64,000 nucleotides of DNA from IMG/VR virus record IMGVR_UViG_3300021958_000057, positions 1,103-65,102 of that record; one strand, given 5' to 3'. Position 1 is the first letter of the stretch. Every line of letters begins with the position of its first letter. Position numbers and translations under genes: made by a program. The DNA comes from a virus (taxonomy: Duplodnaviria; Caudoviricetes). The notes below the pieces were generated by a model, which was not told where the DNA came from, searched no databases, and saw nothing but the letters and a program-made list of their open reading frames with translations. This document shows positions 1 to 64,000 of the stretch, piece after piece.

Positions 1-217
1 CGTATGATTTCCAAACATTTAATGTTTCTTGGTTTTTACACTCTATTGAATATGGAAACTTTTCTCTTGCAGCTCTTGACATAATCAAATCTTCACCACC
101 AGCACCCATAGAACGACTTTCTACATCTTCTGGATGTACGTTTAGTTTTTCTATTAGTTGGTCACGAACCCATTGTTGGAATCGTCTACCTTTAGCTTTC
201 GCTGATTGAGTTTTCAC
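1..217 (-). CDS. Conserved T4-like protein, probable Holliday-junction-resolvase-like PD-(D/E)XK nuclease (runs off the window edge)
   Basis: Manual translation from GTG at 217: (M)KTQSAKAKGRRFQQWVRD...SRSMGAGGEDLIMS...YSIECKNQE. The D...ExK pattern and KG-R-rich N-terminus resemble Hjc-type nucleases. Not in the ORF track. Confidence 0.6.
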   Translation of the reverse strand, partial: MKTQSAKAKGRRFQQWVRDQLIEKLNVHPEDVESRSMGAGGEDLIMSRAAREKFPYSIECKNQETLNVWKSY

Positions 218-338
218 TTTCACATCTTTCACATCTACAATTGGTACAGACTTGTATTTCTTCTCCGTTACCATCTAAATCTTTTTTTAGGATTGCTCCA
301 CAATGAGAACCATGTCCACAGTTTCTACAACTAGTCAT
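192..338 (-). CDS. Small Cys/His-rich protein (48 aa)
   Basis: ORF track 192..395; start re-assigned to ATG at 338 behind a GAGGA SD. CRNCGHGSHC...CTNCRCERC. Confidence 0.6.
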   Translation of the reverse strand: MTSCRNCGHGSHCGAILKKDLDGNGEEIQVCTNCRCERCESENSISES

Positions 339-489
339 AATCTTCCTCATAATCATCAACCTCATCTTCAAGGTCTTCGTTAAGTACTTCTCCACAAAAT
401 GGACAATGTACTACACTATATAGTCGTTTGTCCATATCGTGTTTTATACGAAACTCTGCATCACAAGATTCACAGACAATTAGTTTCAT
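331..489 (-). CDS. Small Zn-ribbon-like protein with acidic tail (52 aa)
   Basis: Manual translation MKLIVCESCDAEFRIKHDMDKRLYSVVHCPFCGEVLNEDLEDEVDDYEEDYD. ATGA overlap with the RNR stop; two CxxC motifs. Confidence 0.7.
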   Translation of the reverse strand: MKLIVCESCDAEFRIKHDMDKRLYSVVHCPFCGEVLNEDLEDEVDDYEEDYD

Positions 490-2405
490 TGGATTTCACA
501 ACTACCAGCTACACAAGCAAGTTCTTGTGAACCTATAGTCATATCTTGACTTTCATACTCTGAAAGTTTATTCCAATCAACATTTTTAGGCATCTTCTTT
601 AACAAGACTTCATATTCTTTCTTATCACAATCTTGATAAGGTGCTTGTTGATAAGTGTGTTCACTAAATGGTAAAAATGATACACCAGACATCCAATCAA
701 AATGCTTGTAAACCCATGCACCAACTTCCATCCACTCATCTTCTTTTACAGAAATAGTAACAGATGGTTTATGTTCACACCAATGTTTCTGATATGTCAA
801 CCATAACTCTAATTGTTCAATCGCTGTCATATCAGTTCTAAATACTGCACTTGAACCCACTTTCATAGGAAAAGAAAACACAGCAGTATTTGTTGGATTC
901 ATCACATCATCTTCAACTGGAAATCCTACATCTGTCATCATCTTTGTTAGTGGGTCTTTCTTATCTCCACGAACAGTACGAATATAATAAGGATTATGTC
1001 TTGCATGAATACCAGAGGCTGCATCAACTAACTGTGATACAGTACCAGATGGTTTAACACAAGTAATTGCAACTGATTGTGGAATACCCATCTTTTCTGC
1101 AAACTCTTTGTTTACTGCAACTGCTTCTGCTTTCAATGACTCAAGAAGATGGTCTAGATTTCTTTCTTTACCATTTGTCAAACGACTATCCATAATTCCA
1201 GTAAGTGAAACACCTAGAAGTCTTTCTTCTGAACAGTTCTTTTTCCATGCTGCAGATACATACTTAAAGTTTGTAAGTGTAGATTGAAAAGTTCCAAGTA
1301 TAGTTGCAAGTCTTACTTTGTTTAGTAAAGACTCTCTAGTATCTGAAGGTCTTACAACTACTTCTGAAAGATTACAAAATTCTCTATCTCGTAAAATAAT
1401 TTCTGAACAAGGATTTGTACCAAACTCATGTCCTTCAATAGTTCTACGACCATTCTTTGCAGCCATATTGTTAGCAGATGCACGATTGAAGATTCCTCTT
1501 TCACCAGACTTTGAATTATAAAGTGCAGTCCACTCATCCATGAAAATACCCATATCTGGTTTTTCTGTATAACAAGCAGAATTGTTTGCAAGAGCTCGTT
1601 GTCCGTTCTGTTCCCACCATTGTCCAGACTTGGCGTGCCTCATTCTATCATCAGAGAGGTTTGAAAGACTTATGAGCGCACTTCGTCTTACACCCCCTAC
1701 TACAACTACCTCTGCAATCTTACAAACAATATCGTGACATTCCAATGATGAAAGTCTACGACCATGTGAACCTTTGAATACATTTACAGTAAAGTTAAAT
1801 AGATTTTCTAATGGTGCAGGCCCAGATGCACGACCACCAAAAGTCTTTAGTGGAGCACCTGCTGGTCTTACTTTAGATAAATCCCACTTTGGTATTTGTC
1901 CAATGTAAAGTAATCCTACGAGTTCTTTGTATGCTTTTGCCCAACCGAGTTTACTATCTGCAACTACTATCACAGTATCAGTTTCGTGAAACTCCTCTGC
2001 AACTAATGGTAGTTCAGAAACGAATTGTCTTTCAACAGAAAATCCAACTCCAGTACCATTCATCAGAATATATAGAATCTCATCAAATGATTGTATTCTA
2101 TTAACTGCAACGTAACTACAATTATACCCAGCAATATTTTCCCTCTTGAGTGCCTCTCCAGCAGTCATTAAACATCTCATTGAGGGCATAACTCTTTGTT
2201 CTAGAACTGCCATCTCTAAATCGTTTCTTAAATCTTTATCAATTTTAAACCCAGTCATTTCTTTCACATGGTCTGTAAAGAAATCAAAATATCTCGTTAC
2301 AGTTTCATTCCAAGTTTCTCTACGACCTTCTTCAGGCAACCATCTTGAGTATCTTGATAAGTGAATAAATTCTTGGTATGAGGTGGGTAAAAAATTGTCA
2401 GGCAT
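486..2405 (-). CDS. nrdJ: Class II (adenosylcobalamin-dependent) ribonucleotide reductase, RTPR/NrdJ type
   Basis: SRYSRW...RRETW start, GYNCSY, GTGVG, TNPCSEI active-site motif, CVKPSGTVSQL and a C-terminal Cys pair (CVAGSC). No ATP-cone and no adjacent nrdB. Confidence 0.9.
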   Translation of the reverse strand: MPDNFLPTSYQEFIHLSRYSRWLPEEGRRETWNETVTRYFDFFTDHVKEMTGFKIDKDLRNDLEMAVLEQRVMPSMRCLMTAGEALKRENIAGYNCSYVAVNRIQSFDEILYILMNGTGVGFSVERQFVSELPLVAEEFHETDTVIVVADSKLGWAKAYKELVGLLYIGQIPKWDLSKVRPAGAPLKTFGGRASGPAPLENLFNFTVNVFKGSHGRRLSSLECHDIVCKIAEVVVVGGVRRSALISLSNLSDDRMRHAKSGQWWEQNGQRALANNSACYTEKPDMGIFMDEWTALYNSKSGERGIFNRASANNMAAKNGRRTIEGHEFGTNPCSEIILRDREFCNLSEVVVRPSDTRESLLNKVRLATILGTFQSTLTNFKYVSAAWKKNCSEERLLGVSLTGIMDSRLTNGKERNLDHLLESLKAEAVAVNKEFAEKMGIPQSVAITCVKPSGTVSQLVDAASGIHARHNPYYIRTVRGDKKDPLTKMMTDVGFPVEDDVMNPTNTAVFSFPMKVGSSAVFRTDMTAIEQLELWLTYQKHWCEHKPSVTISVKEDEWMEVGAWVYKHFDWMSGVSFLPFSEHTYQQAPYQDCDKKEYEVLLKKMPKNVDWNKLSEYESQDMTIGSQELACVAGSCEIQ

Positions 2406-3390
2406 TTCGTCTTCTCCATGTTGTGAACCTTATCTTAGCCATATTGCCTTGATAGGAATTTTTGTTAATTATTGTTTGTATTTCGTCTTTAGTCTTACCA
2501 GATATAATCATGTCGTTTATATCTTTTTCTTTTATATCATCAGGCCATAATACTACTTTATAACCTAAATCAATCGTCTTTTCAATTTGTTTTAAAACTT
2601 CATAATTCCTTCTTTCATTATCAAATATTATAGTTGTATTTTCTTTCTCTAGTTTTGTAAAATCTGCACCAGCGACAGCAATACAATTATCCAAAAACAA
2701 TGAGTCAATGGGGCCTTCTACTACTTGTATCGGTTTTGTGGTGTTGAGTCTATTAAGACCATAGATTTTATCTTTGTCTGGGTCAAGAGTGATGGTAATG
2801 TATTTTGGTATTTCATTGCCGAACGCTCTCCCTTGAAACGCAAACATCTTACTATTCTCATCAAAGAATGGAATTACCAATCTAGGATGATCTCCCTTTA
2901 ATGAGGGAAATTTGTTAGGCACAACCTTATTCACCCATTCAAAAAACTTAGGTGCATAAAACAATTCAAAATGAACTTTAGGGGGAATCTGTCGTTTCTC
3001 TACAAATCTCTTAACTGGATGGTCATGTCTTAGTGATGATATCTTTTTAAGTGATTTAAGTGGAGATGGCCCTTTCATAAATTTTGGTTGTGTGAACTTA
3101 CCAATGTCAACTTCTGGTTCGCTCTTTTTGTATCTTTCCATTATATAGTCATTACAAATTTTAGGGTCTACATGATTCAAAAGATTTTTGAAACTTGCAC
3201 CTATACCACAGTTATGACATTTATATATAAGATTTGATTCTTTACGAAAGACGAATCCACGAGCTTTTGATTTATTTTTTTGAGAGTCACCACAATAAGG
3301 ACAACGAAAGTTCCAGACAAAATCATTTGTCTTTCTAAACCTTTGCAGTTGTGATGATATTATATTTAAATACTTTTGTTCTACATACAT
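2398..3390 (-). CDS. gp61: DNA primase, T4 gp61-like
   Basis: Zn-binding RCPYCGDS...KCHNC, FQGR, and TOPRIM motifs VVEGPIDSLF and DINDM. Confidence 0.95.
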   Translation of the reverse strand: MYVEQKYLNIISSQLQRFRKTNDFVWNFRCPYCGDSQKNKSKARGFVFRKESNLIYKCHNCGIGASFKNLLNHVDPKICNDYIMERYKKSEPEVDIGKFTQPKFMKGPSPLKSLKKISSLRHDHPVKRFVEKRQIPPKVHFELFYAPKFFEWVNKVVPNKFPSLKGDHPRLVIPFFDENSKMFAFQGRAFGNEIPKYITITLDPDKDKIYGLNRLNTTKPIQVVEGPIDSLFLDNCIAVAGADFTKLEKENTTIIFDNERRNYEVLKQIEKTIDLGYKVVLWPDDIKEKDINDMIISGKTKDEIQTIINKNSYQGNMAKIRFTTWRRRNA

Positions 3391-3397
3391 GAATATG

Positions 3398-3426
3398 ATT
3401 ATACAATAAAATTAAGGTAATGTCAA
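3398..3426 (-). promoter_or_regulatory. sigma70-type promoter for primase/nrdJ
   Basis: Perfect TTGACA-17nt-TATAAT on the minus strand, with the -10 box 7 nt before the gp61 ATG. Confidence 0.85.
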
Positions 3427-3836
3427 CCCCAAACTGGCATTTTTTGTATAATAAATCCCATAACTATAGAACCACCAATAATTAACCATCTCCACTTTTC
3501 TAGTATACCTACACGACCATTTAAGTCGTTCTGAAGTTGTTGTATATGTAGAGCTTGTTCTTTATGTTGTAGTGTAATCATTTCAGTAAGTTCTTTATAG
3601 TTTGATGTAACTCTGGAATGTAATTCTTTTATATCATGTGTAAATTCTGTATTCGCTTTTGATTGTGCTTCCTCTGCATTAGCAATCTTTTCTTCGTGAA
3701 CTGCTAACATACGATTGACACAACTAGACACATCAGTAATCTTTTCAATCGCAACATCAAGTCGTGAAAAGATTACCTTTATATCTGACACCTCTTTTTT
3801 AAGGAGTGCAACTTCTGTGTTAATATCAGCTTCCAT
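3423..3836 (-). CDS. Coiled-coil protein with a C-terminal membrane anchor (possible lysis accessory)
   Basis: Heptad-rich body, hydrophobic C-terminus KWRWLIIGGSIVMGFII, and its own late promoter. Confidence 0.5.
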   Translation of the reverse strand: MEADINTEVALLKKEVSDIKVIFSRLDVAIEKITDVSSCVNRMLAVHEEKIANAEEAQSKANTEFTHDIKELHSRVTSNYKELTEMITLQHKEQALHIQQLQNDLNGRVGILEKWRWLIIGGSIVMGFIIQKMPVWG

Positions 3837-3841
3837 ACTAG

Positions 3842-3849
3842 TATTTATA
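3842..3849 (-). promoter_or_regulatory. T4-type late promoter
   Basis: TATAAATA on the minus strand just upstream of the ATG at 3836. Confidence 0.75.
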
Positions 3850-3885
3850 CCTTGTCATTTTTTTGGAGGGAATCTTAATTTGACT

Positions 3886-4161
3886 CTATTTGCCGTCACC
3901 TTTATGACGTTCTTCTTCTTGTTCCATTTTGTGCAATCTTTGTTCTAAGTCATCAATTTTCTTTGCAATATTTGGATACTGTGTTCTCCATGCAATATCT
4001 TCTTTGTCAAGTATGTCAATACCATATCTATCTTTTGCCCAGTCTGCAATATCTTCAAACTTAGAATAACCCCAGACACCAAGTTTAGTATCCTTTATCC
4101 AAGCCGCAGATGCAGCTCCTAAAAGACTGCCTGCAATATTACTTACGACCCAAATCCACAT
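3886..4161 (-). CDS. Hypothetical protein with a hydrophobic N-terminal helix
   Basis: ORF track, 91 aa: MWIWVVSNIAGSLLGAASAAW, with a coiled-coil C-terminus. Confidence 0.5.
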   Translation of the reverse strand: MWIWVVSNIAGSLLGAASAAWIKDTKLGVWGYSKFEDIADWAKDRYGIDILDKEDIAWRTQYPNIAKKIDDLEQRLHKMEQEEERHKGDGK

Positions 4162-4165
4162 TTGT

Positions 4166-4717
4166 TTAGACTATTCTTTTCGCACTACTATTGATTGCCC
4201 ATCTACCAAACATTCTTACTGCCCAATATGCAGAATATTTTTTCCAAGATGGTACTGCTGGTTCAGAAGCATTCATACCCTCTAGAAAAATATTATCAGC
4301 AATCTTACGATATACTTCTCTTTCTTTTTTAGTTGCGGGCCCGTCTTCTGCAGCTGCAGATTCGTTTACTGTTTTGTATTGTGTGTTAATCTTCTCATAT
4401 AGAATGTCATGTACGACAGCAGCTCTGGCAACATCAAATGGTGCAATAAATGCCCAACAACCTCTAGGTACAGATGCCATATCTGTAACGTAGTCTTTAG
4501 GTATAGTAATAATATACTGTTTAGTTTTAGTAGAGTTTCTCACTTGAACTCCACACCATCTTAACATCTCTGCATCTTTTTCAGTTAGTTTATCTGAATA
4601 GAATTTTAAATCTTCTAATAGTGTCCAGTTTCTAGGTGGATTAAATGTCGCCTTCATTAATGAGTCAAATCTTGCCATTTCGGTTCTCCCACTTAAATAT
4701 CTAATTCTCTTTTTCAT
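4166..4717 (-). CDS. DUF1353-like protein
   Basis: IPKDYVTDMASVPR and AAVVHDILY motifs, then ADNIF and YWAVRMFG. Confidence 0.7.
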   Translation of the reverse strand: MKKRIRYLSGRTEMARFDSLMKATFNPPRNWTLLEDLKFYSDKLTEKDAEMLRWCGVQVRNSTKTKQYIITIPKDYVTDMASVPRGCWAFIAPFDVARAAVVHDILYEKINTQYKTVNESAAAEDGPATKKEREVYRKIADNIFLEGMNASEPAVPSWKKYSAYWAVRMFGRWAINSSAKRIV

Positions 4718-5063
4718 CTGTCACCGCCTTTTCATAATATAATATAATTTGTTTTTGTTTCTCTATGTATAGTTTTATCTGTTCCATATTAATTGCAAGA
4801 GATTCAAATGATTTTGGGTCTAGTGCATATACTACAAAAGACCCTTGCATATCTTTTACTCTTTGTATCACTTCTTCTAAATTTTTCTCTGTTATTACTA
4901 TAACATCTGCGTTTCGTAATGTCAAGGGTTCTGGTCTAGGTACAACATTAATTGTTGGTACATAGACTTCAGCCTTTGTTATAATCTCTTTCTCTGGTTT
5001 CCATGAGCAACTACTTACTAGTAGCAGACTCAATAGACTTGAAAAAACTATCCACTTTTTCAT
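4701..5063 (-). CDS. Lipoprotein, probable outer-membrane spanin (Rz1-like)
   Basis: Signal peptide with lipobox VSS-C and Pro-rich PTINVVPRPEP; overlaps the 3' end of the upstream TM/coiled-coil gene. Confidence 0.6.
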   Translation of the reverse strand: MKKWIVFSSLLSLLLVSSCSWKPEKEIITKAEVYVPTINVVPRPEPLTLRNADVIVITEKNLEEVIQRVKDMQGSFVVYALDPKSFESLAINMEQIKLYIEKQKQIILYYEKAVTDEKEN

Positions 5064-5388
5064 TTATCCTCGCCTCTGATGCTTTAGGGTCTTGAAGACT
5101 GTTCTTTACTAAATCAGTCTGTGCCAATAAGTCTTTAATTACTGTGTTTGCTTTCTTCGCTTCTTCTAAACTTTTATTTAAATCATTTGTTAACTCTATC
5201 TGTTTCTTTATATTATTTTCCATTGCAGTAATTTTTACTTCAAGACTTTTGTTGCTTGACTCTAATTGTGCATTATTGGTTCGTAATGTTGCAATACGTT
5301 GTTGTGTATCATTATAGTAAAAGTATGCACCATAACCGACTCCAGCAAGGAGGCCGAGGATAATTAATATTACATATATTCTTAACAT
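5011..5388 (-). CDS. Probable inner-membrane spanin (Rz-like)
   Basis: Single N-terminal TM (IYVILIILGLLAGVGYGAYFYY) followed by a long coiled coil; paired with the lipoprotein gene. Confidence 0.6.
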   Translation of the reverse strand: MLRIYVILIILGLLAGVGYGAYFYYNDTQQRIATLRTNNAQLESSNKSLEVKITAMENNIKKQIELTNDLNKSLEEAKKANTVIKDLLAQTDLVKNSLQDPKASEARINEKVDSFFKSIESATSK

Positions 5389-5556
5389 TTATTTTTTCCA
5401 GATTGTCCATATTCCATATGCAATTGCACCATAAGCTGCTATTTTAGCAAAAGGCCCTGCGATTAGTACAACTACTCCTACACCAATTAAAACAACCCCA
5501 TCTAAAGTAGTAAACTTATTTGATTTGTTTAAAATTTGTTTAGAAAAATTTATCAT
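5389..5556 (-). CDS. Small two-TM membrane protein, holin candidate (55 aa)
   Basis: Manual translation MINFSKQILNKSNKFTTLDGVVLIGVGVVVLIAGPFAKIAAYGAIAYGIWTIWKK. Abuts both neighbours; not in the ORF track. Confidence 0.55.
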   Translation of the reverse strand: MINFSKQILNKSNKFTTLDGVVLIGVGVVVLIAGPFAKIAAYGAIAYGIWTIWKK

Positions 5557-5729
5557 TAACTTTTCCTTCTTGTTCTACGTCTTTTAGGTTTTGGTGCTTC
5601 TTCATGTGTGTGTTCTATTGAATCAGCACTTACTTCTGGTGTTGCTCCAACTTTTTGGTAATATTCTTCTACTGATTTAACTTTACCAGCATTCACCCAA
5701 GCTTGTGCAGTTTTTTCTCTAGTTTCCAT
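5556..5729 (-). CDS. Hypothetical protein with a basic C-terminus
   Basis: ORF track 5556..5756; likely start METREK at 5729 behind a GGAGA SD. Ends PKPKRRRTRRKS. Confidence 0.55.
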   Translation of the reverse strand: METREKTAQAWVNAGKVKSVEEYYQKVGATPEVSADSIEHTHEEAPKPKRRRTRRKS

Positions 5730-5730
5730 T

Positions 5731-6243
5731 TTAATTCTCCTTGTTAAATTGTTCAAAACTCATTTTAGGCCCAGAGGTTTGAAAGTTTTTCTTTCTCATT
5801 ACTGTCTTTGCAATGAGTTCTAGTTCACCACCTTTTAGATTTAGTACAAAAGGCATATTGATATCTGTCTTCATGTCATTGATAACTGCTTCTGCATCAG
5901 GCCCAAGTTTTGCAATCTTCTTACCATACTTCTTAAATGATTGTTTAAATAGTCTAGTAAGTTCTGCTGGTGTGATTTGTTTGACATTTCTTTTATCATT
6001 TACTCTGTCTAGGAAATGACGAGTAAATTCTACATCTATACCAAGAGATGCAAATATTCTATCTGCATACTTTTCTACTTGGTCTAAATCTGATTTCTTT
6101 ATTTCTTTTTCTGATTGTGCATTTAAGTCTGCAATAGGTACATACTGACCCATACCAGGCCCAGTACTTGCACCACCAGTCGCATAAGTTCCCAACGCAT
6201 CATAGTTGGCATACTCATCAAGATATGTTAAAAAGGTTTTCAT
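5731..6243 (-). CDS. Hypothetical protein with a capsid-targeting-like N-terminus
   Basis: Starts MKTFLTYLDE; globular core FTRHFLDRVNDKRN...INMPFVL. Confidence 0.55.
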   Translation of the reverse strand: MKTFLTYLDEYANYDALGTYATGGASTGPGMGQYVPIADLNAQSEKEIKKSDLDQVEKYADRIFASLGIDVEFTRHFLDRVNDKRNVKQITPAELTRLFKQSFKKYGKKIAKLGPDAEAVINDMKTDINMPFVLNLKGGELELIAKTVMRKKNFQTSGPKMSFEQFNKEN

Positions 6244-7040
6244 TATGCGTTATCCACTAGAATAATTGTAAAGTCTGCTGATATTGTTGCATTTGCAGAA
6301 CCTTGAACTCTCAAGTCAATATCTGTTTTCTCTGTGAATTTTAGGGGAACAGGAAAATCAATTGACTGATTAGATTGATTCAATGATAGTGTAGATGTAA
6401 CTCTAAATGCACCACCGAATGGTCTTTGAAATAGGAACAAGTCCGTTGATTGGTTCTTACTTGCTGATGCATTGATGTTTGTCATATATCCAGTTTTACC
6501 AGCAGGGATTGTATAGAAACATTGTAGTGTCTGTCCAAATCCAGCACCAATCTCTGTAACAACTGTTCCACCAATACTTGCTTGAATCTTACCAACATTC
6601 GTTGCATCATTCATAAATGCACGATTGACTCTAGTGAATGAAGTTGAACCTGTAACTGTACTAGTTCCAGTAAGAGTGAATGACTCTTCTACAAAATCAT
6701 AGTTTGCATCCAACCCTTGAATAGTCACACCACCAGTATCAGAACCAGATGTAGATACTACAGAAAGAGTTCCAGCAGAGTGGGCCCAAGGATATAATGC
6801 AGTTCCAGAAGTATCTGCCGCAGTCCATACAGTTGAGAATGTTGATAGTGCAGTTCCAAAAACTCCACCATATTTGTGAACACCAGAATAACCAGCAAGT
6901 CCACCGGCCGCAATAATCACATTAGACGCAGCACCAAAAGTATTGATGATGTTACCATCTTGATCAGCAATCATCACCACTTCATGGTTAGTGGTCTGTT
7001 GTGGTATGTATGCGTTAGTATACTTACTATATTGTGCCAT
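6243..7040 (-). CDS. Hypothetical beta-rich, probably structural protein
   Basis: 265 aa, G/T/S-rich (HKYG, QGLDANY motifs); lies in a late region. Confidence 0.45.
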   Translation of the reverse strand: MAQYSKYTNAYIPQQTTNHEVVMIADQDGNIINTFGAASNVIIAAGGLAGYSGVHKYGGVFGTALSTFSTVWTAADTSGTALYPWAHSAGTLSVVSTSGSDTGGVTIQGLDANYDFVEESFTLTGTSTVTGSTSFTRVNRAFMNDATNVGKIQASIGGTVVTEIGAGFGQTLQCFYTIPAGKTGYMTNINASASKNQSTDLFLFQRPFGGAFRVTSTLSLNQSNQSIDFPVPLKFTEKTDIDLRVQGSANATISADFTIILVDNA

Positions 7041-7041
7041 G

Positions 7042-7554
7042 TTACTTCATTTTTACCGACTTGTAAGCAAAGTCTGCAATCTTCATAAACTGAGCTTTAG
7101 TGCCATTAAGCATTCTGTCAAGTTTTTCTCTAGCATCTTTTTTAGAAAGTGCATCATATACTTTTGTAATTGCACTTGCAGTAAACAAATCAACTTTCAT
7201 CTGACCATCTGACATTTTTACTGGTTTGTTTTGTTTATTTTTGACAATGCTTCTTAAAACTTTTAGATTATCTTCTGCAAGAAGTGACTCACGATTAAAG
7301 TCATTAAGTGATTCTTTAACTTTTTCTACGAACTTAGATTTCTTCTGTTCCATTCTTCTTTTTCTAGATGCTTCTAATTTTGCTTGATGTGCCTTATATT
7401 CTTTTGTTCGTGCATCAAGTAATTTTTTCTTTTTCTTTTTCATCATTGCATCTGGTGGCATTGCAACTGCTCCACTACCAGCGTTATTGGTAGGTGCATC
7501 TTCTTCAATTTCTTGACCAGTATATGCATTAATTTCTTTCCATTTAGATGTCAT
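7042..7554 (-). CDS. Hypothetical prohead-core/internal-protein-like protein
   Basis: EEDAPTNNAGSG, a poly-K run and [ILV]xE sites (IEE, LAE). Confidence 0.45.
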   Translation of the reverse strand: MTSKWKEINAYTGQEIEEDAPTNNAGSGAVAMPPDAMMKKKKKKLLDARTKEYKAHQAKLEASRKRRMEQKKSKFVEKVKESLNDFNRESLLAEDNLKVLRSIVKNKQNKPVKMSDGQMKVDLFTASAITKVYDALSKKDAREKLDRMLNGTKAQFMKIADFAYKSVKMK

Positions 7555-8161
7555 CTTTAATATCCTCCAAACTTATATATATTTTTTCTTGGGATTTGAT
7601 ATGAATAACTGGAAAAATCTCAACACCCAAAACTGTATCTACTGGCGCTTCGTCTTCGTAAGCAATAACTTTATCGCCTTTCTTTGCAGATAACTCTTCT
7701 TCTTCTTTATTTAGTATATCGTTAATTAGAACATACTCTCCTTTGGGAAGTAGTTCTCCAAAACCAATAACTTCCTCTGATATATCATCATCAAACTCTA
7801 TATTGTTTTCTTTGAGATATTTCATAAATTCTTTTTCAAACATATCTGGGTCATCTACAGATTCTTTGAATGTATCTTTTAATAGGAATAGTGCAGCTGC
7901 ATATGTACCAACTTTAGTTCTAAGTCCAGGCACTTTTGAAAATATTTTTTTGATATTGAATACTAACTTGTGTAAAATTGTATATGCGTTTTTCTGTTCT
8001 ACTGTTGCAAGTTCTACTGCTGGTTGAGTGGACTTTGGTTTCTTAATACGATTACCTTTTTCATCAATGATACCTAACTTAAACGCATCTGTCTTTTCAA
8101 ACGGAGTAGTAAGTAACTTTAGAAATCTGTAGGTAACAAATAAATCAATCGCCCTGCCCAT
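7544..8161 (-). CDS. Conserved T4-like hypothetical protein
   Basis: YRFLKLLTTPFEKTDAFKLGIIDEKG...YTILHKLVFNIKKI, recognised as recurring in T4-like phages. Confidence 0.6.
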   Translation of the reverse strand: MGRAIDLFVTYRFLKLLTTPFEKTDAFKLGIIDEKGNRIKKPKSTQPAVELATVEQKNAYTILHKLVFNIKKIFSKVPGLRTKVGTYAAALFLLKDTFKESVDDPDMFEKEFMKYLKENNIEFDDDISEEVIGFGELLPKGEYVLINDILNKEEEELSAKKGDKVIAYEDEAPVDTVLGVEIFPVIHIKSQEKIYISLEDIKDDI

Positions 8162-8523
8162 TATAGTTCCTTTAATATCTTATCTACATTATCATCTTTA
8201 GTAATGTGATTTAATTCATCATCTCTAAGTATATTTAGAAATAATAAAAATGATTTCAATGCTGACCAATATTCTTCTTGTATTTTATATAACAAAAGTG
8301 TTGCACAAGCATCAGCACCAAACACATTATTTAATACAATAATATGATTTAAGAGTAACCTTTCTTTTAATACTCCAGTATCATAATATTTTCTTAAAAG
8401 ACGTTTAATATATTTAAACCTCTTTAAGTCATCTTCAAATTCTTTTTCACCCTCACAATGTGGATTTGTATAATTTCTTATAGCAAACATCAACACATTT
8501 TCAGGCGTTATTTTTTCATACAT
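8161..8523 (-). CDS. Conserved T4-like hypothetical protein
   Basis: FAIRNYTNP...DDLKRFKYIKRLL...LNHIIVLNNVFG, recognised as recurring in T4-like phages. Confidence 0.6.
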   Translation of the reverse strand: MYEKITPENVLMFAIRNYTNPHCEGEKEFEDDLKRFKYIKRLLRKYYDTGVLKERLLLNHIIVLNNVFGADACATLLLYKIQEEYWSALKSFLLFLNILRDDELNHITKDDNVDKILKEL

Positions 8524-8975
8524 TATGATATAGTGGCGTAAACTTTACATGAATTATTTCTTACCATTTCATAATTAATATTCAAACTCAAACCACCCTC
8601 AATCATATGTGAAATTCCATCATCACTTAAAAATTCGTCAATAGGTGTATCTGTGTCTTTACCAAATCTACCACCGAATAATGTTAATGGAATACTAAAT
8701 GAACCACTTTTTCCTTCCATTGTAGGAATAGGCCCACCTAATGCTAAACCAATTTTTCCAAGATTATTTTTTAATCTATTAATAGCGTGTTCTGCAACAA
8801 TATACTCGTGGTCTGCAATTCCACCAACGATTGCATTTAATCGTCTAAGAACTGCTGGATTACCAACTTCAGATGGATTTACTTCAAGACTACCAGCAAA
8901 GTTGTTTGGATTTTCTCCAACAGGCCCAGTAGGGAATCCACTATCTTCTTTCACGAAACTTTTGAAACTTTTCAT
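8523..8975 (-). CDS. Hypothetical protein with a capsid-targeting-like N-terminus
   Basis: Starts MKSFKSFVKED; AAGGA SD upstream. Confidence 0.55.
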   Translation of the reverse strand: MKSFKSFVKEDSGFPTGPVGENPNNFAGSLEVNPSEVGNPAVLRRLNAIVGGIADHEYIVAEHAINRLKNNLGKIGLALGGPIPTMEGKSGSFSIPLTLFGGRFGKDTDTPIDEFLSDDGISHMIEGGLSLNINYEMVRNNSCKVYATIS

Positions 8976-8992
8976 TTTCTTTTCCTTAATCT

Positions 8993-9024
8993 AAAAAGGG
9001 GAGAGAGTTAATCCCCTCTCCCCT
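8993..9024 (-). terminator. Rho-independent terminator
   Basis: Minus strand AGGGGAGAG-loop-CTCTCCCC followed by TTTTT. Confidence 0.75.
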
Positions 9025-9025
9025 A

Positions 9026-9033
9026 TATTTAGG
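9026..9033 (-). promoter_or_regulatory. Possible variant late promoter (CCTAAATA)
   Basis: Shares the TAAATA core of the late consensus; intergenic. Confidence 0.35.
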
Positions 9034-9054
9034 TAGACTATAGATATTACTTAA

Positions 9055-9537
9055 TTAGGAAATATCTATGATGTCAGCGACAATATCTGCACCAACGTCA
9101 GCAAAACCAATGATTGCCCATGCAGAACCAGTCCACATTAACATTGCACTATCGCCATCATCAACAAAGTTGAGGTCAGCATAGCCCAATCTATTTTGAG
9201 GTGTACAGACAGATGCACCTGCATCTGTGTCAGCAATTATCATTTTAATTTGACCTTGCACAGTTCCATCAGCAAGTGTTGTTGCACCATTAGTAGCTTC
9301 TAGTCCTAATAATGTTACAGCAGTTGTAATTGAAATAGCACCAGAGTTCTGTACAGCAGTCATATCTTGAAATGAATTTGAAAATCCGATAAAAGACGGC
9401 AAGTTATTAATGAAGTTAGTTACTGAAACCTTCTTATTAATTGGTGTTCCTGTTGGATCATCAATTATATGAAGTAAATCAGCACCAGCTACACCAGTAC
9501 TTATGTCTGTCAGAGCGGTTACTTTTTTATCAGCCAT
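9055..9537 (-). CDS. Probable virion decoration/fibre protein, tandem copy 2
   Basis: 160 aa, closely similar to 9570..10052; A/T/G/D-rich. Confidence 0.55.
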
Positions 9538-9569
9538 GAGGCTTCTCCTTTACAGTTAAATACTAGTTA

Positions 9570-10052
9570 TTAGTTAGCAATATCAATTAAGTCAGCAGGA
9601 ATATCGGCACCTACGTCTGCGAAACCAATGATTGCCCAAGCAGCACCAGTCCACATTAACATTGCAGTATCTCCGTCATCAACAAAGTTTAAGTCTGCAT
9701 ATCCAAGACGAGTCTGTGGAGTACATACTGAAGAACCACCATCTGTGTCGTGAACAATAATCTTGATTTGACCTTGTACAGTTCCGTTTGCAAGAGTTGT
9801 TGCTACGTTATTTGATGTAGTTTCTAGTAAAGAAACAGCAGTTGTAATAGATACTGCAGCTGTTTGCTCTGAAGTAAAATCTTGAATTGAATTTGAAAAT
9901 CCAATAAAAGATGGTAGGTTATTAATAAAGTCTGTTACAGATACTTTCTTATTAATAGGTGTTCCAGTAGGGTCATCTACAACATGAAGTAAGTCTGCAC
10001 CAGCTATGCCTGTTGACAAATCTGTCAAAGCGGTAATTTTCTTATCGGCCAT
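9570..10052 (-). CDS. Probable virion decoration/fibre protein, tandem copy 1
   Basis: 160 aa, MADKKITALTD...[17 protein letters not shown]; paralog of 9055..9537. Confidence 0.55.
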   Translation of the reverse strand: MADKKITALTDLSTGIAGADLLHVVDDPTGTPINKKVSVTDFINNLPSFIGFSNSIQDFTSEQTAAVSITTAVSLLETTSNNVATTLANGTVQGQIKIIVHDTDGGSSVCTPQTRLGYADLNFVDDGDTAMLMWTGAAWAIIGFADVGADIPADLIDIAN

Positions 10053-10103
10053 TTGGCTTCTCCTTTAATCTAAACCCTCTTAATTGAGGGAATGTTACTG
10101 TGG

Positions 10104-10325
10104 TTATTTATCCACATCACTTGAGTCAGAAACCACTTCTGGCTCAACATTATCAATTTCTTGTAAAAAGTTATCACATTGTTGTTTTGCACCCATAAGT
10201 GCATTTAACAATGCAACACTTTCTATTTTTTGTTGTTCTAGTTCTGACATCTTTTGTCTGGCTTTTTGTATATCAGAATCTAAAATAGTTATTCTTTTTT
10301 TTATCATATTCTTAGTAATAGTCAT
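10104..10325 (-). CDS. Small coiled-coil hypothetical protein
   Basis: ORF track 10104..10331; ATG at 10325 follows a GAGG SD. Confidence 0.55.
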   Translation of the reverse strand: MTITKNMIKKRITILDSDIQKARQKMSELEQQKIESVALLNALMGAKQQCDNFLQEIDNVEPEVVSDSSDVDK

Positions 10326-10352
10326 TTTCACCTCACTTAATCATTACAAAGT

Positions 10353-10360
10353 TATTTATA
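10353..10360 (-). promoter_or_regulatory. T4-type late promoter
   Basis: Exact TATAAATA, intergenic. Confidence 0.75.
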
Positions 10361-10364
10361 AGAG

Positions 10365-11252
10365 TTAGGATACTGTCATTGTTGCATCTGCATCAGCAGT
10401 TAGTGTTAAGTCTGCAGCCATTCCAGTACCATTATCAACAGTCATAAATGCACCTAAATCTCTACTTGAACTATCTGTTCCATCTAGTGTGATAAATGAT
10501 TCTGCGTCATCAGTATCATCTAATGCAGTTGTACCACTCTCCATTTTAATTTTATCATCAGCAACAAGTTTCTCTATTGTTCCACTATTTAAAGAGATTG
10601 CATCATCAGAATTAATACCTAGTGTATTGTTTGTTACATTTGATGTTCTGGTGTCTGTACTCGCTGGTAGAGAAAATGCCATAATACCCTCTGATAATAC
10701 AGATACACTTGAATTAAAATCCATTGTTGTTCCAAAAGTTGAATCTAATGCACTTGCTTGTTTTAATTGTAATTGTGGTGTGCCAGTTACATGAATTGGT
10801 TCGTTGAAGTAAACATATGCAGTTACATCTCCAAGTGTTGATGATGCAACACCAGTAAACGTATCTCCGTCTGGAAAAAATGCTGTCTTATCAGTTGTAC
10901 TACCTAATGTAATATGTGTAGGTGTAGGAACGTCAATAGACTTCTGTAAATTTCTACTACAAACCAGAACCTCTGGTTGTGCAGCCTTGTTATCGTTTCC
11001 AGAGTTTGCATTGCCAGGTGTAAACACCCACCCAGAATTAGTAGCAATTACTTTCTCTTTTGCATACGGACTATCTCCGTTTGCTCGTTCTGTTAAATAT
11101 GATGGTTTAGCTTCAGAAGCACTTGCATCAACAGCAATTAATCTGTCACCTTCATCAGTATTAGCAGCTGTTCTGTCTAGTAATACAAATCCATCATTTT
11201 CTGATTCACTTGCATCTTCCAAAACTACATTAAAACTTTTTCCAAAAGGCAT
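10365..11252 (-). CDS. Acidic, probably structural protein with 'LLD-x-T-AA/DG...D-x-G' motifs
   Basis: 295 aa D/T/S-rich; central VYFNEPIHVTGTPQLQL resembles an Ig-like strand; late promoter upstream. Confidence 0.5.
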   Translation of the reverse strand: MPFGKSFNVVLEDASESENDGFVLLDRTAANTDEGDRLIAVDASASEAKPSYLTERANGDSPYAKEKVIATNSGWVFTPGNANSGNDNKAAQPEVLVCSRNLQKSIDVPTPTHITLGSTTDKTAFFPDGDTFTGVASSTLGDVTAYVYFNEPIHVTGTPQLQLKQASALDSTFGTTMDFNSSVSVLSEGIMAFSLPASTDTRTSNVTNNTLGINSDDAISLNSGTIEKLVADDKIKMESGTTALDDTDDAESFITLDGTDSSSRDLGAFMTVDNGTGMAADLTLTADADATMTVS

Positions 11253-11274
11253 CTTTCTCTCCTTATTTTCCTAT

Positions 11275-11282
11275 TATTTATA
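11275..11282 (-). promoter_or_regulatory. T4-type late promoter
   Basis: Exact TATAAATA, then an AAGGAG SD and the ATG at 11252. Confidence 0.8.
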
Positions 11283-11283
11283 A

Positions 11284-11799
11284 TTATTTGAAACCTAATC
11301 GTTTCAATTCGTTTAAAGTTTTTGGAACAGCAGTATGGTGTATACCAATACCACCTTTAGCCTCCCACTCTTTAATATTTTTAATATAGTCATCAATAAG
11401 GACATTTGGTTTTCCATCAGTTTGAGCAAATGCTTGTTTCTGTGAACGCATTACCAAGTGTATATTACCTCTCTTAAAATTAGTATTTTTAGAGAGCCAC
11501 TTCATTTTTCCAGACTTTGAGTTTGGGTCTTTACCAGAATATGCAGAGAGTATATGTGCATCATATCTTAAAATACTTTGTACTATCTTCTTTGCACCTG
11601 GCATCCACTCTAAGTTCGCCCAAAAATCTTTCGTATTAGTAATCTTTTCCCACCTTGTTTGTTTGTTTGCAAGAGGAAAAGGCATACCAATAACCTTTTC
11701 TGCACCTTTTAGAAAGTCACAGAGAACCATATCCATATCACAATAGATTGATGATAAGTCCTCTTTGCTTACTTCTAATAGGTCTTTTAAACTTTTCAT
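11284..11799 (-). CDS. HAD-superfamily phosphatase, 5'(3')-deoxyribonucleotidase (NT5C)-like
   Basis: Motif I YCDMDMVLCDF, motif II ILSA, motif IV VLIDD, and the C-terminal WEAKGGIGIHH typical of phage NT5C-like enzymes. Confidence 0.75.
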   Translation of the reverse strand: MKSLKDLLEVSKEDLSSIYCDMDMVLCDFLKGAEKVIGMPFPLANKQTRWEKITNTKDFWANLEWMPGAKKIVQSILRYDAHILSAYSGKDPNSKSGKMKWLSKNTNFKRGNIHLVMRSQKQAFAQTDGKPNVLIDDYIKNIKEWEAKGGIGIHHTAVPKTLNELKRLGFK

Positions 11800-12347
11800 T
11801 ACTTAACATTCTTCTTTCCAATAGAAGTTTCAGTCTTCACTTTTTCTTTCATATCTGGGTCAACACTAACTTTGGTCATTGGTTTCCCAGTCATAGTCTT
11901 ATCTTCCTTTTTAGAAGATTTCTTTTCTTCTTTCTTTTCAAATGGATTATGTCCTTCTTCTACACCCCACATATTAGCAAGTACTGAACGCATAGAGTTA
12001 TTCTTCTCTTGCATCATGTTTACTTGTTTATTCCAATCTTCTGTAGTTTGGCCAGGAGTAACTTTCTTTGTATGGTCTGCATACTCTTTAGTACCCATCT
12101 CATATGCCTCATTATTATCTTTCTTCATTGCTTTAGCAACTGCCTTACGTCTTTTTGCAAGATACTTATCAGATGCATCCTTATCTCCATCATTGTCTAT
12201 ATCACCATCTTCTTTACCAACTGGATCAAGTTTTTCTTTTACTTTTTTTTGTTCTTCTATTTGAGATTTTACTCCACTTACAGCATTAAGAATTGCTTCC
12301 TCAAGACTGCCTGGCTTTCTCTCAAAATATTTACTGTTATAACTCAT
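11799..12347 (-). CDS. Highly charged protein with a DxDxDG (EF-hand-like) motif
   Basis: KLDPVGKEDGDIDNDGDKD; K/E-rich. Confidence 0.5.
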   Translation of the reverse strand: MSYNSKYFERKPGSLEEAILNAVSGVKSQIEEQKKVKEKLDPVGKEDGDIDNDGDKDASDKYLAKRRKAVAKAMKKDNNEAYEMGTKEYADHTKKVTPGQTTEDWNKQVNMMQEKNNSMRSVLANMWGVEEGHNPFEKKEEKKSSKKEDKTMTGKPMTKVSVDPDMKEKVKTETSIGKKNVK

Positions 12348-12348
12348 G

Positions 12349-14625
12349 TTATTTCCCCTTTACAGTATTGAGCAAGTCTTTGTAAGACTTTGCAATTGAA
12401 TTTTGAAACTTCAATTTATCATCTGAAGTTCTCATTTTCATGTGCATATCTATTGCTTTTTGTGCAATTCTCATATCCACTTTCTTTTTACCATCTGCAA
12501 ATTCTACGTCTTTATTTCCTCTCATGGAAACAGACTTTCTAAGTTGCATGATAATATTCTTTCCAGCGTTTTCTATGTCTTTATCAGTTGCAGTATTATC
12601 TACATCTGCTGGGTCTACTTTCTCTGTAAGAGTTTGATATCCCATACGAATATTAGATACTTGTTCAATTAATTCAAGTTCTTCTTTATACATATTTAGT
12701 TCAAATGGTTTAGAACCACCCTTATTGTAAACTTGGATTTGTAGATTTCCACCTTTGCCTTTTAGTTTGTAGGTATTAGTTTTACCCTCTGAAGGTTTCT
12801 TAGGCCCAGTTGCAACTTTATTGTCAATTTCTTTTGGGTCTACTGTGATACCCATTTTCTTTTTTGCGTAATCATATGCGTGTTGCATTGCACTACTAAA
12901 GTCTTTATGATAAAGGTCGTACTTTTCTTCAAGTTCTTCACTTTTCATACTTCTATGTTTAAATGCAGTTCTAGTTAATGGTTCGCCTTCTTTTGCATTT
13001 GGATACATTTGTAAAAAAGTATTTGGGTCATTTCTACCAATAACATCTAAAATTTGCTCAAGTGGGTCTGTATCTAAATTACCAATAAACTTTTTAAGTT
13101 TCTCCCTTGAAGCTGGGTCTGATGCTTGAACATATAATGCTCTTGCCTTTTCAAAATCTTTCTTGTCCATACCACCAGTTTTTGCAAGGTCAGCTAATGC
13201 TTTTGCACCTTTTTCTTGTGGTTTAGTATCTTTGAAAGAACCAGGCTTATATGCCATTTCATTAACTTCTTCTTTAAGTTGAGATTTGTCAACTGTATCA
13301 CCAATACTCTGTGCAGTTTTTAGTCTTGCCAGTTTTAGAGGTGCAACATCTTTGAATCTCTTCTCTAGAGAACGTCTGTCTAGTTTCAAATCTCTTTCAT
13401 CACTACCCATTGAATAGATTTTCATATCTTTTCCAACAAGAGCATATTTCATCTTTGGTGCTTCTTCTAGTGTTTCTTCTTTAACTTGTTTAAATGTAGC
13501 ACTTCTACCATACGCCATTTTTATAAAATCTTTTATTTTATTTGCATCACCTGTAACTTTTATACTATCTTTACCAAATGGTTTTGCATCAAATTTAACA
13601 CCCTTGAAACTAGGGCTTCTGTGTGCGTTGTTCATTGTTGCGGCAGTAGATTTAGGATCATCTATGTTGCCAACAATCATGGTTACGTTAGATGCTTCAT
13701 CAATCTCAACACTTTCTTCATTCATAGCTTTCTTTAATAACTTATCAGTCATGTCGGTTGTCATGCCAGATGTAGTCGCATCACCAGTTGAACTTCTACC
13801 GATAACAGTTCTTAAAAAATCACTTACTTTTTTCTTTGGGCCGATAACTCTAACACTTGCACCAACTGATGCAGACCTAAGACCTAACCCTCTAGCATTT
13901 TTTGCTACTTGTGCTGCAATCTTTTTTGTATCACCTTTTTTAATAAAGATATCTTCTTGTGCTTCATCAAGTATTTCTTCTTTTATATCTCCAACCTTTG
14001 CACCAGGCGAGTTAAGAACATAATTAGTATCTGGGCCTTTGCGAACTGTGGCACCAGTTTTCTTTACTAACTTCATCATATCTGATTTACTACCACTTGC
14101 AACAACTTTATTTTTTAACACATGATGATACATTGCTTCATCAAGTTCAACTTCTTCTGTAGTAGGAACTAAAAAGTAATCTCTAAGTTTATTCATACTG
14201 TTAGATGAAATAGCAAGTTTGTTAGTCCACCAACTTGGTAATGAATCTTCTGGATTCATACTTTGTAGTTTTGATGATATTTGCATTGCATCTTCAATCA
14301 TAATTTTACATTGACGAATTGCAGAAGCAACATCTGTATGTCCATCTTCATTTACTTCTTTTTTTTCATTTGTTTCTGCGTGTTTCTTCATCATATCTTG
14401 AACAATGTCACTTTCATACTCATCTGGAAATTTCTTCTTAACATCTTTCATAAGAGCACTTGTATTACCCTTATATTTTCTATCACTAACCATTCTCTCT
14501 ATGTCTTTTTGTGTCATAGGATTGACTCTGGCAGTCTTTTTTCTAAAGGCTGTACTTGTGACTCTTTCACTAAGCAACTTTTCTTCTATTTCCTTTACCT
14601 CATTTAATAGTGTTGACATTCTCAT
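12349..14625 (-). CDS. Large modular protein, probable head-internal polyprotein
   Basis: 758 aa built from short basic modules separated by EE(V/L)E(L/I)DE-type linkers. Confidence 0.55.
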   Translation of the reverse strand: MRMSTLLNEVKEIEEKLLSERVTSTAFRKKTARVNPMTQKDIERMVSDRKYKGNTSALMKDVKKKFPDEYESDIVQDMMKKHAETNEKKEVNEDGHTDVASAIRQCKIMIEDAMQISSKLQSMNPEDSLPSWWTNKLAISSNSMNKLRDYFLVPTTEEVELDEAMYHHVLKNKVVASGSKSDMMKLVKKTGATVRKGPDTNYVLNSPGAKVGDIKEEILDEAQEDIFIKKGDTKKIAAQVAKNARGLGLRSASVGASVRVIGPKKKVSDFLRTVIGRSSTGDATTSGMTTDMTDKLLKKAMNEESVEIDEASNVTMIVGNIDDPKSTAATMNNAHRSPSFKGVKFDAKPFGKDSIKVTGDANKIKDFIKMAYGRSATFKQVKEETLEEAPKMKYALVGKDMKIYSMGSDERDLKLDRRSLEKRFKDVAPLKLARLKTAQSIGDTVDKSQLKEEVNEMAYKPGSFKDTKPQEKGAKALADLAKTGGMDKKDFEKARALYVQASDPASREKLKKFIGNLDTDPLEQILDVIGRNDPNTFLQMYPNAKEGEPLTRTAFKHRSMKSEELEEKYDLYHKDFSSAMQHAYDYAKKKMGITVDPKEIDNKVATGPKKPSEGKTNTYKLKGKGGNLQIQVYNKGGSKPFELNMYKEELELIEQVSNIRMGYQTLTEKVDPADVDNTATDKDIENAGKNIIMQLRKSVSMRGNKDVEFADGKKKVDMRIAQKAIDMHMKMRTSDDKLKFQNSIAKSYKDLLNTVKGK

Positions 14626-14629
14626 GTTC

Positions 14630-17600
14630 TTATCCTTTCATCAAATCTGTTACAGACTTGGCACTCCAAAACTTACATGACCAATATCTTGCTTTATACT
14701 TAGGGCCAGGATTGTCGCAATTGTGTCTTGCACGAAAACTTTTTCTTCGTTCTGGGTCATCTCGTTTGATTTCCATATTAGGGTCACCAAACTCAACCTT
14801 TACAACATTTCCTTTGTCATTTTTGACATAAACCTTATATTTTTTAACATCACCTCTTGTTGGATTATTTAGTTCTTTTCCACTCTTATCATCTTTTTCT
14901 GTCATCTCACCCCATGCATTTCTCATCATCATTCTGTAAGGTGAATCAGTTGGTGACGTAAGAGTTTTCATTCTTTGAAATTTACTTACACCAGCTTTAC
15001 CTTTTTTTGGCACTTTTAAATTTTTAAGTTTCTTATCTTTTTTTAAAACACCCTCAATATAATTTAACATTTCCTCACCCTTTGCTCTTTTCATCTGTGC
15101 AGCTGAGGGAGCTCCTTTTGCACCTTTCTTTCTCATCTTCTCACCAGAACCTCTTTTGATTCTTTGTCTTTTCTTGTGTATGTTTGCCCAAAGACTTTCA
15201 TCAATATCTGTTCTACCAAAGCCTGGTTTTGGGTCACCTTTTTCTATGGAGTCAATATGTTGTTTCATGTAATCATCTACATCATCTGCAAGTCCAAGTT
15301 CTCCAGCAGTTGACATAATTTTATTATACAATTCTTTTGCTTTTACTTTTTGTTCGTCTGTTGCTTCTCCAGCATCCATAACTTCTTTTTCTAACTTATA
15401 GAAATCATCTTGTAATCTTACAAGTGGTTCAATGTTTGGTTTATCTTTATTTGCACTCATAACCTTTTGTGCAGAACCACACATATAGAAAAACTTTGTA
15501 GTATAATTACCTACTGTGATTTCGTGTTCTGGTTGTTCTTGAATAGTTTCTTCCTCTAAACAATCATCACAACAAGCACCAATCTTTTCTAACATCTGGT
15601 CATGGACTTCGTTTAGTTTCCACCACCAGTCATCTTCATATCTCAACTGGTAAATTGCTCTTGTTTGATTAGACTCAAACCATTCGTTTACACTTTCTGG
15701 CCCTAGAACCTCATGTCCTTTTGTTTTCTTCTTTGGTATCATACCTAATTCTTTTTCACTAAAATCTAAGTCAGTAGAAGTATAATTATCAGTTACTTTT
15801 TTCTTTATAACATTATAACCAGATTTAGTTAAATCTTTAAAAAACTTTTGAATATCTTTACCACCAACATCATCTTTAACATTAAACTTACTAAGGTCAT
15901 CAGCATGATAATCTCTTAATTTATGTTTTTTAACCAGTTTATCAATAGTCTTTACATGAGGTTCTTTTCCAGTTCTTATAGGTTTCTCGTCTGGAGCATC
16001 TATTTGAAACTCTACACCAAAAGTTTTTGTTACTGTTTTCTTTTCTTCTATTTCAACTTCTTCACTTGCACGAACTTTATCTGCAAGGTCTTTGTCTGCC
16101 TTACCCCATGTACCAGATGACTTTGTTGTAAATGAGTTAACTCTTGCAAGTGCCCATTGTTGTGGAGTTGCCCCTGGCCTATGTCCAGTTTTATATGCAG
16201 CCATTCCTCTATCATATACCTTTTTCAATATAGAATAAGGCATACCAGTTTTCTTTGCTTTGTTAACAAGAGCAGTAATCTTTTCGTCTAAGTGATAAAT
16301 CTCCATATCTACTTCCTCATTTTTGTCTTTTTTATCTAGATAGGCTGCAACTGCCATATCTTTAATTTTTTTATCTGATTTACCTTTAAACTGTGGTGCA
16401 TCTGATTTTCTAAAATCGTCTACATAATCTCCAACATCTGCGTTCTTACCAAGTTTTTCTTTGATACCAAGTTTCTTTCTCATATCATCAATCTGTTTCA
16501 TAATCTCTTTGTGTTTAGGAGAACCAGCAGGAGCTCTCATTCCTTTATTATAAAGTTTTAGTAGTTCTAATGGTATTTTAATATCTTTCTCACCATACAT
16601 CTGTTTAAACTTCTTAGTATGTTTAGATGGTTTAGTTGTTGCAGATTTATCTCCAGGCGCAGGCCCTTTCTTTCCTTTTTCAAAGTGTCTTGCACGAGCT
16701 TGTTTAGTAGACTTTGACATTGCATCGCCTTCAGTATCTTTTGCATAATACTTTGCTGGTTGTGTACCCTCTCTATCTTTAACATCTTTATCTTGTTTTG
16801 TATCTCTTTCTCTAAGTCTAGGTTCTCTACGATTATCAGATGGTTCTTCGTTTTTAAGATTACTTGGGTCATTGTTCATAGGATTATTATCTATGTGTCC
16901 AACATCCATACCTTTAACTGCATTATCACCCATGACTCTACGAGCTTTGTTTCTAGAAGAACGTCTTGCAATTTGTTCTGGAGTTCCTTGATAATTTGCA
17001 TATTCTTTCTTGTAATCTCTTTCTACAATATCATATAACCAAGTCTTATGTACTTTATTGTTTTCATCTACAAATGATAAGTAGTTTGTACCTTTGTTAA
17101 TTACTTTACCTTTTATACCTTTTGATTCTACTATGTCACCAATATTCCAGAGTTTTCCAGTCAGATATAAATCTCTTAGAGATTCAAAGTCAGTCATCTC
17201 TCCCATATCTTTTTCTTCACGAATGCCCATGTTTTTACGAACATCATTGTATAGTTTAAGTGCATCTCTAAAACCAGATGGAACACCAGTCTTGAAAGTA
17301 TCAAAATCTCCAGCAGAAGCTGCAGCTCTCATCTTTGATGCAGACATACCAGAAACACCCTCTGCATCTGGGTCACGCTCTCCAGCAGATACAACTTCTA
17401 TATTATCAAAACCATAATATCCATGTCTACCATTTACACCATTATATTTGTTGAGTAAACCCTCAAACTCTGTAACTCTATCAGAACCAACAACCATAAC
17501 AATTGCTCTATGACCTTTGTTATGTAATTCAACTGCAATGTCAAATACCATTTTGATTTTTTTATTTGCCATAATATTCTTTGCATACTTTGGAAACATC

Positions 17601-17821
17601 TTTCTCATGTATGCAACTTTTAGTGCAAAGGGTAATGGGTCTTTCTTTGGATTCTGTGATTGTGATGAAAACACATACATCTTAGAACCAGCATTTTTAG
17701 ACTGTTCTCTTGCAAGTGCATCAATTAATTTTTCGTGTCCAGTTGTAGGTGGATTGAATCTACCAAAAGTAAAGATTGCAGTATCACCTAACTTTTCAGT
17801 TATTTGAGAAAAATTACGCAT
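14630..17821 (-). CDS. Multidomain protein: N-terminal HIGH-superfamily nucleotidyltransferase (cyanophage 'cytidyltransferase'-like), an HNH-like module and many small modules
   Basis: FTFGRFNPPTTGHEKL, VVGSDR, SAGERDPD and MSASKMR motifs; HNH-like DVGHIDNNPMNNDPSNL. Start moved to MRNFSQITE at 17821 (8-nt overlap with the upstream gene). Confidence 0.75.
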   Translation of the reverse strand: MRNFSQITEKLGDTAIFTFGRFNPPTTGHEKLIDALAREQSKNAGSKMYVFSSQSQNPKKDPLPFALKVAYMRKMFPKYAKNIMANKKIKMVFDIAVELHNKGHRAIVMVVGSDRVTEFEGLLNKYNGVNGRHGYYGFDNIEVVSAGERDPDAEGVSGMSASKMRAAASAGDFDTFKTGVPSGFRDALKLYNDVRKNMGIREEKDMGEMTDFESLRDLYLTGKLWNIGDIVESKGIKGKVINKGTNYLSFVDENNKVHKTWLYDIVERDYKKEYANYQGTPEQIARRSSRNKARRVMGDNAVKGMDVGHIDNNPMNNDPSNLKNEEPSDNRREPRLRERDTKQDKDVKDREGTQPAKYYAKDTEGDAMSKSTKQARARHFEKGKKGPAPGDKSATTKPSKHTKKFKQMYGEKDIKIPLELLKLYNKGMRAPAGSPKHKEIMKQIDDMRKKLGIKEKLGKNADVGDYVDDFRKSDAPQFKGKSDKKIKDMAVAAYLDKKDKNEEVDMEIYHLDEKITALVNKAKKTGMPYSILKKVYDRGMAAYKTGHRPGATPQQWALARVNSFTTKSSGTWGKADKDLADKVRASEEVEIEEKKTVTKTFGVEFQIDAPDEKPIRTGKEPHVKTIDKLVKKHKLRDYHADDLSKFNVKDDVGGKDIQKFFKDLTKSGYNVIKKKVTDNYTSTDLDFSEKELGMIPKKKTKGHEVLGPESVNEWFESNQTRAIYQLRYEDDWWWKLNEVHDQMLEKIGACCDDCLEEETIQEQPEHEITVGNYTTKFFYMCGSAQKVMSANKDKPNIEPLVRLQDDFYKLEKEVMDAGEATDEQKVKAKELYNKIMSTAGELGLADDVDDYMKQHIDSIEKGDPKPGFGRTDIDESLWANIHKKRQRIKRGSGEKMRKKGAKGAPSAAQMKRAKGEEMLNYIEGVLKKDKKLKNLKVPKKGKAGVSKFQRMKTLTSPTDSPYRMMMRNAWGEMTEKDDKSGKELNNPTRGDVKKYKVYVKNDKGNVVKVEFGDPNMEIKRDDPERRKSFRARHNCDNPGPKYKARYWSCKFWSAKSVTDLMKG

Positions 17822-18197
17822 CTGATTTAGAACTCCTTGCATCTTTTACTTTTTGTATTTCTTTTTTCTTTACAACTTTTACAGATTTCATTGCAATCTT
17901 ATTAATCATACCACTATACCTTGCAGATATAATTTGGTCAACCTTTATTCTTTGTGCAATAGGCATTTCTTTATATTTTGGAAAAAATTTATCTAAGACT
18001 TTTTGTTTTGCTAACTTTGCAGCTTTAACTTTAATCTTTTCTGGAGATGCAACTTTTAGTTTTGACTTTTCTACTTTCTTTTTAAAAGCAGAAGTTTTAG
18101 TTAATCGTTTCATACGAATAGCTGCTTTTCTTCTTGCAGCTTTATTTACAACTTTTAGTTCTGATATATCAGAATATAGTTCTAAGAAAGTTTTCAT
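17814..18197 (-). CDS. Very basic hypothetical protein (possibly nucleic-acid binding or core)
   Basis: K/R-rich, 127 aa; starts MKTFLELYSDISE. Confidence 0.55.
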   Translation of the reverse strand: MKTFLELYSDISELKVVNKAARRKAAIRMKRLTKTSAFKKKVEKSKLKVASPEKIKVKAAKLAKQKVLDKFFPKYKEMPIAQRIKVDQIISARYSGMINKIAMKSVKVVKKKEIQKVKDARSSKSDA

Positions 18198-19435
18198 TTA
18201 TCCCATGCCTTGATTGCAGTAAAGTTGTTAAACGAGAACTCCATTCTGTCCACTAGTTTAACAGCACCACCACTAACTCTATCAATCGCAACATAACCCT
18301 CTGGGTTAGTTACTTTAAATCCATTTGAGGTCTTGATGAACGTATCCGTCAAACCCTTAACACTATTTAGTTTTTTTACAATTTGCATTTTTGCATCAAC
18401 TAATAGGTTTTGGAACGTAATAATATTAGTTAAGTTGTTAGTGTGTTTCTTTACTTCTCTTACATACTCTTTCTGTATGTTCGTATATTTATCTTTACCT
18501 TTTGTACTTTTTGCTTTATCTATTTGTTTCTGAATAGATTGTTCAACCCAAGATTCATATCCTTTTGCATGAGCTTTAGGATTACTAATCTTTTGACCTT
18601 GACGAACCTTACTATTATTATATGTTGATAGTTTAGCACCAACAATCGCACCTTGCATACTTTCTTGTAGTTTCATAAACTTAGTTAACATAGGTGCGCT
18701 TATTTTTTGGAAAGTCTTACCAGTTTGTGAAAGTAGACCAGTAACAACAGCAGTTTCTTTTGCATTAAATGTTGCAGTACCAGATGCATCTTTATAAGTT
18801 GCATCATCCATCCATATACTTGGAGTTTTCTTTAGACCAGATATATCAACACCAAAAGATGCAGTCATGTCTTCTAGTTTACTTCCAGAATATGTTGTGT
18901 GCCATACAATACCAACTTTGGCTTTGTTTATAACCTTACCAAAATCACTATCAACAGGCACAGCGTAGACAATAGTATTAGGTTGGAAAGTGTAGTACTT
19001 AATACCTTCAATTGTGGTTGACTCCACATCATTTGTGAACATGAGGTCGCCTTGTATAACGGACTTGATTCCGAGTTTTGAGAACTCTGCGAGTGCGACT
19101 TTGAATTTTTCAACAAGTGCTCCTTTGAGGTCATCATCTATCTCCTTAGCTGTTTTGTACAGTTTGGGATTGACGTTGAATACCGACTTCTTTGCAACAA
19201 AGAACTTTCCATCAGAGGGGTCAATACCAGCAAAGATTGCTGGAGCACCATCCCATTTGACTGTCATATTAATACTGGAACGAGCATTACCAGCCAACAT
19301 ATCTCTAAGAGATTGTAGGAAGTTAATTGCAGCTCTGCCACCTGGCACACCATTGTTGATAATTTCATCTTCAATGTGTTCTAGATGTAAATTCTTTCCA
19401 GCTTTACTTTCTTCTAATTGTTTGAAACTAATCAT
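18194..19435 (-). CDS. ATP-dependent ligase-like covalent nucleotidyltransferase (RNA-ligase-like)
   Basis: Motif I TVKWDG, motif III IQGDLMF, motif IV PEGYVAI and motif V AVKLVD, in the correct order; no OB-fold tail. Confidence 0.65.
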   Translation of the reverse strand: MISFKQLEESKAGKNLHLEHIEDEIINNGVPGGRAAINFLQSLRDMLAGNARSSINMTVKWDGAPAIFAGIDPSDGKFFVAKKSVFNVNPKLYKTAKEIDDDLKGALVEKFKVALAEFSKLGIKSVIQGDLMFTNDVESTTIEGIKYYTFQPNTIVYAVPVDSDFGKVINKAKVGIVWHTTYSGSKLEDMTASFGVDISGLKKTPSIWMDDATYKDASGTATFNAKETAVVTGLLSQTGKTFQKISAPMLTKFMKLQESMQGAIVGAKLSTYNNSKVRQGQKISNPKAHAKGYESWVEQSIQKQIDKAKSTKGKDKYTNIQKEYVREVKKHTNNLTNIITFQNLLVDAKMQIVKKLNSVKGLTDTFIKTSNGFKVTNPEGYVAIDRVSGGAVKLVDRMEFSFNNFTAIKAWDK

Positions 19436-20541
19436 TCTTGCACTCCGCTGTATTGCATTTTCAATTGTAGATACTGTCCTAGTCTACCTTGACCAGAAGT
19501 TCCTTTTTCTGGTCTTACACCAGAATCAGAACGAATGGTCATCTTTAATGTTTTCTTATCACTAGGTGAGTGTATATCAATTAAATACTCTTGTACAGAA
19601 TTATTATTTAAATATGCATAATGTTTAGTTACTAATGGTATCATATCAACAATATCATCAATCTTTTGTTCAGCAGTCATACCAACAGCTTTAACCATTA
19701 TAAGGGGAACTTTTTCTTCTTTCCTTTGTAAGTTAAATGTATTTTGAACCCAATCTATAAACTGTTCTTTTTTTAAATTATTAAGAATATCACAGAAATT
19801 TTCTCTAGCAACAACTAACATCTCTGCATATAATTTATTTGCGCCATCTTCATCTTCTACAAAATAATCAACATATGCCTTAGTAACTTCCTTATTTTTG
19901 ATAAAGTTACTTTTACTTGCAACTTGTTTAACACCAGGCACTTTAGAATAAACTCTATTCCATAAGTCAGACTCTAGTTTAGAGGTAGAAACTCCCAGAG
20001 CTTTATATTGAGTTCCAACATAAGTATTTTTTAGTGGTTCTTTTGATTTTGCTGTTCCTGCTTTAAGACTTATACCTATTAATTCTTTGTTTTTAAATTC
20101 AACAAATATATCTCCAGCATGGTTATTTGGAACACCTTTAGGTTTTGCTCTATATCCCCATATAACATTTTTAATAGGTTTTGTTCTATCAAGGGTATAT
20201 AGATAATTAGTAATACCTATTGCGTTTTCTATTTTAGTTTTTAAAAATTTATCATCTAATGTTGGTAATTTATCAAGTACCAATTGAGCAGAATTTGCAT
20301 CTTTAGTAGAAAAAGAACTTTTAGATTTTCCAGCCTTTAAATTTAATGTATATAAAAACTTTTTGAAATCTTCAACTGAAGATGGTCTATACTTATTGTT
20401 AAAAGCGAGTGCTGGAAATAATTCAGTAATTGATGCATTGAGAGTTGTATCAACTCTTTCAAAAAGATATTGAACCTTATTTACTGGTGCGACATATTTT
20501 TCTTGAATTGGTTTGAGTTGACGAACATACTTTCTTAACAT
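19432..20541 (-). CDS. Putative PD-(D/E)XK restriction-like endonuclease
   Basis: N-terminal ITELFP helix, then HAGDIFV...LIGISLK (D...SxK variant). Confidence 0.5.
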   Translation of the reverse strand: MLRKYVRQLKPIQEKYVAPVNKVQYLFERVDTTLNASITELFPALAFNNKYRPSSVEDFKKFLYTLNLKAGKSKSSFSTKDANSAQLVLDKLPTLDDKFLKTKIENAIGITNYLYTLDRTKPIKNVIWGYRAKPKGVPNNHAGDIFVEFKNKELIGISLKAGTAKSKEPLKNTYVGTQYKALGVSTSKLESDLWNRVYSKVPGVKQVASKSNFIKNKEVTKAYVDYFVEDEDGANKLYAEMLVVARENFCDILNNLKKEQFIDWVQNTFNLQRKEEKVPLIMVKAVGMTAEQKIDDIVDMIPLVTKHYAYLNNNSVQEYLIDIHSPSDKKTLKMTIRSDSGVRPEKGTSGQGRLGQYLQLKMQYSGVQE

Positions 20542-20571
20542 TCAAGTTCTCCATTTGCATATAGTTTATAG

Positions 20572-20604
20572 TATTTATATAACAGAGAACTTAGTGTTTG
20601 TCAA
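20572..20604 (-). promoter_or_regulatory. Late promoter (TATAAATA at 20572-20579) overlapped by a possible sigma70 promoter (TTGACA at 20599-20604)
   Basis: Exact late box; TTGACA-17nt-TATATA overlaps it; GGAGA SD before the ATG at 20541. Confidence 0.75.
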
Positions 20605-21237
20605 CTACTTTTTCTCTGGTAATGCTCTTAATGTATAATCAATTGCAATTCTTTTCTCATCACAGAAGATATCAGAAGCTGCATGAGGTATAAGAGGGTC
20701 AAACACATAGAATGACCCAGGCGGTGCATAGTAACCATTACCATTCCAAGTAAAACCACCACCCCACTCTTCTTTCCAATCAGAGTTAAGACAACCAAGA
20801 ACCTTTAAGACTTTCCAATCTTTAGGAATATCATCATCATGGTCTGTATGAATATTATCTTTTCTGTGTTTATCTTTAATAGATGCACCACACCAAAGAA
20901 TTTTAGGATACACAAGAGTATTTAGTCCTTGTTCATATAATAATGTAAACAATGCCATTGACAATCCAGCAAGTCTTTCAACCCCTGCTGGTTGTGGTGT
21001 TCCATCAATGATTGTAAGTTTTGGATGTCTTTTACTAAAGTGAGAGTTTAGTGGATACTTCCATGACCAATGTTCTGATTCTTGAAAATGATGTCTTATA
21101 TATTCCAAGAACATAGGTGTTACATTTGTATTAAGTAATTTTATTCTTTTAGTTGTATCAACACCAGTTCTAGCAATATTGTTTTTTCTACCACCACCAA
21201 ACTCATCTGCTGGTTTTCCATCAATCATCAATCCCAC
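20605..21237 (-). CDS. 2OG-Fe(II) oxygenase (prolyl-4-hydroxylase-like)
   Basis: IHTD...LNSDWKEEWGGG...FDPLIPHAA...KRIAI (HxD...H...R). Confidence 0.8.
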   Translation of the reverse strand: MGLMIDGKPADEFGGGRKNNIARTGVDTTKRIKLLNTNVTPMFLEYIRHHFQESEHWSWKYPLNSHFSKRHPKLTIIDGTPQPAGVERLAGLSMALFTLLYEQGLNTLVYPKILWCGASIKDKHRKDNIHTDHDDDIPKDWKVLKVLGCLNSDWKEEWGGGFTWNGNGYYAPPGSFYVFDPLIPHAASDIFCDEKRIAIDYTLRALPEKK

Positions 21238-21238
21238 A

Positions 21239-21772
21239 TCAAACTCCTTTTACTGTATAATCTATTGCGAATCTCTTTTTATTTATTATAATATTATCTG
21301 CTCTGTGTGGAACAGATGCATCAAAAATAATAAAATCTGTTGGTTCTACTGGATATGTAGAATCTCCATGTGTAAATCCACCACCCATATCTTTTGTATT
21401 CCAATCAGAATTTAGTGTTCCTAATACTTTAACAAAACCGCTGTTGGGTTCATTATCAAAGTGCATATTATCTTCTCTACTAGAATCTTTAATTGATATC
21501 CCACACCATGTAATCTCTGGAATGAAAAATGCTCTGTGTGATTTTTCCCATATCTGAATAAGTAACCCCATTGCAAGTCCAGCCAATACTGCATTTTCTG
21601 GTACAACTTCTGATTTTATTAATGACATCTTTGGAAACTTTTCTTCAATAGGAATATACTTTTCTTTATTCATAGGAAATCTAAATGTCCAGTTTTCACT
21701 TTGTTCTGCTTGTAATCTCATCATATCAAGATAACTTTTAGAACAACAATCTTTTACTATCTGTGTATTCAT
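21239..21772 (-). CDS. 2OG-Fe(II) oxygenase, paralog of its neighbour
   Basis: MHFD...LNSDW...GGG...FDASVPHRA...KRFAIDY. Confidence 0.8.
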   Translation of the reverse strand: MNTQIVKDCCSKSYLDMMRLQAEQSENWTFRFPMNKEKYIPIEEKFPKMSLIKSEVVPENAVLAGLAMGLLIQIWEKSHRAFFIPEITWCGISIKDSSREDNMHFDNEPNSGFVKVLGTLNSDWNTKDMGGGFTHGDSTYPVEPTDFIIFDASVPHRADNIIINKKRFAIDYTVKGV

Positions 21773-21933
21773 ACTAACGGCTCCGATATATAATGGTCTT
21801 GATAATCACCATCTTCACTATAAATTCTAACTGTGGTTTTCTTAATAAGAATACCATTTTCTTTTTCATAAGAGATAAGTTCTTGTCTTACCAAACCATC
21901 TCTTGGCATTTCCATTCTTAAATCTTCCACCAT
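21769..21933 (-). CDS. Small hypothetical protein (54 aa)
   Basis: Manual translation MVEDLRMEMPRDGLVRQELISYEKENGILIKKTTVRIYSEDGDYQDHYISEPLV; AGGAG SD; ATGA overlap downstream. Confidence 0.6.
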   Translation of the reverse strand: MVEDLRMEMPRDGLVRQELISYEKENGILIKKTTVRIYSEDGDYQDHYISEPLV

Positions 21934-21941
21934 ATATACTC

Positions 21942-22979
21942 CTATTGTAATATATTTCTCTTATTATAGAATATATCTATTGTTTTGTCAAGTGCATTTT
22001 TAAAATCATTTTTCCATTTTTCTTGATTATGTTTTTCCCAAGTCATTTCTTGAATCTCTTTTCTATCTATATTCTCAAAAGACTTAATAGCTTTTATAAG
22101 TGCATCTTTATCATCTTTAGGTATTTTTATATAGTGAGATTTATTTGCTGGTATTATTTCTGATGCATGGTCACCATCTTTATCTGAATTAAGTATTATT
22201 GGAATACCACAAGATAAAGCTTCCATTGCAGTAATTCCCCAAGTTTCTGAAATCCATGTAGAAAAATAAGTTTTGCATTTAGATATATTTTCCATAACCT
22301 CTGTATAAGGTTTATCCCAGAGTACATTATTCCAATCTTTGTGTTTATTATAATAAGGTATATCTTTATCATATTGTGTTTTTGATGTTATAACTAAACT
22401 TGTAAGGTCTGTATCTTTTGTCATAGTTTTAAGTTTAAATGGACTTTTACCATTATCACATCTTCCTATTGTTCCACAATCATATTCTGATTCTACTATC
22501 TGTGGTTTAACTTTACAGTATGATGGATTTATATAACCAGATATTGGAAGAACTTTTTGATTAGTTCTTTCTGCCATTTGTATGTATTTCTTTTCTTGCC
22601 ATTTAGATACAAAGTACATGGAATGGCCTTTATCAATTGCATTATTCCAACGACCTATACAAGTGAGCATTGGATAAATAATATGAGAAATAATCATAAT
22701 AGGTATGTGTGATTTAATAAGTTCTTTACCAGAGTATATTGCTTGTGCAAAGTTTGATACAATAATATCAGCACCAATTTCTTCTGCACGATTTATAATA
22801 CTTCTTGCAATTTTATCTTTTTCTTTTATTGAAAGGTCTATACTTTCAATAGGAACTTGATAAACTTCTGTATCAAAATTATCATATATTGATTTGCAAA
22901 ACATTTCAGTTCCGCCTGAGCATATTGGATACTCAAGCGGTCTGTTATATGGGTCTTGAAAAGGTAAAAGTATTTTCAC
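21942..22979 (-). CDS. GT-B fold glycosyltransferase (GT4-like)
   Basis: N-terminal SGGTE, and SETWGITAMEALSCGIPII matching the retaining GT4 ExF/WG...EA motif. Confidence 0.8.
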   Translation of the reverse strand: MKILLPFQDPYNRPLEYPICSGGTEMFCKSIYDNFDTEVYQVPIESIDLSIKEKDKIARSIINRAEEIGADIIVSNFAQAIYSGKELIKSHIPIMIISHIIYPMLTCIGRWNNAIDKGHSMYFVSKWQEKKYIQMAERTNQKVLPISGYINPSYCKVKPQIVESEYDCGTIGRCDNGKSPFKLKTMTKDTDLTSLVITSKTQYDKDIPYYNKHKDWNNVLWDKPYTEVMENISKCKTYFSTWISETWGITAMEALSCGIPIILNSDKDGDHASEIIPANKSHYIKIPKDDKDALIKAIKSFENIDRKEIQEMTWEKHNQEKWKNDFKNALDKTIDIFYNKRNILQ

Positions 22980-24073
22980 TATGCAGCCTTTTTTACCTCT
23001 TTTTGATATAGTGTGCCATCTTCAGCAAAAAATACTAATTTATCTAAATCATGTATTGCTGAAAGTGATGGTAACACTCCATATAATTTTACTCTTGACA
23101 TGGATGGCAATTTACCATCAAAATATACAATTGAAAAAGATTTTAATTTACTTTCATAAAATTCTTTAAATCCATTGACCCTATCAAAAAAACATCGCTC
23201 TAAATCTAAAGAACCTCTACCCTCTAGTGTTCCAGTATGTAGAATAATTCTTATCTCATCATTTGGAAAATTAAAAGCTGTATCTAAAATAGCACATAAA
23301 ACTTTTGGTTGATTTTCTGTAGTATAAGTTATGTATCTTACACCATTACCATTTAAAAATTTATTTCTAGTTAAAAAATCTTTTGATTTTCCTTTGTCGT
23401 ATGCTACAACTGTTTGGTCTGGATTATGATTATTAAAAATTTCATAAACTAATCTAGACCTTGTTCTATCTGTAAAAACACCATTGCCACAAACTTCTTC
23501 AACTCTTTTAGTTATATCAGTAAGTGTAGGTTTTATCCAACCTAGTGTTATAGCACTTTCAGTTTCCCTATAAACGTCTTGTATTTCAGCAGTTGATGCC
23601 TCATCATGTATAGTGTTAAATCTAATACCACACCGAGATACAGCATCTTCAATTTCTTCTTTTGAATAACCATCAACACCCTCATAAATAGATGCAATTA
23701 CATTTGTAAATCCACAATGACGTTCTAAAATATCTGTTCTTGTGTATCCAGTAATAATATGTAAATCACCATTCTTTGCTCTAAATACTGCAATCGCTGG
23801 ATATTTTAACTTAAAACCATTTCTTGAAATACCTCTTTGTATTTCATCATACTTTTTATTTTTATCACCAGCACGATACTTTTGAACAAAACCATATGGT
23901 GTTTTTTCTAATCTATCAATGTCAATCAAATCAGTATATGTATATCTAATTTGTGGTGGCAAATCTGCACCATACAACTCTGGATAAGCTGCTTGTGGCA
24001 CTAATTCTTTGTAATCTTTTAAATTTTGTGATGTAAATTTATTTTGTTTTATAACATCAATTATTGGTTGCAT
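22979..24073 (-). CDS. Hypothetical protein with a ParB/Srx-like N-terminal region
   Basis: EIQRGISRNGF...PAIAV...IITGYTR resembles the ParB-N 'SI...G...P..V...DG.HR' pattern. Confidence 0.45.
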   Translation of the reverse strand: MQPIIDVIKQNKFTSQNLKDYKELVPQAAYPELYGADLPPQIRYTYTDLIDIDRLEKTPYGFVQKYRAGDKNKKYDEIQRGISRNGFKLKYPAIAVFRAKNGDLHIITGYTRTDILERHCGFTNVIASIYEGVDGYSKEEIEDAVSRCGIRFNTIHDEASTAEIQDVYRETESAITLGWIKPTLTDITKRVEEVCGNGVFTDRTRSRLVYEIFNNHNPDQTVVAYDKGKSKDFLTRNKFLNGNGVRYITYTTENQPKVLCAILDTAFNFPNDEIRIILHTGTLEGRGSLDLERCFFDRVNGFKEFYESKLKSFSIVYFDGKLPSMSRVKLYGVLPSLSAIHDLDKLVFFAEDGTLYQKEVKKAA

Positions 24074-24151
24074 TATTTTCTCCTTATTGCAAATTTTACT
24101 TTGTTAAGTGTCAATTCTCATCAACACACGGCTCAATGTTTTACCATTGAA

Positions 24152-25264
24152 TTATCGTATAATATCAATCTCATTCATAGTTTCAGCATTCCAGACTTCA
24201 AGTTTCTTACGAATCCTACCATCTGCAACAATATTGTTATATCTTTTAGTAGCAAGTTTCTTCCACCACTTAGTTACATTTTCAAGTTCAAATCTATCAT
24301 AGTTTTCTGCTTTTGTCAAGACATTTGTTTTACCTAATAACACATCTTTAGTATTAGAATATCCATACTCACTGCTGTAAAAGCGCTTCTGTGTTGTAAC
24401 TCCAGTTGCATTTTCCATTGCAGATACAAACATATTATATGCCTTAGTATCATGTTCTTTAAGTGAGGCCTTAATAATACCTACCATCTTAGTTTGCATC
24501 TTGAGTTTTCTACTTGAAACACCTTGTCGTAGAAGTTCTTCTCCACCATTCTTTTCTGTAAACCAAGCTTTAAGTTCTGGATATATTTCTTCTCCAAGTG
24601 TCAATAAAAACTTAGATTGTGTATCACCTTTGTATCTTAAATATGGTCGCATACCATCATACATAGATGCACCTTTGAGATTACCATATAAAGATGTAGT
24701 TTCAAACAGACAGAACTCTGTATCATACTTCTTGTTTAACATTCTACGAGTTGCATGAGAACAACATATGGCTGCAAGTAACTTACCACCAAGACAGTTA
24801 AACCCAAATGGTTGTACTGGCACAATATTAAAACCCATGATAGCTCTTTTGTTAAAGATATCTAAATCTGGAACACTACCCAGATAATCATTTCTTGGTT
24901 TAGAGTTAATCAAAGGACTACCATATCGTATAAAACCTACAATAGTATTTGTAGTTGTTTCTTTTACTACAACCTTGAGTGTCTTGCCTGGATTTTCATC
25001 TGGACTAAATGATGCAGTTTTTTCAAGTAATGTATCAAACACTTCAGTTGGTACAACTGCAACTTGAAAGTTCATATCCTCTGGGTGCATATCAAACTCT
25101 TGAAACAAATCATCTTCTATACTCATGCCAGGCAATCCAGCAGGAATATCCTTAACTCGTTCTATCTTTCTTGCACGAAAGTAATCATCTATTCTATGAA
25201 AGTCTTTGAAATAATTCATCATCTTCATAGCTGCATATACAGAATCTTCTTTACTTAATATCAT
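24152..25264 (-). CDS. DUF4338/DruA-like protein
   Basis: PGKTLKVVV...GFIRYGSP...VPVQPFGFNCLGGKLLA...FETTSLYG, recalled as the DruA/DUF4338 signature. Confidence 0.55.
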   Translation of the reverse strand: MILSKEDSVYAAMKMMNYFKDFHRIDDYFRARKIERVKDIPAGLPGMSIEDDLFQEFDMHPEDMNFQVAVVPTEVFDTLLEKTASFSPDENPGKTLKVVVKETTTNTIVGFIRYGSPLINSKPRNDYLGSVPDLDIFNKRAIMGFNIVPVQPFGFNCLGGKLLAAICCSHATRRMLNKKYDTEFCLFETTSLYGNLKGASMYDGMRPYLRYKGDTQSKFLLTLGEEIYPELKAWFTEKNGGEELLRQGVSSRKLKMQTKMVGIIKASLKEHDTKAYNMFVSAMENATGVTTQKRFYSSEYGYSNTKDVLLGKTNVLTKAENYDRFELENVTKWWKKLATKRYNNIVADGRIRKKLEVWNAETMNEIDIIR

Positions 25265-27762
25265 CCAAAAAAGTCCTCTAGTGTTCCTTGTGTTCCATAA
25301 CTTCTGTCCACTAACCAGTTTATCTTTTGTAATATAAAATTAAGTGGTTCTACAAAACTTTTCTCAAACTGAACATCATAGTCTACTATGTTGTGAAAGT
25401 CAAGTTCTTTTGGAAGTTTTGTTATAAAAGAAACAGCACTACATTGATAGATATTTGGTTGTTTAAGATTGATAAACTTAATCTTGTCACCCTCTTGTAT
25501 ATAAGGATACTTGTTACCTAGTTTATGTTTCTTAACTAGATGATTGTAAAGTATTGCACCTTTACAATGTATAGGAGCACCTTTCTTAAACATACCATTA
25601 GAAGATGCAAACTTTGACAATCCGTTTACACTTCTGGGATATGCGATTTCTTCTGGTGGTAAATTCATAAACTCTTCACGAAAGTCTTGTATAAAAGTAT
25701 TCAGTTCTTTCTCTGTACCATTCATAATAATACTTAGGCCTTGTTTAATCTTCTCTCTACAAGGTGCAGGCGTAGATGACTTAACTGCTTCAATACCCAT
25801 AATCTTGAGTTGTGCTTCTTTATATTGCACTCCCTCATTATCCCACACATTTAGAATGTATCTTTTCTTTGCTGTCCAGATACCTTTATCTGCAATCACT
25901 TCTCTAGACATCTCCATCTTTTGTTCATATGAGTTTACATACTCATGCAGACGTTGATAACTTTTCTCAATGAAAGGCTCAATTTTCTCTCTGGCAATGT
26001 TGTCCAAGAATCTGACAATCTTTTGAGTTTCTTCCCCCTCAGCAAACAACTTACTGACAAGTCTATCAAAGCGAACATATACCGAGTCTGTATCACTTGC
26101 AATGACGTAATCAAATCCAGAGGTCTTAAGCAAATCATTAAGATACTCATTAATATCACGCTCAATCCAACGAATAGATAACTGACCAGCAGTAGTAATT
26201 GCTTCAGCAACCAACAAATCATAATAACGAAACCAAACATTCCCAAGAGCACCATATGCACTATTGAGTGAAATCTTTTTTGCCATTTGTATGTTGTTAT
26301 ATTTTGATATATCTTTGAGTAGTTTAGGGTTCTTAGTGTTCTCATATTCCTGCTTTGCCTGTAATAAGAGTTTCTTATATTTAACTCTGTCATCATACAT
26401 ACTTTGCATTATCTCTGGTAGAAAACCTCTTTTATTAGTTTTAAATAATGCACCATTAGGTGTTACAGTATGACTTTTATTTAGTTGTGATGTGTCAAAC
26501 TTTTTATCTAGTAGTTTATCAACTGACATCTTTGGTATACTATCTTGAGAAACAAGTGTTTCTGTAGATATATTATATTGCATAATTAAATGTGGATACA
26601 ATGAATTTAAATCAAATGACATAACCCATTTATGCATACCAACTATAGGGTCTTTTACATAAGCACCCTCAAACTTTTCTGGTTTTTCTTTCTTTTGTTT
26701 TTGAGGTATTACAATCTTTTTCTTATGAAGATAGTTGTATATAAGTATATCCCAATACTTAGTAGAACCAAGTACATCCATATAATTAACTTTTGCATCA
26801 TAGGCCATTTGTAAAACAAGTTCAATAAGTTTCATCTTATCTTCTAGTTTATCAACAAGTTCCACATCCATAATATTATATTCTATAAATGATTGATAAT
26901 CCTTTGTATACCATTCTTTAAATGTTTCATATGGATTACCATCTTTTCTTTCACCAAGTTCAACATATGCAATATAATCTAGTCTATATGACTCTTGTCT
27001 TGTATATGTAAACTTATGATACAAGTCTAGATAATCTAGATGAGCCACACCTTGTATATCATATAGTTGATGTTTACGACCCATGTTATAAACATCTCTG
27101 GCATTAACACTTCTCCAAGGCGATAGTCTTTTGATTTCGTCTTCACCACAAAGATTAGTAATACGATTACATAGATAAGGAACATCAAAGAACTCTGTAT
27201 TCCAACCAGTAATTACATCAGGCTGATGTTTTTCCCAGAAGATAAGAAATTCTTTGATAAGATGTATTTCACTTTCACATTCCACATAAGTTACATCATC
27301 ACGATTATTATCAAACTTACCAATACCCCAGACAACAAATCTTTTACTCTGGTGGTTTTTTACTGTGATTGATAGAAGTGGTTCTATAGCATCTTTAGGA
27401 TTAGGAAAACCATTTTCACATTGTACTTCAATATCAATAGTTACAATAAGTATATCATCTTTATCATACTCAACTGCATTAGGATAATTTTCTGCAATAT
27501 AATTATATGCAAACATTGTATTACCATAAACTTGAGTAGGTTGGTCTTTATAAAAGTCAACCCATTCTCTAGCTTCTTTGATAGTCTGATGTTTGATAGG
27601 AGTTACAAATTTACCCTCAAGAGTTTTCCACTCTGTAGGTTTTGCAACTGGAGCAAAAAGTGTTGGAGAATACTTGACTTTACGAACAAGTCTTTCTCCG
27701 TTCACTACTTCTCTTAATAATAGAAAGTTACCCCATTGAGTAATATTAGTATAGAAATTCAT
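25261..27762 (-). CDS. gp43: Family B DNA polymerase, T4 gp43-like
   Basis: Exonuclease DIE and GWN..FD motifs; polymerase SFDLNSLYP, KISLNSAYG and SDTDS motifs. Confidence 0.98.
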   Translation of the reverse strand: MNFYTNITQWGNFLLLREVVNGERLVRKVKYSPTLFAPVAKPTEWKTLEGKFVTPIKHQTIKEAREWVDFYKDQPTQVYGNTMFAYNYIAENYPNAVEYDKDDILIVTIDIEVQCENGFPNPKDAIEPLLSITVKNHQSKRFVVWGIGKFDNNRDDVTYVECESEIHLIKEFLIFWEKHQPDVITGWNTEFFDVPYLCNRITNLCGEDEIKRLSPWRSVNARDVYNMGRKHQLYDIQGVAHLDYLDLYHKFTYTRQESYRLDYIAYVELGERKDGNPYETFKEWYTKDYQSFIEYNIMDVELVDKLEDKMKLIELVLQMAYDAKVNYMDVLGSTKYWDILIYNYLHKKKIVIPQKQKKEKPEKFEGAYVKDPIVGMHKWVMSFDLNSLYPHLIMQYNISTETLVSQDSIPKMSVDKLLDKKFDTSQLNKSHTVTPNGALFKTNKRGFLPEIMQSMYDDRVKYKKLLLQAKQEYENTKNPKLLKDISKYNNIQMAKKISLNSAYGALGNVWFRYYDLLVAEAITTAGQLSIRWIERDINEYLNDLLKTSGFDYVIASDTDSVYVRFDRLVSKLFAEGEETQKIVRFLDNIAREKIEPFIEKSYQRLHEYVNSYEQKMEMSREVIADKGIWTAKKRYILNVWDNEGVQYKEAQLKIMGIEAVKSSTPAPCREKIKQGLSIIMNGTEKELNTFIQDFREEFMNLPPEEIAYPRSVNGLSKFASSNGMFKKGAPIHCKGAILYNHLVKKHKLGNKYPYIQEGDKIKFINLKQPNIYQCSAVSFITKLPKELDFHNIVDYDVQFEKSFVEPLNFILQKINWLVDRSYGTQGTLEDFFG

Positions 27763-27768
27763 AATATA

Positions 27769-27797
27769 AATGTACCATAAATGGTTTCAAAAGTCAA
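27769..27797 (-). promoter_or_regulatory. sigma70-type promoter for gp43
   Basis: TTGACT-17nt-TACATT with TG one base upstream of the -10 (extended -10). Confidence 0.7.
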
Positions 27798-27802
27798 GTG
27801 TT

Positions 27803-28039
27803 TTATTCAGATAATAATTCTTTTTCTAACTCTGGTGGATACTCTGCATCTAAAATATCAAGTTTATCTTGTGCATCTGCCATTGCAGCAACTAGTTTAT
27901 CCATTTCTTCAGCGTGTTGAGGATGCTCGCCAATCGCAACTGGTTTGTCCATATAGATGTTTAGTGTGGAGTGTGCGATTTTATAATCACCCTCATACTT
28001 TGTTCTCAATGCATCTATCATTTGTGTTTTCAATTCCAT
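27803..28039 (-). CDS. Conserved small T4-like hypothetical protein
   Basis: ALRTKYEGD...PVAIGEHP; GGAGA SD before the ATG at 28039. Confidence 0.6.
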   Translation of the reverse strand: MELKTQMIDALRTKYEGDYKIAHSTLNIYMDKPVAIGEHPQHAEEMDKLVAAMADAQDKLDILDAEYPPELEKELLSE

Positions 28040-28041
28040 AA

Positions 28042-29097
28042 TTATCTCCAATTTTCTCTGTTCATGTATGTTTTAAATATTTCTTGTGTTATACTTTTAC
28101 CTTTTGTAACTTCTTCAATTCCACCCAAGCCAGGTGTTCCGTTAACCTCAAGTATATAAGGTTTATCTTTTTCTCTATCTTTTGCTGGTAGTAAATCTAC
28201 ACCAACTAAATCACCCTCTACTAATTCTGAAACTTTAAGTGATGTTTCTTTTTCAATATCTGTAAGTTCTATCGTTTCTGTTTTGGCACCTAAAGATGCA
28301 TTACTTCTAATATCTCCAGATATAACATTTCTTTTCATAGCTGCTAATACTTCACCATTTGAAACTAAAACTCTAATGTCATAATCTATTTCTATATATT
28401 CTTGAACTAAAAGGTCTACATAAGGTTTTAGAAAAGTTAACATTTGTACTGTAGCGTGTAAAGACCTCATACTTTCTGCTATAATAACTCCAACTCCAGT
28501 TTGACTACCACTAGATGCTTTTAGTATTAATGGAAATTTTAATCCACCTTCTTTTACAGCTCTTTCTGCATCATCAGAATAAGTTATTGGTATAGTCTTA
28601 GGAGTTCTAAGTCCATTTGATTTAAATAGTTGGTCACAATAATACTTACTTGAACATATATCCCAAGTTTTTATAGAGGGTATGGTCTTAAAACCTTTAT
28701 CCTCTAAACCTTTAATTATATCAACCCATCTTCTATTTGTAGTATAACCAAAAGTTCCTAAACCTCTAGCAAAAATTAAAGTATTTTCTGAATTTATTTC
28801 TATTGGTTTCTGATATTTAGCTTCTCCAGATTCGGTAGGCATTATAACATTACCATCTTCATCAAAATCAAGAGAATTTAAAAATAACTTTCCATTGTTT
28901 TCTAAAATATGAAGTCCAGTATACTCTACATTAAATATTTGTATACCAACTTTTTTAGCTGAATCTAAATACAATTTAAAATCTGGTCTTGTTCTTTTAC
29001 CAACATCTCTTACTTCTTCATTTGAATTGTTGAACACAATCAGTTTATAAGATTGTTCTTTTTCTTCCTCTGTAATAAATGACTTAAATTTTTCCAA
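28042..29097 (-). CDS. RimK-like ATP-grasp amino-acid/peptide ligase
   Basis: SKYYCDQLFKSNGLRTPKT, PLILKASSGSQTGVGV, LVQEYI..DYDIRV, RSNASLG, GVDLL, ILEVNGTPG; TTG start. Confidence 0.85.
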   Translation of the reverse strand: MEKFKSFITEEEKEQSYKLIVFNNSNEEVRDVGKRTRPDFKLYLDSAKKVGIQIFNVEYTGLHILENNGKLFLNSLDFDEDGNVIMPTESGEAKYQKPIEINSENTLIFARGLGTFGYTTNRRWVDIIKGLEDKGFKTIPSIKTWDICSSKYYCDQLFKSNGLRTPKTIPITYSDDAERAVKEGGLKFPLILKASSGSQTGVGVIIAESMRSLHATVQMLTFLKPYVDLLVQEYIEIDYDIRVLVSNGEVLAAMKRNVISGDIRSNASLGAKTETIELTDIEKETSLKVSELVEGDLVGVDLLPAKDREKDKPYILEVNGTPGLGGIEEVTKGKSITQEIFKTYMNRENWR

Positions 29098-29099
29098 GA

Positions 29100-29504
29100 T
29101 TAGGCCTCTCGTTTTTTTCCTATGTTATATTTAGTTTCAAGAGTCCATTCATTCTTTTCTTTAAATGCAATTATTTTAATCTGACTTAAAGGAGCGATAG
29201 GTTCTAAAGTTCCTTTGACATTTACCAAACCCCAATCACCTAATAGCTTACCGATTGTGTTTCGTCTTGCAATATCATTCTCACTTAGATTAGTATCTTT
29301 ACCATCTAGTGCAAACAACTCTTTAAAATGTACAATGAAGTATTTGCCTTGTTTGTGTAATATATGACATGATTGATATAGTTTTCGTTCTTTCCTAGAA
29401 GCAACACCTATACGAGATAATGTTTCTCGTATCTTTAGAAAGTCATCTGGTTCTTTTAAAATGACTTCTAGCATCTGCTCTGGTTTCCAGTTAATACTTT
29501 CCAT
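29100..29504 (-). CDS. regA: Translational repressor RegA
   Basis: DDFLKIRETLSRIGVAS...QSCHILHKQGKYFIVHFKELF. Confidence 0.97.
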   Translation of the reverse strand: MESINWKPEQMLEVILKEPDDFLKIRETLSRIGVASRKERKLYQSCHILHKQGKYFIVHFKELFALDGKDTNLSENDIARRNTIGKLLGDWGLVNVKGTLEPIAPLSQIKIIAFKEKNEWTLETKYNIGKKREA

Positions 29505-29886
29505 TTTTTCCACCTTTACTCAAACTATCCTTGATAGTCTTTATCTGTTCATCATTAAGTAGTTTAAGAGCAGACTTTGCCTTTTCATTATTATATCCAT
29601 AATACTCTTTTACATACTCTAGATTCTTTTGTTTACTCGCCTTCAGCCAAGGAGTATATCTTTTCCTTGTTCGTAAACTATTTAGTAAAAAGTCAAATTG
29701 TAACTTCTTATCTAGTTGGTGGTGTTTATTCATTTCATTAACTTTAAATATTGTATCTGGAAAAGGTGCAAGACATTTATTAATAATGAAAGGTGGATAT
29801 TTCTTTTCCCACATCTCATCATCTGTGTCCATCAGATTTTTCTTTTCGTGATTTATTGCATTTAAATAGTCTTTCAATTCATACAT
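29491..29886 (-). CDS. gp62: Clamp loader small subunit gp62
   Basis: YLNAIN...YPPFIINKCL...QFDFLLNSLRTRKRY...VKEYYGY; lies between gp44 and regA. Confidence 0.93.
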   Translation of the reverse strand: MYELKDYLNAINHEKKNLMDTDDEMWEKKYPPFIINKCLAPFPDTIFKVNEMNKHHQLDKKLQFDFLLNSLRTRKRYTPWLKASKQKNLEYVKEYYGYNNEKAKSALKLLNDEQIKTIKDSLSKGGKNGKY

Positions 29887-30313
29887 TATTTAATCTTTCT
29901 TTTTGCCAGTTTAGTGCTCTTTGCATCTGTTCTGGATTGTCATCAAATGCACCAAAACCCTCGTTACACCTATGACAAACATATCCTAAAAACTTTCCAG
30001 TTTTATGACAATGATGCAATCTCCAACTTTTGAAAACTGTTTGTCCTAGTCTACCAAGATATTCTAAAGTATATCCACAAGACGGACACTCTTCATGTAT
30101 TGATGGTATAGGATTTTCTCTTCTAAGTTGGTTTCTTATTCTAGTTGCTTTGTTTCTACATTCTTTACAAGTTCTTTTAATTTCTGAATCACTTTTGCCA
30201 GTTTGATATTTCATTTGACTAAAATGTGATAATGGTTTTTCCTCTTCACATTTAATACAAATAATACCACTAACTGGCGTTTCATTTTCCATGAACTGAC
30301 AAAGATTAGACAT
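29879..30313 (-). CDS. Endonuclease VII-like (His-Me finger) putative homing endonuclease
   Basis: CIKC..CKEC, CPSC and HHCHKTG..GYVCHRCNEGFGAFDDN; inserted between gp44 and gp62. Confidence 0.7.
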   Translation of the reverse strand: MSNLCQFMENETPVSGIICIKCEEEKPLSHFSQMKYQTGKSDSEIKRTCKECRNKATRIRNQLRRENPIPSIHEECPSCGYTLEYLGRLGQTVFKSWRLHHCHKTGKFLGYVCHRCNEGFGAFDDNPEQMQRALNWQKERLNNV

Positions 30314-31248
30314 TACTTAAATTTTACCTGGCCCATAATTTCTGTCATACAGGCAAGTAGATTTATTTCTTGGTCTGATACAAATGCACTTTTGTATTGA
30401 TACTCAGCAAGGATAACAACAGCATGGGGAACAGTAGAACCATCCAGATTATCATAAAGGGAATCATAAATACGGCGAAAAATACGAACTGGGTCATTAT
30501 CAAGATTGTGGACAATCCATTTACGAACATTTGGAAAGTCTTTGTCTTTGAGTATTTGCATAAGTTCATTTATATTTGACTCCGATACATTTACAAGAAC
30601 ACCAGCATCTATCTTACCAGATGCAGAATATCTTTGTAATTCGTTAAGAACTCTTCTCCAATCTGGAAAGAATTTATTCATAAGTTCTGCGACAGCTTTA
30701 GGTTCAAACTGTATGTTCTCACTATTTAGAATATCCCCTACCCTTGCAAAAAATCTAGATGCAAGTTTTGGTTTCTGATTATTAGGAATAATAAAATCAA
30801 CGACAGAACATCTAGATTGTAATGCTGGTATTAATCTATTCTTATAATTACAAGTAAGAATAAATCCACAGTTCTTATGAAACTCTTCCATAAAACCACG
30901 AAGAGCTGGTTGAGTTGATTGAGGATTTAGATAGTCTGCCTCGTCAATGATTAGATACTTTCTACCACCCTCAAGAGATACAGTAGATGCAAAGTTTTTG
31001 ATTTTAGTTCTAAGTACATCAATACCAGATTCTTCAGAACCATTTATCATCATGTAAGTTGCACCAATCTCATCACACATAGCTTTTGCAACTGTAGTTT
31101 TACCTACACCTGGCCCACCAGACAATATTAGATTTGGTATCTCTTTATCTTGAACAAATATTCCAAATTGTTTTTTTAACTCATCTGGTAAAATGCAATC
31201 ATTAATCTTGGTTGGTCGGTATTTTTCTACCCACAAAAAGTCTTCCAT
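30313..31248 (-). CDS. gp44: Clamp loader large subunit gp44
   Basis: LWVEKYRP, GGPGVGKT, IIDEAD, LQSRC. Confidence 0.97.
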   Translation of the reverse strand: MEDFLWVEKYRPTKINDCILPDELKKQFGIFVQDKEIPNLILSGGPGVGKTTVAKAMCDEIGATYMMINGSEESGIDVLRTKIKNFASTVSLEGGRKYLIIDEADYLNPQSTQPALRGFMEEFHKNCGFILTCNYKNRLIPALQSRCSVVDFIIPNNQKPKLASRFFARVGDILNSENIQFEPKAVAELMNKFFPDWRRVLNELQRYSASGKIDAGVLVNVSESNINELMQILKDKDFPNVRKWIVHNLDNDPVRIFRRIYDSLYDNLDGSTVPHAVVILAEYQYKSAFVSDQEINLLACMTEIMGQVKFK

Positions 31249-31265
31249 AATATAAATCTCCTAAA

Positions 31266-31940
31266 TTAAACTTTGTAAGTTGATTCAGGCTCAAGTGCAA
31301 TCCAATACTCAATATCAAAACTTTTGTTTTTATAATGACTAATATTCTTAGATGAAATCTCTACATCATAAGTACCATCAAGTAACTTCATATTTTCTAC
31401 TTTGAAGAAGAAGTTAAACTCACCCTCTCCATTTGTATCAACATCTAAAGAATAGTTGTTTGCAGTATCATTCTTTTTATCTTTTACTGTAATAGAAGAC
31501 GTACCCTCTTTTCTTTCTAGAACCATATCTGGAGCACCTATTGCACCAGCAGCTCTTTTAAGTTTAGATAAGTCATCACTACTCATAGTAAACTTGACCT
31601 CTTCTGAAGGCATAGTAATCATTTTACTAGGAGTTGTTACAACTGATGGGTCTGAATAGAAATACTTCATTTTAGTTGTAGGTTTACTTTCTTCACTAAT
31701 CATAACATAACTGTCATTGAAATCAAGAATAGGACTAGAGAACAATGATAATGCACCTAGAAATTCATTTAGGTCATAGATTGCAACCTCTTGTGGAAAG
31801 CTCTCCTCTACCTCAGCCTTTGCAACGATATTTTTCATTGCAGACATTGTTGCGATTGTATTGCCTTCTTTAATCACTAGATTTTGATTAATTGTTGCAA
31901 AGTTCTTCAATACAGAAGTTGTGTTACTACTTAGTTTCAT
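31266..31940 (-). CDS. gp45: Sliding clamp gp45
   Basis: MKLS..T..VLKNFATINQ, IYDLNEFL, YWIALE. Confidence 0.96.
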   Translation of the reverse strand: MKLSSNTTSVLKNFATINQNLVIKEGNTIATMSAMKNIVAKAEVEESFPQEVAIYDLNEFLGALSLFSSPILDFNDSYVMISEESKPTTKMKYFYSDPSVVTTPSKMITMPSEEVKFTMSSDDLSKLKRAAGAIGAPDMVLERKEGTSSITVKDKKNDTANNYSLDVDTNGEGEFNFFFKVENMKLLDGTYDVEISSKNISHYKNKSFDIEYWIALEPESTYKV

Positions 31941-32217
31941 TATTTAGATTCTCCAATTTATTTGTGTATAATGCAATTATACCATAATGTATCACTTTTA
32001 GCAAGTCTTTTCTATCCTTGCCATTCTTTTTTCCATATCGTTGTGCATACTTGAGTATGTTACCGATACAGAAACCCTCACCATGACCACCATCAATAAT
32101 AAATTCAGTTGCCTGAAACTTATTCTTGCTGTAGTGTTCACTATAAGTACTTTCAATATAAGACTTTAGTTCTAATAAAGTCTTATCCTCATCATATTTG
32201 TAGTCAATTTTTTTCAC
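31927..32217 (-). CDS. DUF3310-like protein (T7 gp1.7 nucleotide-kinase-related family)
   Basis: HYS...FCIGNILKYAQRYGKKNG...DLLKVIHY. Confidence 0.65.
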   Translation of the reverse strand: MKKIDYKYDEDKTLLELKSYIESTYSEHYSKNKFQATEFIIDGGHGEGFCIGNILKYAQRYGKKNGKDRKDLLKVIHYGIIALYTNKLENLNNETK

Positions 32218-33254
32218 TATTTCCTCATGTTTTCAATATGTTTCATTTTATCTTCTTCTGACATTTTTTCAAAACTTGAGTTCTCAAAAATATTAATGTT
32301 TGCAGAAAAAGTCCTACGTTCTCCGTCACCATAAAAAGGCATAACGGCGTGTCTTAACCAATTTGGAAATATTAACATAGTTCCAACCTCTGGTTTAACA
32401 TATTCTTCTGTAATAGGTCTAAACCTATTTGCATCTTTATTATCTCCATCACCCCAAGTAAAATATGTGAATCCATCAATATTACCACTTGATTGATTTA
32501 GAGTAAGACCCTCTTCAGATGGGTCTGAAATTTTTTCAATACACTCTGGAACTTTAAGATATAAAATACAAGATAGTCCAGCTTCTGTTCTTACACCATG
32601 ACTATGTAATGGATTAAAATCTCCAGAGTAACTATGAACTGTCCATGCCTCAAATGTATCAGCAGTTACATCTCTACCAAAACCTTTTTGAACATATGAT
32701 TTACCATATAAGTCAAGTTGTCCTTTTACTAGTTTACCAACTTCATCATCTAAATTGAATTTAAGTTGTGCAGACTTTTCGTTTTGATTAATCTGACCTA
32801 CTAAACCATTACTTGCATCCTCTGTATTTGATTCATCAATATGAGAATTTATTTCATCAACAACTTCTAAAGGTAATTCTACTCTTAACATATGAAGAGC
32901 CATTTTAGTTTTCATTGATGCTTTAACTCTTCCTTGACCAGCCTCACCAACTGCAGCTGCAAATTCTTCTGAACCCTCTGGGTCTGAAGAAACCACTCTA
33001 TCCTCTGCATCATACTGAACATATTTTCTAACAAGTGGGTCTTCTGGTGAAATTCGTTCTTCAACAATCTCTCCACGAACAACAGGCCCTACCTCATCAC
33101 TATCTGATTTAGTAACCTTAACATCATCATTATTCTTTTCTACATTTCTAAAAAGAACTTCATTTGGTGTTTCAATAGATTGTTCTGTATTTAAAGTTGC
33201 TTCTGCACCATCTTTTAGACCATCTGGTGGTAGGTCAAATATTTTAATTCCCAT
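32217..33254 (-). CDS. Putative 2OG-Fe(II) oxygenase with a long acidic N-terminal extension
   Basis: FNPLHSH...LSCILYLKVP...PEVGTMLIFPNWLRHAV...RRTFSAN. Confidence 0.75.
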   Translation of the reverse strand: MGIKIFDLPPDGLKDGAEATLNTEQSIETPNEVLFRNVEKNNDDVKVTKSDSDEVGPVVRGEIVEERISPEDPLVRKYVQYDAEDRVVSSDPEGSEEFAAAVGEAGQGRVKASMKTKMALHMLRVELPLEVVDEINSHIDESNTEDASNGLVGQINQNEKSAQLKFNLDDEVGKLVKGQLDLYGKSYVQKGFGRDVTADTFEAWTVHSYSGDFNPLHSHGVRTEAGLSCILYLKVPECIEKISDPSEEGLTLNQSSGNIDGFTYFTWGDGDNKDANRFRPITEEYVKPEVGTMLIFPNWLRHAVMPFYGDGERRTFSANINIFENSSFEKMSEEDKMKHIENMRK

Positions 33255-33293
33255 TATATAAATCTCCTTATAGATATGGATATGATTGTTCTT

Positions 33294-33332
33294 AATATAA
33301 CATAAAAGAGGAGTCTTGTCAACCCCTCTTTT
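33294..33332 (-). promoter_or_regulatory. hsp20 terminator-like hairpin whose loop holds the -35 box of a sigma70 promoter
   Basis: AAAAGAGG-loop-CCTCTTTT (33304-33332); TTGACA (33317-33322)-17nt-TATATT (33294-33299). Confidence 0.7.
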
Positions 33333-33340
33333 ACTTTTTT

Positions 33341-33781
33341 TTATTTAACTGTAATGAGTCTAGGTTTCTTTTCTTCTGGAATTATTTGTTCCAGAGAAAT
33401 TTTTAGAAGTCCATTCTCAAGTTTAGCATTATTAACTACAATGTCATCTGCAAGTGTAAACTTACGATTGAACTTTCTATAAGAGATACCTCTATGAAGT
33501 GTCCACTCATCATCTACATCATCATTTTCTTTTACAGAGCGAACTGTAAGTACACCATCTGCAACTTCCACTTCAATATCTTCTTTACTGAATCCAGCAA
33601 GAGCCATTTCAATTTCATATTCAAAGTCTTTTACCTTTTGAATATTGTAAGGTGGAAAGCCTGTAGATTGATGTTGATGTTTAATGTAATCGTTTAGACG
33701 ATTGAACTGTCTATCAAAACCTACGGCATAAGGTGTTAGTTGATTAAAATTGTCAAATAGACTTAGATTATTTCTTACCAT
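33341..33781 (-). CDS. hsp20: Small heat-shock protein (Hsp20/IbpA-like)
   Basis: FPPYNI, IEMALAGF, LHRGISYRKF, LENGLLKI. Confidence 0.95.
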   Translation of the reverse strand: MVRNNLSLFDNFNQLTPYAVGFDRQFNRLNDYIKHQHQSTGFPPYNIQKVKDFEYEIEMALAGFSKEDIEVEVADGVLTVRSVKENDDVDDEWTLHRGISYRKFNRKFTLADDIVVNNAKLENGLLKISLEQIIPEEKKPRLITVK

Positions 33782-33889
33782 GTTTATCTCCTTTTAAAGC
33801 AAGATTATAATGACAACCCTTAATGGCGTTGTCTTTGTGGAGAGTAAACGCTAGCACGTCACTAGTACTTTTCCCCATTTACCCTCTGT
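33782..33889 (-). promoter_or_regulatory. Structured hsp20 5' UTR, ROSE-like RNA thermometer candidate
   Basis: Three hairpins. The last is UCUUGCU-UUAAA-AGGAGA, in which UUGCU pairs the SD AGGA with a bulged G. TATAAT at 33890-33895. Confidence 0.6.
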
Positions 33890-33950
33890 ATTATATATAA
33901 GGATTGTAACCTTAGATTACAACCCCTATGCATAATTTTTTTAGAAGAAC

Positions 33951-35102
33951 CTAGAATTGAGGTTCTTCGTCTTTAGTTGTTTCTACTGTTGGAATTTCAG
34001 TAGTTTCTTCTAATGGATTTACACCAGCATCAATCTTGGTGTATAAGTCCATAAAAGATTCTTTAGTGTCATCATCAAACCTAGCGACACACATTTCAAT
34101 AGACTTCATTTTGTCTTTGAAAATTGCAAAGGCTTTTACAATGTGGTCAAGTCTTCTAGTTGATATCAACTCATCAACTCCACCATCATAGAAAGTCTTT
34201 CTGATAACTTCAGACCAAGTAACTAGATTAGTTGCAAAGTCTTCATCTACAGTTCCATACTTTTTCATAGAACCAAGAACAATCTTTTTTTCTACTGATG
34301 CAGCAGCATATGGTTGTTCAATCGTAACTGCAAACCTCTCAAGGAAGGCCTCATTCAAAATGTTAGTTCCAATGAATCTACCATCTTCTGAACCTTTACC
34401 TTTAGTGTTAGCAGTCGCCATCACATTAAAACCATCTTTAGGAGTAATCCACTTGTTTACTTTTTTCAAGTAAACACCTTTACCCTCTAGGACAGGCTGC
34501 AAACACATTAACTTGTTAGAACCTAAGTCACACTCATCAAGTAAAAGAGTACAACCTTTTTCCATTGCTTCAATAACTGGGCCAGGAACAAACTTAGTTT
34601 CTCCATTGACCAATCTGAAACCACCAAGTAAATCGTCTTCGTCAGTTTCAATAGTGATGTTAACTCTGATTAACTCTTTGTTCATATCAGCATGAACTTG
34701 TTCAATCATAAGAGTCTTACCATTACCAGACAAGCCAGTAACAAATATAGGATAGAACAAACCAGACTTTACAATCTGTTTAATATCCTTGAAGTGACCC
34801 CAAGGCACAAAACCCTCAAAGGCACTAGGAACTAGATTTTGTTTTTCCATATTAGTTGCAATCAAACTCATACTCGCAGTATTTTCTGTCGGAGTATTTA
34901 TGATTGTTGATGGGGCAGACTCCCCAGGCAGTTTAAATTGATTGTAACCAATTTTACCATAACCTAGAAACCAACCGGCCTTTGGAACACCAGCAGCTTT
35001 TGAAGCTTCAACTACATCTTTCTTTTGAAGTATTGAACCAGCACCAAACATCTCGGTGGCCTTATCAATAAACTTTTGTTTTTGCGGCGAAAATTGTGTC
35101 AT
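33951..35102 (-). CDS. cobS: CobS/MoxR-like AAA+ ATPase
   Basis: Walker A GLSGNGKT, Walker B LLLDE, ATANTKG, NEAFLERF. Confidence 0.85.
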   Translation of the reverse strand: MTQFSPQKQKFIDKATEMFGAGSILQKKDVVEASKAAGVPKAGWFLGYGKIGYNQFKLPGESAPSTIINTPTENTASMSLIATNMEKQNLVPSAFEGFVPWGHFKDIKQIVKSGLFYPIFVTGLSGNGKTLMIEQVHADMNKELIRVNITIETDEDDLLGGFRLVNGETKFVPGPVIEAMEKGCTLLLDECDLGSNKLMCLQPVLEGKGVYLKKVNKWITPKDGFNVMATANTKGKGSEDGRFIGTNILNEAFLERFAVTIEQPYAAASVEKKIVLGSMKKYGTVDEDFATNLVTWSEVIRKTFYDGGVDELISTRRLDHIVKAFAIFKDKMKSIEMCVARFDDDTKESFMDLYTKIDAGVNPLEETTEIPTVETTKDEEPQF

Positions 35103-35140
35103 ATTTTTTTCCTCTCAAAGTTAATTTTCATCATGTATAT

Positions 35141-35191
35141 AAAGTACCACAAAAATTAAGTTTTGTCAAGTGTCTTGATAAGTGCTTGATT
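35141..35191 (-). promoter_or_regulatory. sigma70 promoter with an upstream IHF-consensus site
   Basis: TTGACA (35164-69)-17nt-TACTTT (35141-46); AATCAAGCACTTA (35179-91) matches WATCAANNNNTTR. Confidence 0.7.
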
Positions 35192-35252
35192 TTACTTACG
35201 TTTTCGTAGTGGGAAAAATTGGTGATTCTCATTTTTTGCGAATCACTTTTCA

Positions 35253-37535
35253 TTAAGCAACCATCTTAATAAAGTTATTAAGTAATGGTCTATTTGCAGT
35301 TTTACCATTTGACATTTTACCAAATGCTCTTTTCAACTGACTTTTATTATAGGTAACTCCATCTTCTAAATCAAGTTCAGTATTCATCTCAAACTTGTTA
35401 GGCCCTGGCAAGATATAAGTTACATCAAAACCTTGACCTTTAGGAACAATCAAAACATTTTCCTTGTTACACTTTTTAACTAAGTTTTGCATTTCACTAT
35501 ATGATTGCACCATATCTAAATCAACTACATCTCTAACTGCATTGTAATTAACAGTACCTTTTCTACCACTACCAGCGACAAAAAAGTTTACAATGTTTGT
35601 ATCAGGCATTTTTTTCTTTAACAATGCAAGTAACATTTTAGTTTGAAAACCATATCCCTTGAAATCTTTAGAAGATACTTTGTTTCCAGACTTGACATCT
35701 GTAAAAATTTGAGTACCATATCCAATACCTTGTTGACCATTATTAATCTGACCATCTCTATTGTAAACATGAAATCTGTCGTGAATAGAATTACTCGCAC
35801 CATCAGTAAGAAATACAGTATGCATTTTCTGAACACCAGCAGTTTTCTTGAACTGTGGAATTAAATCCATTGCACAAACTATTGTATCATTTAATGGAGT
35901 TGAACCAAGTGCCAACATAGAAGGCTCATTGTAAGGATAACCATCAGTTCTCCAATTTCTATAACCCCATCTACTTGATAGCATATAAAGGTAATGCATC
36001 ATATCATTTTGTTCTTGAGTCTTCATTCTACTTGAAAAAAAGTTTAACAAACTGACATTAAGAACTAAATCACCAGACTTGAAGTTTTGTGCATAACCAG
36101 ACTTATTACCCATTTTTCTAGAGTAAACATTTGAAAAACCATAAACCTCAAAAGGAATATTAACTCTGTTACAAAACCAAATAATATTGTATAACTGATT
36201 CATAGTACCGACCAAGTTACCAGCCATACTACCAGACCAATCTAAAAACAATACTAATCCATGATTTTTTGCACCAGGCAACGTAGTAACTTTTGCAAAC
36301 AAGTCATCATTATATTTGTAAGTATGTAACTGACCCATATCTAGAGTTCCAGTTTTTGAAGTAGTTGCTCTTGCATATGCATCAGCAGACTTTTTCATCT
36401 CAAACTCTTTGACCATATAAGACACAGCTTTCTTACTATCTGTTTTTGTTTTATTAAGTTCATCTAGAGTTTTGTTCCAATACATATCATCACTTTTCTT
36501 TTCATTAAGATAATGATTTTTGAAAATGTCAAGTATCTCTTTAGTAGGAACGATAACTTTTTTCAAGTCAACACTTGGAATATTTGAATATTGATAAGTA
36601 CCAGCCTCTTTGTCTAACATATTTTCAGTAGACTTAATAGAAGCATTATCAGTAGTAGCAGTAATATTGAAATCACCATCTCCACCACCATCACTCATAG
36701 ACTCTACAGTAACATCTTTAGTTTCTGACTTACCATCTGAATCTTCGTCAGACTTTTCTGAACCAGCCGTAGATGTTTCTTCTTCAGTTTCTTCTGATTC
36801 TTCGTCTGAACTTTCTGAACCACCAGACTTTTCTTCGTCTGAATTTTCTTCTGATTCTTCTGAACCACCACTAGAAGGCATCTCATACTCTTGATTTTCA
36901 ACAGAATTTTCGTCTTGATTACTTTCAGTACCCATTGATTGTTTACCCATTTCAGGCATCATTAAATCGTCAGTATCGGTATCTTTACCTTGACTTTCTT
37001 TGTTTTCTTCAATGAAATCAATAAGTTCTTTTGCAAGTTCAATTACGTCATCTGAAGTAACTGTTTGATTAGCTTTCTTAACCCAGACCATCTCATCATC
37101 AGAAAATGGAACATCAGTATGATGTTTGTAGTGAAGATTAATTCTATCAATAAGATTGTAATTTTTAATCTCTTTACCAATTGTTTCAAAGAAATTACTA
37201 TGAATAAGTTCTTGATAACCTTTATTGAAAATCTTTACTGCACCTTTATATTTAAGTTGAACAGCTTTCTCAATACGAACATCTTCTAGAACATTGACAA
37301 CTGAAAACGAAATCTTTTGTTCTTTGACTTTATCCATCATTTCTAGTGGAGTCCATAAAGCATGACCAACCTCATGTAATGTCATAAGGTCTTGAATATT
37401 TTTGGACATATCTTTCCAAATTGGAAGCGATAGTTCTCTATTCAGAACATCAAACATTGCAGTTGGTTGTTGTCTATGAACTACATGAATATCTTCTTCT
37501 GCAAGTAGTTTCGCAAGTAGTGATAAATCTTTCAT
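35253..37535 (-). CDS. CobT-like protein: N-terminal HExxH metallopeptidase-like domain, acidic linker, C-terminal vWA domain
   Basis: LHEVGHAL, NVLEDVRIE, an E/S-rich linker, and MIDAS DWSGSM...GSTPL...FLTDG. Confidence 0.8.
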   Translation of the reverse strand: MKDLSLLAKLLAEEDIHVVHRQQPTAMFDVLNRELSLPIWKDMSKNIQDLMTLHEVGHALWTPLEMMDKVKEQKISFSVVNVLEDVRIEKAVQLKYKGAVKIFNKGYQELIHSNFFETIGKEIKNYNLIDRINLHYKHHTDVPFSDDEMVWVKKANQTVTSDDVIELAKELIDFIEENKESQGKDTDTDDLMMPEMGKQSMGTESNQDENSVENQEYEMPSSGGSEESEENSDEEKSGGSESSDEESEETEEETSTAGSEKSDEDSDGKSETKDVTVESMSDGGGDGDFNITATTDNASIKSTENMLDKEAGTYQYSNIPSVDLKKVIVPTKEILDIFKNHYLNEKKSDDMYWNKTLDELNKTKTDSKKAVSYMVKEFEMKKSADAYARATTSKTGTLDMGQLHTYKYNDDLFAKVTTLPGAKNHGLVLFLDWSGSMAGNLVGTMNQLYNIIWFCNRVNIPFEVYGFSNVYSRKMGNKSGYAQNFKSGDLVLNVSLLNFFSSRMKTQEQNDMMHYLYMLSSRWGYRNWRTDGYPYNEPSMLALGSTPLNDTIVCAMDLIPQFKKTAGVQKMHTVFLTDGASNSIHDRFHVYNRDGQINNGQQGIGYGTQIFTDVKSGNKVSSKDFKGYGFQTKMLLALLKKKMPDTNIVNFFVAGSGRKGTVNYNAVRDVVDLDMVQSYSEMQNLVKKCNKENVLIVPKGQGFDVTYILPGPNKFEMNTELDLEDGVTYNKSQLKRAFGKMSNGKTANRPLLNNFIKMVA

Positions 37536-37563
37536 GTAAAACCTCTTTCTCTATTATGTATAT

Positions 37564-37626
37564 AGAGTACCACAGAAAATAAGACTTGTCAAGTGTTTTA
37601 AAAAACCCTTTAAAATCAAGGACTTA
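37564..37626 (-). promoter_or_regulatory. sigma70 promoter with an upstream IHF-consensus site
   Basis: TTGACA (37587-92)-17nt-TACTCT (37564-69); AATCAAGGACTTA on the plus strand at 37614-26. Confidence 0.7.
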
Positions 37627-37637
37627 CTATCACGATT

Positions 37638-38993
37638 TTACATGAAATCCATGAGTGGTGCGAATCGTTTGATTCGTGATTCGCAAATCTCAAAGTATTC
37701 TTTTTCTTTCTCAATACCGATAAAATCAAACCCCTCGTCTTTTGCAGCCATGCCTGTAGAACCACTTCCCATAAATGGGTCAAGAACTGTACCACCTTTT
37801 GGTGTAACTAATCTACAAAGGTACTTCATTAACTCAACAGGCTTCACAGTTGGGTGAGTATTCTTTCTTTCAGTTGTAGGTTTGGTATCACCTTTTCTAT
37901 AATCTTGGTCTGTCCACTTATTACCATTTGCACCAACTGATATTTCGTGGTCATCTAGATTACTATGTCTTTCAGACTTAGAAGTTTTTGGACAATAGAA
38001 GAATCTTGCAGCAGAACCTTCATCTGCATATTCAGAAGTTGCATCATTAGGCATACCAAACATTCCAACTGTATCTCTATTTCTAGGAGCAGTAGAACCT
38101 TTTGCACCCTCTGGAAATTGATTCACAATCACATCACTTCCATCATGCATAACATTTGCTGGAAATCTACCACTTGAATTTGCAACTGCTTTTTGTCTTT
38201 CTGCATTTTCTACTTGACCAAAAGATAACTTGTCTATACCAATTGACTCTTTTGATTTTTTACCTTGATCTCTAAAATCTGGATTCGTATCTGGATACTT
38301 TGCATCATTACCCTCTACTCTACAACCATCAATATTTATTGCACCAGTTCCATGTTTCAATACATTGTCTACAATAGAACTTTCTGATAAAGGTTTTCTT
38401 GCCATCACTATAGGTTCGTGTGCTGGTTTCAATGCAGTTCCCCAGCCTTCCCATTCAGAGTCACCTTTTGTTACTTCAACTTCCCCAGACTTAGAACCTC
38501 TTTTAAAATTGTTACCTTGCATACCTATGTTAGTAATTTTTGTACCTAAAACTTCCCTATCGTTACCTTGTTTTTTATCTATTGCTTTTCCCATATTCTG
38601 ACTCTTAGGAAAACCACTTCCATATAACCACATCATCTGGTCACGAATCTCAAAACCAGCATCTTCAATTGCAACTGCCATTCTGTGATAATTACGAGAA
38701 GCAGAAAACGCAAGTAGATGTCCACCTGGCTTCAATAGTTTCAATGCAAGTTCCCAAGTTTCTGGTCTAAATGCAATATCTCCACCATCCCACTCTTTAC
38801 CCATAAAACCTTTTGATGCTCTTGCATATGCACCATCTGTTCCAAACTGTGCTGGTGCAGAATCTTCTTTACCAAATCGTTTTACAATAGATGTCAAGTG
38901 ATATGGTGGGTCAGTAACAACTGAATCCACTTGTACTCCATCATCAATTAGTTTCTGCATTTCTTCAATGCAATCTCCATTAAGTAGCAACAT
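37638..38993 (-). CDS. Orphan DNA N6-adenine/N4-cytosine methyltransferase (beta class)
   Basis: Catalytic VTDPPY near the N-terminus, HPTVKP, and SAM-binding VLDPFMGSGST near the C-terminus. Confidence 0.93.
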   Translation of the reverse strand: MLLLNGDCIEEMQKLIDDGVQVDSVVTDPPYHLTSIVKRFGKEDSAPAQFGTDGAYARASKGFMGKEWDGGDIAFRPETWELALKLLKPGGHLLAFSASRNYHRMAVAIEDAGFEIRDQMMWLYGSGFPKSQNMGKAIDKKQGNDREVLGTKITNIGMQGNNFKRGSKSGEVEVTKGDSEWEGWGTALKPAHEPIVMARKPLSESSIVDNVLKHGTGAINIDGCRVEGNDAKYPDTNPDFRDQGKKSKESIGIDKLSFGQVENAERQKAVANSSGRFPANVMHDGSDVIVNQFPEGAKGSTAPRNRDTVGMFGMPNDATSEYADEGSAARFFYCPKTSKSERHSNLDDHEISVGANGNKWTDQDYRKGDTKPTTERKNTHPTVKPVELMKYLCRLVTPKGGTVLDPFMGSGSTGMAAKDEGFDFIGIEKEKEYFEICESRIKRFAPLMDFM

Positions 38994-40689
38994 GACTAAA
39001 ATTCCTTATCTTTTCAAATCTGATGGTTTCTCTGAACTTATCAGCGAGTGCATCTTGTTTATGACTTATTACAAATACATTTTCTCCACTCAATGTATTC
39101 AATATCTTTAGGAACTCGTCTGTTCCAGTACCATCTAATGAACTATCAAATATCTCATCTAACATAAGTAGATTACAATTTGTAGAGTTTTTCATCTTAG
39201 CGATGGCTCTCCATGTAAAAAGTAATGCAAGGTCTATTCTCATTTTCTCACCCTCACTAAATGATGCATAAGAAAACTCATCACGATATCGTGACTTGAT
39301 TGTTTCTTCAAAGTTTTCATCAAGAGTGAAGTTCACATAAAATTCCATAGAAGTTAGATACTTATTAATCAACTTATTCATTATAGGTAAATACTGTTTA
39401 ATAATCTTAGTTTTGATTCCAGTATCCATCAACATACTTCTTGAAGCTTCATAGTATATCTTATCTTCTTTTAGTTTAGTTTTTTGCTTAGATATACTTT
39501 CTAAACTTTCTTTTAAATCTTTGAGTTTATCTGTATCAGTTTCTTCTTTACTATCTGTTTTATATTGTTTGATTTCAGTTTGTAGTTTAACATTAAACTT
39601 TTCTAGTTCTAAAATAGAAGTATTACTTTGTGCAATTAGAACTTCGTTATCCCTTATATGTTTTGCTATTGTTTTATACTCTTTTATTTTAGTATCCACT
39701 TTTAACATTTCATCTGAAAGTTTATGTAAACCCTTGTCAAGTTCGTTTACAGAAGCTTGATTTTGTTTTATTTTTTTCTCTTTAAAATTAAAACTAATAA
39801 GTTGTTCACAAGTTGGACACTCGTCATTTTCTTCATAAAAAGTAATCATTTTACTTTCACGATTATGTTTATCTTTTATTGAGAATTGCATATCTTTTAG
39901 TTTATTTCTTTTCTCTATAATTTTATCTTCACCAATCATTTCTTTTAGAAAATCATTATTTGCACATTGTAATTCGTTTTCTTTCTTTTTTCTTTTTAAA
40001 AGCTCTGTTTCATTTTCTTTAATAACTTTTTCTTTTTGTTCAACAATTTTATCTTTGTTTTCTTTCATATCTTTGATATGAGTTTCTTGCATACTAATTT
40101 TAGATTGCACTAAATCATACTGATGTTCCATATCACGAATATCTTCTAATACAGTTTTTATCTTTTGTTTTAAAATAAGATTCATAGTTGAAAAGATTTT
40201 GATGTCCAGTATTTCTTCTACAACTTCTCGTCTTTGTTTTGCTTTAAGTTGCATGAATGGAGCCCATGATGCACTACCAAGTATAACAACTTGTGTGAAA
40301 GAACTATAGTTTAGTTTTAGTATTTGTTGTTCTAATATTTTTTGATAATCACGAACATTTGCCTCAAGGTTCATCATCTTATCATTTTGATATATTTCAA
40401 ACTTGTTTGGTTTAATACCACGAATAACTTTATACTGAACTGTTCCAATAGAAAACTCAACTTCTACCATAGTTGCACCATTATTAATAGAATTTACTAA
40501 TTGACTTTTACTAATAACACGAAATGGTTTACCAAATAAACCAAAACAAATTGCATCCAATACTGTAGATTTACCAGCACCATTCTCACCTATGATAAGA
40601 GTAGTGGAGTTTTTATCTAGTTGTATTTCTGTAGGTTGGTTTCCAGTTGAAAGAAAGTTCTTCCATCTCACATACTTAAAATTAATCAA
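38980..40689 (-). CDS. gp46: Recombination endonuclease ATPase subunit gp46 (Rad50/SbcC-like)
   Basis: GENGAGKS, Zn-hook CPTC, FSEGEKMRIDL, LDEIFDSSLD. Confidence 0.97.
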   Translation of the reverse strand: MINFKYVRWKNFLSTGNQPTEIQLDKNSTTLIIGENGAGKSTVLDAICFGLFGKPFRVISKSQLVNSINNGATMVEVEFSIGTVQYKVIRGIKPNKFEIYQNDKMMNLEANVRDYQKILEQQILKLNYSSFTQVVILGSASWAPFMQLKAKQRREVVEEILDIKIFSTMNLILKQKIKTVLEDIRDMEHQYDLVQSKISMQETHIKDMKENKDKIVEQKEKVIKENETELLKRKKKENELQCANNDFLKEMIGEDKIIEKRNKLKDMQFSIKDKHNRESKMITFYEENDECPTCEQLISFNFKEKKIKQNQASVNELDKGLHKLSDEMLKVDTKIKEYKTIAKHIRDNEVLIAQSNTSILELEKFNVKLQTEIKQYKTDSKEETDTDKLKDLKESLESISKQKTKLKEDKIYYEASRSMLMDTGIKTKIIKQYLPIMNKLINKYLTSMEFYVNFTLDENFEETIKSRYRDEFSYASFSEGEKMRIDLALLFTWRAIAKMKNSTNCNLLMLDEIFDSSLDGTGTDEFLKILNTLSGENVFVISHKQDALADKFRETIRFEKIRNFSHVAT

Positions 40690-41747
40690 ATCTCTAAATC
40701 CTGGGCTTCTGTATATAGTTCTCTTTGTAGATTTTTAAGTCTACCTTTGTCTAGTGTAACATCTAACTCATCAATGTACATATTTAAAAGTGTCATAGTG
40801 TCTTGTGTATTTTCTACAATATCATCTGATACTGTGTTTGCATCTAGGTCAGAAAAGTCTTCTATAATTTTTACTTCGTGAGAATCGGACTTTAATAATT
40901 TTTCAATAAACTGGTCAAACTGATACAAGTCTTTCTTATTGACCACAATAACCTTAACATAATTATCTTTGTATTGTTCTAGGTCGTGTTTCCTATAATC
41001 GTTTTGAGTATCATCATAATATATCTTTTTATGAATAGTTCTAGGATTAATTATTCTATCCAAGCTCCTACTCTCTGTGTCAAAGATATGAAATCCTTTT
41101 CTATCATCACAATCATTCCAGTAAAACTCATATGGACTCCCCAAATAATAGATGTGACCATCATCTGATTTGTGATGGAAATGCCCACTAAAAACTGTGT
41201 CAAATTTTCTAAAAAAAGATTTATCGTATCCATGTTCGTTTTTCATACCTTTCATCATTTCAAAACCAGCAATCTCTAAATGACCCATGCACACACCAGA
41301 TTTTGAGTTTTCTATCATTTTCATTGTGTTTGCATGATTAGATGCATTTATCCAAGGCAAAAACAAAACAGACAAACTATCAAACTTTACCTCTGCAGCC
41401 TCTGAATAAATTTTTATATTATCATATCTATTTCCAAGTAATTCTTCTACAGAGTTTACCTCATTTGTATTTTTAAAATAGGTGTCATGGTTTCCAACTA
41501 GAACATGAAGATTAATTCCTAGTTTAGAAAAAGGTAAAATAAACCTCTCACGAAAATCTTTTGCTGTTCTATAAGACACAAACTTTCTTCTATCCATGAT
41601 ATCACCTAAATGAATACAATCTTTAATATTGTGTTCTTTTAGATATGGAAAGAATTGTTCCTCATAAAATTTATAAAAATATTCATTGAAGTTATTGTTG
41701 TCGTTTCTTGCACCAAAGTGAGTGTCAGTAATTATTGCAATTTTCAA
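40686..41747 (-). CDS. gp47: Recombination endonuclease subunit gp47 (Mre11/SbcD-like)
   Basis: TDTHFG, HLGD, VGNHD, SGHFH. Confidence 0.97.
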   Translation of the reverse strand: MKIAIITDTHFGARNDNNNFNEYFYKFYEEQFFPYLKEHNIKDCIHLGDIMDRRKFVSYRTAKDFRERFILPFSKLGINLHVLVGNHDTYFKNTNEVNSVEELLGNRYDNIKIYSEAAEVKFDSLSVLFLPWINASNHANTMKMIENSKSGVCMGHLEIAGFEMMKGMKNEHGYDKSFFRKFDTVFSGHFHHKSDDGHIYYLGSPYEFYWNDCDDRKGFHIFDTESRSLDRIINPRTIHKKIYYDDTQNDYRKHDLEQYKDNYVKVIVVNKKDLYQFDQFIEKLLKSDSHEVKIIEDFSDLDANTVSDDIVENTQDTMTLLNMYIDELDVTLDKGRLKNLQRELYTEAQDLEI

Positions 41748-42289
41748 TCGTCATTATCCATAAAATTTTCTAGACCTTTCGGTATATCTTTAGTATCTTT
41801 CTTCTTTGGTTTATAAACAGCTTCATCTGGCACCATAATATTTGGGTCAAATCCACCAACTTGATATGTAGTGCTATCGCCTTCCATTGTTATGTAAGGA
41901 AGATATTCTTGTTTTTCAATCATTCTATGTTTAACATGAGTTTGTTTCTTTTCCTTTTGTATTCTACGAATAAATGCATAATAGATTATCTGTGTAAAAT
42001 ATGCAAACGGATTCTTAGATTTTTCTGGATTGAAGTTATGTATGTATTGTAAACAGTTCTCAATACCATCTGAAATCATTTCTTGTCTATATGTATAGTT
42101 AATAAAGTTCGGTCTATACGAAAGTCCATTTGCAATCTTTAGAAAACATGAACCGATATAGTTTGTAATCTGGGGAATATCATCTCCAGCTTCTTCTGCA
42201 TCTTTACACTTTTCTTTCCAATCAATCATGGCCTGATGAAACTTTTTGTTGTCCACATAGTGAACGCCTTTTACTTTGGTTCTTGCCAT
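41744..42289 (-). CDS. gp55: Late-transcription sigma factor gp55
   Basis: HYVDNKKF, RPNFINYTYRQEMISDGIENC, NPFAYFTQIIYYAF. Confidence 0.96.
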   Translation of the reverse strand: MARTKVKGVHYVDNKKFHQAMIDWKEKCKDAEEAGDDIPQITNYIGSCFLKIANGLSYRPNFINYTYRQEMISDGIENCLQYIHNFNPEKSKNPFAYFTQIIYYAFIRRIQKEKKQTHVKHRMIEKQEYLPYITMEGDSTTYQVGGFDPNIMVPDEAVYKPKKKDTKDIPKGLENFMDNDD

Positions 42290-42319
42290 TAATAAATCCT
42301 TTATAAAAACATTAAATTA

Positions 42320-42348
42320 AATATACACTAAAATGACACGAATGTCAA
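42320..42348 (-). promoter_or_regulatory. sigma70 promoter for gp55-gp47-gp46
   Basis: TTGACA-17nt-TATATT, with TG immediately upstream of the -10. Confidence 0.8.
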
Positions 42349-42920
42349 GATTTATTTTTATTAAATTGTTTAACTTCAGAAACATCTGCATGATTAAACC
42401 AACCAGTAGCAATATATTTTTCATGTTGTGATACTATACCTCTGTGGGTGTGAGTAAAATCTGGTGGCCAAAGTAATGACAAACCTTTCTTTGCATTTAT
42501 TTTAACATCTGGATAATATACAAATTCTGTTCCACCACCATCTGGAACATCATTAAGATATGTCATAAAAACTAAATTTCTTTGATGTGTTTGATGTTCA
42601 CTTCTTTCGTTGTGCCATCTTTTATATCCACCCCCAGGCGGATAATATTGAATATTAAATGGTTGTGATATTACTGTTAATTGATTCATGTATACATACT
42701 TTTGCTGGTATGCTTGAAGTCCTTGCCACATAAAAGAAAGGTATTCTTGTATTACTGGGTGATTGCTTCTTGGATTACAAGTGCAATCTATACTTTCTTT
42801 TGTCTTTATATCCCAACCATATTTTGAGTTATTTTTATCATACTCATTATTTTTATGGTAGTCAACAAGCTTATCACAGATTTCATCTGGTATTTGAAAG
42901 AATAATATAAAGTTTTCCAT
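42345..42920 (-). CDS. 2OG-Fe(II) oxygenase (prolyl-4-hydroxylase-like)
   Basis: YKRWHNE...FMTYLNDVPDGGGTEF...WPPDFTHTHRG...KYIATGW. Confidence 0.85.
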   Translation of the reverse strand: MENFILFFQIPDEICDKLVDYHKNNEYDKNNSKYGWDIKTKESIDCTCNPRSNHPVIQEYLSFMWQGLQAYQQKYVYMNQLTVISQPFNIQYYPPGGGYKRWHNERSEHQTHQRNLVFMTYLNDVPDGGGTEFVYYPDVKINAKKGLSLLWPPDFTHTHRGIVSQHEKYIATGWFNHADVSEVKQFNKNKS

Positions 42921-42939
42921 AATTTTTCCTTTTTTTCAC

Positions 42940-42973
42940 TTGACAATTGTATAAAATAGTGTATAATCACTAT
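42940..42973 (+). promoter_or_regulatory. Antisense-oriented sigma70 promoter with a palindrome around the -10 box
   Basis: TTGACA (42940-45)-16nt-TATAAT (42962-67); ATAGTG-TATAAT-CACTAT; no plus-strand ORF downstream. Confidence 0.6.
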
Positions 42974-42987
42974 TGTGACTCATCAGA

Positions 42988-43416
42988 TTAATGATAAGTA
43001 GTTTTAGTTTTAAGTTTAAATTCTTCAAGTATATCTTCAAAGTCTTCTTCTGTCAATGTTTCTTGTGGTTCTTCATCTATTTGTTTTAATTGTTTTATAG
43101 TGGGTGATTTTGATTTTACAACTTCATTTATATTTTGTAATACATATTCATAATATCTAGTTATTCCAATACTTGCAGGCGTTATTAGAACTATAGAACT
43201 TCTTTCAATATTAAAATACTTTTCATCTGAATATGGTTGCACCCATCTAGCCAAAGATAATGATTCAACAATTCCTTTACTAGTTGTTCTTGCAATAGTA
43301 TCCATTTTTAGAGGAGAACTTATTTTTACTTTACTTGTTTCTTGCGAACTAGTAGGTTCGTGGATATTACAAATTATATCTTCTCCATTTGATAATTTTA
43401 CTATATGGTAACTCAT
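42988..43416 (-). CDS. Conserved T4-like hypothetical protein downstream of uvsW
   Basis: IVKLSNGEDIIC...LARWVQPYSDE; usual position next to uvsW. Confidence 0.6.
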   Translation of the reverse strand: MSYHIVKLSNGEDIICNIHEPTSSQETSKVKISSPLKMDTIARTTSKGIVESLSLARWVQPYSDEKYFNIERSSIVLITPASIGITRYYEYVLQNINEVVKSKSPTIKQLKQIDEEPQETLTEEDFEDILEEFKLKTKTTYH

Positions 43417-44864
43417 AAATTAATCCTATTAATTTCGTACTTAAATTGTTCTTCCTTGTATATATTTAGTCGTTGTGTGAAATGCCTGTATGTGAAATTT
43501 TGTCTTGACTTATAGGTGAGGTTATCTGACACATCAAATAACCTGACCACAGTTTTATCTTCAGTTTGTCTGAGTCCTCTACCAATTGATTGGAGAACTC
43601 GCACCCTACTTTTGGAAGGACTGGCGAACACGATATTGTTGATAGCCCTAATATTAATACCAGTAGAAAATGTACCATAAGATGCCACAATGATTGCATC
43701 TTTTTCTTTTTCTGTAATTGCACGAACTCTCTCCCTAGCTTCTGTAGTTGTTCCACCATACACAAAAAATACTTTTCTATCAAGTGTTTTTATTTCATTA
43801 TATAATAAGACTCCATGTTTTTCAACTAATTGAAAAAGTAATAGTGTATTACCTTTTATGTTCTTACATAGATTTTCAATAAACTTATTTCTCTTTGGGT
43901 GAGATACAATATAGTTTAGTTCTTCTGCATATCTATAATGTCTTACTCTTTTACATTCTTCTTCTTTATGTTTCAATACAATACAATCTATCTGTAATTT
44001 TGCAAGTGTTCCCCTGTCTATCAATTCTTTAGTTGTAATTATTTTATTAACTTGACCGAATAAACCCTCAAGTACAAGTCTATGTGTCTGTGTACCATCA
44101 AGAGTTCCAGTCAATCCAAATCTATACTTACAACCTTCAGCTCTTGTCATTATATCAGTCAGAGATTTTGCTTTAAATAGATGAGCTTCATCTCCTATGA
44201 TACAACCATATTGTGCAAAATATTGTTTATGAAGTTTATATAAAGATTGCCATGTAGATATTATGACTGGTTTTTTAGAACCTTTATCCATACCAGCATA
44301 TACTCTGTGGATATGTTTGTCCTCCCAACCATAATCAATAAAATCAGAATACATCTGTTCAACTAATGATGTAGTAGGTACAAGTATAAGTGTCTTGAGT
44401 TTCATTAGATTGTAATATCTAACAAGGGTGTATATTATGAGTGATTTGCCTGAAGCAGTAGGAGATAAAAGAAGGCAACGATTTGACTGTATAGCGTGCC
44501 AGATTGCATCAACTTGATAATCACGAAATTGTATAGGTTTGCCTCTGCTCTTGGGTCGTAGTGACTCGGCAAATTCTCTGACGCTCTCACGAATAACATT
44601 CCGTTCATTTTCTACTCCTTTATCAATATATAGTTTTTCTTTGTTTCTATCACAAAACTCTTTTATGTAAGGTAAAAGTCCTACATATATTCTACCATTG
44701 TGTGGTGAAAATAATCTTATTTTACCATCCCAAAGTTTCCTACGATAGTGAGGCATATACTTTGCGCCTGGCACTTCAAAAGTAAAGTAATCAGATAGTT
44801 CTCTAGAAACGTCTTCGTCTACTTCTAGTTCTAAGTAAACCTCATTTATCTTTGATATTTTCAT
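43413..44864 (-). CDS. uvsW: UvsW RNA-DNA/DNA helicase
   Basis: SPTASGKS, GDEAH, GLTGT, STGINI, LQSIGRGLR. Confidence 0.96.
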   Translation of the reverse strand: MKISKINEVYLELEVDEDVSRELSDYFTFEVPGAKYMPHYRRKLWDGKIRLFSPHNGRIYVGLLPYIKEFCDRNKEKLYIDKGVENERNVIRESVREFAESLRPKSRGKPIQFRDYQVDAIWHAIQSNRCLLLSPTASGKSLIIYTLVRYYNLMKLKTLILVPTTSLVEQMYSDFIDYGWEDKHIHRVYAGMDKGSKKPVIISTWQSLYKLHKQYFAQYGCIIGDEAHLFKAKSLTDIMTRAEGCKYRFGLTGTLDGTQTHRLVLEGLFGQVNKIITTKELIDRGTLAKLQIDCIVLKHKEEECKRVRHYRYAEELNYIVSHPKRNKFIENLCKNIKGNTLLLFQLVEKHGVLLYNEIKTLDRKVFFVYGGTTTEARERVRAITEKEKDAIIVASYGTFSTGINIRAINNIVFASPSKSRVRVLQSIGRGLRQTEDKTVVRLFDVSDNLTYKSRQNFTYRHFTQRLNIYKEEQFKYEINRINL

Positions 44865-45397
44865 TATCTAGTAACAGGGCCTAACAACCAACCAACAATA
44901 CTTTTTCTTACACCAGACTTTACTGGTCTTACTCTGTGCCACATATCTGAATTAAATATCACACAGTTTTCATTACTACGTTTCCACTTTGATATATATC
45001 TAGGTTTTACATCTGGGCCGTGTATTTCTAAATCAAACTCACCACCCTTAAAGTTACTATTTAAGAATATAGAAAATGATATCTTTCTTATTCTACCATC
45101 TTCATAAGGTTTATTATTTAAGTCTTGATGCCAACCATATTCTTGACTTGTATCATATTCAGAATATTGTAAAGGTTCTATATTATCCAGATGCAGATTT
45201 GAAAAGTCTTTTGTTTTATTTTTTATCACAGAGAAAACTCTTTGACAAATGGTTTTATCTTTTATCCATGATACACTAGAATTTCTTTTTGTCAACCCAC
45301 TTGCATCATTTATATTACCTTTTGTCAAGATGTCTTCTTTACTTCTCAACATATCTTGTATCAAGTTATTTGGAAAATTTATTACTGAATAGTTCAT
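44864..45397 (-). CDS. 2OG-Fe(II) oxygenase (PKHD/PiuC-like)
   Basis: YGWHQD...RKISFSIFLNSNFKGGEF...FNSDMWHRVRPVKSGVRKSIVGW. Confidence 0.87.
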   Translation of the reverse strand: MNYSVINFPNNLIQDMLRSKEDILTKGNINDASGLTKRNSSVSWIKDKTICQRVFSVIKNKTKDFSNLHLDNIEPLQYSEYDTSQEYGWHQDLNNKPYEDGRIRKISFSIFLNSNFKGGEFDLEIHGPDVKPRYISKWKRSNENCVIFNSDMWHRVRPVKSGVRKSIVGWLLGPVTR

Positions 45398-45829
45398 TTA
45401 ATATGTCACTCCAGCCTCAAATTTCTTCCATTCAATAGCGTTTTTAATATCCCAACCACGATTATCAACTGACTTGATAACTCCTTTGATATAGTCCACT
45501 ACTGTTTCTAAATAACCTACTTTGTTCTCTGCATTTATAATTTCTTCGTCTGAAGTAATGTAAACTGCTAAGTCTGTTTTGAGAACTTTGAGGTCAAAAG
45601 GTTTGGTTGCATATATCTTTGCATCAGCTTTACCACCATAGTATTCCCACTTTTCACGATACAATCGTTTATAATCTCCTTTTGCTTTAAACAAAAGAAG
45701 TTCAAATCTAGATTTGTGTTCTAGGTATTTTGCTTTTATTTCTTGATTTTTTAAAGATTCGGTATCTAGATGTTCATCATCTACTTTCAAGTCTTTTTGG
45801 ACTTGAAGTTTCAATTCTTCCAAATTCAT
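45398..45829 (-). CDS. uvsY: Recombination mediator UvsY
   Basis: EKWEYYGGK...PFDLKVLKTD...RGWDIKNAIEWKKF. Confidence 0.93.
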   Translation of the reverse strand: MNLEELKLQVQKDLKVDDEHLDTESLKNQEIKAKYLEHKSRFELLLFKAKGDYKRLYREKWEYYGGKADAKIYATKPFDLKVLKTDLAVYITSDEEIINAENKVGYLETVVDYIKGVIKSVDNRGWDIKNAIEWKKFEAGVTY

Positions 45830-45841
45830 TTTTACTCCATA

Positions 45842-46432
45842 TTATAAAGTCACTATCTCATATAATTTATAACGAAAATCAATCGTTGCTGTTAAGTAGT
45901 CAACATCAGCCTCTTGACTGTTATAATCTAATCCACTCAAAGATACTGGAAACATATCTGAATATCTTACCTCTACAATAGGATTATTTTTATTAGAAAG
46001 TATTGTAAGAGTTGCATCCGAATAAAGTGGTCTATCAGCAGTAGTCTTACCAACCTTACCAATATCAGTATTTCCACCACCTCCAGCATTTGCTGTATTT
46101 GATGTGGTTGAACGAAAGGTTGTGAATTGTTGTCTGTCTGATGGAAAACCAATACCTATTAACCAGTTATGTATTGATATATAGTTTTCTAAAAACTCAT
46201 CTACTATAAAACTTATTGAAAGATTTTCATATGTTATCTTATCGCCAACAATTGGTATATCTGTATATGGAGTTGGTATAATTAACTCACCTAAACTTAT
46301 GCCAGGCAAGTTTGCTGATGTGGTAAAGAACTCCACCTTTGGTAGTTGATTAATACTAAATCTAAACTGTGTCGGGCTACTATAATCCGTTACAGTTGGT
46401 TGTCTTGATAATGGTGAAGTTGCTGTTGTCAT
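45842..46432 (-). CDS. gp3: Tail completion/tube terminator protein gp3-like
   Basis: SPTQFRF..P.VEFF...NLPGI, LSISFIVDEFLENY, F.DMFPVSLS; follows gp23 as in T4-like cyanophages. Confidence 0.85.
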   Translation of the reverse strand: MTTATSPLSRQPTVTDYSSPTQFRFSINQLPKVEFFTTSANLPGISLGELIIPTPYTDIPIVGDKITYENLSISFIVDEFLENYISIHNWLIGIGFPSDRQQFTTFRSTTSNTANAGGGGNTDIGKVGKTTADRPLYSDATLTILSNKNNPIVEVRYSDMFPVSLSGLDYNSQEADVDYLTATIDFRYKLYEIVTL

Positions 46433-46437
46433 AATAC

Positions 46438-46445
46438 TATTTATA
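46438..46445 (-). promoter_or_regulatory. T4-type late promoter
   Basis: TATAAATA directly upstream of gp3. Confidence 0.8.
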
Positions 46446-46447
46446 AC

Positions 46448-46475
46448 AAAAAAAAGAGGGGAATAAATCCCCTCT
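46448..46475 (-). terminator. Rho-independent terminator after gp23
   Basis: AGAGGGGA-loop-TCCCCTCT followed by a poly-T run on the minus strand. Confidence 0.85.
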
Positions 46476-46498
46476 GTTTTAGGTTGGTTCTTTTTACT

Positions 46499-47815
46499 TT
46501 ACATTAAGTTAGAAACTTTAACTTTTCTGTAGTACTTATTGGTAGCAGATGTAATGGTAATTGCACCATCTGTGGAAGCAGCAACTGTTCCAGTATGGAA
46601 TGGGTTAGCAGCAATTCCGTATCTTGTCTTGAAACCAATTTTTGGTTGGAAAGTATTCTCTCCTACTGCACGAACCATCTGTAGTGGAACGTATGGGCAG
46701 TAGAACATACCAGCGTCATATGGAGAAGTTCCTTTATAACCAACTATGTAGTATTGTGATGCAGATACGTTAGCAGCATATGGGTCTACATATACTTTGT
46801 ATCTACCATTCATAACACCAGCAAATGTTGTTGAAGTGTCATCAACATTTAAGTTGTTATTAAGAGCAGGAGTGTAATCTAGAACACCAGCCATCTGAAG
46901 TGCAGAAGCAACATCAGCTGAACATAGTATCATATTACCTTTTCCTCTACGAGTCTGTTGACCGATAGCGTTGGCATCTCTCTCTATTTGAAACATAAGT
47001 CCTTTGAATTTCTCAACTGACCATCTACCATTTGAATCTGTATCTAGGTCAAAGATACCAGCAGTAGTTGTGTTTGCTTGAGCACCTTTTACGGCAGAAA
47101 CATAAATGTTTCTTACAACTTCTCTGTTAATCTCTGCAAGAATTTCAGCAGATAGTATGTTTGCAAGTTCTGTTTCAGCATCTAAACCATGAATTGCTTT
47201 TAAGTCTTGAGCAAGTTCCATAGTATATTCTGCTTTTAGAGCTCTTGATACAGCAGTAACAGTATGCTTCTCAATACTGAAAGCCATCTCTGCGAAAGCG
47301 TTAGTAGTAGTATCACCTAATGCTTCACCTTGTGCAAGTGTCATACCAGTTGCAGTAGTATATGTACCAGCAGGACTGTCATTTAACACAGCAGGGTTAG
47401 TACCAGAGATATCTCCACCACCAGTATCAGAACCAGCATCTTGGTTTGACAACATTGCTGGTTCATCTGCAAGTGCTTCTGCACCAGCTTGTGATAATGC
47501 TCTTGCTCTCATTGCAAAGATAAGACCAGTTGGGCCAGTCATAGGTTGAACACCACAAATATCATATGCGATTAGATTAGGCATAGAACGTCTTACTAAT
47601 GAGATCAAAATTGGATCCCAATTATCTATACTTCCACCAGTTGCGTTTGTTGGTGCAGCTTCACCTAAGAAGTTTCTGTCTTCTCTTAGAGCTTTTTCTT
47701 GATTTTCTAAGATTATTGTAGTAACGGCACGCCTGTAATTATCCTTGATTTCTGGTAAATCTGGATGTTGAAGGACTGGCGACCACTTTTCTTGTAGATG
47801 TTCTGTTTGAAACAT
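46499..47815 (-). CDS. gp23: Major capsid protein gp23
   Basis: LQEKWSPVL, GVQPMTGPTGLIFAMR, SRALKAEYTMELAQDLKAIHGLDAE, YCPYVPL. Confidence 0.99.
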   Translation of the reverse strand: MFQTEHLQEKWSPVLQHPDLPEIKDNYRRAVTTIILENQEKALREDRNFLGEAAPTNATGGSIDNWDPILISLVRRSMPNLIAYDICGVQPMTGPTGLIFAMRARALSQAGAEALADEPAMLSNQDAGSDTGGGDISGTNPAVLNDSPAGTYTTATGMTLAQGEALGDTTTNAFAEMAFSIEKHTVTAVSRALKAEYTMELAQDLKAIHGLDAETELANILSAEILAEINREVVRNIYVSAVKGAQANTTTAGIFDLDTDSNGRWSVEKFKGLMFQIERDANAIGQQTRRGKGNMILCSADVASALQMAGVLDYTPALNNNLNVDDTSTTFAGVMNGRYKVYVDPYAANVSASQYYIVGYKGTSPYDAGMFYCPYVPLQMVRAVGENTFQPKIGFKTRYGIAANPFHTGTVAASTDGAITITSATNKYYRKVKVSNLM

Positions 47816-47842
47816 TGGTTTCTCCTTATTTTTTTCTACTTT

Positions 47843-47850
47843 TATTTATA
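47843..47850 (-). promoter_or_regulatory. T4-type late promoter for gp23
   Basis: TATAAATA, then an AAGGAG SD. Confidence 0.85.
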
Positions 47851-47856
47851 AAATTG

Positions 47857-49299
47857 TTATTTTGCACTATTAACTGTTCTCCCAATAGCGGACATATAAG
47901 CTGCCATTGAGTCACTTGTGTCAATGTCCTGTGCGATACCAGTTTCTACATCATCTAGTGTTTCAGTCAAAACTGTAGATGTCTTAGGGAAATAACTTTC
48001 CTTTAGAGTTCCAAGTTTTTCACGATAAGACTCTTCGTTAGTGAAGTCTACATCTTCAATTAATGACTTAAACTTTTCAATTTCTGTTTCAGCCAAGTCA
48101 GAAGAAAGTGCTGACAAGACTTGTTCCTTCACTAGTGTAGCATTAACCAACTTGGACTGGATTTGCTCTTCCATCATTTCATTAATTCTACCTTCTAGTT
48201 CTGAAATCTTTTCTGATTGTGCTTCTAACACATCATACTTTTCATCTGGAACATCAACATAGTGGTCTTCAAACAATTGTTTTAAACCAGAGATAAAGTC
48301 TTCTGCAATCTCGCCTTTTAGGCCTCTTTCAATTGCTAACTCGTTCTCTTTCATCCATTCTTCAACAACATAATTCATGTATGAATCAACTTTTTCAGTT
48401 AATTCTTCCTTAGTTGTGTTTATATTTTCTTCCAGTTCAGATTTATATTCGTCTTCCATTCTTTCTACTTCAGAACGAACTTTTGATTTAACTGCGGCCT
48501 CAAATACTGTTGCGGCTTTACGTTTGAAATCTTCGGAAAGGTCACCCTCACCATTCATTAAAGCATTTACGTGCTCAGATACGTCAATAGACTTTAAACG
48601 ATTTTCAACAGCTTCAGATTTTGCTTTCTCTTCTTCTGTTTCTTTTTTGTCATGCATACCCATATTCATCATTTTTTCATATGTTGCTTGGATAACATCT
48701 TTTTTCTCTTTATGCATACCCATCATCATATCTTTCATGGCATTAATCATTTTGTCTTTGGTCATGTTTTCTTTTTTCTCATCATGAGCTTCTGTTTGAA
48801 GGATTTTCATGTCTTCTGCCATAACTTTTCTCTCTACTCCATGTTTGAATGTAACATCATACCATGCAACATATCCGTCTGCATCTGGTATAGCGTGTGA
48901 TTCTTTGATTGGTTTACCTTTACCAAATACTGGATGTTCAACAAAAGTAGCACAGTCGTGGTCTTTTGTATGACAAAGTTCTCTGATTTCTTCATCAGAA
49001 AAACTTTCCATTTTAGATTTGATACCACCCTCTGCAGCTCCACCAGTTTTTGCTGGTGCTGATGAGTCTTTCTTTACTTTTTTAGCAGGGTCAATTTTTC
49101 CTGTTTGTTTTGCATCTTTAGTTGGTGATGGGCCTCCGATTTCGCCTTCATTCTCTGTAGCGCCATCTGAGTCCATTGTATCCATTTTTTCTGGTTTCCC
49201 AGCAGATTTCATAGGAGCATCTGCACCATTAGCTTCTTCCAATTCACTAAGTACTTCTGCTTCTAATTCCTCAATGGTTTTATCTAATTCATTAGCCAT
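47857..49299 (-). CDS. gp22: Prohead core scaffold protein gp22 (extended)
   Basis: LSEDFKRKAATVFEAAV, VDSYMNYVVEEWMKENELAIERG, LKESYF; lies between gp21 and gp23. Confidence 0.93.
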   Translation of the reverse strand: MANELDKTIEELEAEVLSELEEANGADAPMKSAGKPEKMDTMDSDGATENEGEIGGPSPTKDAKQTGKIDPAKKVKKDSSAPAKTGGAAEGGIKSKMESFSDEEIRELCHTKDHDCATFVEHPVFGKGKPIKESHAIPDADGYVAWYDVTFKHGVERKVMAEDMKILQTEAHDEKKENMTKDKMINAMKDMMMGMHKEKKDVIQATYEKMMNMGMHDKKETEEEKAKSEAVENRLKSIDVSEHVNALMNGEGDLSEDFKRKAATVFEAAVKSKVRSEVERMEDEYKSELEENINTTKEELTEKVDSYMNYVVEEWMKENELAIERGLKGEIAEDFISGLKQLFEDHYVDVPDEKYDVLEAQSEKISELEGRINEMMEEQIQSKLVNATLVKEQVLSALSSDLAETEIEKFKSLIEDVDFTNEESYREKLGTLKESYFPKTSTVLTETLDDVETGIAQDIDTSDSMAAYMSAIGRTVNSAK

Positions 49300-49323
49300 G
49301 GGGATTTTCTCCTTTAAATTTTG

Positions 49324-49344
49324 TATTTATATGACTTATTTATA
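49324..49344 (-). promoter_or_regulatory. Two tandem late promoters upstream of gp22
   Basis: TATAAATA at 49324-31 and 49337-44. Confidence 0.8.
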
Positions 49345-49346
49345 AA

Positions 49347-50009
49347 TTACAGTTTTTGTAAAAACCTTGCGAACTCTAAACTATCCGCTGCAGAATTGTT
49401 AGTTCTGTGGTTTTCTTCAATGTTATCTTTTATCTCTGCAACATCGGCTTCTTTTATCAAACCATTGTTCCAAATCCACTCTTTACCTTCCATAATACCC
49501 TCAACAAATGCGTTGGGAGCAGATGGGTCTGCAACAATATCAGCTGCAGTTGCAAGGTAAAAGTCTTTTCTCACTACGTTAGCACCATTTTTTTGGTCTA
49601 AACTCCCCATGCCTCTAGATGATACACCTAATTTTGCACCATCATCCATCAGAGATTTTACTATTTCACCCATAGGGGTTGAAAGTATCTTTGCTTCTCC
49701 AATAAAATTCTTTCCGTCTGGTTGTAAAGAAGTAATCATATGAGATGCTCTTTCTAGATTAACAGTTGGCCCGTCTGGGTGTCCTAACTCTCCAAATGCT
49801 CTTTTCTCATTGATGTACTCTTTATTATAACGACTTACTTCTTTATTAAGTATTTCCATAGGATATATACGACCATTACGATTCTTAATATCAGCTTGCA
49901 TAAATATACCTTTTATCTTGTAGTTTTTCTTGCCAGACTTTTCATCTTGTTCAATTAGATAATCGGTATCATGTTCTATATGTTCTGATATTAATTTTAA
50001 TGTGTACAT
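49347..50009 (-). CDS. gp21: Prohead protease gp21
   Basis: KNRNGRIYP, GELGHP, LGVSSRGMGS, DIVADPSAP. Confidence 0.97.
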   Translation of the reverse strand: MYTLKLISEHIEHDTDYLIEQDEKSGKKNYKIKGIFMQADIKNRNGRIYPMEILNKEVSRYNKEYINEKRAFGELGHPDGPTVNLERASHMITSLQPDGKNFIGEAKILSTPMGEIVKSLMDDGAKLGVSSRGMGSLDQKNGANVVRKDFYLATAADIVADPSAPNAFVEGIMEGKEWIWNNGLIKEADVAEIKDNIEENHRTNNSAADSLEFARFLQKL

Positions 50010-50020
50010 TATTCTATCCT

Positions 50021-50440
50021 TTATGAAGTATATGCTTCATCTTTTCTAAATTCTAATATTACAAAACCAGATGTTCCTCTTGTTTCTGCTGTAATATCAG
50101 AAGATGTTGCAGTTGTGTTTGTTGCCGCAGCCTTAATCGCACCAGCAGAACCATCATAATGTCCAGTACCAGCGAGGTGTAATGCAACTACATCAGATGA
50201 TGCACCTTTAAATTCAATGATACAATCTCCAGTATTTCCAGCAGCAGTTCCTTGAGTAAATGCCCACCACGCTCTTACTAAATCTAACTTGGCACCATTC
50301 GCAAATCCATCTAATCCATCTCCATCTAATATAAGATTAGTTGCAGTATCGTTATCAAAAACTGCTTTGATTGTTACAAATCCACCAGCTTTAGGTGCAT
50401 TGACTACTGTATCTCTCAATGTTGTTGTTACGAATGACAT
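50021..50440 (-). CDS. Hypothetical beta-rich protein in the prohead operon
   Basis: 139-aa ORF between gp67 and gp21. Confidence 0.5.
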   Translation of the reverse strand: MSFVTTTLRDTVVNAPKAGGFVTIKAVFDNDTATNLILDGDGLDGFANGAKLDLVRAWWAFTQGTAAGNTGDCIIEFKGASSDVVALHLAGTGHYDGSAGAIKAAATNTTATSSDITAETRGTSGFVILEFRKDEAYTS

Positions 50441-50451
50441 TATTTAACCCC

Positions 50452-50697
50452 TTAAAATGCTAACATTTCTTTTTCAAAATATCCCATAAGTTCCTTTTCG
50501 GACACCTTATATTTTTTAGATACTTGATTAATAGTTTTTTCAAAAGTATTTAGGAAATCTGAAGGTTTAGTATCCATTTTATTAAAAATATCATCAACAG
50601 CGTCTTTCATCTTCGGAGAAAGTTTCTTATACTGTTTAGATTTCTTATGTTCATCTTTCTCTGGGAGAGATGTATACAATGAATTAAACTGTTTCAT
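50452..50697 (-). CDS. Small prohead-associated hypothetical protein
   Basis: Starts MKQFNSLY; lies in the prohead operon. Confidence 0.5.
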   Translation of the reverse strand: MKQFNSLYTSLPEKDEHKKSKQYKKLSPKMKDAVDDIFNKMDTKPSDFLNTFEKTINQVSKKYKVSEKELMGYFEKEMLAF

Positions 50698-50863
50698 TTT
50701 CCTCTACTTCTGGTATGTGGTTCTTTACGAAAGTTCCAGCAACCTCTTTTCTTTTTGTTTCAAGTGATTGTGCAACTCTATCTGTCATTGCACTTTTAAA
50801 TGCATCTTCAGCACCTAAGTTATTACCTTTTTGTAATTCATCTACGAAATTTTCTGCACTCAT
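50684..50863 (-). CDS. gp67: Prohead core protein gp67-like (59 aa)
   Basis: Manual translation MSAENFVDELQKGNNLGAEDAFKSAMTDRVAQSLETKRKEVAGTF...; TAATG-coupled to gp20; not in the ORF track. Confidence 0.7.
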   Translation of the reverse strand: MSAENFVDELQKGNNLGAEDAFKSAMTDRVAQSLETKRKEVAGTFVKNHIPEVEENETV

Positions 50864-52458
50864 TATTTTTCTCCATTATCTTCTGGTGGTTCTTGACCAT
50901 CATATTTATCTAGGTCATCTGCTGGTATTGGAGCACCATCCATAGACGGAAATCTTGTAATACCATCAGTATTTTGTGGTATATCAACTCCACCCTCATC
51001 TGGGTCAAGACCAGCTTCTTTGTTAATCTGTTTCTGCATATTATCAATTTCTGCATCAGTAAAATTAAGTACGTTTTTCTGTACCCATTCTTTACTAAAG
51101 AAAGTTCCAATATAACTTTCAATATTACCTAGTGCATTAATTCTATCCTCAAGTAATTCTGCTTTCTTGAGTTCTGCAAAGTGTCCATCTTGTAAGAAGT
51201 CATATTGAATATGTTGACTCATATTCTTCCAATCTTCTAAGGTAACTACACCTTTAAGAATAAGTTGTGTTTTTAACATATCAGTAAATAGAGGTGTAAA
51301 TCTTTTACGCAGTCTTTGGACAAACTTTGTAAACTTTAATTCATCTCTTGTAATTTCTGTAGAACGACCAAGACTAAAACCAGCCTCTGCTTCCAATCTT
51401 GAAATCGGTACGTTCAAAGAACGATATAGTTTTTTCTTAAAGTATTCTATATCATCTATCTCACCAAGATTAGAACCGCCAGGCAAAGTAGTAATCTCTG
51501 TTCCTCTACCACCCTCTCGTCTTGGTAACCAGAAATCTTCCAACATTGACATATGATTTCTGTCATCTCGTATCTCACCAGTAGATGCATCATAGACCAG
51601 TTTGTTTCTGTATCTATTCATAACATCTTTAAGATATTGTTCTGCTTTAATCTTAGGTAAGTTACCTACATCAATATAGAATATTCTACGTTCTGGAGCT
51701 CTTGATATTCTGTAAATAACTAACGCATCTTCAATCATGCGTAATTGATTTACTGGTTTAATTGCTTTGTGTAGGTAAGATAATACATGACCTCTATTCT
51801 GGTCAATTAATCCACTTGGACAATAAGTGATAGAATCTGGAGATATCTTAATACCCTCAGCAGTACCACCTTGTAAACCTTTATCATTATAAAGAAAATA
51901 TTCTTTTACGGCATGAATGAGTTCTATACTTGAGCCAGGTTTGTTTTGTTTCTTTACTTCTTTTACTTTACGAATTTTTTTAGGGTCAATGTATCTAAGT
52001 TCTTGAATACCTTTTCTTGGATTTTTCTTATCAATAACTTTATGATAATACATTCTTCCATCAACATACCAACGTCTGAATATATCGTGTCCTTTTTGGT
52101 CAAAGTTTAAAAGTTCTAGAACATTATCAAACTCTTCTCTGATTTTGTCTTTGATTTTTTTAGGAAGTAAAAGTCTGTCAAGTTCTATTGCAACTGCTTG
52201 GTCTTTTTCATTTGACACAATACCTTCATTTATGATATCCTCAATAGCAGAATCACATTCTGGTTGTTGTGCAATATCACGATATCTACGAACTAAATCT
52301 ATCTCTGAGCGTTCACGCCCATCTTGGTCTAATAGTTGTCCGTAAAAACCACCAGCGACTGCTTCCAGAGTTCCATCTTCTGAACTAGGTTCAGTAAATT
52401 TTTCTTTGGAAGCAGAGTCTTTAATTCTTTCAAATTTGAAACCAAAAAGTTCAGCCAT
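50863..52458 (-). CDS. gp20: Portal protein gp20
   Basis: FRRWYVDGR, RAPERRIFYIDVGNLPK, EDFWLPRREGGRGTEI. Confidence 0.98.
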   Translation of the reverse strand: MAELFGFKFERIKDSASKEKFTEPSSEDGTLEAVAGGFYGQLLDQDGRERSEIDLVRRYRDIAQQPECDSAIEDIINEGIVSNEKDQAVAIELDRLLLPKKIKDKIREEFDNVLELLNFDQKGHDIFRRWYVDGRMYYHKVIDKKNPRKGIQELRYIDPKKIRKVKEVKKQNKPGSSIELIHAVKEYFLYNDKGLQGGTAEGIKISPDSITYCPSGLIDQNRGHVLSYLHKAIKPVNQLRMIEDALVIYRISRAPERRIFYIDVGNLPKIKAEQYLKDVMNRYRNKLVYDASTGEIRDDRNHMSMLEDFWLPRREGGRGTEITTLPGGSNLGEIDDIEYFKKKLYRSLNVPISRLEAEAGFSLGRSTEITRDELKFTKFVQRLRKRFTPLFTDMLKTQLILKGVVTLEDWKNMSQHIQYDFLQDGHFAELKKAELLEDRINALGNIESYIGTFFSKEWVQKNVLNFTDAEIDNMQKQINKEAGLDPDEGGVDIPQNTDGITRFPSMDGAPIPADDLDKYDGQEPPEDNGEK

Positions 52459-52483
52459 AATATCTCCTACTAATGTTATAGAC

Positions 52484-52491
52484 TATTTAGT
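52484..52491 (-). promoter_or_regulatory. Possible variant late promoter (ACTAAATA) for gp20
   Basis: TAAATA core; intergenic, upstream of an AGGAG SD. Confidence 0.45.
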
Positions 52492-52494
52492 AGG

Positions 52495-53028
52495 TTAGAA
52501 ACTAACGCCTGATGGTTCAAAGTGTTGATATCTCCACTCAATGTCAAATGTTTCAATTTCAGTTGCTTCAGCAGAACTTAACTCAATTGCACTAATTGAT
52601 GTTGGAAATGCATTTCTGAAAATATAACTTTTTAAAACTGTATCATCTCTATCTAACTGTTCTACAGTTAAATCTGTTTGATAATCAGATGGAGAAATAA
52701 CACCAGTATTATCAACATAACTGTTAATACCATTTTGCCATAGTTCCATTGCATTTCTTATCATAAAGTCTGTGTCATTGTATACTGTAACTGACCAAGT
52801 TTCTGGAGCTGGTCTGTCACCAGTAATATAAATGTTTCTACCTCTAAATGGAACTGGAATTTCTGTCAAAGTAGATGCAGGCATCTGAGCAGCAGTTACA
52901 AGAAATGAAGTTCTACGAACATCTAGTCCGATTGCAATTCCAGATGGTGGTGTTAATGTTACTCTGAACTGGTTAGCACGAGCACCACCACCAATTAGAT
53001 TTGCTTTAAAGTCATCTATGTTTCCCAT
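52495..53028 (-). CDS. gp19: Tail tube protein gp19
   Basis: GGARANQF, PFRGRNI..TGDR, WSVTVYND, FPTSISAIELS. Confidence 0.96.
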   Translation of the reverse strand: MGNIDDFKANLIGGGARANQFRVTLTPPSGIAIGLDVRRTSFLVTAAQMPASTLTEIPVPFRGRNIYITGDRPAPETWSVTVYNDTDFMIRNAMELWQNGINSYVDNTGVISPSDYQTDLTVEQLDRDDTVLKSYIFRNAFPTSISAIELSSAEATEIETFDIEWRYQHFEPSGVSF

Positions 53029-53030
53029 GA

Positions 53031-55256
53031 TTAGCCTCCTACCTCTGTAAAGCTTACCCCAGTCCTAACTGCGATAAAGTTAAGTGTTATGAAGTTGATA
53101 GACCTTGCTGGTTTGATAAAGATGTCTGCAACAAATTCGTTTCTGTCAATGACTTCTCCAGTATTATTTGTTCCATCTGCAACAACAGAGAAATCTGTAA
53201 TACCTCGTCTACCTTGTATATCCCTCAAGAAAGGTTCTACTAAGTTTCTAAATTGTGCTCTTGTAAATTCATCATTAAACTCAAAGAGTTGAAACTTAGC
53301 TGCAGTTGCAATTGCTTTTTCTAGAAGTAAGAATAATCGTCTTACGTTAATTCTATCAAACGCACTTGGTTTTGTCAATGCAGTTTTATCTCCAAAGAGT
53401 ACAACACCTTGGCCTGGAAAGTTAACTACTGGGTTAACCCTTGCTTTGTATAGTTGATCTCTTTCTGCCTTTGTAGGGTTGTAAGATAACTTAACTGCAC
53501 CTCTAACATTTCCTCTGTTAAATCCAGCAGGAGAAAAGAAACTATCTGCAACTTGGTCTGTAAATGCACAAAGTCCAGCAGTATCTCCGTTCAATGGAAC
53601 AAATCTATATACATCAGAATACTTATCGTACATATATTTGTAACCACTATCAAAAACCATGTATGATGAACTTGGACAAGTATTGAAACCATCAACAACA
53701 TTCTTCGTTGCATCTATTGATTGAGCAACACCAACTGTAGCAGCACGATATGGAGAAACAAATCCCACACAATCTCTACGAGTTTCACACAATGAAGTAA
53801 TCATTGTTACATGAGTATCCATTGCAGCTTCTGTGTCTGCGACAATACTTGATGAACCACCAAGAATTAAATTAACATCAAGTGACTCTGTATCTTCAAA
53901 CCTATCATATGCAAGTTCAAGTTCTCCAGCAGTAGTTGAATAGTCATCTGTTCCACCAGTTAATGTAGAAACGTCAACACCAGATACTAATGTGTAATCA
54001 GTACCAGATGCAATATCTGTTCCCCAGTTAGAACCAGCAGATAGATGGTCTGTCCAGTATATAAACCTTGACTGTGCAAAGATTACATCTGAATAATAGT
54101 TGTTAGAACCTTGTGCAGTTTTAGCATTAGGGTTCTTTGACATATTTGGAAATACTTCCATTACTGATTGTGTTCTTTGTCCAGCAACACCAACAGCAAA
54201 ACCTGTGATATCACCAACTGTGTCATATACAGCAACATGGATTTCATCTTGTTCTCCACGAGCATTTGCAGTAGACCATGCTGATGTGCCTGGAGGGCCA
54301 TCAAATAAATCAGAAAATCTCCAACGTCTTGTAATAAGTGAATTGTCTGGAATGATTGTTTGTAAACCACCACCAGCAGGGTCATCAAGTAAACGAATTG
54401 TTAAATCTTCACCAGAAACAGCTGTTACTTCGTACTCTTGACCTTTTGATTCTACGTTTGTTCCACCAGATGCAGCGAATACAAGAGGTATGTCGTTTGC
54501 AACTGTAATTGCTTTGTCAAGAACAACAACTGTTTGTGAAGTAACAGATGCAATTTTAACAACTACATCTCCGTCTGATATACCAGCACCAATTACTCTT
54601 TGTCCAACTGCAAGTGTACCAGAAACTCCGTCAACTGTCAAAGTTTTAGAAGCGACTGTGATTGCACCATTAACTGTTGCAACAATAGCTGAAGCAGTTT
54701 GAAAAGAAATGATATCACCAACTGCAATTGTGGCATCAGTTGCATCTTGGTCATCAACTGTAATTTGTAAGTCACCAACTGCACCAGCACCATTTACTAA
54801 GTTCAATGAACCTAATGGTTGTGCAAATGCTCTTGCACTTGAACAGATATCAACACCAATTCCGTTACCATGTGTTCCAGCAGTCCTTGCGGCCCACTCT
54901 CCATGAGAACCAGAACCATCTTGAAAGTCTGATTGATAGTGGTCATCATCTCTGATAAGTATACCAGAGTCTGCACCAGCATTTAATATGGCACTCTCTG
55001 CTCTTACTACTTTTAAATTATCTGCATACTGTAGAAAGTTTGCGGCGGTAAAAAATGTTTCAAACTGATTACCAGTTGTTTGTGGTTTACCGAATATTTG
55101 TACCAGTTGTTCTTCTGACGTAATTGTAGTTACAGAAGATACTGGGCCTTTTTCAAATGCGCCTGCAATTGCACCAATAGATGTTGCAACAGCTGGAACG
55201 ACATTTGTTAAATCTATTTCTCTGACATTAACGCCAGGGGAAACTAAAAATGACAT
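53031..55256 (-). CDS. gp18: Tail sheath protein gp18
   Basis: SPGVNVREID, FSPAGFNRG, FDRINVRRLF, IKPARSINFITLNF. Confidence 0.98.
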   Translation of the reverse strand: MSFLVSPGVNVREIDLTNVVPAVATSIGAIAGAFEKGPVSSVTTITSEEQLVQIFGKPQTTGNQFETFFTAANFLQYADNLKVVRAESAILNAGADSGILIRDDDHYQSDFQDGSGSHGEWAARTAGTHGNGIGVDICSSARAFAQPLGSLNLVNGAGAVGDLQITVDDQDATDATIAVGDIISFQTASAIVATVNGAITVASKTLTVDGVSGTLAVGQRVIGAGISDGDVVVKIASVTSQTVVVLDKAITVANDIPLVFAASGGTNVESKGQEYEVTAVSGEDLTIRLLDDPAGGGLQTIIPDNSLITRRWRFSDLFDGPPGTSAWSTANARGEQDEIHVAVYDTVGDITGFAVGVAGQRTQSVMEVFPNMSKNPNAKTAQGSNNYYSDVIFAQSRFIYWTDHLSAGSNWGTDIASGTDYTLVSGVDVSTLTGGTDDYSTTAGELELAYDRFEDTESLDVNLILGGSSSIVADTEAAMDTHVTMITSLCETRRDCVGFVSPYRAATVGVAQSIDATKNVVDGFNTCPSSSYMVFDSGYKYMYDKYSDVYRFVPLNGDTAGLCAFTDQVADSFFSPAGFNRGNVRGAVKLSYNPTKAERDQLYKARVNPVVNFPGQGVVLFGDKTALTKPSAFDRINVRRLFLLLEKAIATAAKFQLFEFNDEFTRAQFRNLVEPFLRDIQGRRGITDFSVVADGTNNTGEVIDRNEFVADIFIKPARSINFITLNFIAVRTGVSFTEVGG

Positions 55257-55298
55257 GATTTTTGCTCCTTAATTTGAGATATTACTCTTATTTCCTAG

Positions 55299-55306
55299 TA
55301 TTTATA
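55299..55306 (-). promoter_or_regulatory. Late promoter for gp18
   Basis: Exact TATAAATA. Confidence 0.8.
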
Positions 55307-55349
55307 AAAATCAAGTTTCTAAAAACCCATTTTTATATGTTACAAAACT

Positions 55350-55357
55350 TATAAATA
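55350..55357 (+). promoter_or_regulatory. Late promoter on the plus strand
   Basis: Exact TATAAATA ending 5 nt before the ATG at 55363. Confidence 0.7.
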
Positions 55358-55362
55358 ACCTT

Positions 55363-55662
55363 ATGACAACACATTATGAGAAGTATAAAGAAACTATCAA
55401 AAAGGTGGCTCGTAGAAATTACCGAAAAAGAGTTGCATGGTTAAACAATCGTCTTGCAGAGGAATCTTGTATTCATTGTGGAGAGAGTGAAACAGTATGT
55501 CTTAAACTTTATCCACATGATATAGAGATTCGTAAACAAGCAAAACGAGTTGGTACAAATGATGAAAGTAGAAAAGAAGTTTACAAATTAATGGATGAAT
55601 GTAAAGTTGTTTGTTCTAATTGTTGGATTAAACTTGACAACGATTTAATTGAATTTCTTTAA
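55363..55662 (+). CDS. HNH-endonuclease-like Zn-binding protein, apparently degenerate
   Basis: CIHCGE...CKVVCSNC; the only supported plus-strand gene; has its own late promoter. Confidence 0.6.
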   Translation: MTTHYEKYKETIKKVARRNYRKRVAWLNNRLAEESCIHCGESETVCLKLYPHDIEIRKQAKRVGTNDESRKEVYKLMDECKVVCSNCWIKLDNDLIEFL

Positions 55663-55783
55663 TTATTTTTTTTCTTTCCTCATCTGTGTACTTAGTCCAC
55701 ATGGTTATTTCTTCAGTTGTTCTATAACAACCAATACACATACTATCTATAAGTTTACAGATTTTGATACAAGGACTTTCCAT
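55628..55783 (-). CDS. DUF1289-like small Cys-rich protein (51 aa)
   Basis: Manual translation MESPCIKICKLIDSMCIGCYRTTEEITMW...; TAATG-coupled to gp17; not in the ORF track. Confidence 0.7.
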   Translation of the reverse strand: MESPCIKICKLIDSMCIGCYRTTEEITMWTKYTDEERKKIIKEIQLNRCQV

Positions 55784-57426
55784 TACCAATTGGTATCATG
55801 GGTTCTAACTATTGGACTCCATCTTGTACCATATTCATCAACAGCCTCACCTATATTTTCATCTTCTAAACCATTGATGACAAAACCAAAAGGAGCCATA
55901 TCTTGTTCTAGTTGGTCTTGACTTTCTTTATACATTTGTTCTCGTATATCATTGTTTGTAAGTTCTTTAAAATAAGTTTGGTCTGTACACCAACCAAAGA
56001 TAAACAAACAAGCAACCATATCATCATTACAACCATCATCTGCTTCAAATGATGAACCCTTTACAATAAATGTAGATAGTTCGTTGATTGTATCAAAGTC
56101 TTCTACTATAAGTTTGTTATCTTCTACTAATTGTTTTAGATTAGAACAACCTATCTTTTTTACTGCCTTTGTTGTTCTCACACCTAACTGAGCTCTACCA
56201 CCAGAGAAACCACCACCAAGTATTTGACCAGCACGACCTCTCATAGATGCCATAATCATATTATCATATTCCATATCATATTGCATTGCATTTGCAACTT
56301 GTTCTCCAATATCATTGACTTCTACTAAAACAAATGCAGTATTATATGCTTTTGCAATTTGATGTATTCTTTGTGGAAAGAGTAAAGGTTTTATTTCATT
56401 ATCTCTAAACTTTGCAACTATTTTATAGGGAACAGATGTAACATCAAAAACGATAAACGCAGAGTAATCATTTGATGTTCCTCTAGATACATCAGCAGTT
56501 AATAGATATGTGTGTTCTGGTTGTGGTTGTTCAAATATATCAACACCAGCATTAGATTGTATTGGTGTCCTATATGTTAATCGTCTTAGTGTTGATGGAG
56601 ATATCAAAGTATCTATAGAACCTAGAAACTCACACTCAAACTCTGTGTTAAATTGTTGTTCACTTGTATTTGCAATAGTTTCTTTTTTCCATTTTTCATC
56701 ACGGCCTGGAACTTCTGACCAATGAACCTCAATAGGTATATAACTATTTCGTTTTTCTTCTGCATCTGTCCATATTTTATAGAACATATTCATACCATGT
56801 GGAGTACTAACAATCATTACTTTTGTAGACTTACCAGAAGAAATCGTAGGATATACAGAACTAAAAAATTGTTCTGCAACATTTGATGGCACATATGCAA
56901 ATTCGTCTAAGAAAATAATATTATAACTACCACCTCTAACGGCACTAGCACTAGTAGAACTTGCAAGTATCTTTGAACCATTTTCTAACTCCAAACTTCC
57001 TTTGTTCCAAGACATGACTCCTTGTTGCAACCACTTTGGTAGATGTTCGTATGCAAGTTGTAGTCTTCCTAATAAATCTCTCGCAGTTGCAGCTTTGTTT
57101 GCAAGTATAGCAATATTTACACTAGGATTAAATAATGCATAGTGTAATAGATAAGATATCATTGTTGTAGATTTACCAGACTGTCTGGGTAGTTTACAAA
57201 TAGTAAAACGATTTTTATGAAATGTACCGACCATCTCTTTTTGAAATGGATACATCTTAAAAGGTATTAAACCCTCATCAAGTGATACAATTCTTACATA
57301 ATTCTGTATGAAGTACAGAGGGTCTTCCATGCATCTTGAATATTCAAGGAGTTGTTTCTTTGTCCATTCTTGTTGAACATTCGCTCGCTTGAGATTAGGA
57401 TTTCCAAGATATGTAGCATCACTCAT
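55783..57426 (-). CDS. gp17: Terminase large subunit gp17
   Basis: PRQSGKST, IFLDEFA, STPHGMN, DVSRG, DDMV. Confidence 0.98.
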   Translation of the reverse strand: MSDATYLGNPNLKRANVQQEWTKKQLLEYSRCMEDPLYFIQNYVRIVSLDEGLIPFKMYPFQKEMVGTFHKNRFTICKLPRQSGKSTTMISYLLHYALFNPSVNIAILANKAATARDLLGRLQLAYEHLPKWLQQGVMSWNKGSLELENGSKILASSTSASAVRGGSYNIIFLDEFAYVPSNVAEQFFSSVYPTISSGKSTKVMIVSTPHGMNMFYKIWTDAEEKRNSYIPIEVHWSEVPGRDEKWKKETIANTSEQQFNTEFECEFLGSIDTLISPSTLRRLTYRTPIQSNAGVDIFEQPQPEHTYLLTADVSRGTSNDYSAFIVFDVTSVPYKIVAKFRDNEIKPLLFPQRIHQIAKAYNTAFVLVEVNDIGEQVANAMQYDMEYDNMIMASMRGRAGQILGGGFSGGRAQLGVRTTKAVKKIGCSNLKQLVEDNKLIVEDFDTINELSTFIVKGSSFEADDGCNDDMVACLFIFGWCTDQTYFKELTNNDIREQMYKESQDQLEQDMAPFGFVINGLEDENIGEAVDEYGTRWSPIVRTHDTNW

Positions 57427-57835
57427 TACTCTTACCTTTTAGCATCTTCTGGAGTTCAGCAGTTGAACCAACAAACAATGCATTAGTGACACTCTTGGGT
57501 GCAGAATTAGGAACTTCTTTAAGTTTTCGCATCTTCTCTTGTAAGTCACCTAACTTCTCCGTAACCTCAGCCACTTGTTTAATGAGATTTCCAGCAACCT
57601 CATAGGTTCTAGGATGGTCAGACTCTTTTGCAATTTCTAGTATACCCTCAATTGCATCTTGACCTCGTTCAACAAGATTGTAGAAATTTTCTCGTTGGTA
57701 TTTATAATCATTGTCTATGTCATCTTCATTTGTAGATGGTTTTAAAACAACTTTTTTTGTAGTTGCTTTTTTCAATTCTTCCTCTACTGGGTCAATAACA
57801 CCTAATGCTTTGTCAATGATATTATCCGTATCCAT
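57419..57835 (-). CDS. gp16: Terminase small subunit gp16
   Basis: DYKYQRENFY, HPRTYEVAGNLIK, NALFVGSTAELQK. Confidence 0.93.
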   Translation of the reverse strand: MDTDNIIDKALGVIDPVEEELKKATTKKVVLKPSTNEDDIDNDYKYQRENFYNLVERGQDAIEGILEIAKESDHPRTYEVAGNLIKQVAEVTEKLGDLQEKMRKLKEVPNSAPKSVTNALFVGSTAELQKMLKGKSNE

Positions 57836-57837
57836 AA

Positions 57838-58650
57838 TTAGGTTACTTTATCTTCACCACTTACTGGGTCAAAGGTTTTTGCATCTTCAAAGAAAGAACT
57901 TGTTTCATTGAAACCAAAATCATCATCTGCATCAGCGGTGCCTGGATTAGGTGATACTGAATATCTTTGTTCTCTGGTTGGAGAAACTTCTGGTAAGTTT
58001 GCAAATTGGTCAACTTGAACTGTCTTGATAATCTTAGATGAAGTAACTGGGCCATAGAGATAAAACTTAGTGGTAAATGAAAGTGTGTAGATTATTGCTC
58101 TACGAGTTTCAAAGTCACCTTGATAATTATCCTCATATCCAACACTATTCAAAATAATAGGAACATCTCTTTTGATACCCATATCTGTCATGTCATTTAT
58201 TGTCAGAGTATAGTCTGGTTGAAAGTATGGTAGTATTTGTTCTACAATTTGTAATGCATCATCAGAGTTTTTTGCCATTGCAAACAAATCAATATCCATA
58301 TTATATGGAACAGGCATAAACTGTGTATCTAATTTATTTGCATCTGCACTATCTGCTTTTACTTTTTTAAATTTTTGTACACGATTTAATTTTCTTGCAG
58401 TATCATAAGAAAGAGAACCAATCTCAAACCCAAGTCTAGGTAAAGTTATTGCAACTTTATTTGCTTGGGCTGGGTCTGTGTCCAGTCGTGTCAAGTATTT
58501 TTGTTTTGGGCCATATGCTAATGGCACTTTCATTTTTTGTGTAATCACACCACTATTATTCTTACGAACAATGTTTATATTATTAAACATAGTTCCAAAA
58601 GCAACTATGACGTTTCTAACTGTTTCGTGATAAAATTGTTGTCCTAACAT
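57838..58650 (-). CDS. gp15: Tail sheath stabilizer/terminator gp15
   Basis: FYHETVR...FGTMFN, VPLAYGPKQK, LPRLGFE, EQILPYFQP. Confidence 0.95.
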   Translation of the reverse strand: MLGQQFYHETVRNVIVAFGTMFNNINIVRKNNSGVITQKMKVPLAYGPKQKYLTRLDTDPAQANKVAITLPRLGFEIGSLSYDTARKLNRVQKFKKVKADSADANKLDTQFMPVPYNMDIDLFAMAKNSDDALQIVEQILPYFQPDYTLTINDMTDMGIKRDVPIILNSVGYEDNYQGDFETRRAIIYTLSFTTKFYLYGPVTSSKIIKTVQVDQFANLPEVSPTREQRYSVSPNPGTADADDDFGFNETSSFFEDAKTFDPVSGEDKVT

Positions 58651-59663
58651 TATTTACTCCCAACATCACCAAATGGATTTGTTTCTGAAAAATCCAATAC
58701 TGTATCATCAAGTGTATCAAATAGTTCATTCTGATTTGTAGTGTCCGTACTTTGGTCACCTACTATATAGTCTTCTTGAATAAGGTATGATGCATCACCA
58801 GTATCGGCTGCATTTTCTAATAATATACTTTCTCCAGCAGATGTTGTATCATCTTCACCGATTATATTATCTCCATCAGTTTCTTCTAATAATAAATCAG
58901 TACTAAACTGTGTAGGAAATTCAAGTTGAATATTCTCATTGTAAGTAGTTGTTTGTTCTAAAGTAAACTGATACTGTAAAGTATCTAAAGACTCAGTTCC
59001 CTCTATCTCGTCAATAGTTGTAATACCAGTATCAATCTCTTCTGAACTGTACTCAAACTGCTTACATCTTATTTTATATACTGGGTTATTGTCTAGTTGA
59101 TAAAATGGTTCATCATGGTCTACAAAATTAATCTCAAACATTCTTGCAAGAACTGGGTGATAAACTAAATCACCCTCTTGTGGTCTGTCTGCATCTGTAG
59201 AAGCTGTGTCTTGTAAAACATAAAAGTTATTATCACCTTGTATACTTGTAAGTTCAGAAGAATTTTCTGATTGGTCTATACTTCCAGTTTCTAAAAGAAT
59301 ACCACCCCCAGTAGTATCTGTTCCACTTTCAATAACAATCTGACTATCCATCTCTTGAAATCGTTCTTTAGAAACTACGAATGTAATCTCATTACGATTC
59401 TCTAAACCAAATTGTGTGATGATTTCTTTATCTCCACCAAATCCCTCTGCATCTTCTATATACATTTCTATTGGTGTTTGTTTAGTAAACTTAGAAAGAC
59501 TTTCTTCTCCAAGAACATTGTCCAAAGCAACTGTATCACGATTAATATAATATACATCATGTCCGTATATCTGCACAGCTTCTTTGATTAAGTTTTGATA
59601 TAAACTTCTTTCTGTTGCTATTGAGTGAAAGTTACTTGTGTGAAATGCCTTGTTGACAGCCAT
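58650..59663 (-). CDS. gp14: Neck protein gp14 with acidic insertions
   Basis: IYGHDVYY, GFGGDKEIITQFGLE, EGDLVYHP, EPFYQL, NPFG. Confidence 0.93.
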   Translation of the reverse strand: MAVNKAFHTSNFHSIATERSLYQNLIKEAVQIYGHDVYYINRDTVALDNVLGEESLSKFTKQTPIEMYIEDAEGFGGDKEIITQFGLENRNEITFVVSKERFQEMDSQIVIESGTDTTGGGILLETGSIDQSENSSELTSIQGDNNFYVLQDTASTDADRPQEGDLVYHPVLARMFEINFVDHDEPFYQLDNNPVYKIRCKQFEYSSEEIDTGITTIDEIEGTESLDTLQYQFTLEQTTTYNENIQLEFPTQFSTDLLLEETDGDNIIGEDDTTSAGESILLENAADTGDASYLIQEDYIVGDQSTDTTNQNELFDTLDDTVLDFSETNPFGDVGSK

Positions 59664-59667
59664 GGCA

Positions 59668-60483
59668 TTAACCCATGCCGAACATCATAGGTGGAGAATT
59701 AGTTATTGATATTAACTCTTCTAACTTTTCTATTTCTTCTTGTGCTTGTGAGTAGATAGTTTCACCATTCATAGTTACACCACCTAACATTGTAACACCA
59801 TTAAACTTAGAAAGGTTTGCACCCCATTGTCTTTTAATCAATGCAGTTGCATATCTTTTTAAATGCATATCATTAAAAATGTCTGAATATGTTGTTGGGT
59901 CTATTTTTCTATAACACTCTATAATTAGAAACTCTCCAGCAGTTATATCATTTGACCAATCCATATCTATGTATAAACGATTTTGGTGTTGGTTGAATCT
60001 TAAAGGTTTTTCTCCAACAAGAATGTGTGAAAGAAAATCTAAATGTTGCATTGTCATTTGATAATGTAAAATTGATGTAGAACTAAAATCATACAAGTCA
60101 TTTAATCTAAGTTGATATCTTATGTCAAACATATTGTTTGTTGCTTTATCATCAAAAGGAAATATGTTTACTATAGAAACAACAGCATCTGGTATAGGTA
60201 TAAAATTATTTGCTTCTTGAAATGTTGAAGTTATACTACTGTCTTTTGTATCAGTTACAGAAGTAGATGTATTTCCAGAAGCTCTTGTAATATCATCAGC
60301 AGTTACTTGATATTTTAAATACATCAACTCAATACCATCATAGTGATACTGTGCAAAGAACTGTAATGCTTCGTCAATTCTATCGTCAATCTGGTCATCA
60401 GATACATTTATATCTATAACTCCAAAACCTAAAGACCTAAGACAATAGTTTTTAAAAGTTGTTCTTGAACTTGGTACTGCCAT
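59668..60483 (-). CDS. gp13: Neck protein gp13
   Basis: YCLRSLG..VIDINV..DQIDDRIDEA, KRQWGANLSKF..GGVTMNG. Confidence 0.96.
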   Translation of the reverse strand: MAVPSSRTTFKNYCLRSLGFGVIDINVSDDQIDDRIDEALQFFAQYHYDGIELMYLKYQVTADDITRASGNTSTSVTDTKDSSITSTFQEANNFIPIPDAVVSIVNIFPFDDKATNNMFDIRYQLRLNDLYDFSSTSILHYQMTMQHLDFLSHILVGEKPLRFNQHQNRLYIDMDWSNDITAGEFLIIECYRKIDPTTYSDIFNDMHLKRYATALIKRQWGANLSKFNGVTMLGGVTMNGETIYSQAQEEIEKLEELISITNSPPMMFGMG

Positions 60484-60492
60484 TTGTTATCC

Positions 60493-60876
60493 TTAACTTG
60501 GTTTTGTAGGCCATGTTACATTACCTAAAGTTGAACCATACTCTCCATCCCAAGTTGGATTTGTATTATTTGTTGGCATATCTCTAAGAGCTTGCCTATA
60601 AGTTTTCCATGCACTTGACATTGTAACATCAGAGTTAGCTCTCCAATCTGACTCTGCAATTAACATATCTCTTTGTCTGCGTAGTTCAGTCATTGGTTCT
60701 GTTTGTATTAATGCTGTTAGTTTATCTGATATATCTGACTTTGAAATTTCACTTGTTCCCTCTAACCATTTTATTTCACAAGTATCAATTTCATTTCCTT
60801 TTACCGACACTTTAGCATCTGGATTTATTGATAATATAGCTCGTGCTATTCTTCCTGCCGTTGATTCTATTGCCAT
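60493..60876 (-). CDS. Tail-fibre assembly chaperone-like protein
   Basis: LRRQRDMLIAESDW...WKTYRQALRDMP...WPTKP. Confidence 0.75.
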   Translation of the reverse strand: MAIESTAGRIARAILSINPDAKVSVKGNEIDTCEIKWLEGTSEISKSDISDKLTALIQTEPMTELRRQRDMLIAESDWRANSDVTMSSAWKTYRQALRDMPTNNTNPTWDGEYGSTLGNVTWPTKPS

Positions 60877-61607
60877 TATCCTATCTCCATCAAAGTCATT
60901 TCAGTTGGATGAGTACCACCTATTGTATTAACTTCTACAGTACCACCAGAACCTGTAGCGAAACATAAATTATATGTAACTTCACTTGTTGTCATAGGCG
61001 AATCAAGTATCATGTTTGTAGAGGATTGATAATTGTTTACAGAACTACCAGATGCAGGGCCTTCGTAATATTGATTTTTTGCTTCACCAGCAAATACACC
61101 ATCAGTAAGTGGGCCTCTATATACAGCAACTTTCAAAATACCACTAGAACCACCACCATGAATATCACCAGATAATCTTGAAAAAATCATAATTTTACTA
61201 TGAGTGCTTCTTGGAGTAATTTTTGCTTCCATTACTTCTTCTAAAGCAGTATCAGTTTTTGCAATTGCTGTTCTATGTTGAGCTCTAATTACTTGAAGAA
61301 CAGTTCCAGTTGGTAATCTAAATGAAGCGGCATCATTAGTACCATCTTCAAATAAAATATTACTACCATCATTAGATGCAGAACCATCTGTCGCATTTAA
61401 TAAAAAGTTTTCTCCAACATCAGTTCCAGCTGCAGAAGCATCTAATAAAATTCTATCTAAACTATTACCAACAATATCTGTTCCAGCTGTAATACCATTT
61501 GTTACTACCAAATCTGCAACAGTAAATGCAGTAGTTGTACTATCTACCTTTGCAGAGGTAATAGCATCATCTGCAATTGCATCTGTTCCTATTGTACTTA
61601 ATGCCAT
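60876..61607 (-). CDS. Short tail-fibre/receptor-binding-like protein
   Basis: IGTDAIADDAITSAK N-terminus, an acidic motif block and a PTGTVLQV...ITP..T.SKI...MTLMEIG tip; followed by a chaperone gene. Confidence 0.6.
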   Translation of the reverse strand: MALSTIGTDAIADDAITSAKVDSTTTAFTVADLVVTNGITAGTDIVGNSLDRILLDASAAGTDVGENFLLNATDGSASNDGSNILFEDGTNDAASFRLPTGTVLQVIRAQHRTAIAKTDTALEEVMEAKITPRSTHSKIMIFSRLSGDIHGGGSSGILKVAVYRGPLTDGVFAGEAKNQYYEGPASGSSVNNYQSSTNMILDSPMTTSEVTYNLCFATGSGGTVEVNTIGGTHPTEMTLMEIG

Positions 61608-61636
61608 TTATAACTCTCCTCAATTTATTATATCTC

Positions 61637-61644
61637 TATTTATA
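61637..61644 (-). promoter_or_regulatory. T4-type late promoter
   Basis: Exact TATAAATA, then a GAGGAG SD. Confidence 0.8.
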
Positions 61645-61652
61645 AGAACTAT

Positions 61653-62285
61653 TTATTCATAATTATAAGCAAGACTAATTCTTAAATTATCACTTTCTTC
61701 TTTTTCTACAGAGTGTTCTACATACCCTCTGAATATTAATAACTTACCTTTTTCTGGATAATAAGTTGCTCTACCAGAAGCACCATAATCACTATCGTAT
61801 GATATTGGATACTGTTCTTGTGTAGGACTTTTAAAGTATGTTTTTGCGTTTATTGCCCTATCAGAACTTAAATAATATATTGCAGATATTATACATGGGT
61901 GATTGTGATATTCTTGATAATCTCCCTTTTCATATATATTAAACCAACCATCTTTTTCTAAAGGGATATATCTTTCTCCTTTTAACTTTATACCTAAAAA
62001 ATCTATATATTGTTGTACTTGACTATCTACCCATTGATTTAGTTTCTGAAATTTTTTATCTTTATATACACTATGATTAGTTGTGCTTGTATTGTATGTA
62101 GGAGCCAACCAATCACGACCACCAGATTTTACTGTTTCTCTAATATGTAAACAATGTTCTCTTAGTTCTTCCTCTATCTCATCATGTTCTGTATTAAATA
62201 CAACTCCTATATTTGTAGGAAACATATGTTGACACGCAATTCTTTTTAAATTTTGTTTAAAAAAATCTATTGTTTCTTCACTCAT
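61653..62285 (-). CDS. Putative 2OG-Fe(II) oxygenase
   Basis: WFNIYEKGDYQEYHNHP...SAIYYL...LLIFRGYVEHSV...RISLAYN; start set at MSEE (62285). Confidence 0.75.
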   Translation of the reverse strand: MSEETIDFFKQNLKRIACQHMFPTNIGVVFNTEHDEIEEELREHCLHIRETVKSGGRDWLAPTYNTSTTNHSVYKDKKFQKLNQWVDSQVQQYIDFLGIKLKGERYIPLEKDGWFNIYEKGDYQEYHNHPCIISAIYYLSSDRAINAKTYFKSPTQEQYPISYDSDYGASGRATYYPEKGKLLIFRGYVEHSVEKEESDNLRISLAYNYE

Positions 62286-62913
62286 TATTATCACCTCTTG
62301 GTCTTAAAATCATATTCATTGATATAGAACGTCTTTCGCCTTCTCCATAAAAAGGATAAGCTGTGTGTCTTAGGTGGTGTGGAAAAATATACAAATCTCC
62401 AACTTTTGGTTGTCGTGTTAAACTTGAGTGACACATAAATCCATCTCCACCATATACAAAATCAATGTATCCCTCTGTTGTTGTCTTCTCTGGATTTCTT
62501 GTATTTTTATCTGATATCGTTGGTGGTATTTTTGTATATAGTATACAACTATAATCACATCTATCATGTATATGACTTGGATTATAATCACAATCAAAAC
62601 TTCTTACAAACCATGATGTAGTAACACACATTACTTGTTCTGCATATGGTTTAGGTTCTAAACCTCTAATTGTATTCCATTCGTTATTATATTCAGAAAA
62701 AAATGTATTTAATTGTTTACTCATGTAAGCACCAAACATGGGAAACATTTCTATATTTAATGTAGTTTCTTCGGCGACATGACCAACCAATCTGTGGGAA
62801 TGGTCTTCTTTTTCTGACATAGAATCAAAACCATCATTCAATTGGTTTATTATTATTTCTGGAACTTTTGTGTAATATATTCTAGGGCCGAAAGGTCTAA
62901 TTATTTCATGCAT
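62278..62913 (-). CDS. Putative 2OG-Fe(II) oxygenase
   Basis: YNPSHIHD...SCILY...DLYIFPHHLRHTAYPF...RRSISMN; start set at MHEIIRPF (62913). Confidence 0.75.
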   Translation of the reverse strand: MHEIIRPFGPRIYYTKVPEIIINQLNDGFDSMSEKEDHSHRLVGHVAEETTLNIEMFPMFGAYMSKQLNTFFSEYNNEWNTIRGLEPKPYAEQVMCVTTSWFVRSFDCDYNPSHIHDRCDYSCILYTKIPPTISDKNTRNPEKTTTEGYIDFVYGGDGFMCHSSLTRQPKVGDLYIFPHHLRHTAYPFYGEGERRSISMNMILRPRGDNNE

Positions 62914-63106
62914 CTGGTTTGGTAGGCCAAGAAAATCCAGCATCATTTATACTCGTATATGATTTCGTGATATCTCTTAGACTTTGCCTGTAAGTTTTCA
63001 TGTTGTCTGATAATGTATTGTCTGACAAGGCAAGGTGATCTGTTTCCTCTAGTTTTGTGTTTCTTTGATTTCTCAATATTTGAATATCTGAAATAACTTC
63101 AGCCAT
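62906..63106 (-). CDS. Minimal tail-fibre assembly chaperone
   Basis: LRNQRNTKLEETD...YRQSLRDIT...WPTKP. Confidence 0.75.
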   Translation of the reverse strand: MAEVISDIQILRNQRNTKLEETDHLALSDNTLSDNMKTYRQSLRDITKSYTSINDAGFSWPTKPDA

Positions 63107-63121
63107 TATATACTCCTATTT

Positions 63122-63886
63122 TTAAGTTCCAAATCCAACTGCAAGAACACCAGTTGCGATTATCCATTGAACACCAGCATTAAAAGGTCTAGTTTCTGTA
63201 CCCTTTCTTGGTGTACCATTACTATTCGTTGTATCGGTTTCTGGCACCCCAACATTTGTATCTGAACTAACTGCGTCACCATTATTACCATGTGTCATTC
63301 TTGAACCAGTTGCAGCTGCCTCATTTGTTTCACCTCTATTAAAAGCATGAAAGTGGGATTGAAATTGGTCGTTCTGAAATGTTCCAGTATTTGCTCTGTC
63401 ATATGCAACACTTATTGCATTAGTTGAACTTCCATGAACACCAAATCCTCTTAGAAAAGCAGCCCTTAAATCTGGTACTGCAAAAGTTGTTGCACCATCA
63501 CCAGCACCCCAAGTTGTTCCTATTGCCTGAAATAATAAAGGATAGTCAGCTCTATTATAGGTAGCACCATTACATGGAAACCAACCATTTGGTGATGCAC
63601 CTAAACCACCGAAAGCCATAATAGTTCCAGCAGGAGCCGCACCTAATTGTGATATGATGCCTGGTCTACTAAGAACAAAAGATGCATCATCACTTCCAGT
63701 TTCATAAAGAAAATCTACACCCTCATTTGTACTGGCTGCAGTAGCATCAAGTAATAAATTATCTCCAGCATCAGTTGATGAACCATCAGAGCCATCTAAA
63801 ATAATTCTGTCAATAACATCAATGTAACCATCGCTATTAATAACTCCGTTACCTATGGTGTTCGCTAAATTTCTTGCATTACTCAT
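63122..63886 (-). CDS. Tail-fibre protein with a phage tail-collar domain
   Basis: PAGTIMAF...GWFPCNG...YPLLFQAIG..WG.GDG.TTF.VPDLR..F.RG, and a C-terminal ETRPFNAGVQWII. Confidence 0.85.
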   Translation of the reverse strand: MSNARNLANTIGNGVINSDGYIDVIDRIILDGSDGSSTDAGDNLLLDATAASTNEGVDFLYETGSDDASFVLSRPGIISQLGAAPAGTIMAFGGLGASPNGWFPCNGATYNRADYPLLFQAIGTTWGAGDGATTFAVPDLRAAFLRGFGVHGSSTNAISVAYDRANTGTFQNDQFQSHFHAFNRGETNEAAATGSRMTHGNNGDAVSSDTNVGVPETDTTNSNGTPRKGTETRPFNAGVQWIIATGVLAVGFGT

Positions 63887-63904
63887 GTTTATTTCCTTTT
63901 ACTT

Positions 63905-63912
63905 TATTTATA
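63905..63912 (-). promoter_or_regulatory. T4-type late promoter
   Basis: Exact TATAAATA, then an AAGGA SD. Confidence 0.8.
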
Positions 63913-63919
63913 AGGTTTA

Positions 63920-64000
63920 CTATCCCAAAGCAATACTTAATGCAGTCGCATCATCAGCCGCTGCCGTTGCAGTTGTTTTTGTATCCAATTGTGTTTGTAT
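63920..64000 (-). CDS. C-terminal end of a probable tail-fibre-related protein (partial)
   Basis: ...IQTQLDTKTTATAAADDATALSIALG*; a 'TAL.IALG' ending recurs in marine T4-like tail proteins. Confidence 0.5.
   Translation of the reverse strand: MQTQLDTKTTATAAADDATALSIALG

Follow-up and report, generated by a model that had tools for sequence, protein, structure and literature searches.

An enzyme-led phage polyprotein that is probably packed in the capsid and cut at T4-type head protease motifs

The 64,000-nucleotide stretch of DNA from a T4-like ocean phage analysed here (the window) contains on its minus strand an open frame in which a nucleotidyltransferase (NTase) is followed by a chain of small modules, and the locus raises the question of whether this chain acts as one large protein or is the precursor of many. 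The initial annotation had proposed an accreting polyprotein that delivers many effectors through one packaging leader. Since the modules are joined at a T4-type head protease motif and the protein has a T4-style leader, it is probably packed in the capsid and cut into pieces. The reading that we prefer, with a probability of roughly 0.6, is that of a late, head-targeted cargo precursor that a gp21-type protease would cut into the NTase and small modules.

The frame encodes 1070 aa from an upstream ATG. Its likely start is M8 (ATG at 17821-17819), at whose equivalent the homologues begin, giving a protein of 1063 aa; this ATG overlaps the stop codon of an upstream 127-aa gene. Residue numbers of sites and modules are counted from the upstream ATG (1070-aa frame), not from M8. 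An assembly chimera or fused-gene artefact was ruled out by the presence of the identical protein on two contigs and of 4,286 homologues (588-1873 aa), and internal duplication of modules by a self-comparison of the polyprotein that gave no match. More than 11,000 clusters at 50% identity match the polyprotein, and megablast of the locus against isolated phages gave no match. All 11 Glu sites listed in the initial annotation (residues 16, 274, 345, 418, 462, 520, 600, 696, 769, 882, and 982) and every motif listed with them are present in ORF 14630-17821. The gene and its modules are as follows (an arrow marks a candidate cut):

14630-17842, minus strand: polyprotein gene, open frame, likely start at 17821
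17833-17838, minus strand: Shine-Dalgarno sequence AAGGAG, 11 nt upstream of the M8 ATG
17795-17821, minus strand: leader MRNFSQITE (residues 8-16), CTS-like propeptide ending I-T-E↓K (homologue comparison and T4 CTS rules)
17195-17794, minus strand: module A1 (17-216), HIGH-superfamily (TxGH ... SASKMR) NTase with a PPAT/NMNAT-like Rossmann fold (Pfam, PHROG, Foldseek)
17021-17194, minus strand: module A2 (217-274), small beta-barrel attached to the NTase, ends IVE↓R (model, homology breakpoints)
16808-17020, minus strand: module B (275-345), HNH-like (GHIDNNPMNNDPSNL), ends LRE↓R (sub-threshold HNH_3, PHROG)
16589-16807, minus strand: module C (346-418), basic conserved unit (QDKD..GTQPAKYY..STK..PAPGD..KPSKHTKKFKQMYGE↓) (homologue alignment)
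16457-16588, minus strand: module D (419-462), helical hairpin, ends IKE↓K (model, homology breakpoints)
16283-16456, minus strand: module E (463-520), acidic helical unit (KLGKNAD...), ends LDE↓K (model, homology breakpoints)
16043-16282, minus strand: module F (521-600), DUF5824 (YDRGMAAYKTGHRPG..QQWALARVNSF), ends IEE↓K (Pfam)
15755-16042, minus strand: module G (601-696), predicted mostly disordered (pLDDT about 30-50), ends FSE↓K
15536-15754, minus strand: module H (697-769), acidic helical unit with a C-terminal CCDDC motif, ends IQE↓Q (model, homology breakpoints)
15197-15535, minus strand: module I (770-882), acidic helical bundle (QPEHEITV...GFGRTDIDE↓) (pLDDT 85-97)
14897-15196, minus strand: module J (883-982), very basic unit (SLWANIHKKRQR..., pI 10.7), ends MTE↓K (phrog_16028, 2.8e-17)
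14633-14896, minus strand: module K (983-1070), C-terminal beta/alpha unit (RKSFRARHNC...ARYWSC), DUF5754-like, usually the last module (phrog_7595, 4.8e-10)

The call of a HIGH NTase was borne out. PF01467 (CTP_transf_like) matched residues 25-127 above its gathering threshold (24.9 bits; cut-off 21), a PHROG cytidyltransferase family matched residues 16-294 (6.5e-84), and the family consensus retains TTGH and SASKMR. The model of this module (pLDDT about 95) has a Rossmann fold by Foldseek, which matched it to PPAT and NMNAT (E 3e-4 to 1e-2, TMt 0.6-0.68; 1o6b with E 3e-4 and TMt 0.68), PPAT being level with NMNAT. Against the NMNAT equivalog TIGR01526 of NCBIfam it scored 19.4 bits, far below the cut-off of 341 for NMNAT proper, and a PDB sequence search with the NTase or the A1 family profile gave nothing significant. 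In leaderless homologues, similarity stops at residues 211-216, at the A1/A2 border.

The HNH call for module B did not reach the Pfam cut-off: HNH_3 at residues 310-329 (E 0.009) scored 16.1 bits against 24.8. PHROG matched HNH families at 3e-5 to 6e-3 and phrog_4590 at 1.7e-8; GH..NN..NL..N is present in the sequence, and pLDDT is only 49-64. Among 123 homologues, 35 have module B and 94 have module C, the accessory module with the widest distribution, whose end ...MYGE↓ is invariant ahead of many different downstream modules; G is nearly exclusive to close relatives (one of 123 representatives). DUF5824 (PF19141) matched module F above threshold at 527-584 (1.3e-16, 61.3 bits; cut-off 25; pLDDT 88-96), and this domain is not mentioned in the literature searched. 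DUF5754 (PF19058) matched module K at 1000-1040 below threshold (17 bits; cut-off 27.4) and is found on 25% of the members of one Atlas cluster resembling K, in which module the R, H, C, Y, W, and C columns are invariant. For modules C, F, and K, the searches yielded no fold assignment. VIA-align of a model of P0238, an NTase-less mini-polyprotein, against 48,161 chains gave helical matches only (Z ≤ 5.2, below the tool's noise guidance), and the matches in BFVD were confined to Caudovirales proteins that are uncharacterised, some of which carry the names ChaB or XkdF. The AlphaFold model of the polyprotein combines a pTM of 0.37 with high domain pLDDT, and thus resembles beads on a string.

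The next question is whether the candidate sites lie where modules meet. The motif [LI]xE occurs 12 times in the polyprotein versus 7.1±2.5 in shuffles (p about 0.05), and [LIVMFY]xE 21 times versus 19.5 (not significant). Since these totals are barely above chance, over-representation was dropped as evidence, and placement and P3 bias were used instead. Border zones were taken as pile-ups of HMMER alignment ends against 150 diverse representatives (residues 209-218, 269-282, 336-355, 416-426, 459-464, 504-524, 591-606, 762-767, 877-882, 922-927, and 971-991) and cover 12.8% of the polyprotein. Eight of the 11 non-leader [LI]xE Glu residues fall inside them (p=8e-6). As to the proposal that the listed sites coincide with module borders, it stood for nine of the ten internal sites, eight lying within a zone and 769 two residues outside one. 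Site 696 has no zone and is thin, its sole support being three alignments that start at 698 and a stretch predicted to be disordered; homology breakpoints are few there because module G is nearly unique to close relatives. Seven of the 11 listed sites are at most three residues from AlphaFold segments with pLDDT below 50 (p=0.014), site 418 lies outside any predicted disordered linker, and at the YGE, FSE, and MTE sites P3 is not L/I. The zones are Glu-rich overall (28 of 74 Glu), so part of the placement signal is linker composition.

Rearranged junctions among the homologues (n = 312) contain [LI]xE in 101 cases versus 32±6 in controls, and [LIVMFY]xE in 168 versus 59±7. A Glu is found at -5 to +1 of the module start in 163 of 169 cases, and for module J a Glu precedes SLW in 15 of 19 different upstream contexts. 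Junction Glu residues have a hydrophobic P3 in 75% of cases versus 32% for the other Glu of the same proteins (p=9e-28), and still in 69% once similar upstream contexts are removed (p=6.5e-14). This P3 is mostly L, I, or V, which is the pattern of T4 gp21 and not the S/A/G of phiKZ-like phages.

These figures bear on another reading, in which the protein would be targeted to the head and lose its leader alone, staying essentially uncut as one large 'polyvalent' protein whose junction motifs would reflect flexible acidic linkers or joints left by recombination. Packaging without cutting is known for polyvalent proteins, N4 vRNAP being an example (PMC5512222); the linkers are Glu-rich in general, and a recurring linker cassette, EEVELDE, could provide the microhomology by which modules are exchanged. 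The motif moves together with its module in several cases, LDE↓K of DUF5824 occupying the first turn of a helix in the prediction, and it may therefore be structural. Composition alone, however, does not explain the hydrophobic P3 at junctions as against other Glu of the same proteins. Tandem double sites (...MYGE↓xxQLDE↓K) occur and resemble redundant cleavage in other prohead-protease substrates; stand-alone modules gain a leader that ends in the same motif at the equivalent position; and a folded 120-kDa protein would be hard to thread through the tail tube. We consider an essentially uncut protein unlikely.

An invariant architecture, named in the initial annotation as a finding that would speak against accretion, was not seen: 125 architectures occur among the 150 cluster representatives, with 28 of them non-collinear. 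Highly variable content, shuffling, and transfer between adjacent genes agree with accretion, but a recurrent core order (NTase, C at 346-418, F with DUF5824, and C-terminal K) means that it is not pure free accretion. This order suggests that some modules may work together rather than as free pieces, and it would also fit a cooperative multidomain protein that is left uncut. Modules had been expected to occur as separate viral proteins as well, and they do: DUF5824 stands alone in genes of 80-90 aa that each have a short leader (phage C48C1 CDS0090, start MITFKKYLEE↓), and module K stands alone in HTVC008M gp131 and in Atlas clusters of 79-104 aa. P0238 and P0243, which both lack the NTase, have MKTF... 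leaders and an altered module order. Modules of the adjacent 758-aa, 127-aa, and 182-aa genes sit inside NTase polyproteins elsewhere. Where the 127-aa protein occurs as an internal module, ...LNE↓, ...IDE↓, or ...LDE↓ stands ahead of it, at about the position of the leader site DISE↓L in the stand-alone protein. Cyanophage matches span only about residues 16-300 of the polyprotein, in line with the statement of the initial annotation that cyanophage homologues of the NTase are far shorter.

The existence of a packaging-type leader was also upheld. MRNFSQITE↓K has F4, I7, and E9 and is one residue shorter than the T4 capsid-targeting sequence (CTS; 9 versus 10), in which targeting depends on residues 4 and 7 and processing on residues 8 and 10 (PMC9026906). 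In T4, replacing the Glu of the site with Asp prevents processing (PMC9026906), and the cleavage sites of T4 Alt are ITE-6 and LTE-619 (PMC5694885). Of 99 diverse representatives (<50% mutual identity), about 70 have MKxFxE(L/I)xE↓A immediately ahead of NTase strand 1. About 25 of the 99 are leaderless (MKKLVFT...), and their junctions are nonetheless similar. In the literature searched, no link of a capsid-targeting sequence to cyanophages or pelagiphages was found.

Mass spectrometry has detected homologous NTases in virion preparations of at least three cyanomyoviruses (S-SCSM1 ORF91, S-SZBM1_140, and S-CREM2 ORF154), in each case as the shorter cyanophage forms and not as long polyproteins. 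S-SCSM1 ORF91 is 40% identical to polyprotein residues 16-310 and starts MKSFLQFLKE↓A; the same method also placed the products of the flanking ORF89, 90, 92, and 93 in virions. There is no discussion of the homologous gene in the Melnitz paper. The proteome papers carry a warning that abundant late proteins may end up in virion preparations by co-purification, and this caution, like the leaderless homologues, would suit a cytoplasmic late enzyme with accessory domains, whose leader and junction motifs would mean something else. Such an enzyme outside the virion is very improbable given that the leader is kept across very divergent homologues and also occurs on unrelated proteins neighbouring the polyprotein gene, that the gene lies in a late operon beside proteins detected in virions, and that at least three studies detected homologues in virion preparations.

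The preferred reading, that of a cut, head-targeted precursor, calls for late expression, a protease, and a scaffold, and the window contains the following:

20572-20579, minus strand: T4-type late promoter motif TATAAATA, 31 nt upstream of the operon's first gene (19432-20541)
49347-50009, minus strand: gp21-type prohead protease (Peptidase_S77; PF03420, 120.9 bits), the proposed processing enzyme
47857-49299, minus strand: gp22-type scaffold (T4_CASP; phrog_207, phrog_237, PF25623), the proposed docking core

The operon containing the polyprotein gene is tightly packed. Of 13 copies of TATAAATA in the window, 12 are on the coding strand, including those directly upstream of gp23, gp22, gp18, and gp19; judged by this motif, the operon would be late-transcribed. 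The protease has a similar N-terminus of its own (MYTLKLISE↓H), and the scaffold contains 16 [LI]xE motifs (3.3 per 100 aa).

A further reading accepts processing in the prohead and takes most modules for assembly material, that is, scaffold or core filler like T4 gp22, gp67, and gp68, which would be expelled before DNA packaging, perhaps leaving only the NTase or basic pieces behind. T4 core proteins are cut to short fragments that exit the head (PMC5694885), three of the modules are acidic (pI 4.7-5.1), and the N-terminal extension of the gp22-type scaffold has phrog_22379 in common with the 182-aa operon protein. Against it, eight of the 11 modules are basic, like DNA-associated T4 internal proteins; extreme variability and frequent absence of modules fit poorly with an essential structural role; and DUF5824-type modules are kept far outside T4-like phages. 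We regard assembly material as quite improbable.

Targeting, cleavage, injection, and the functions of the modules are steps that we infer for the preferred cargo precursor. The 9-residue, T4-CTS-like leader MRNFSQITE would bring it into the scaffold core of the prohead. There, the gp21-type protease would cut after the Glu of hydrophobic-x-Glu motifs, removing the leader and freeing the PPAT/NMNAT-like NTase (about 29 kDa) from up to ten unrelated modules of 5-13 kDa. Pieces retained in the head would exit with the DNA at infection. Because every module would have its own cut site, modules could be gained, lost, shuffled, or moved to neighbouring genes with delivery kept.

With these properties the polyprotein can be compared with known types. 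Like T4 IPI, IPII, IPIII, and Alt, it has a short leader with an aromatic position 4 and a hydrophobic-x-Glu end, late expression, an S77 protease and a gp22 scaffold in the same phage, mostly basic products, and a conserved leader followed by highly variable cargo; it is not homologous to any T4 IP. T4 cargo, in contrast, consists of single units with one cut (IPs) or two (Alt), whereas the polyprotein joins an enzyme to about ten modules with about ten candidate internal sites, recognised from sequence. With the polyvalent proteins of Iyer et al. (2017; PMC5512222) it has in common multiple unrelated domains (2-15 in theirs), a late or virion gene context, and variable architectures. Those proteins are predicted to be delivered with DNA and have MuF/portal, ArdC, or relaxase anchors and often their own zincin-like peptidase (PMC5512222); searches of the polyprotein with Pfam, PHROG, and NCBIfam found no MuF/portal fusion, zincin-like MPTase, or ArdC-N. 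Unlike them, it has no peptidase domain and would be processed in trans by the prohead protease at linker motifs, and its domain set (NTase, DUF5824, DUF5754-like, and small basic units) is different. According to the same authors, T4-like Alt-family ARTs are absent from true polyvalent proteins (PMC5512222). In phiKZ, 201phi2-1, and SPN3US, many head proteins, among them inner-body and ejection proteins, are cut after Glu at short motifs with redundant propeptide sites. Their motif is S/A/G-x-E or A-x-E, whereas P3 in the polyprotein is L/I/V/F/Y as in T4. These head proteins shed propeptides, and a chain-like build from interchangeable modules is not described for them. The NMNAT-like cytidylyltransferases detected in virions of the T4-like cyanophages S-SCSM1, S-SZBM1, and S-CREM2 have the homologous NTase and a CTS-like start, but are about 360-410 aa long with few or no C-terminal modules, compared with 1063 aa for the polyprotein. 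In the cyanophage papers they figure as NMNAT or auxiliary metabolic genes, and neither processing nor a targeting leader is mentioned.

A wider proposal is tentative and, taken as a whole, doubtful: T4-like marine phages, including those of SAR11, OM43, and cyanobacteria, would possess an ocean-wide, hypervariable cargo system. Given a universal leader and universal protease-site linkers, any small module could be inserted into a polyprotein, or shifted from one adjacent late gene to another, and be delivered together with the DNA. Host takeover or anti-defence would be the role of the modules (DUF5824, the DUF5754-like unit, and the basic QDKD...MYGE unit, among others), each selected independently as an effector, and the NTase would be the conserved lead enzyme.

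If the processing is real, the T4 rule of one leader and one cargo protein would widen to a cassette system in which each precursor holds an enzyme and many small proteins. It would also explain the repeated presence of NMNAT-like enzymes in cyanophage virion proteomes and offer a starting point for work on several widespread viral domains of unknown function. With the leader and linker rules, such phages could also be loaded with proteins of choice. The family is very abundant. Since it occurs in phages of the ocean's dominant bacteria, the protein load injected by marine myoviruses may be larger, and vary more, than is currently assumed.

The 64-kb window, out of a 65.1-kb IMG/VR contig (completeness estimate 36%), belongs to a T4-like marine myovirus, and its minus strand carries every gene, including those for a portal, an S77 prohead protease, a T4_CASP scaffold, the major capsid protein, tail sheath and tube, and replication proteins. 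The polyprotein frame almost certainly starts at M8 (ATG at 17821), which is preceded at 11 nt by a Shine-Dalgarno sequence (AAGGAG) and overlaps the stop codon of the upstream 127-aa gene; the equivalent start is used in the database copy and in most homologues. Residue numbers given here count from the ATG further upstream. Among isolates, the closest are Methylophilales phage Melnitz, whose gp18 (650 aa) shows 47% identity to polyprotein residues 8-586, and Pelagibacter phage HTVC008M, with gp130 and gp131 as counterparts. Synechococcus phages contributed 379 matching records, but only over residues ~16-300.

14630..17842, minus strand: polyprotein frame, open for 1070 aa
L001:6001-7953: gp18 of phage Melnitz

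CTP_transf_like (residues 25-127) scored over threshold and DUF5824 (residues 527-584) at 1.3e-16. Matches to HNH_3 and DUF5754 were both sub-threshold, and the HNH-like identity of residues 275-345 is a weak call. The PHROG search returned a cytidyltransferase at residues 16-294 and four families of unknown function (275-352, 525-588, 883-920, and 982-1057), and self-comparison of the polyprotein found no internal repeats. Residues 17-216 are a HIGH-superfamily nucleotidyltransferase (NTase) with motifs TTGH and SASKMR, and residues 217-274 a small beta-barrel. The NTase fold is equally near PPAT and NMNAT (1o6b, E 3e-4, TMt 0.68), and it fails NMNAT equivalog assignment. DUF5824 is confidently a helical domain, and R, H, C, Y, W, and C are invariant in the C-terminal module, a beta/alpha unit; no convincing solved relative was found for either. 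Eight of the eleven modules are basic and, the NTase unit (29 kDa) excepted, their sizes are 5-13 kDa. The AlphaFold2 model (65-sequence alignment; mean pLDDT 72, pTM 0.37) consists of well-folded beads with segments of pLDDT <50 between them.

At E<=1e-3, 11,335 clusters matched the polyprotein, and 150 representatives sharing <50% identity were compared. The proposal of an accreting polyprotein holds in part: these representatives displayed 125 architectures, a count partly inflated by proteins truncated at contig ends, and 28 of the 125 were non-collinear when scored by the eleven modules; against free accretion, one widely recurring order is NTase, module C (346-418), DUF5824, C-terminal module. 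Of the 123 representatives that have the NTase, 94 also carry module C, 82 DUF5824, 54 the C-terminal module, and one module G. The claim that some modules occur as separate viral proteins was borne out by the DUF5824 gene of phage C48C1 (90 aa, starting MITFKKYLEE/, the slash marking a candidate cut) and by HTVC008M gp131, which corresponds to the C-terminal module. Other DUF5824 proteins of 80-84 aa begin MDILNE/K or MEQLNE/K, Atlas clusters of 79-104 aa are similar to the C-terminal module, and P0238 and P0243 are chains without NTase that have MKTF... leaders and differ in module order.

Many family members (P0205, P0243, P0274, Melnitz gp18) also share a mini-module of ~28 aa, PCWD(G/T)(Y/H)KQVGMKKK.GK.VPNCVP, with two conserved Cys and Glu on either flank, which is absent from the window polyprotein. 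A BFVD Foldseek search with the P0238 model retrieved module-containing proteins from uncultured Caudovirales, some under the names ChaB and XkdF (the latter a prohead-protease-like family), and this suggests that modules are fused to protease-type head proteins outside T4-like phages.

All eleven glutamates listed as boundaries in the initial annotation (16, 274, 345, 418, 462, 520, 600, 696, 769, 882, and 982) were found. The motif total is no more than chance ([LI]xE, 12 vs 7.1±2.5 in shuffles; [LIVMFY]xE, 21 vs 19.5), and its placement is more than chance. Module borders were set blind to the motif, from HMMER alignment ends falling inside the partner protein across the 150 representatives; these cluster at 209-218, 269-282, 336-355, 416-426, 459-464, 504-524, 591-606, 762-767, 877-882, 922-927, and 971-991. 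Such zones make up 12.8% of the polyprotein and contain 8 of the 11 non-leader [LI]xE glutamates (p=8e-6). Eight of the ten internal sites fell inside a zone and 769 lay 2 residues outside, whereas 696 is backed only by predicted disorder and by the few alignments that begin at 698; seven of the eleven sites are <=3 residues from a segment of pLDDT <50.

The same motif marks junctions across the family. At 312 junctions with module order unlike the query (11-residue window at the downstream module start), [LI]xE was present in 101 vs 32±6 in controls, and [LIVMFY]xE in 168 vs 59±7. Glu occupied -5..+1 in 163 of 169 starts of seven modules. At these module-start Glu, P3 was hydrophobic in 75%, compared with 32% for all remaining Glu of those proteins (Fisher p=9e-28), and in 69% of 103 after similar upstream contexts were collapsed (p=6.5e-14). 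Tandem sites are common (...MYGE/xxQLDE/K, ...PRLRE/KEELDE/K). Junction P3 is mainly L, I, or V, the preference of T4 gp21, in contrast to phiKZ-like proteases, which prefer S/A/G. Modules of adjacent genes were also found inside NTase-family proteins of other phages (~390 proteins collected): those of the 758-aa protein in 91, the 127-aa protein in 7, and the 182-aa protein in 3. Internal copies of the 127-aa protein are preceded by an acidic linker (...LNE/, ...IDE/, or ...LDE/) whose Glu lies at about the leader-site position of the stand-alone copy (DISE/L). The main rival reading, a polyvalent protein packaged uncut whose junction motifs are acidic linkers or recombination joints, is unlikely in our judgement.

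The polyprotein leader, MRNFSQITE/K, has an aromatic residue at position 4 and I-x-E at 7-9, and MKxFxE(L/I)xE/A directly precedes the first NTase strand in ~70 of the 99 representatives whose N-terminus is complete. In T4, a 10-residue capsid-targeting sequence (CTS) suffices for loading, residues 4 and 7 serving targeting and 8 and 10 processing (PMC9026906), and Alt is cut at ITE-6 and LTE-619 (PMC5694885). Many late-region proteins have CTS-like starts, spread over 5731-20541 plus 28042-29097 (minus strand); counterparts in Melnitz, HTVC008M, and C48C1 carry them as well, and the S77 protease itself starts MYTLKLISE, which is leader-like.

5731-6243, minus strand: protein with leader MKTFLTYLDE
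8523-8975, minus strand: protein with leader MKSFKSFVKE
11284-11799, minus strand: NT5C-like nucleotidase, leader MKSLKDLLE
12349-14625, minus strand: 758-aa protein of beads-on-a-string build, directly downstream of the polyprotein
17814-18197, minus strand: very basic 127-aa protein, start MKTFLELYSDISE/, internal polyprotein module in seven other phages
18194-19435, minus strand: DUF6267 protein, leader MISFKQLEE
28042-29097, minus strand: RimK-like ATP-grasp protein, leader xEKFKSFITE

A copy of the T4 late-promoter motif TATAAATA is found 31 nt ahead of the gene that opens the overlapping operon (20541 to 11284); others precede gp23, gp22, gp18, and gp19, and 12 of 13 copies are on the coding strand. 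Linkers recur in the 758-aa protein (EEVELDE/A, EILDE/A, SVEIDE/A, ETLEE/A, ELELIE/Q), which has no match in Pfam or PHROG. The 182-aa protein (11799-12347, minus strand) and S-SCSM1 ORF92 (L006:4443-6005) have a 46-aa module in common (LDPVGKED.D.DNDG...DKYL..RRKA; 65% identity), and this module is also present in HTVC008M gp133 and a 569-aa protein of another phage (L005). Part of a ~165-240-aa extra N-terminal region before the T4_CASP domain of the gp22 scaffold (47857-49299, minus strand) matches phrog_22379, as does the 182-aa protein. The first half of phrog_455 (764 positions) matches the DUF6267 protein and the second the NTase, so DUF6267-NTase fusions exist in other phages. Two adjacent 160-aa paralogues (9055-9537 and 9570-10052, minus strand) are 79% identical.

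Homologous enzymes have been detected by virion mass spectrometry of cyanomyoviruses in three papers: S-SCSM1 ORF91 with flanking ORF89, 90, 92, and 93 (PMC9602691), S-SZBM1_140 with neighbour _139 (PMC9146016), and S-CREM2 ORF154 (PMC10665884); the authors warn of possible co-purification. ORF91 is 40% identical to polyprotein residues 16-310 and starts MKSFLQFLKE/A. About a quarter of NTase-family representatives are leaderless (MKKLVFT..., MSKTVFA...; e.g., P0162, P0164, P0167, P0197, P0212, and L005:2327-6280) and retain the hydrophobic-x-Glu junctions and the DUF6267 neighbour. That the polyprotein has no virion association appears very improbable, and a scaffold-like role with the pieces expelled is improbable.

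The best-supported mechanism, at a probability of roughly 0.6, is a CTS-tagged precursor loaded onto the scaffold and cut by the S77 protease. The late-expressed precursor would be loaded onto the scaffold core, and cleavage at hydrophobic-x-Glu junctions would release the enzyme and about ten small proteins; cleavage, head retention, injection, and module function are all what we infer. No description of a prohead protease cutting a multi-module precursor in trans was found in the literature searched. A head-targeted, processed polyprotein, as predicted from sequence and models, is computationally well supported and would follow the same logic as T4 internal proteins and Alt, and a logic like that of polyvalent proteins (Iyer et al., 2017).
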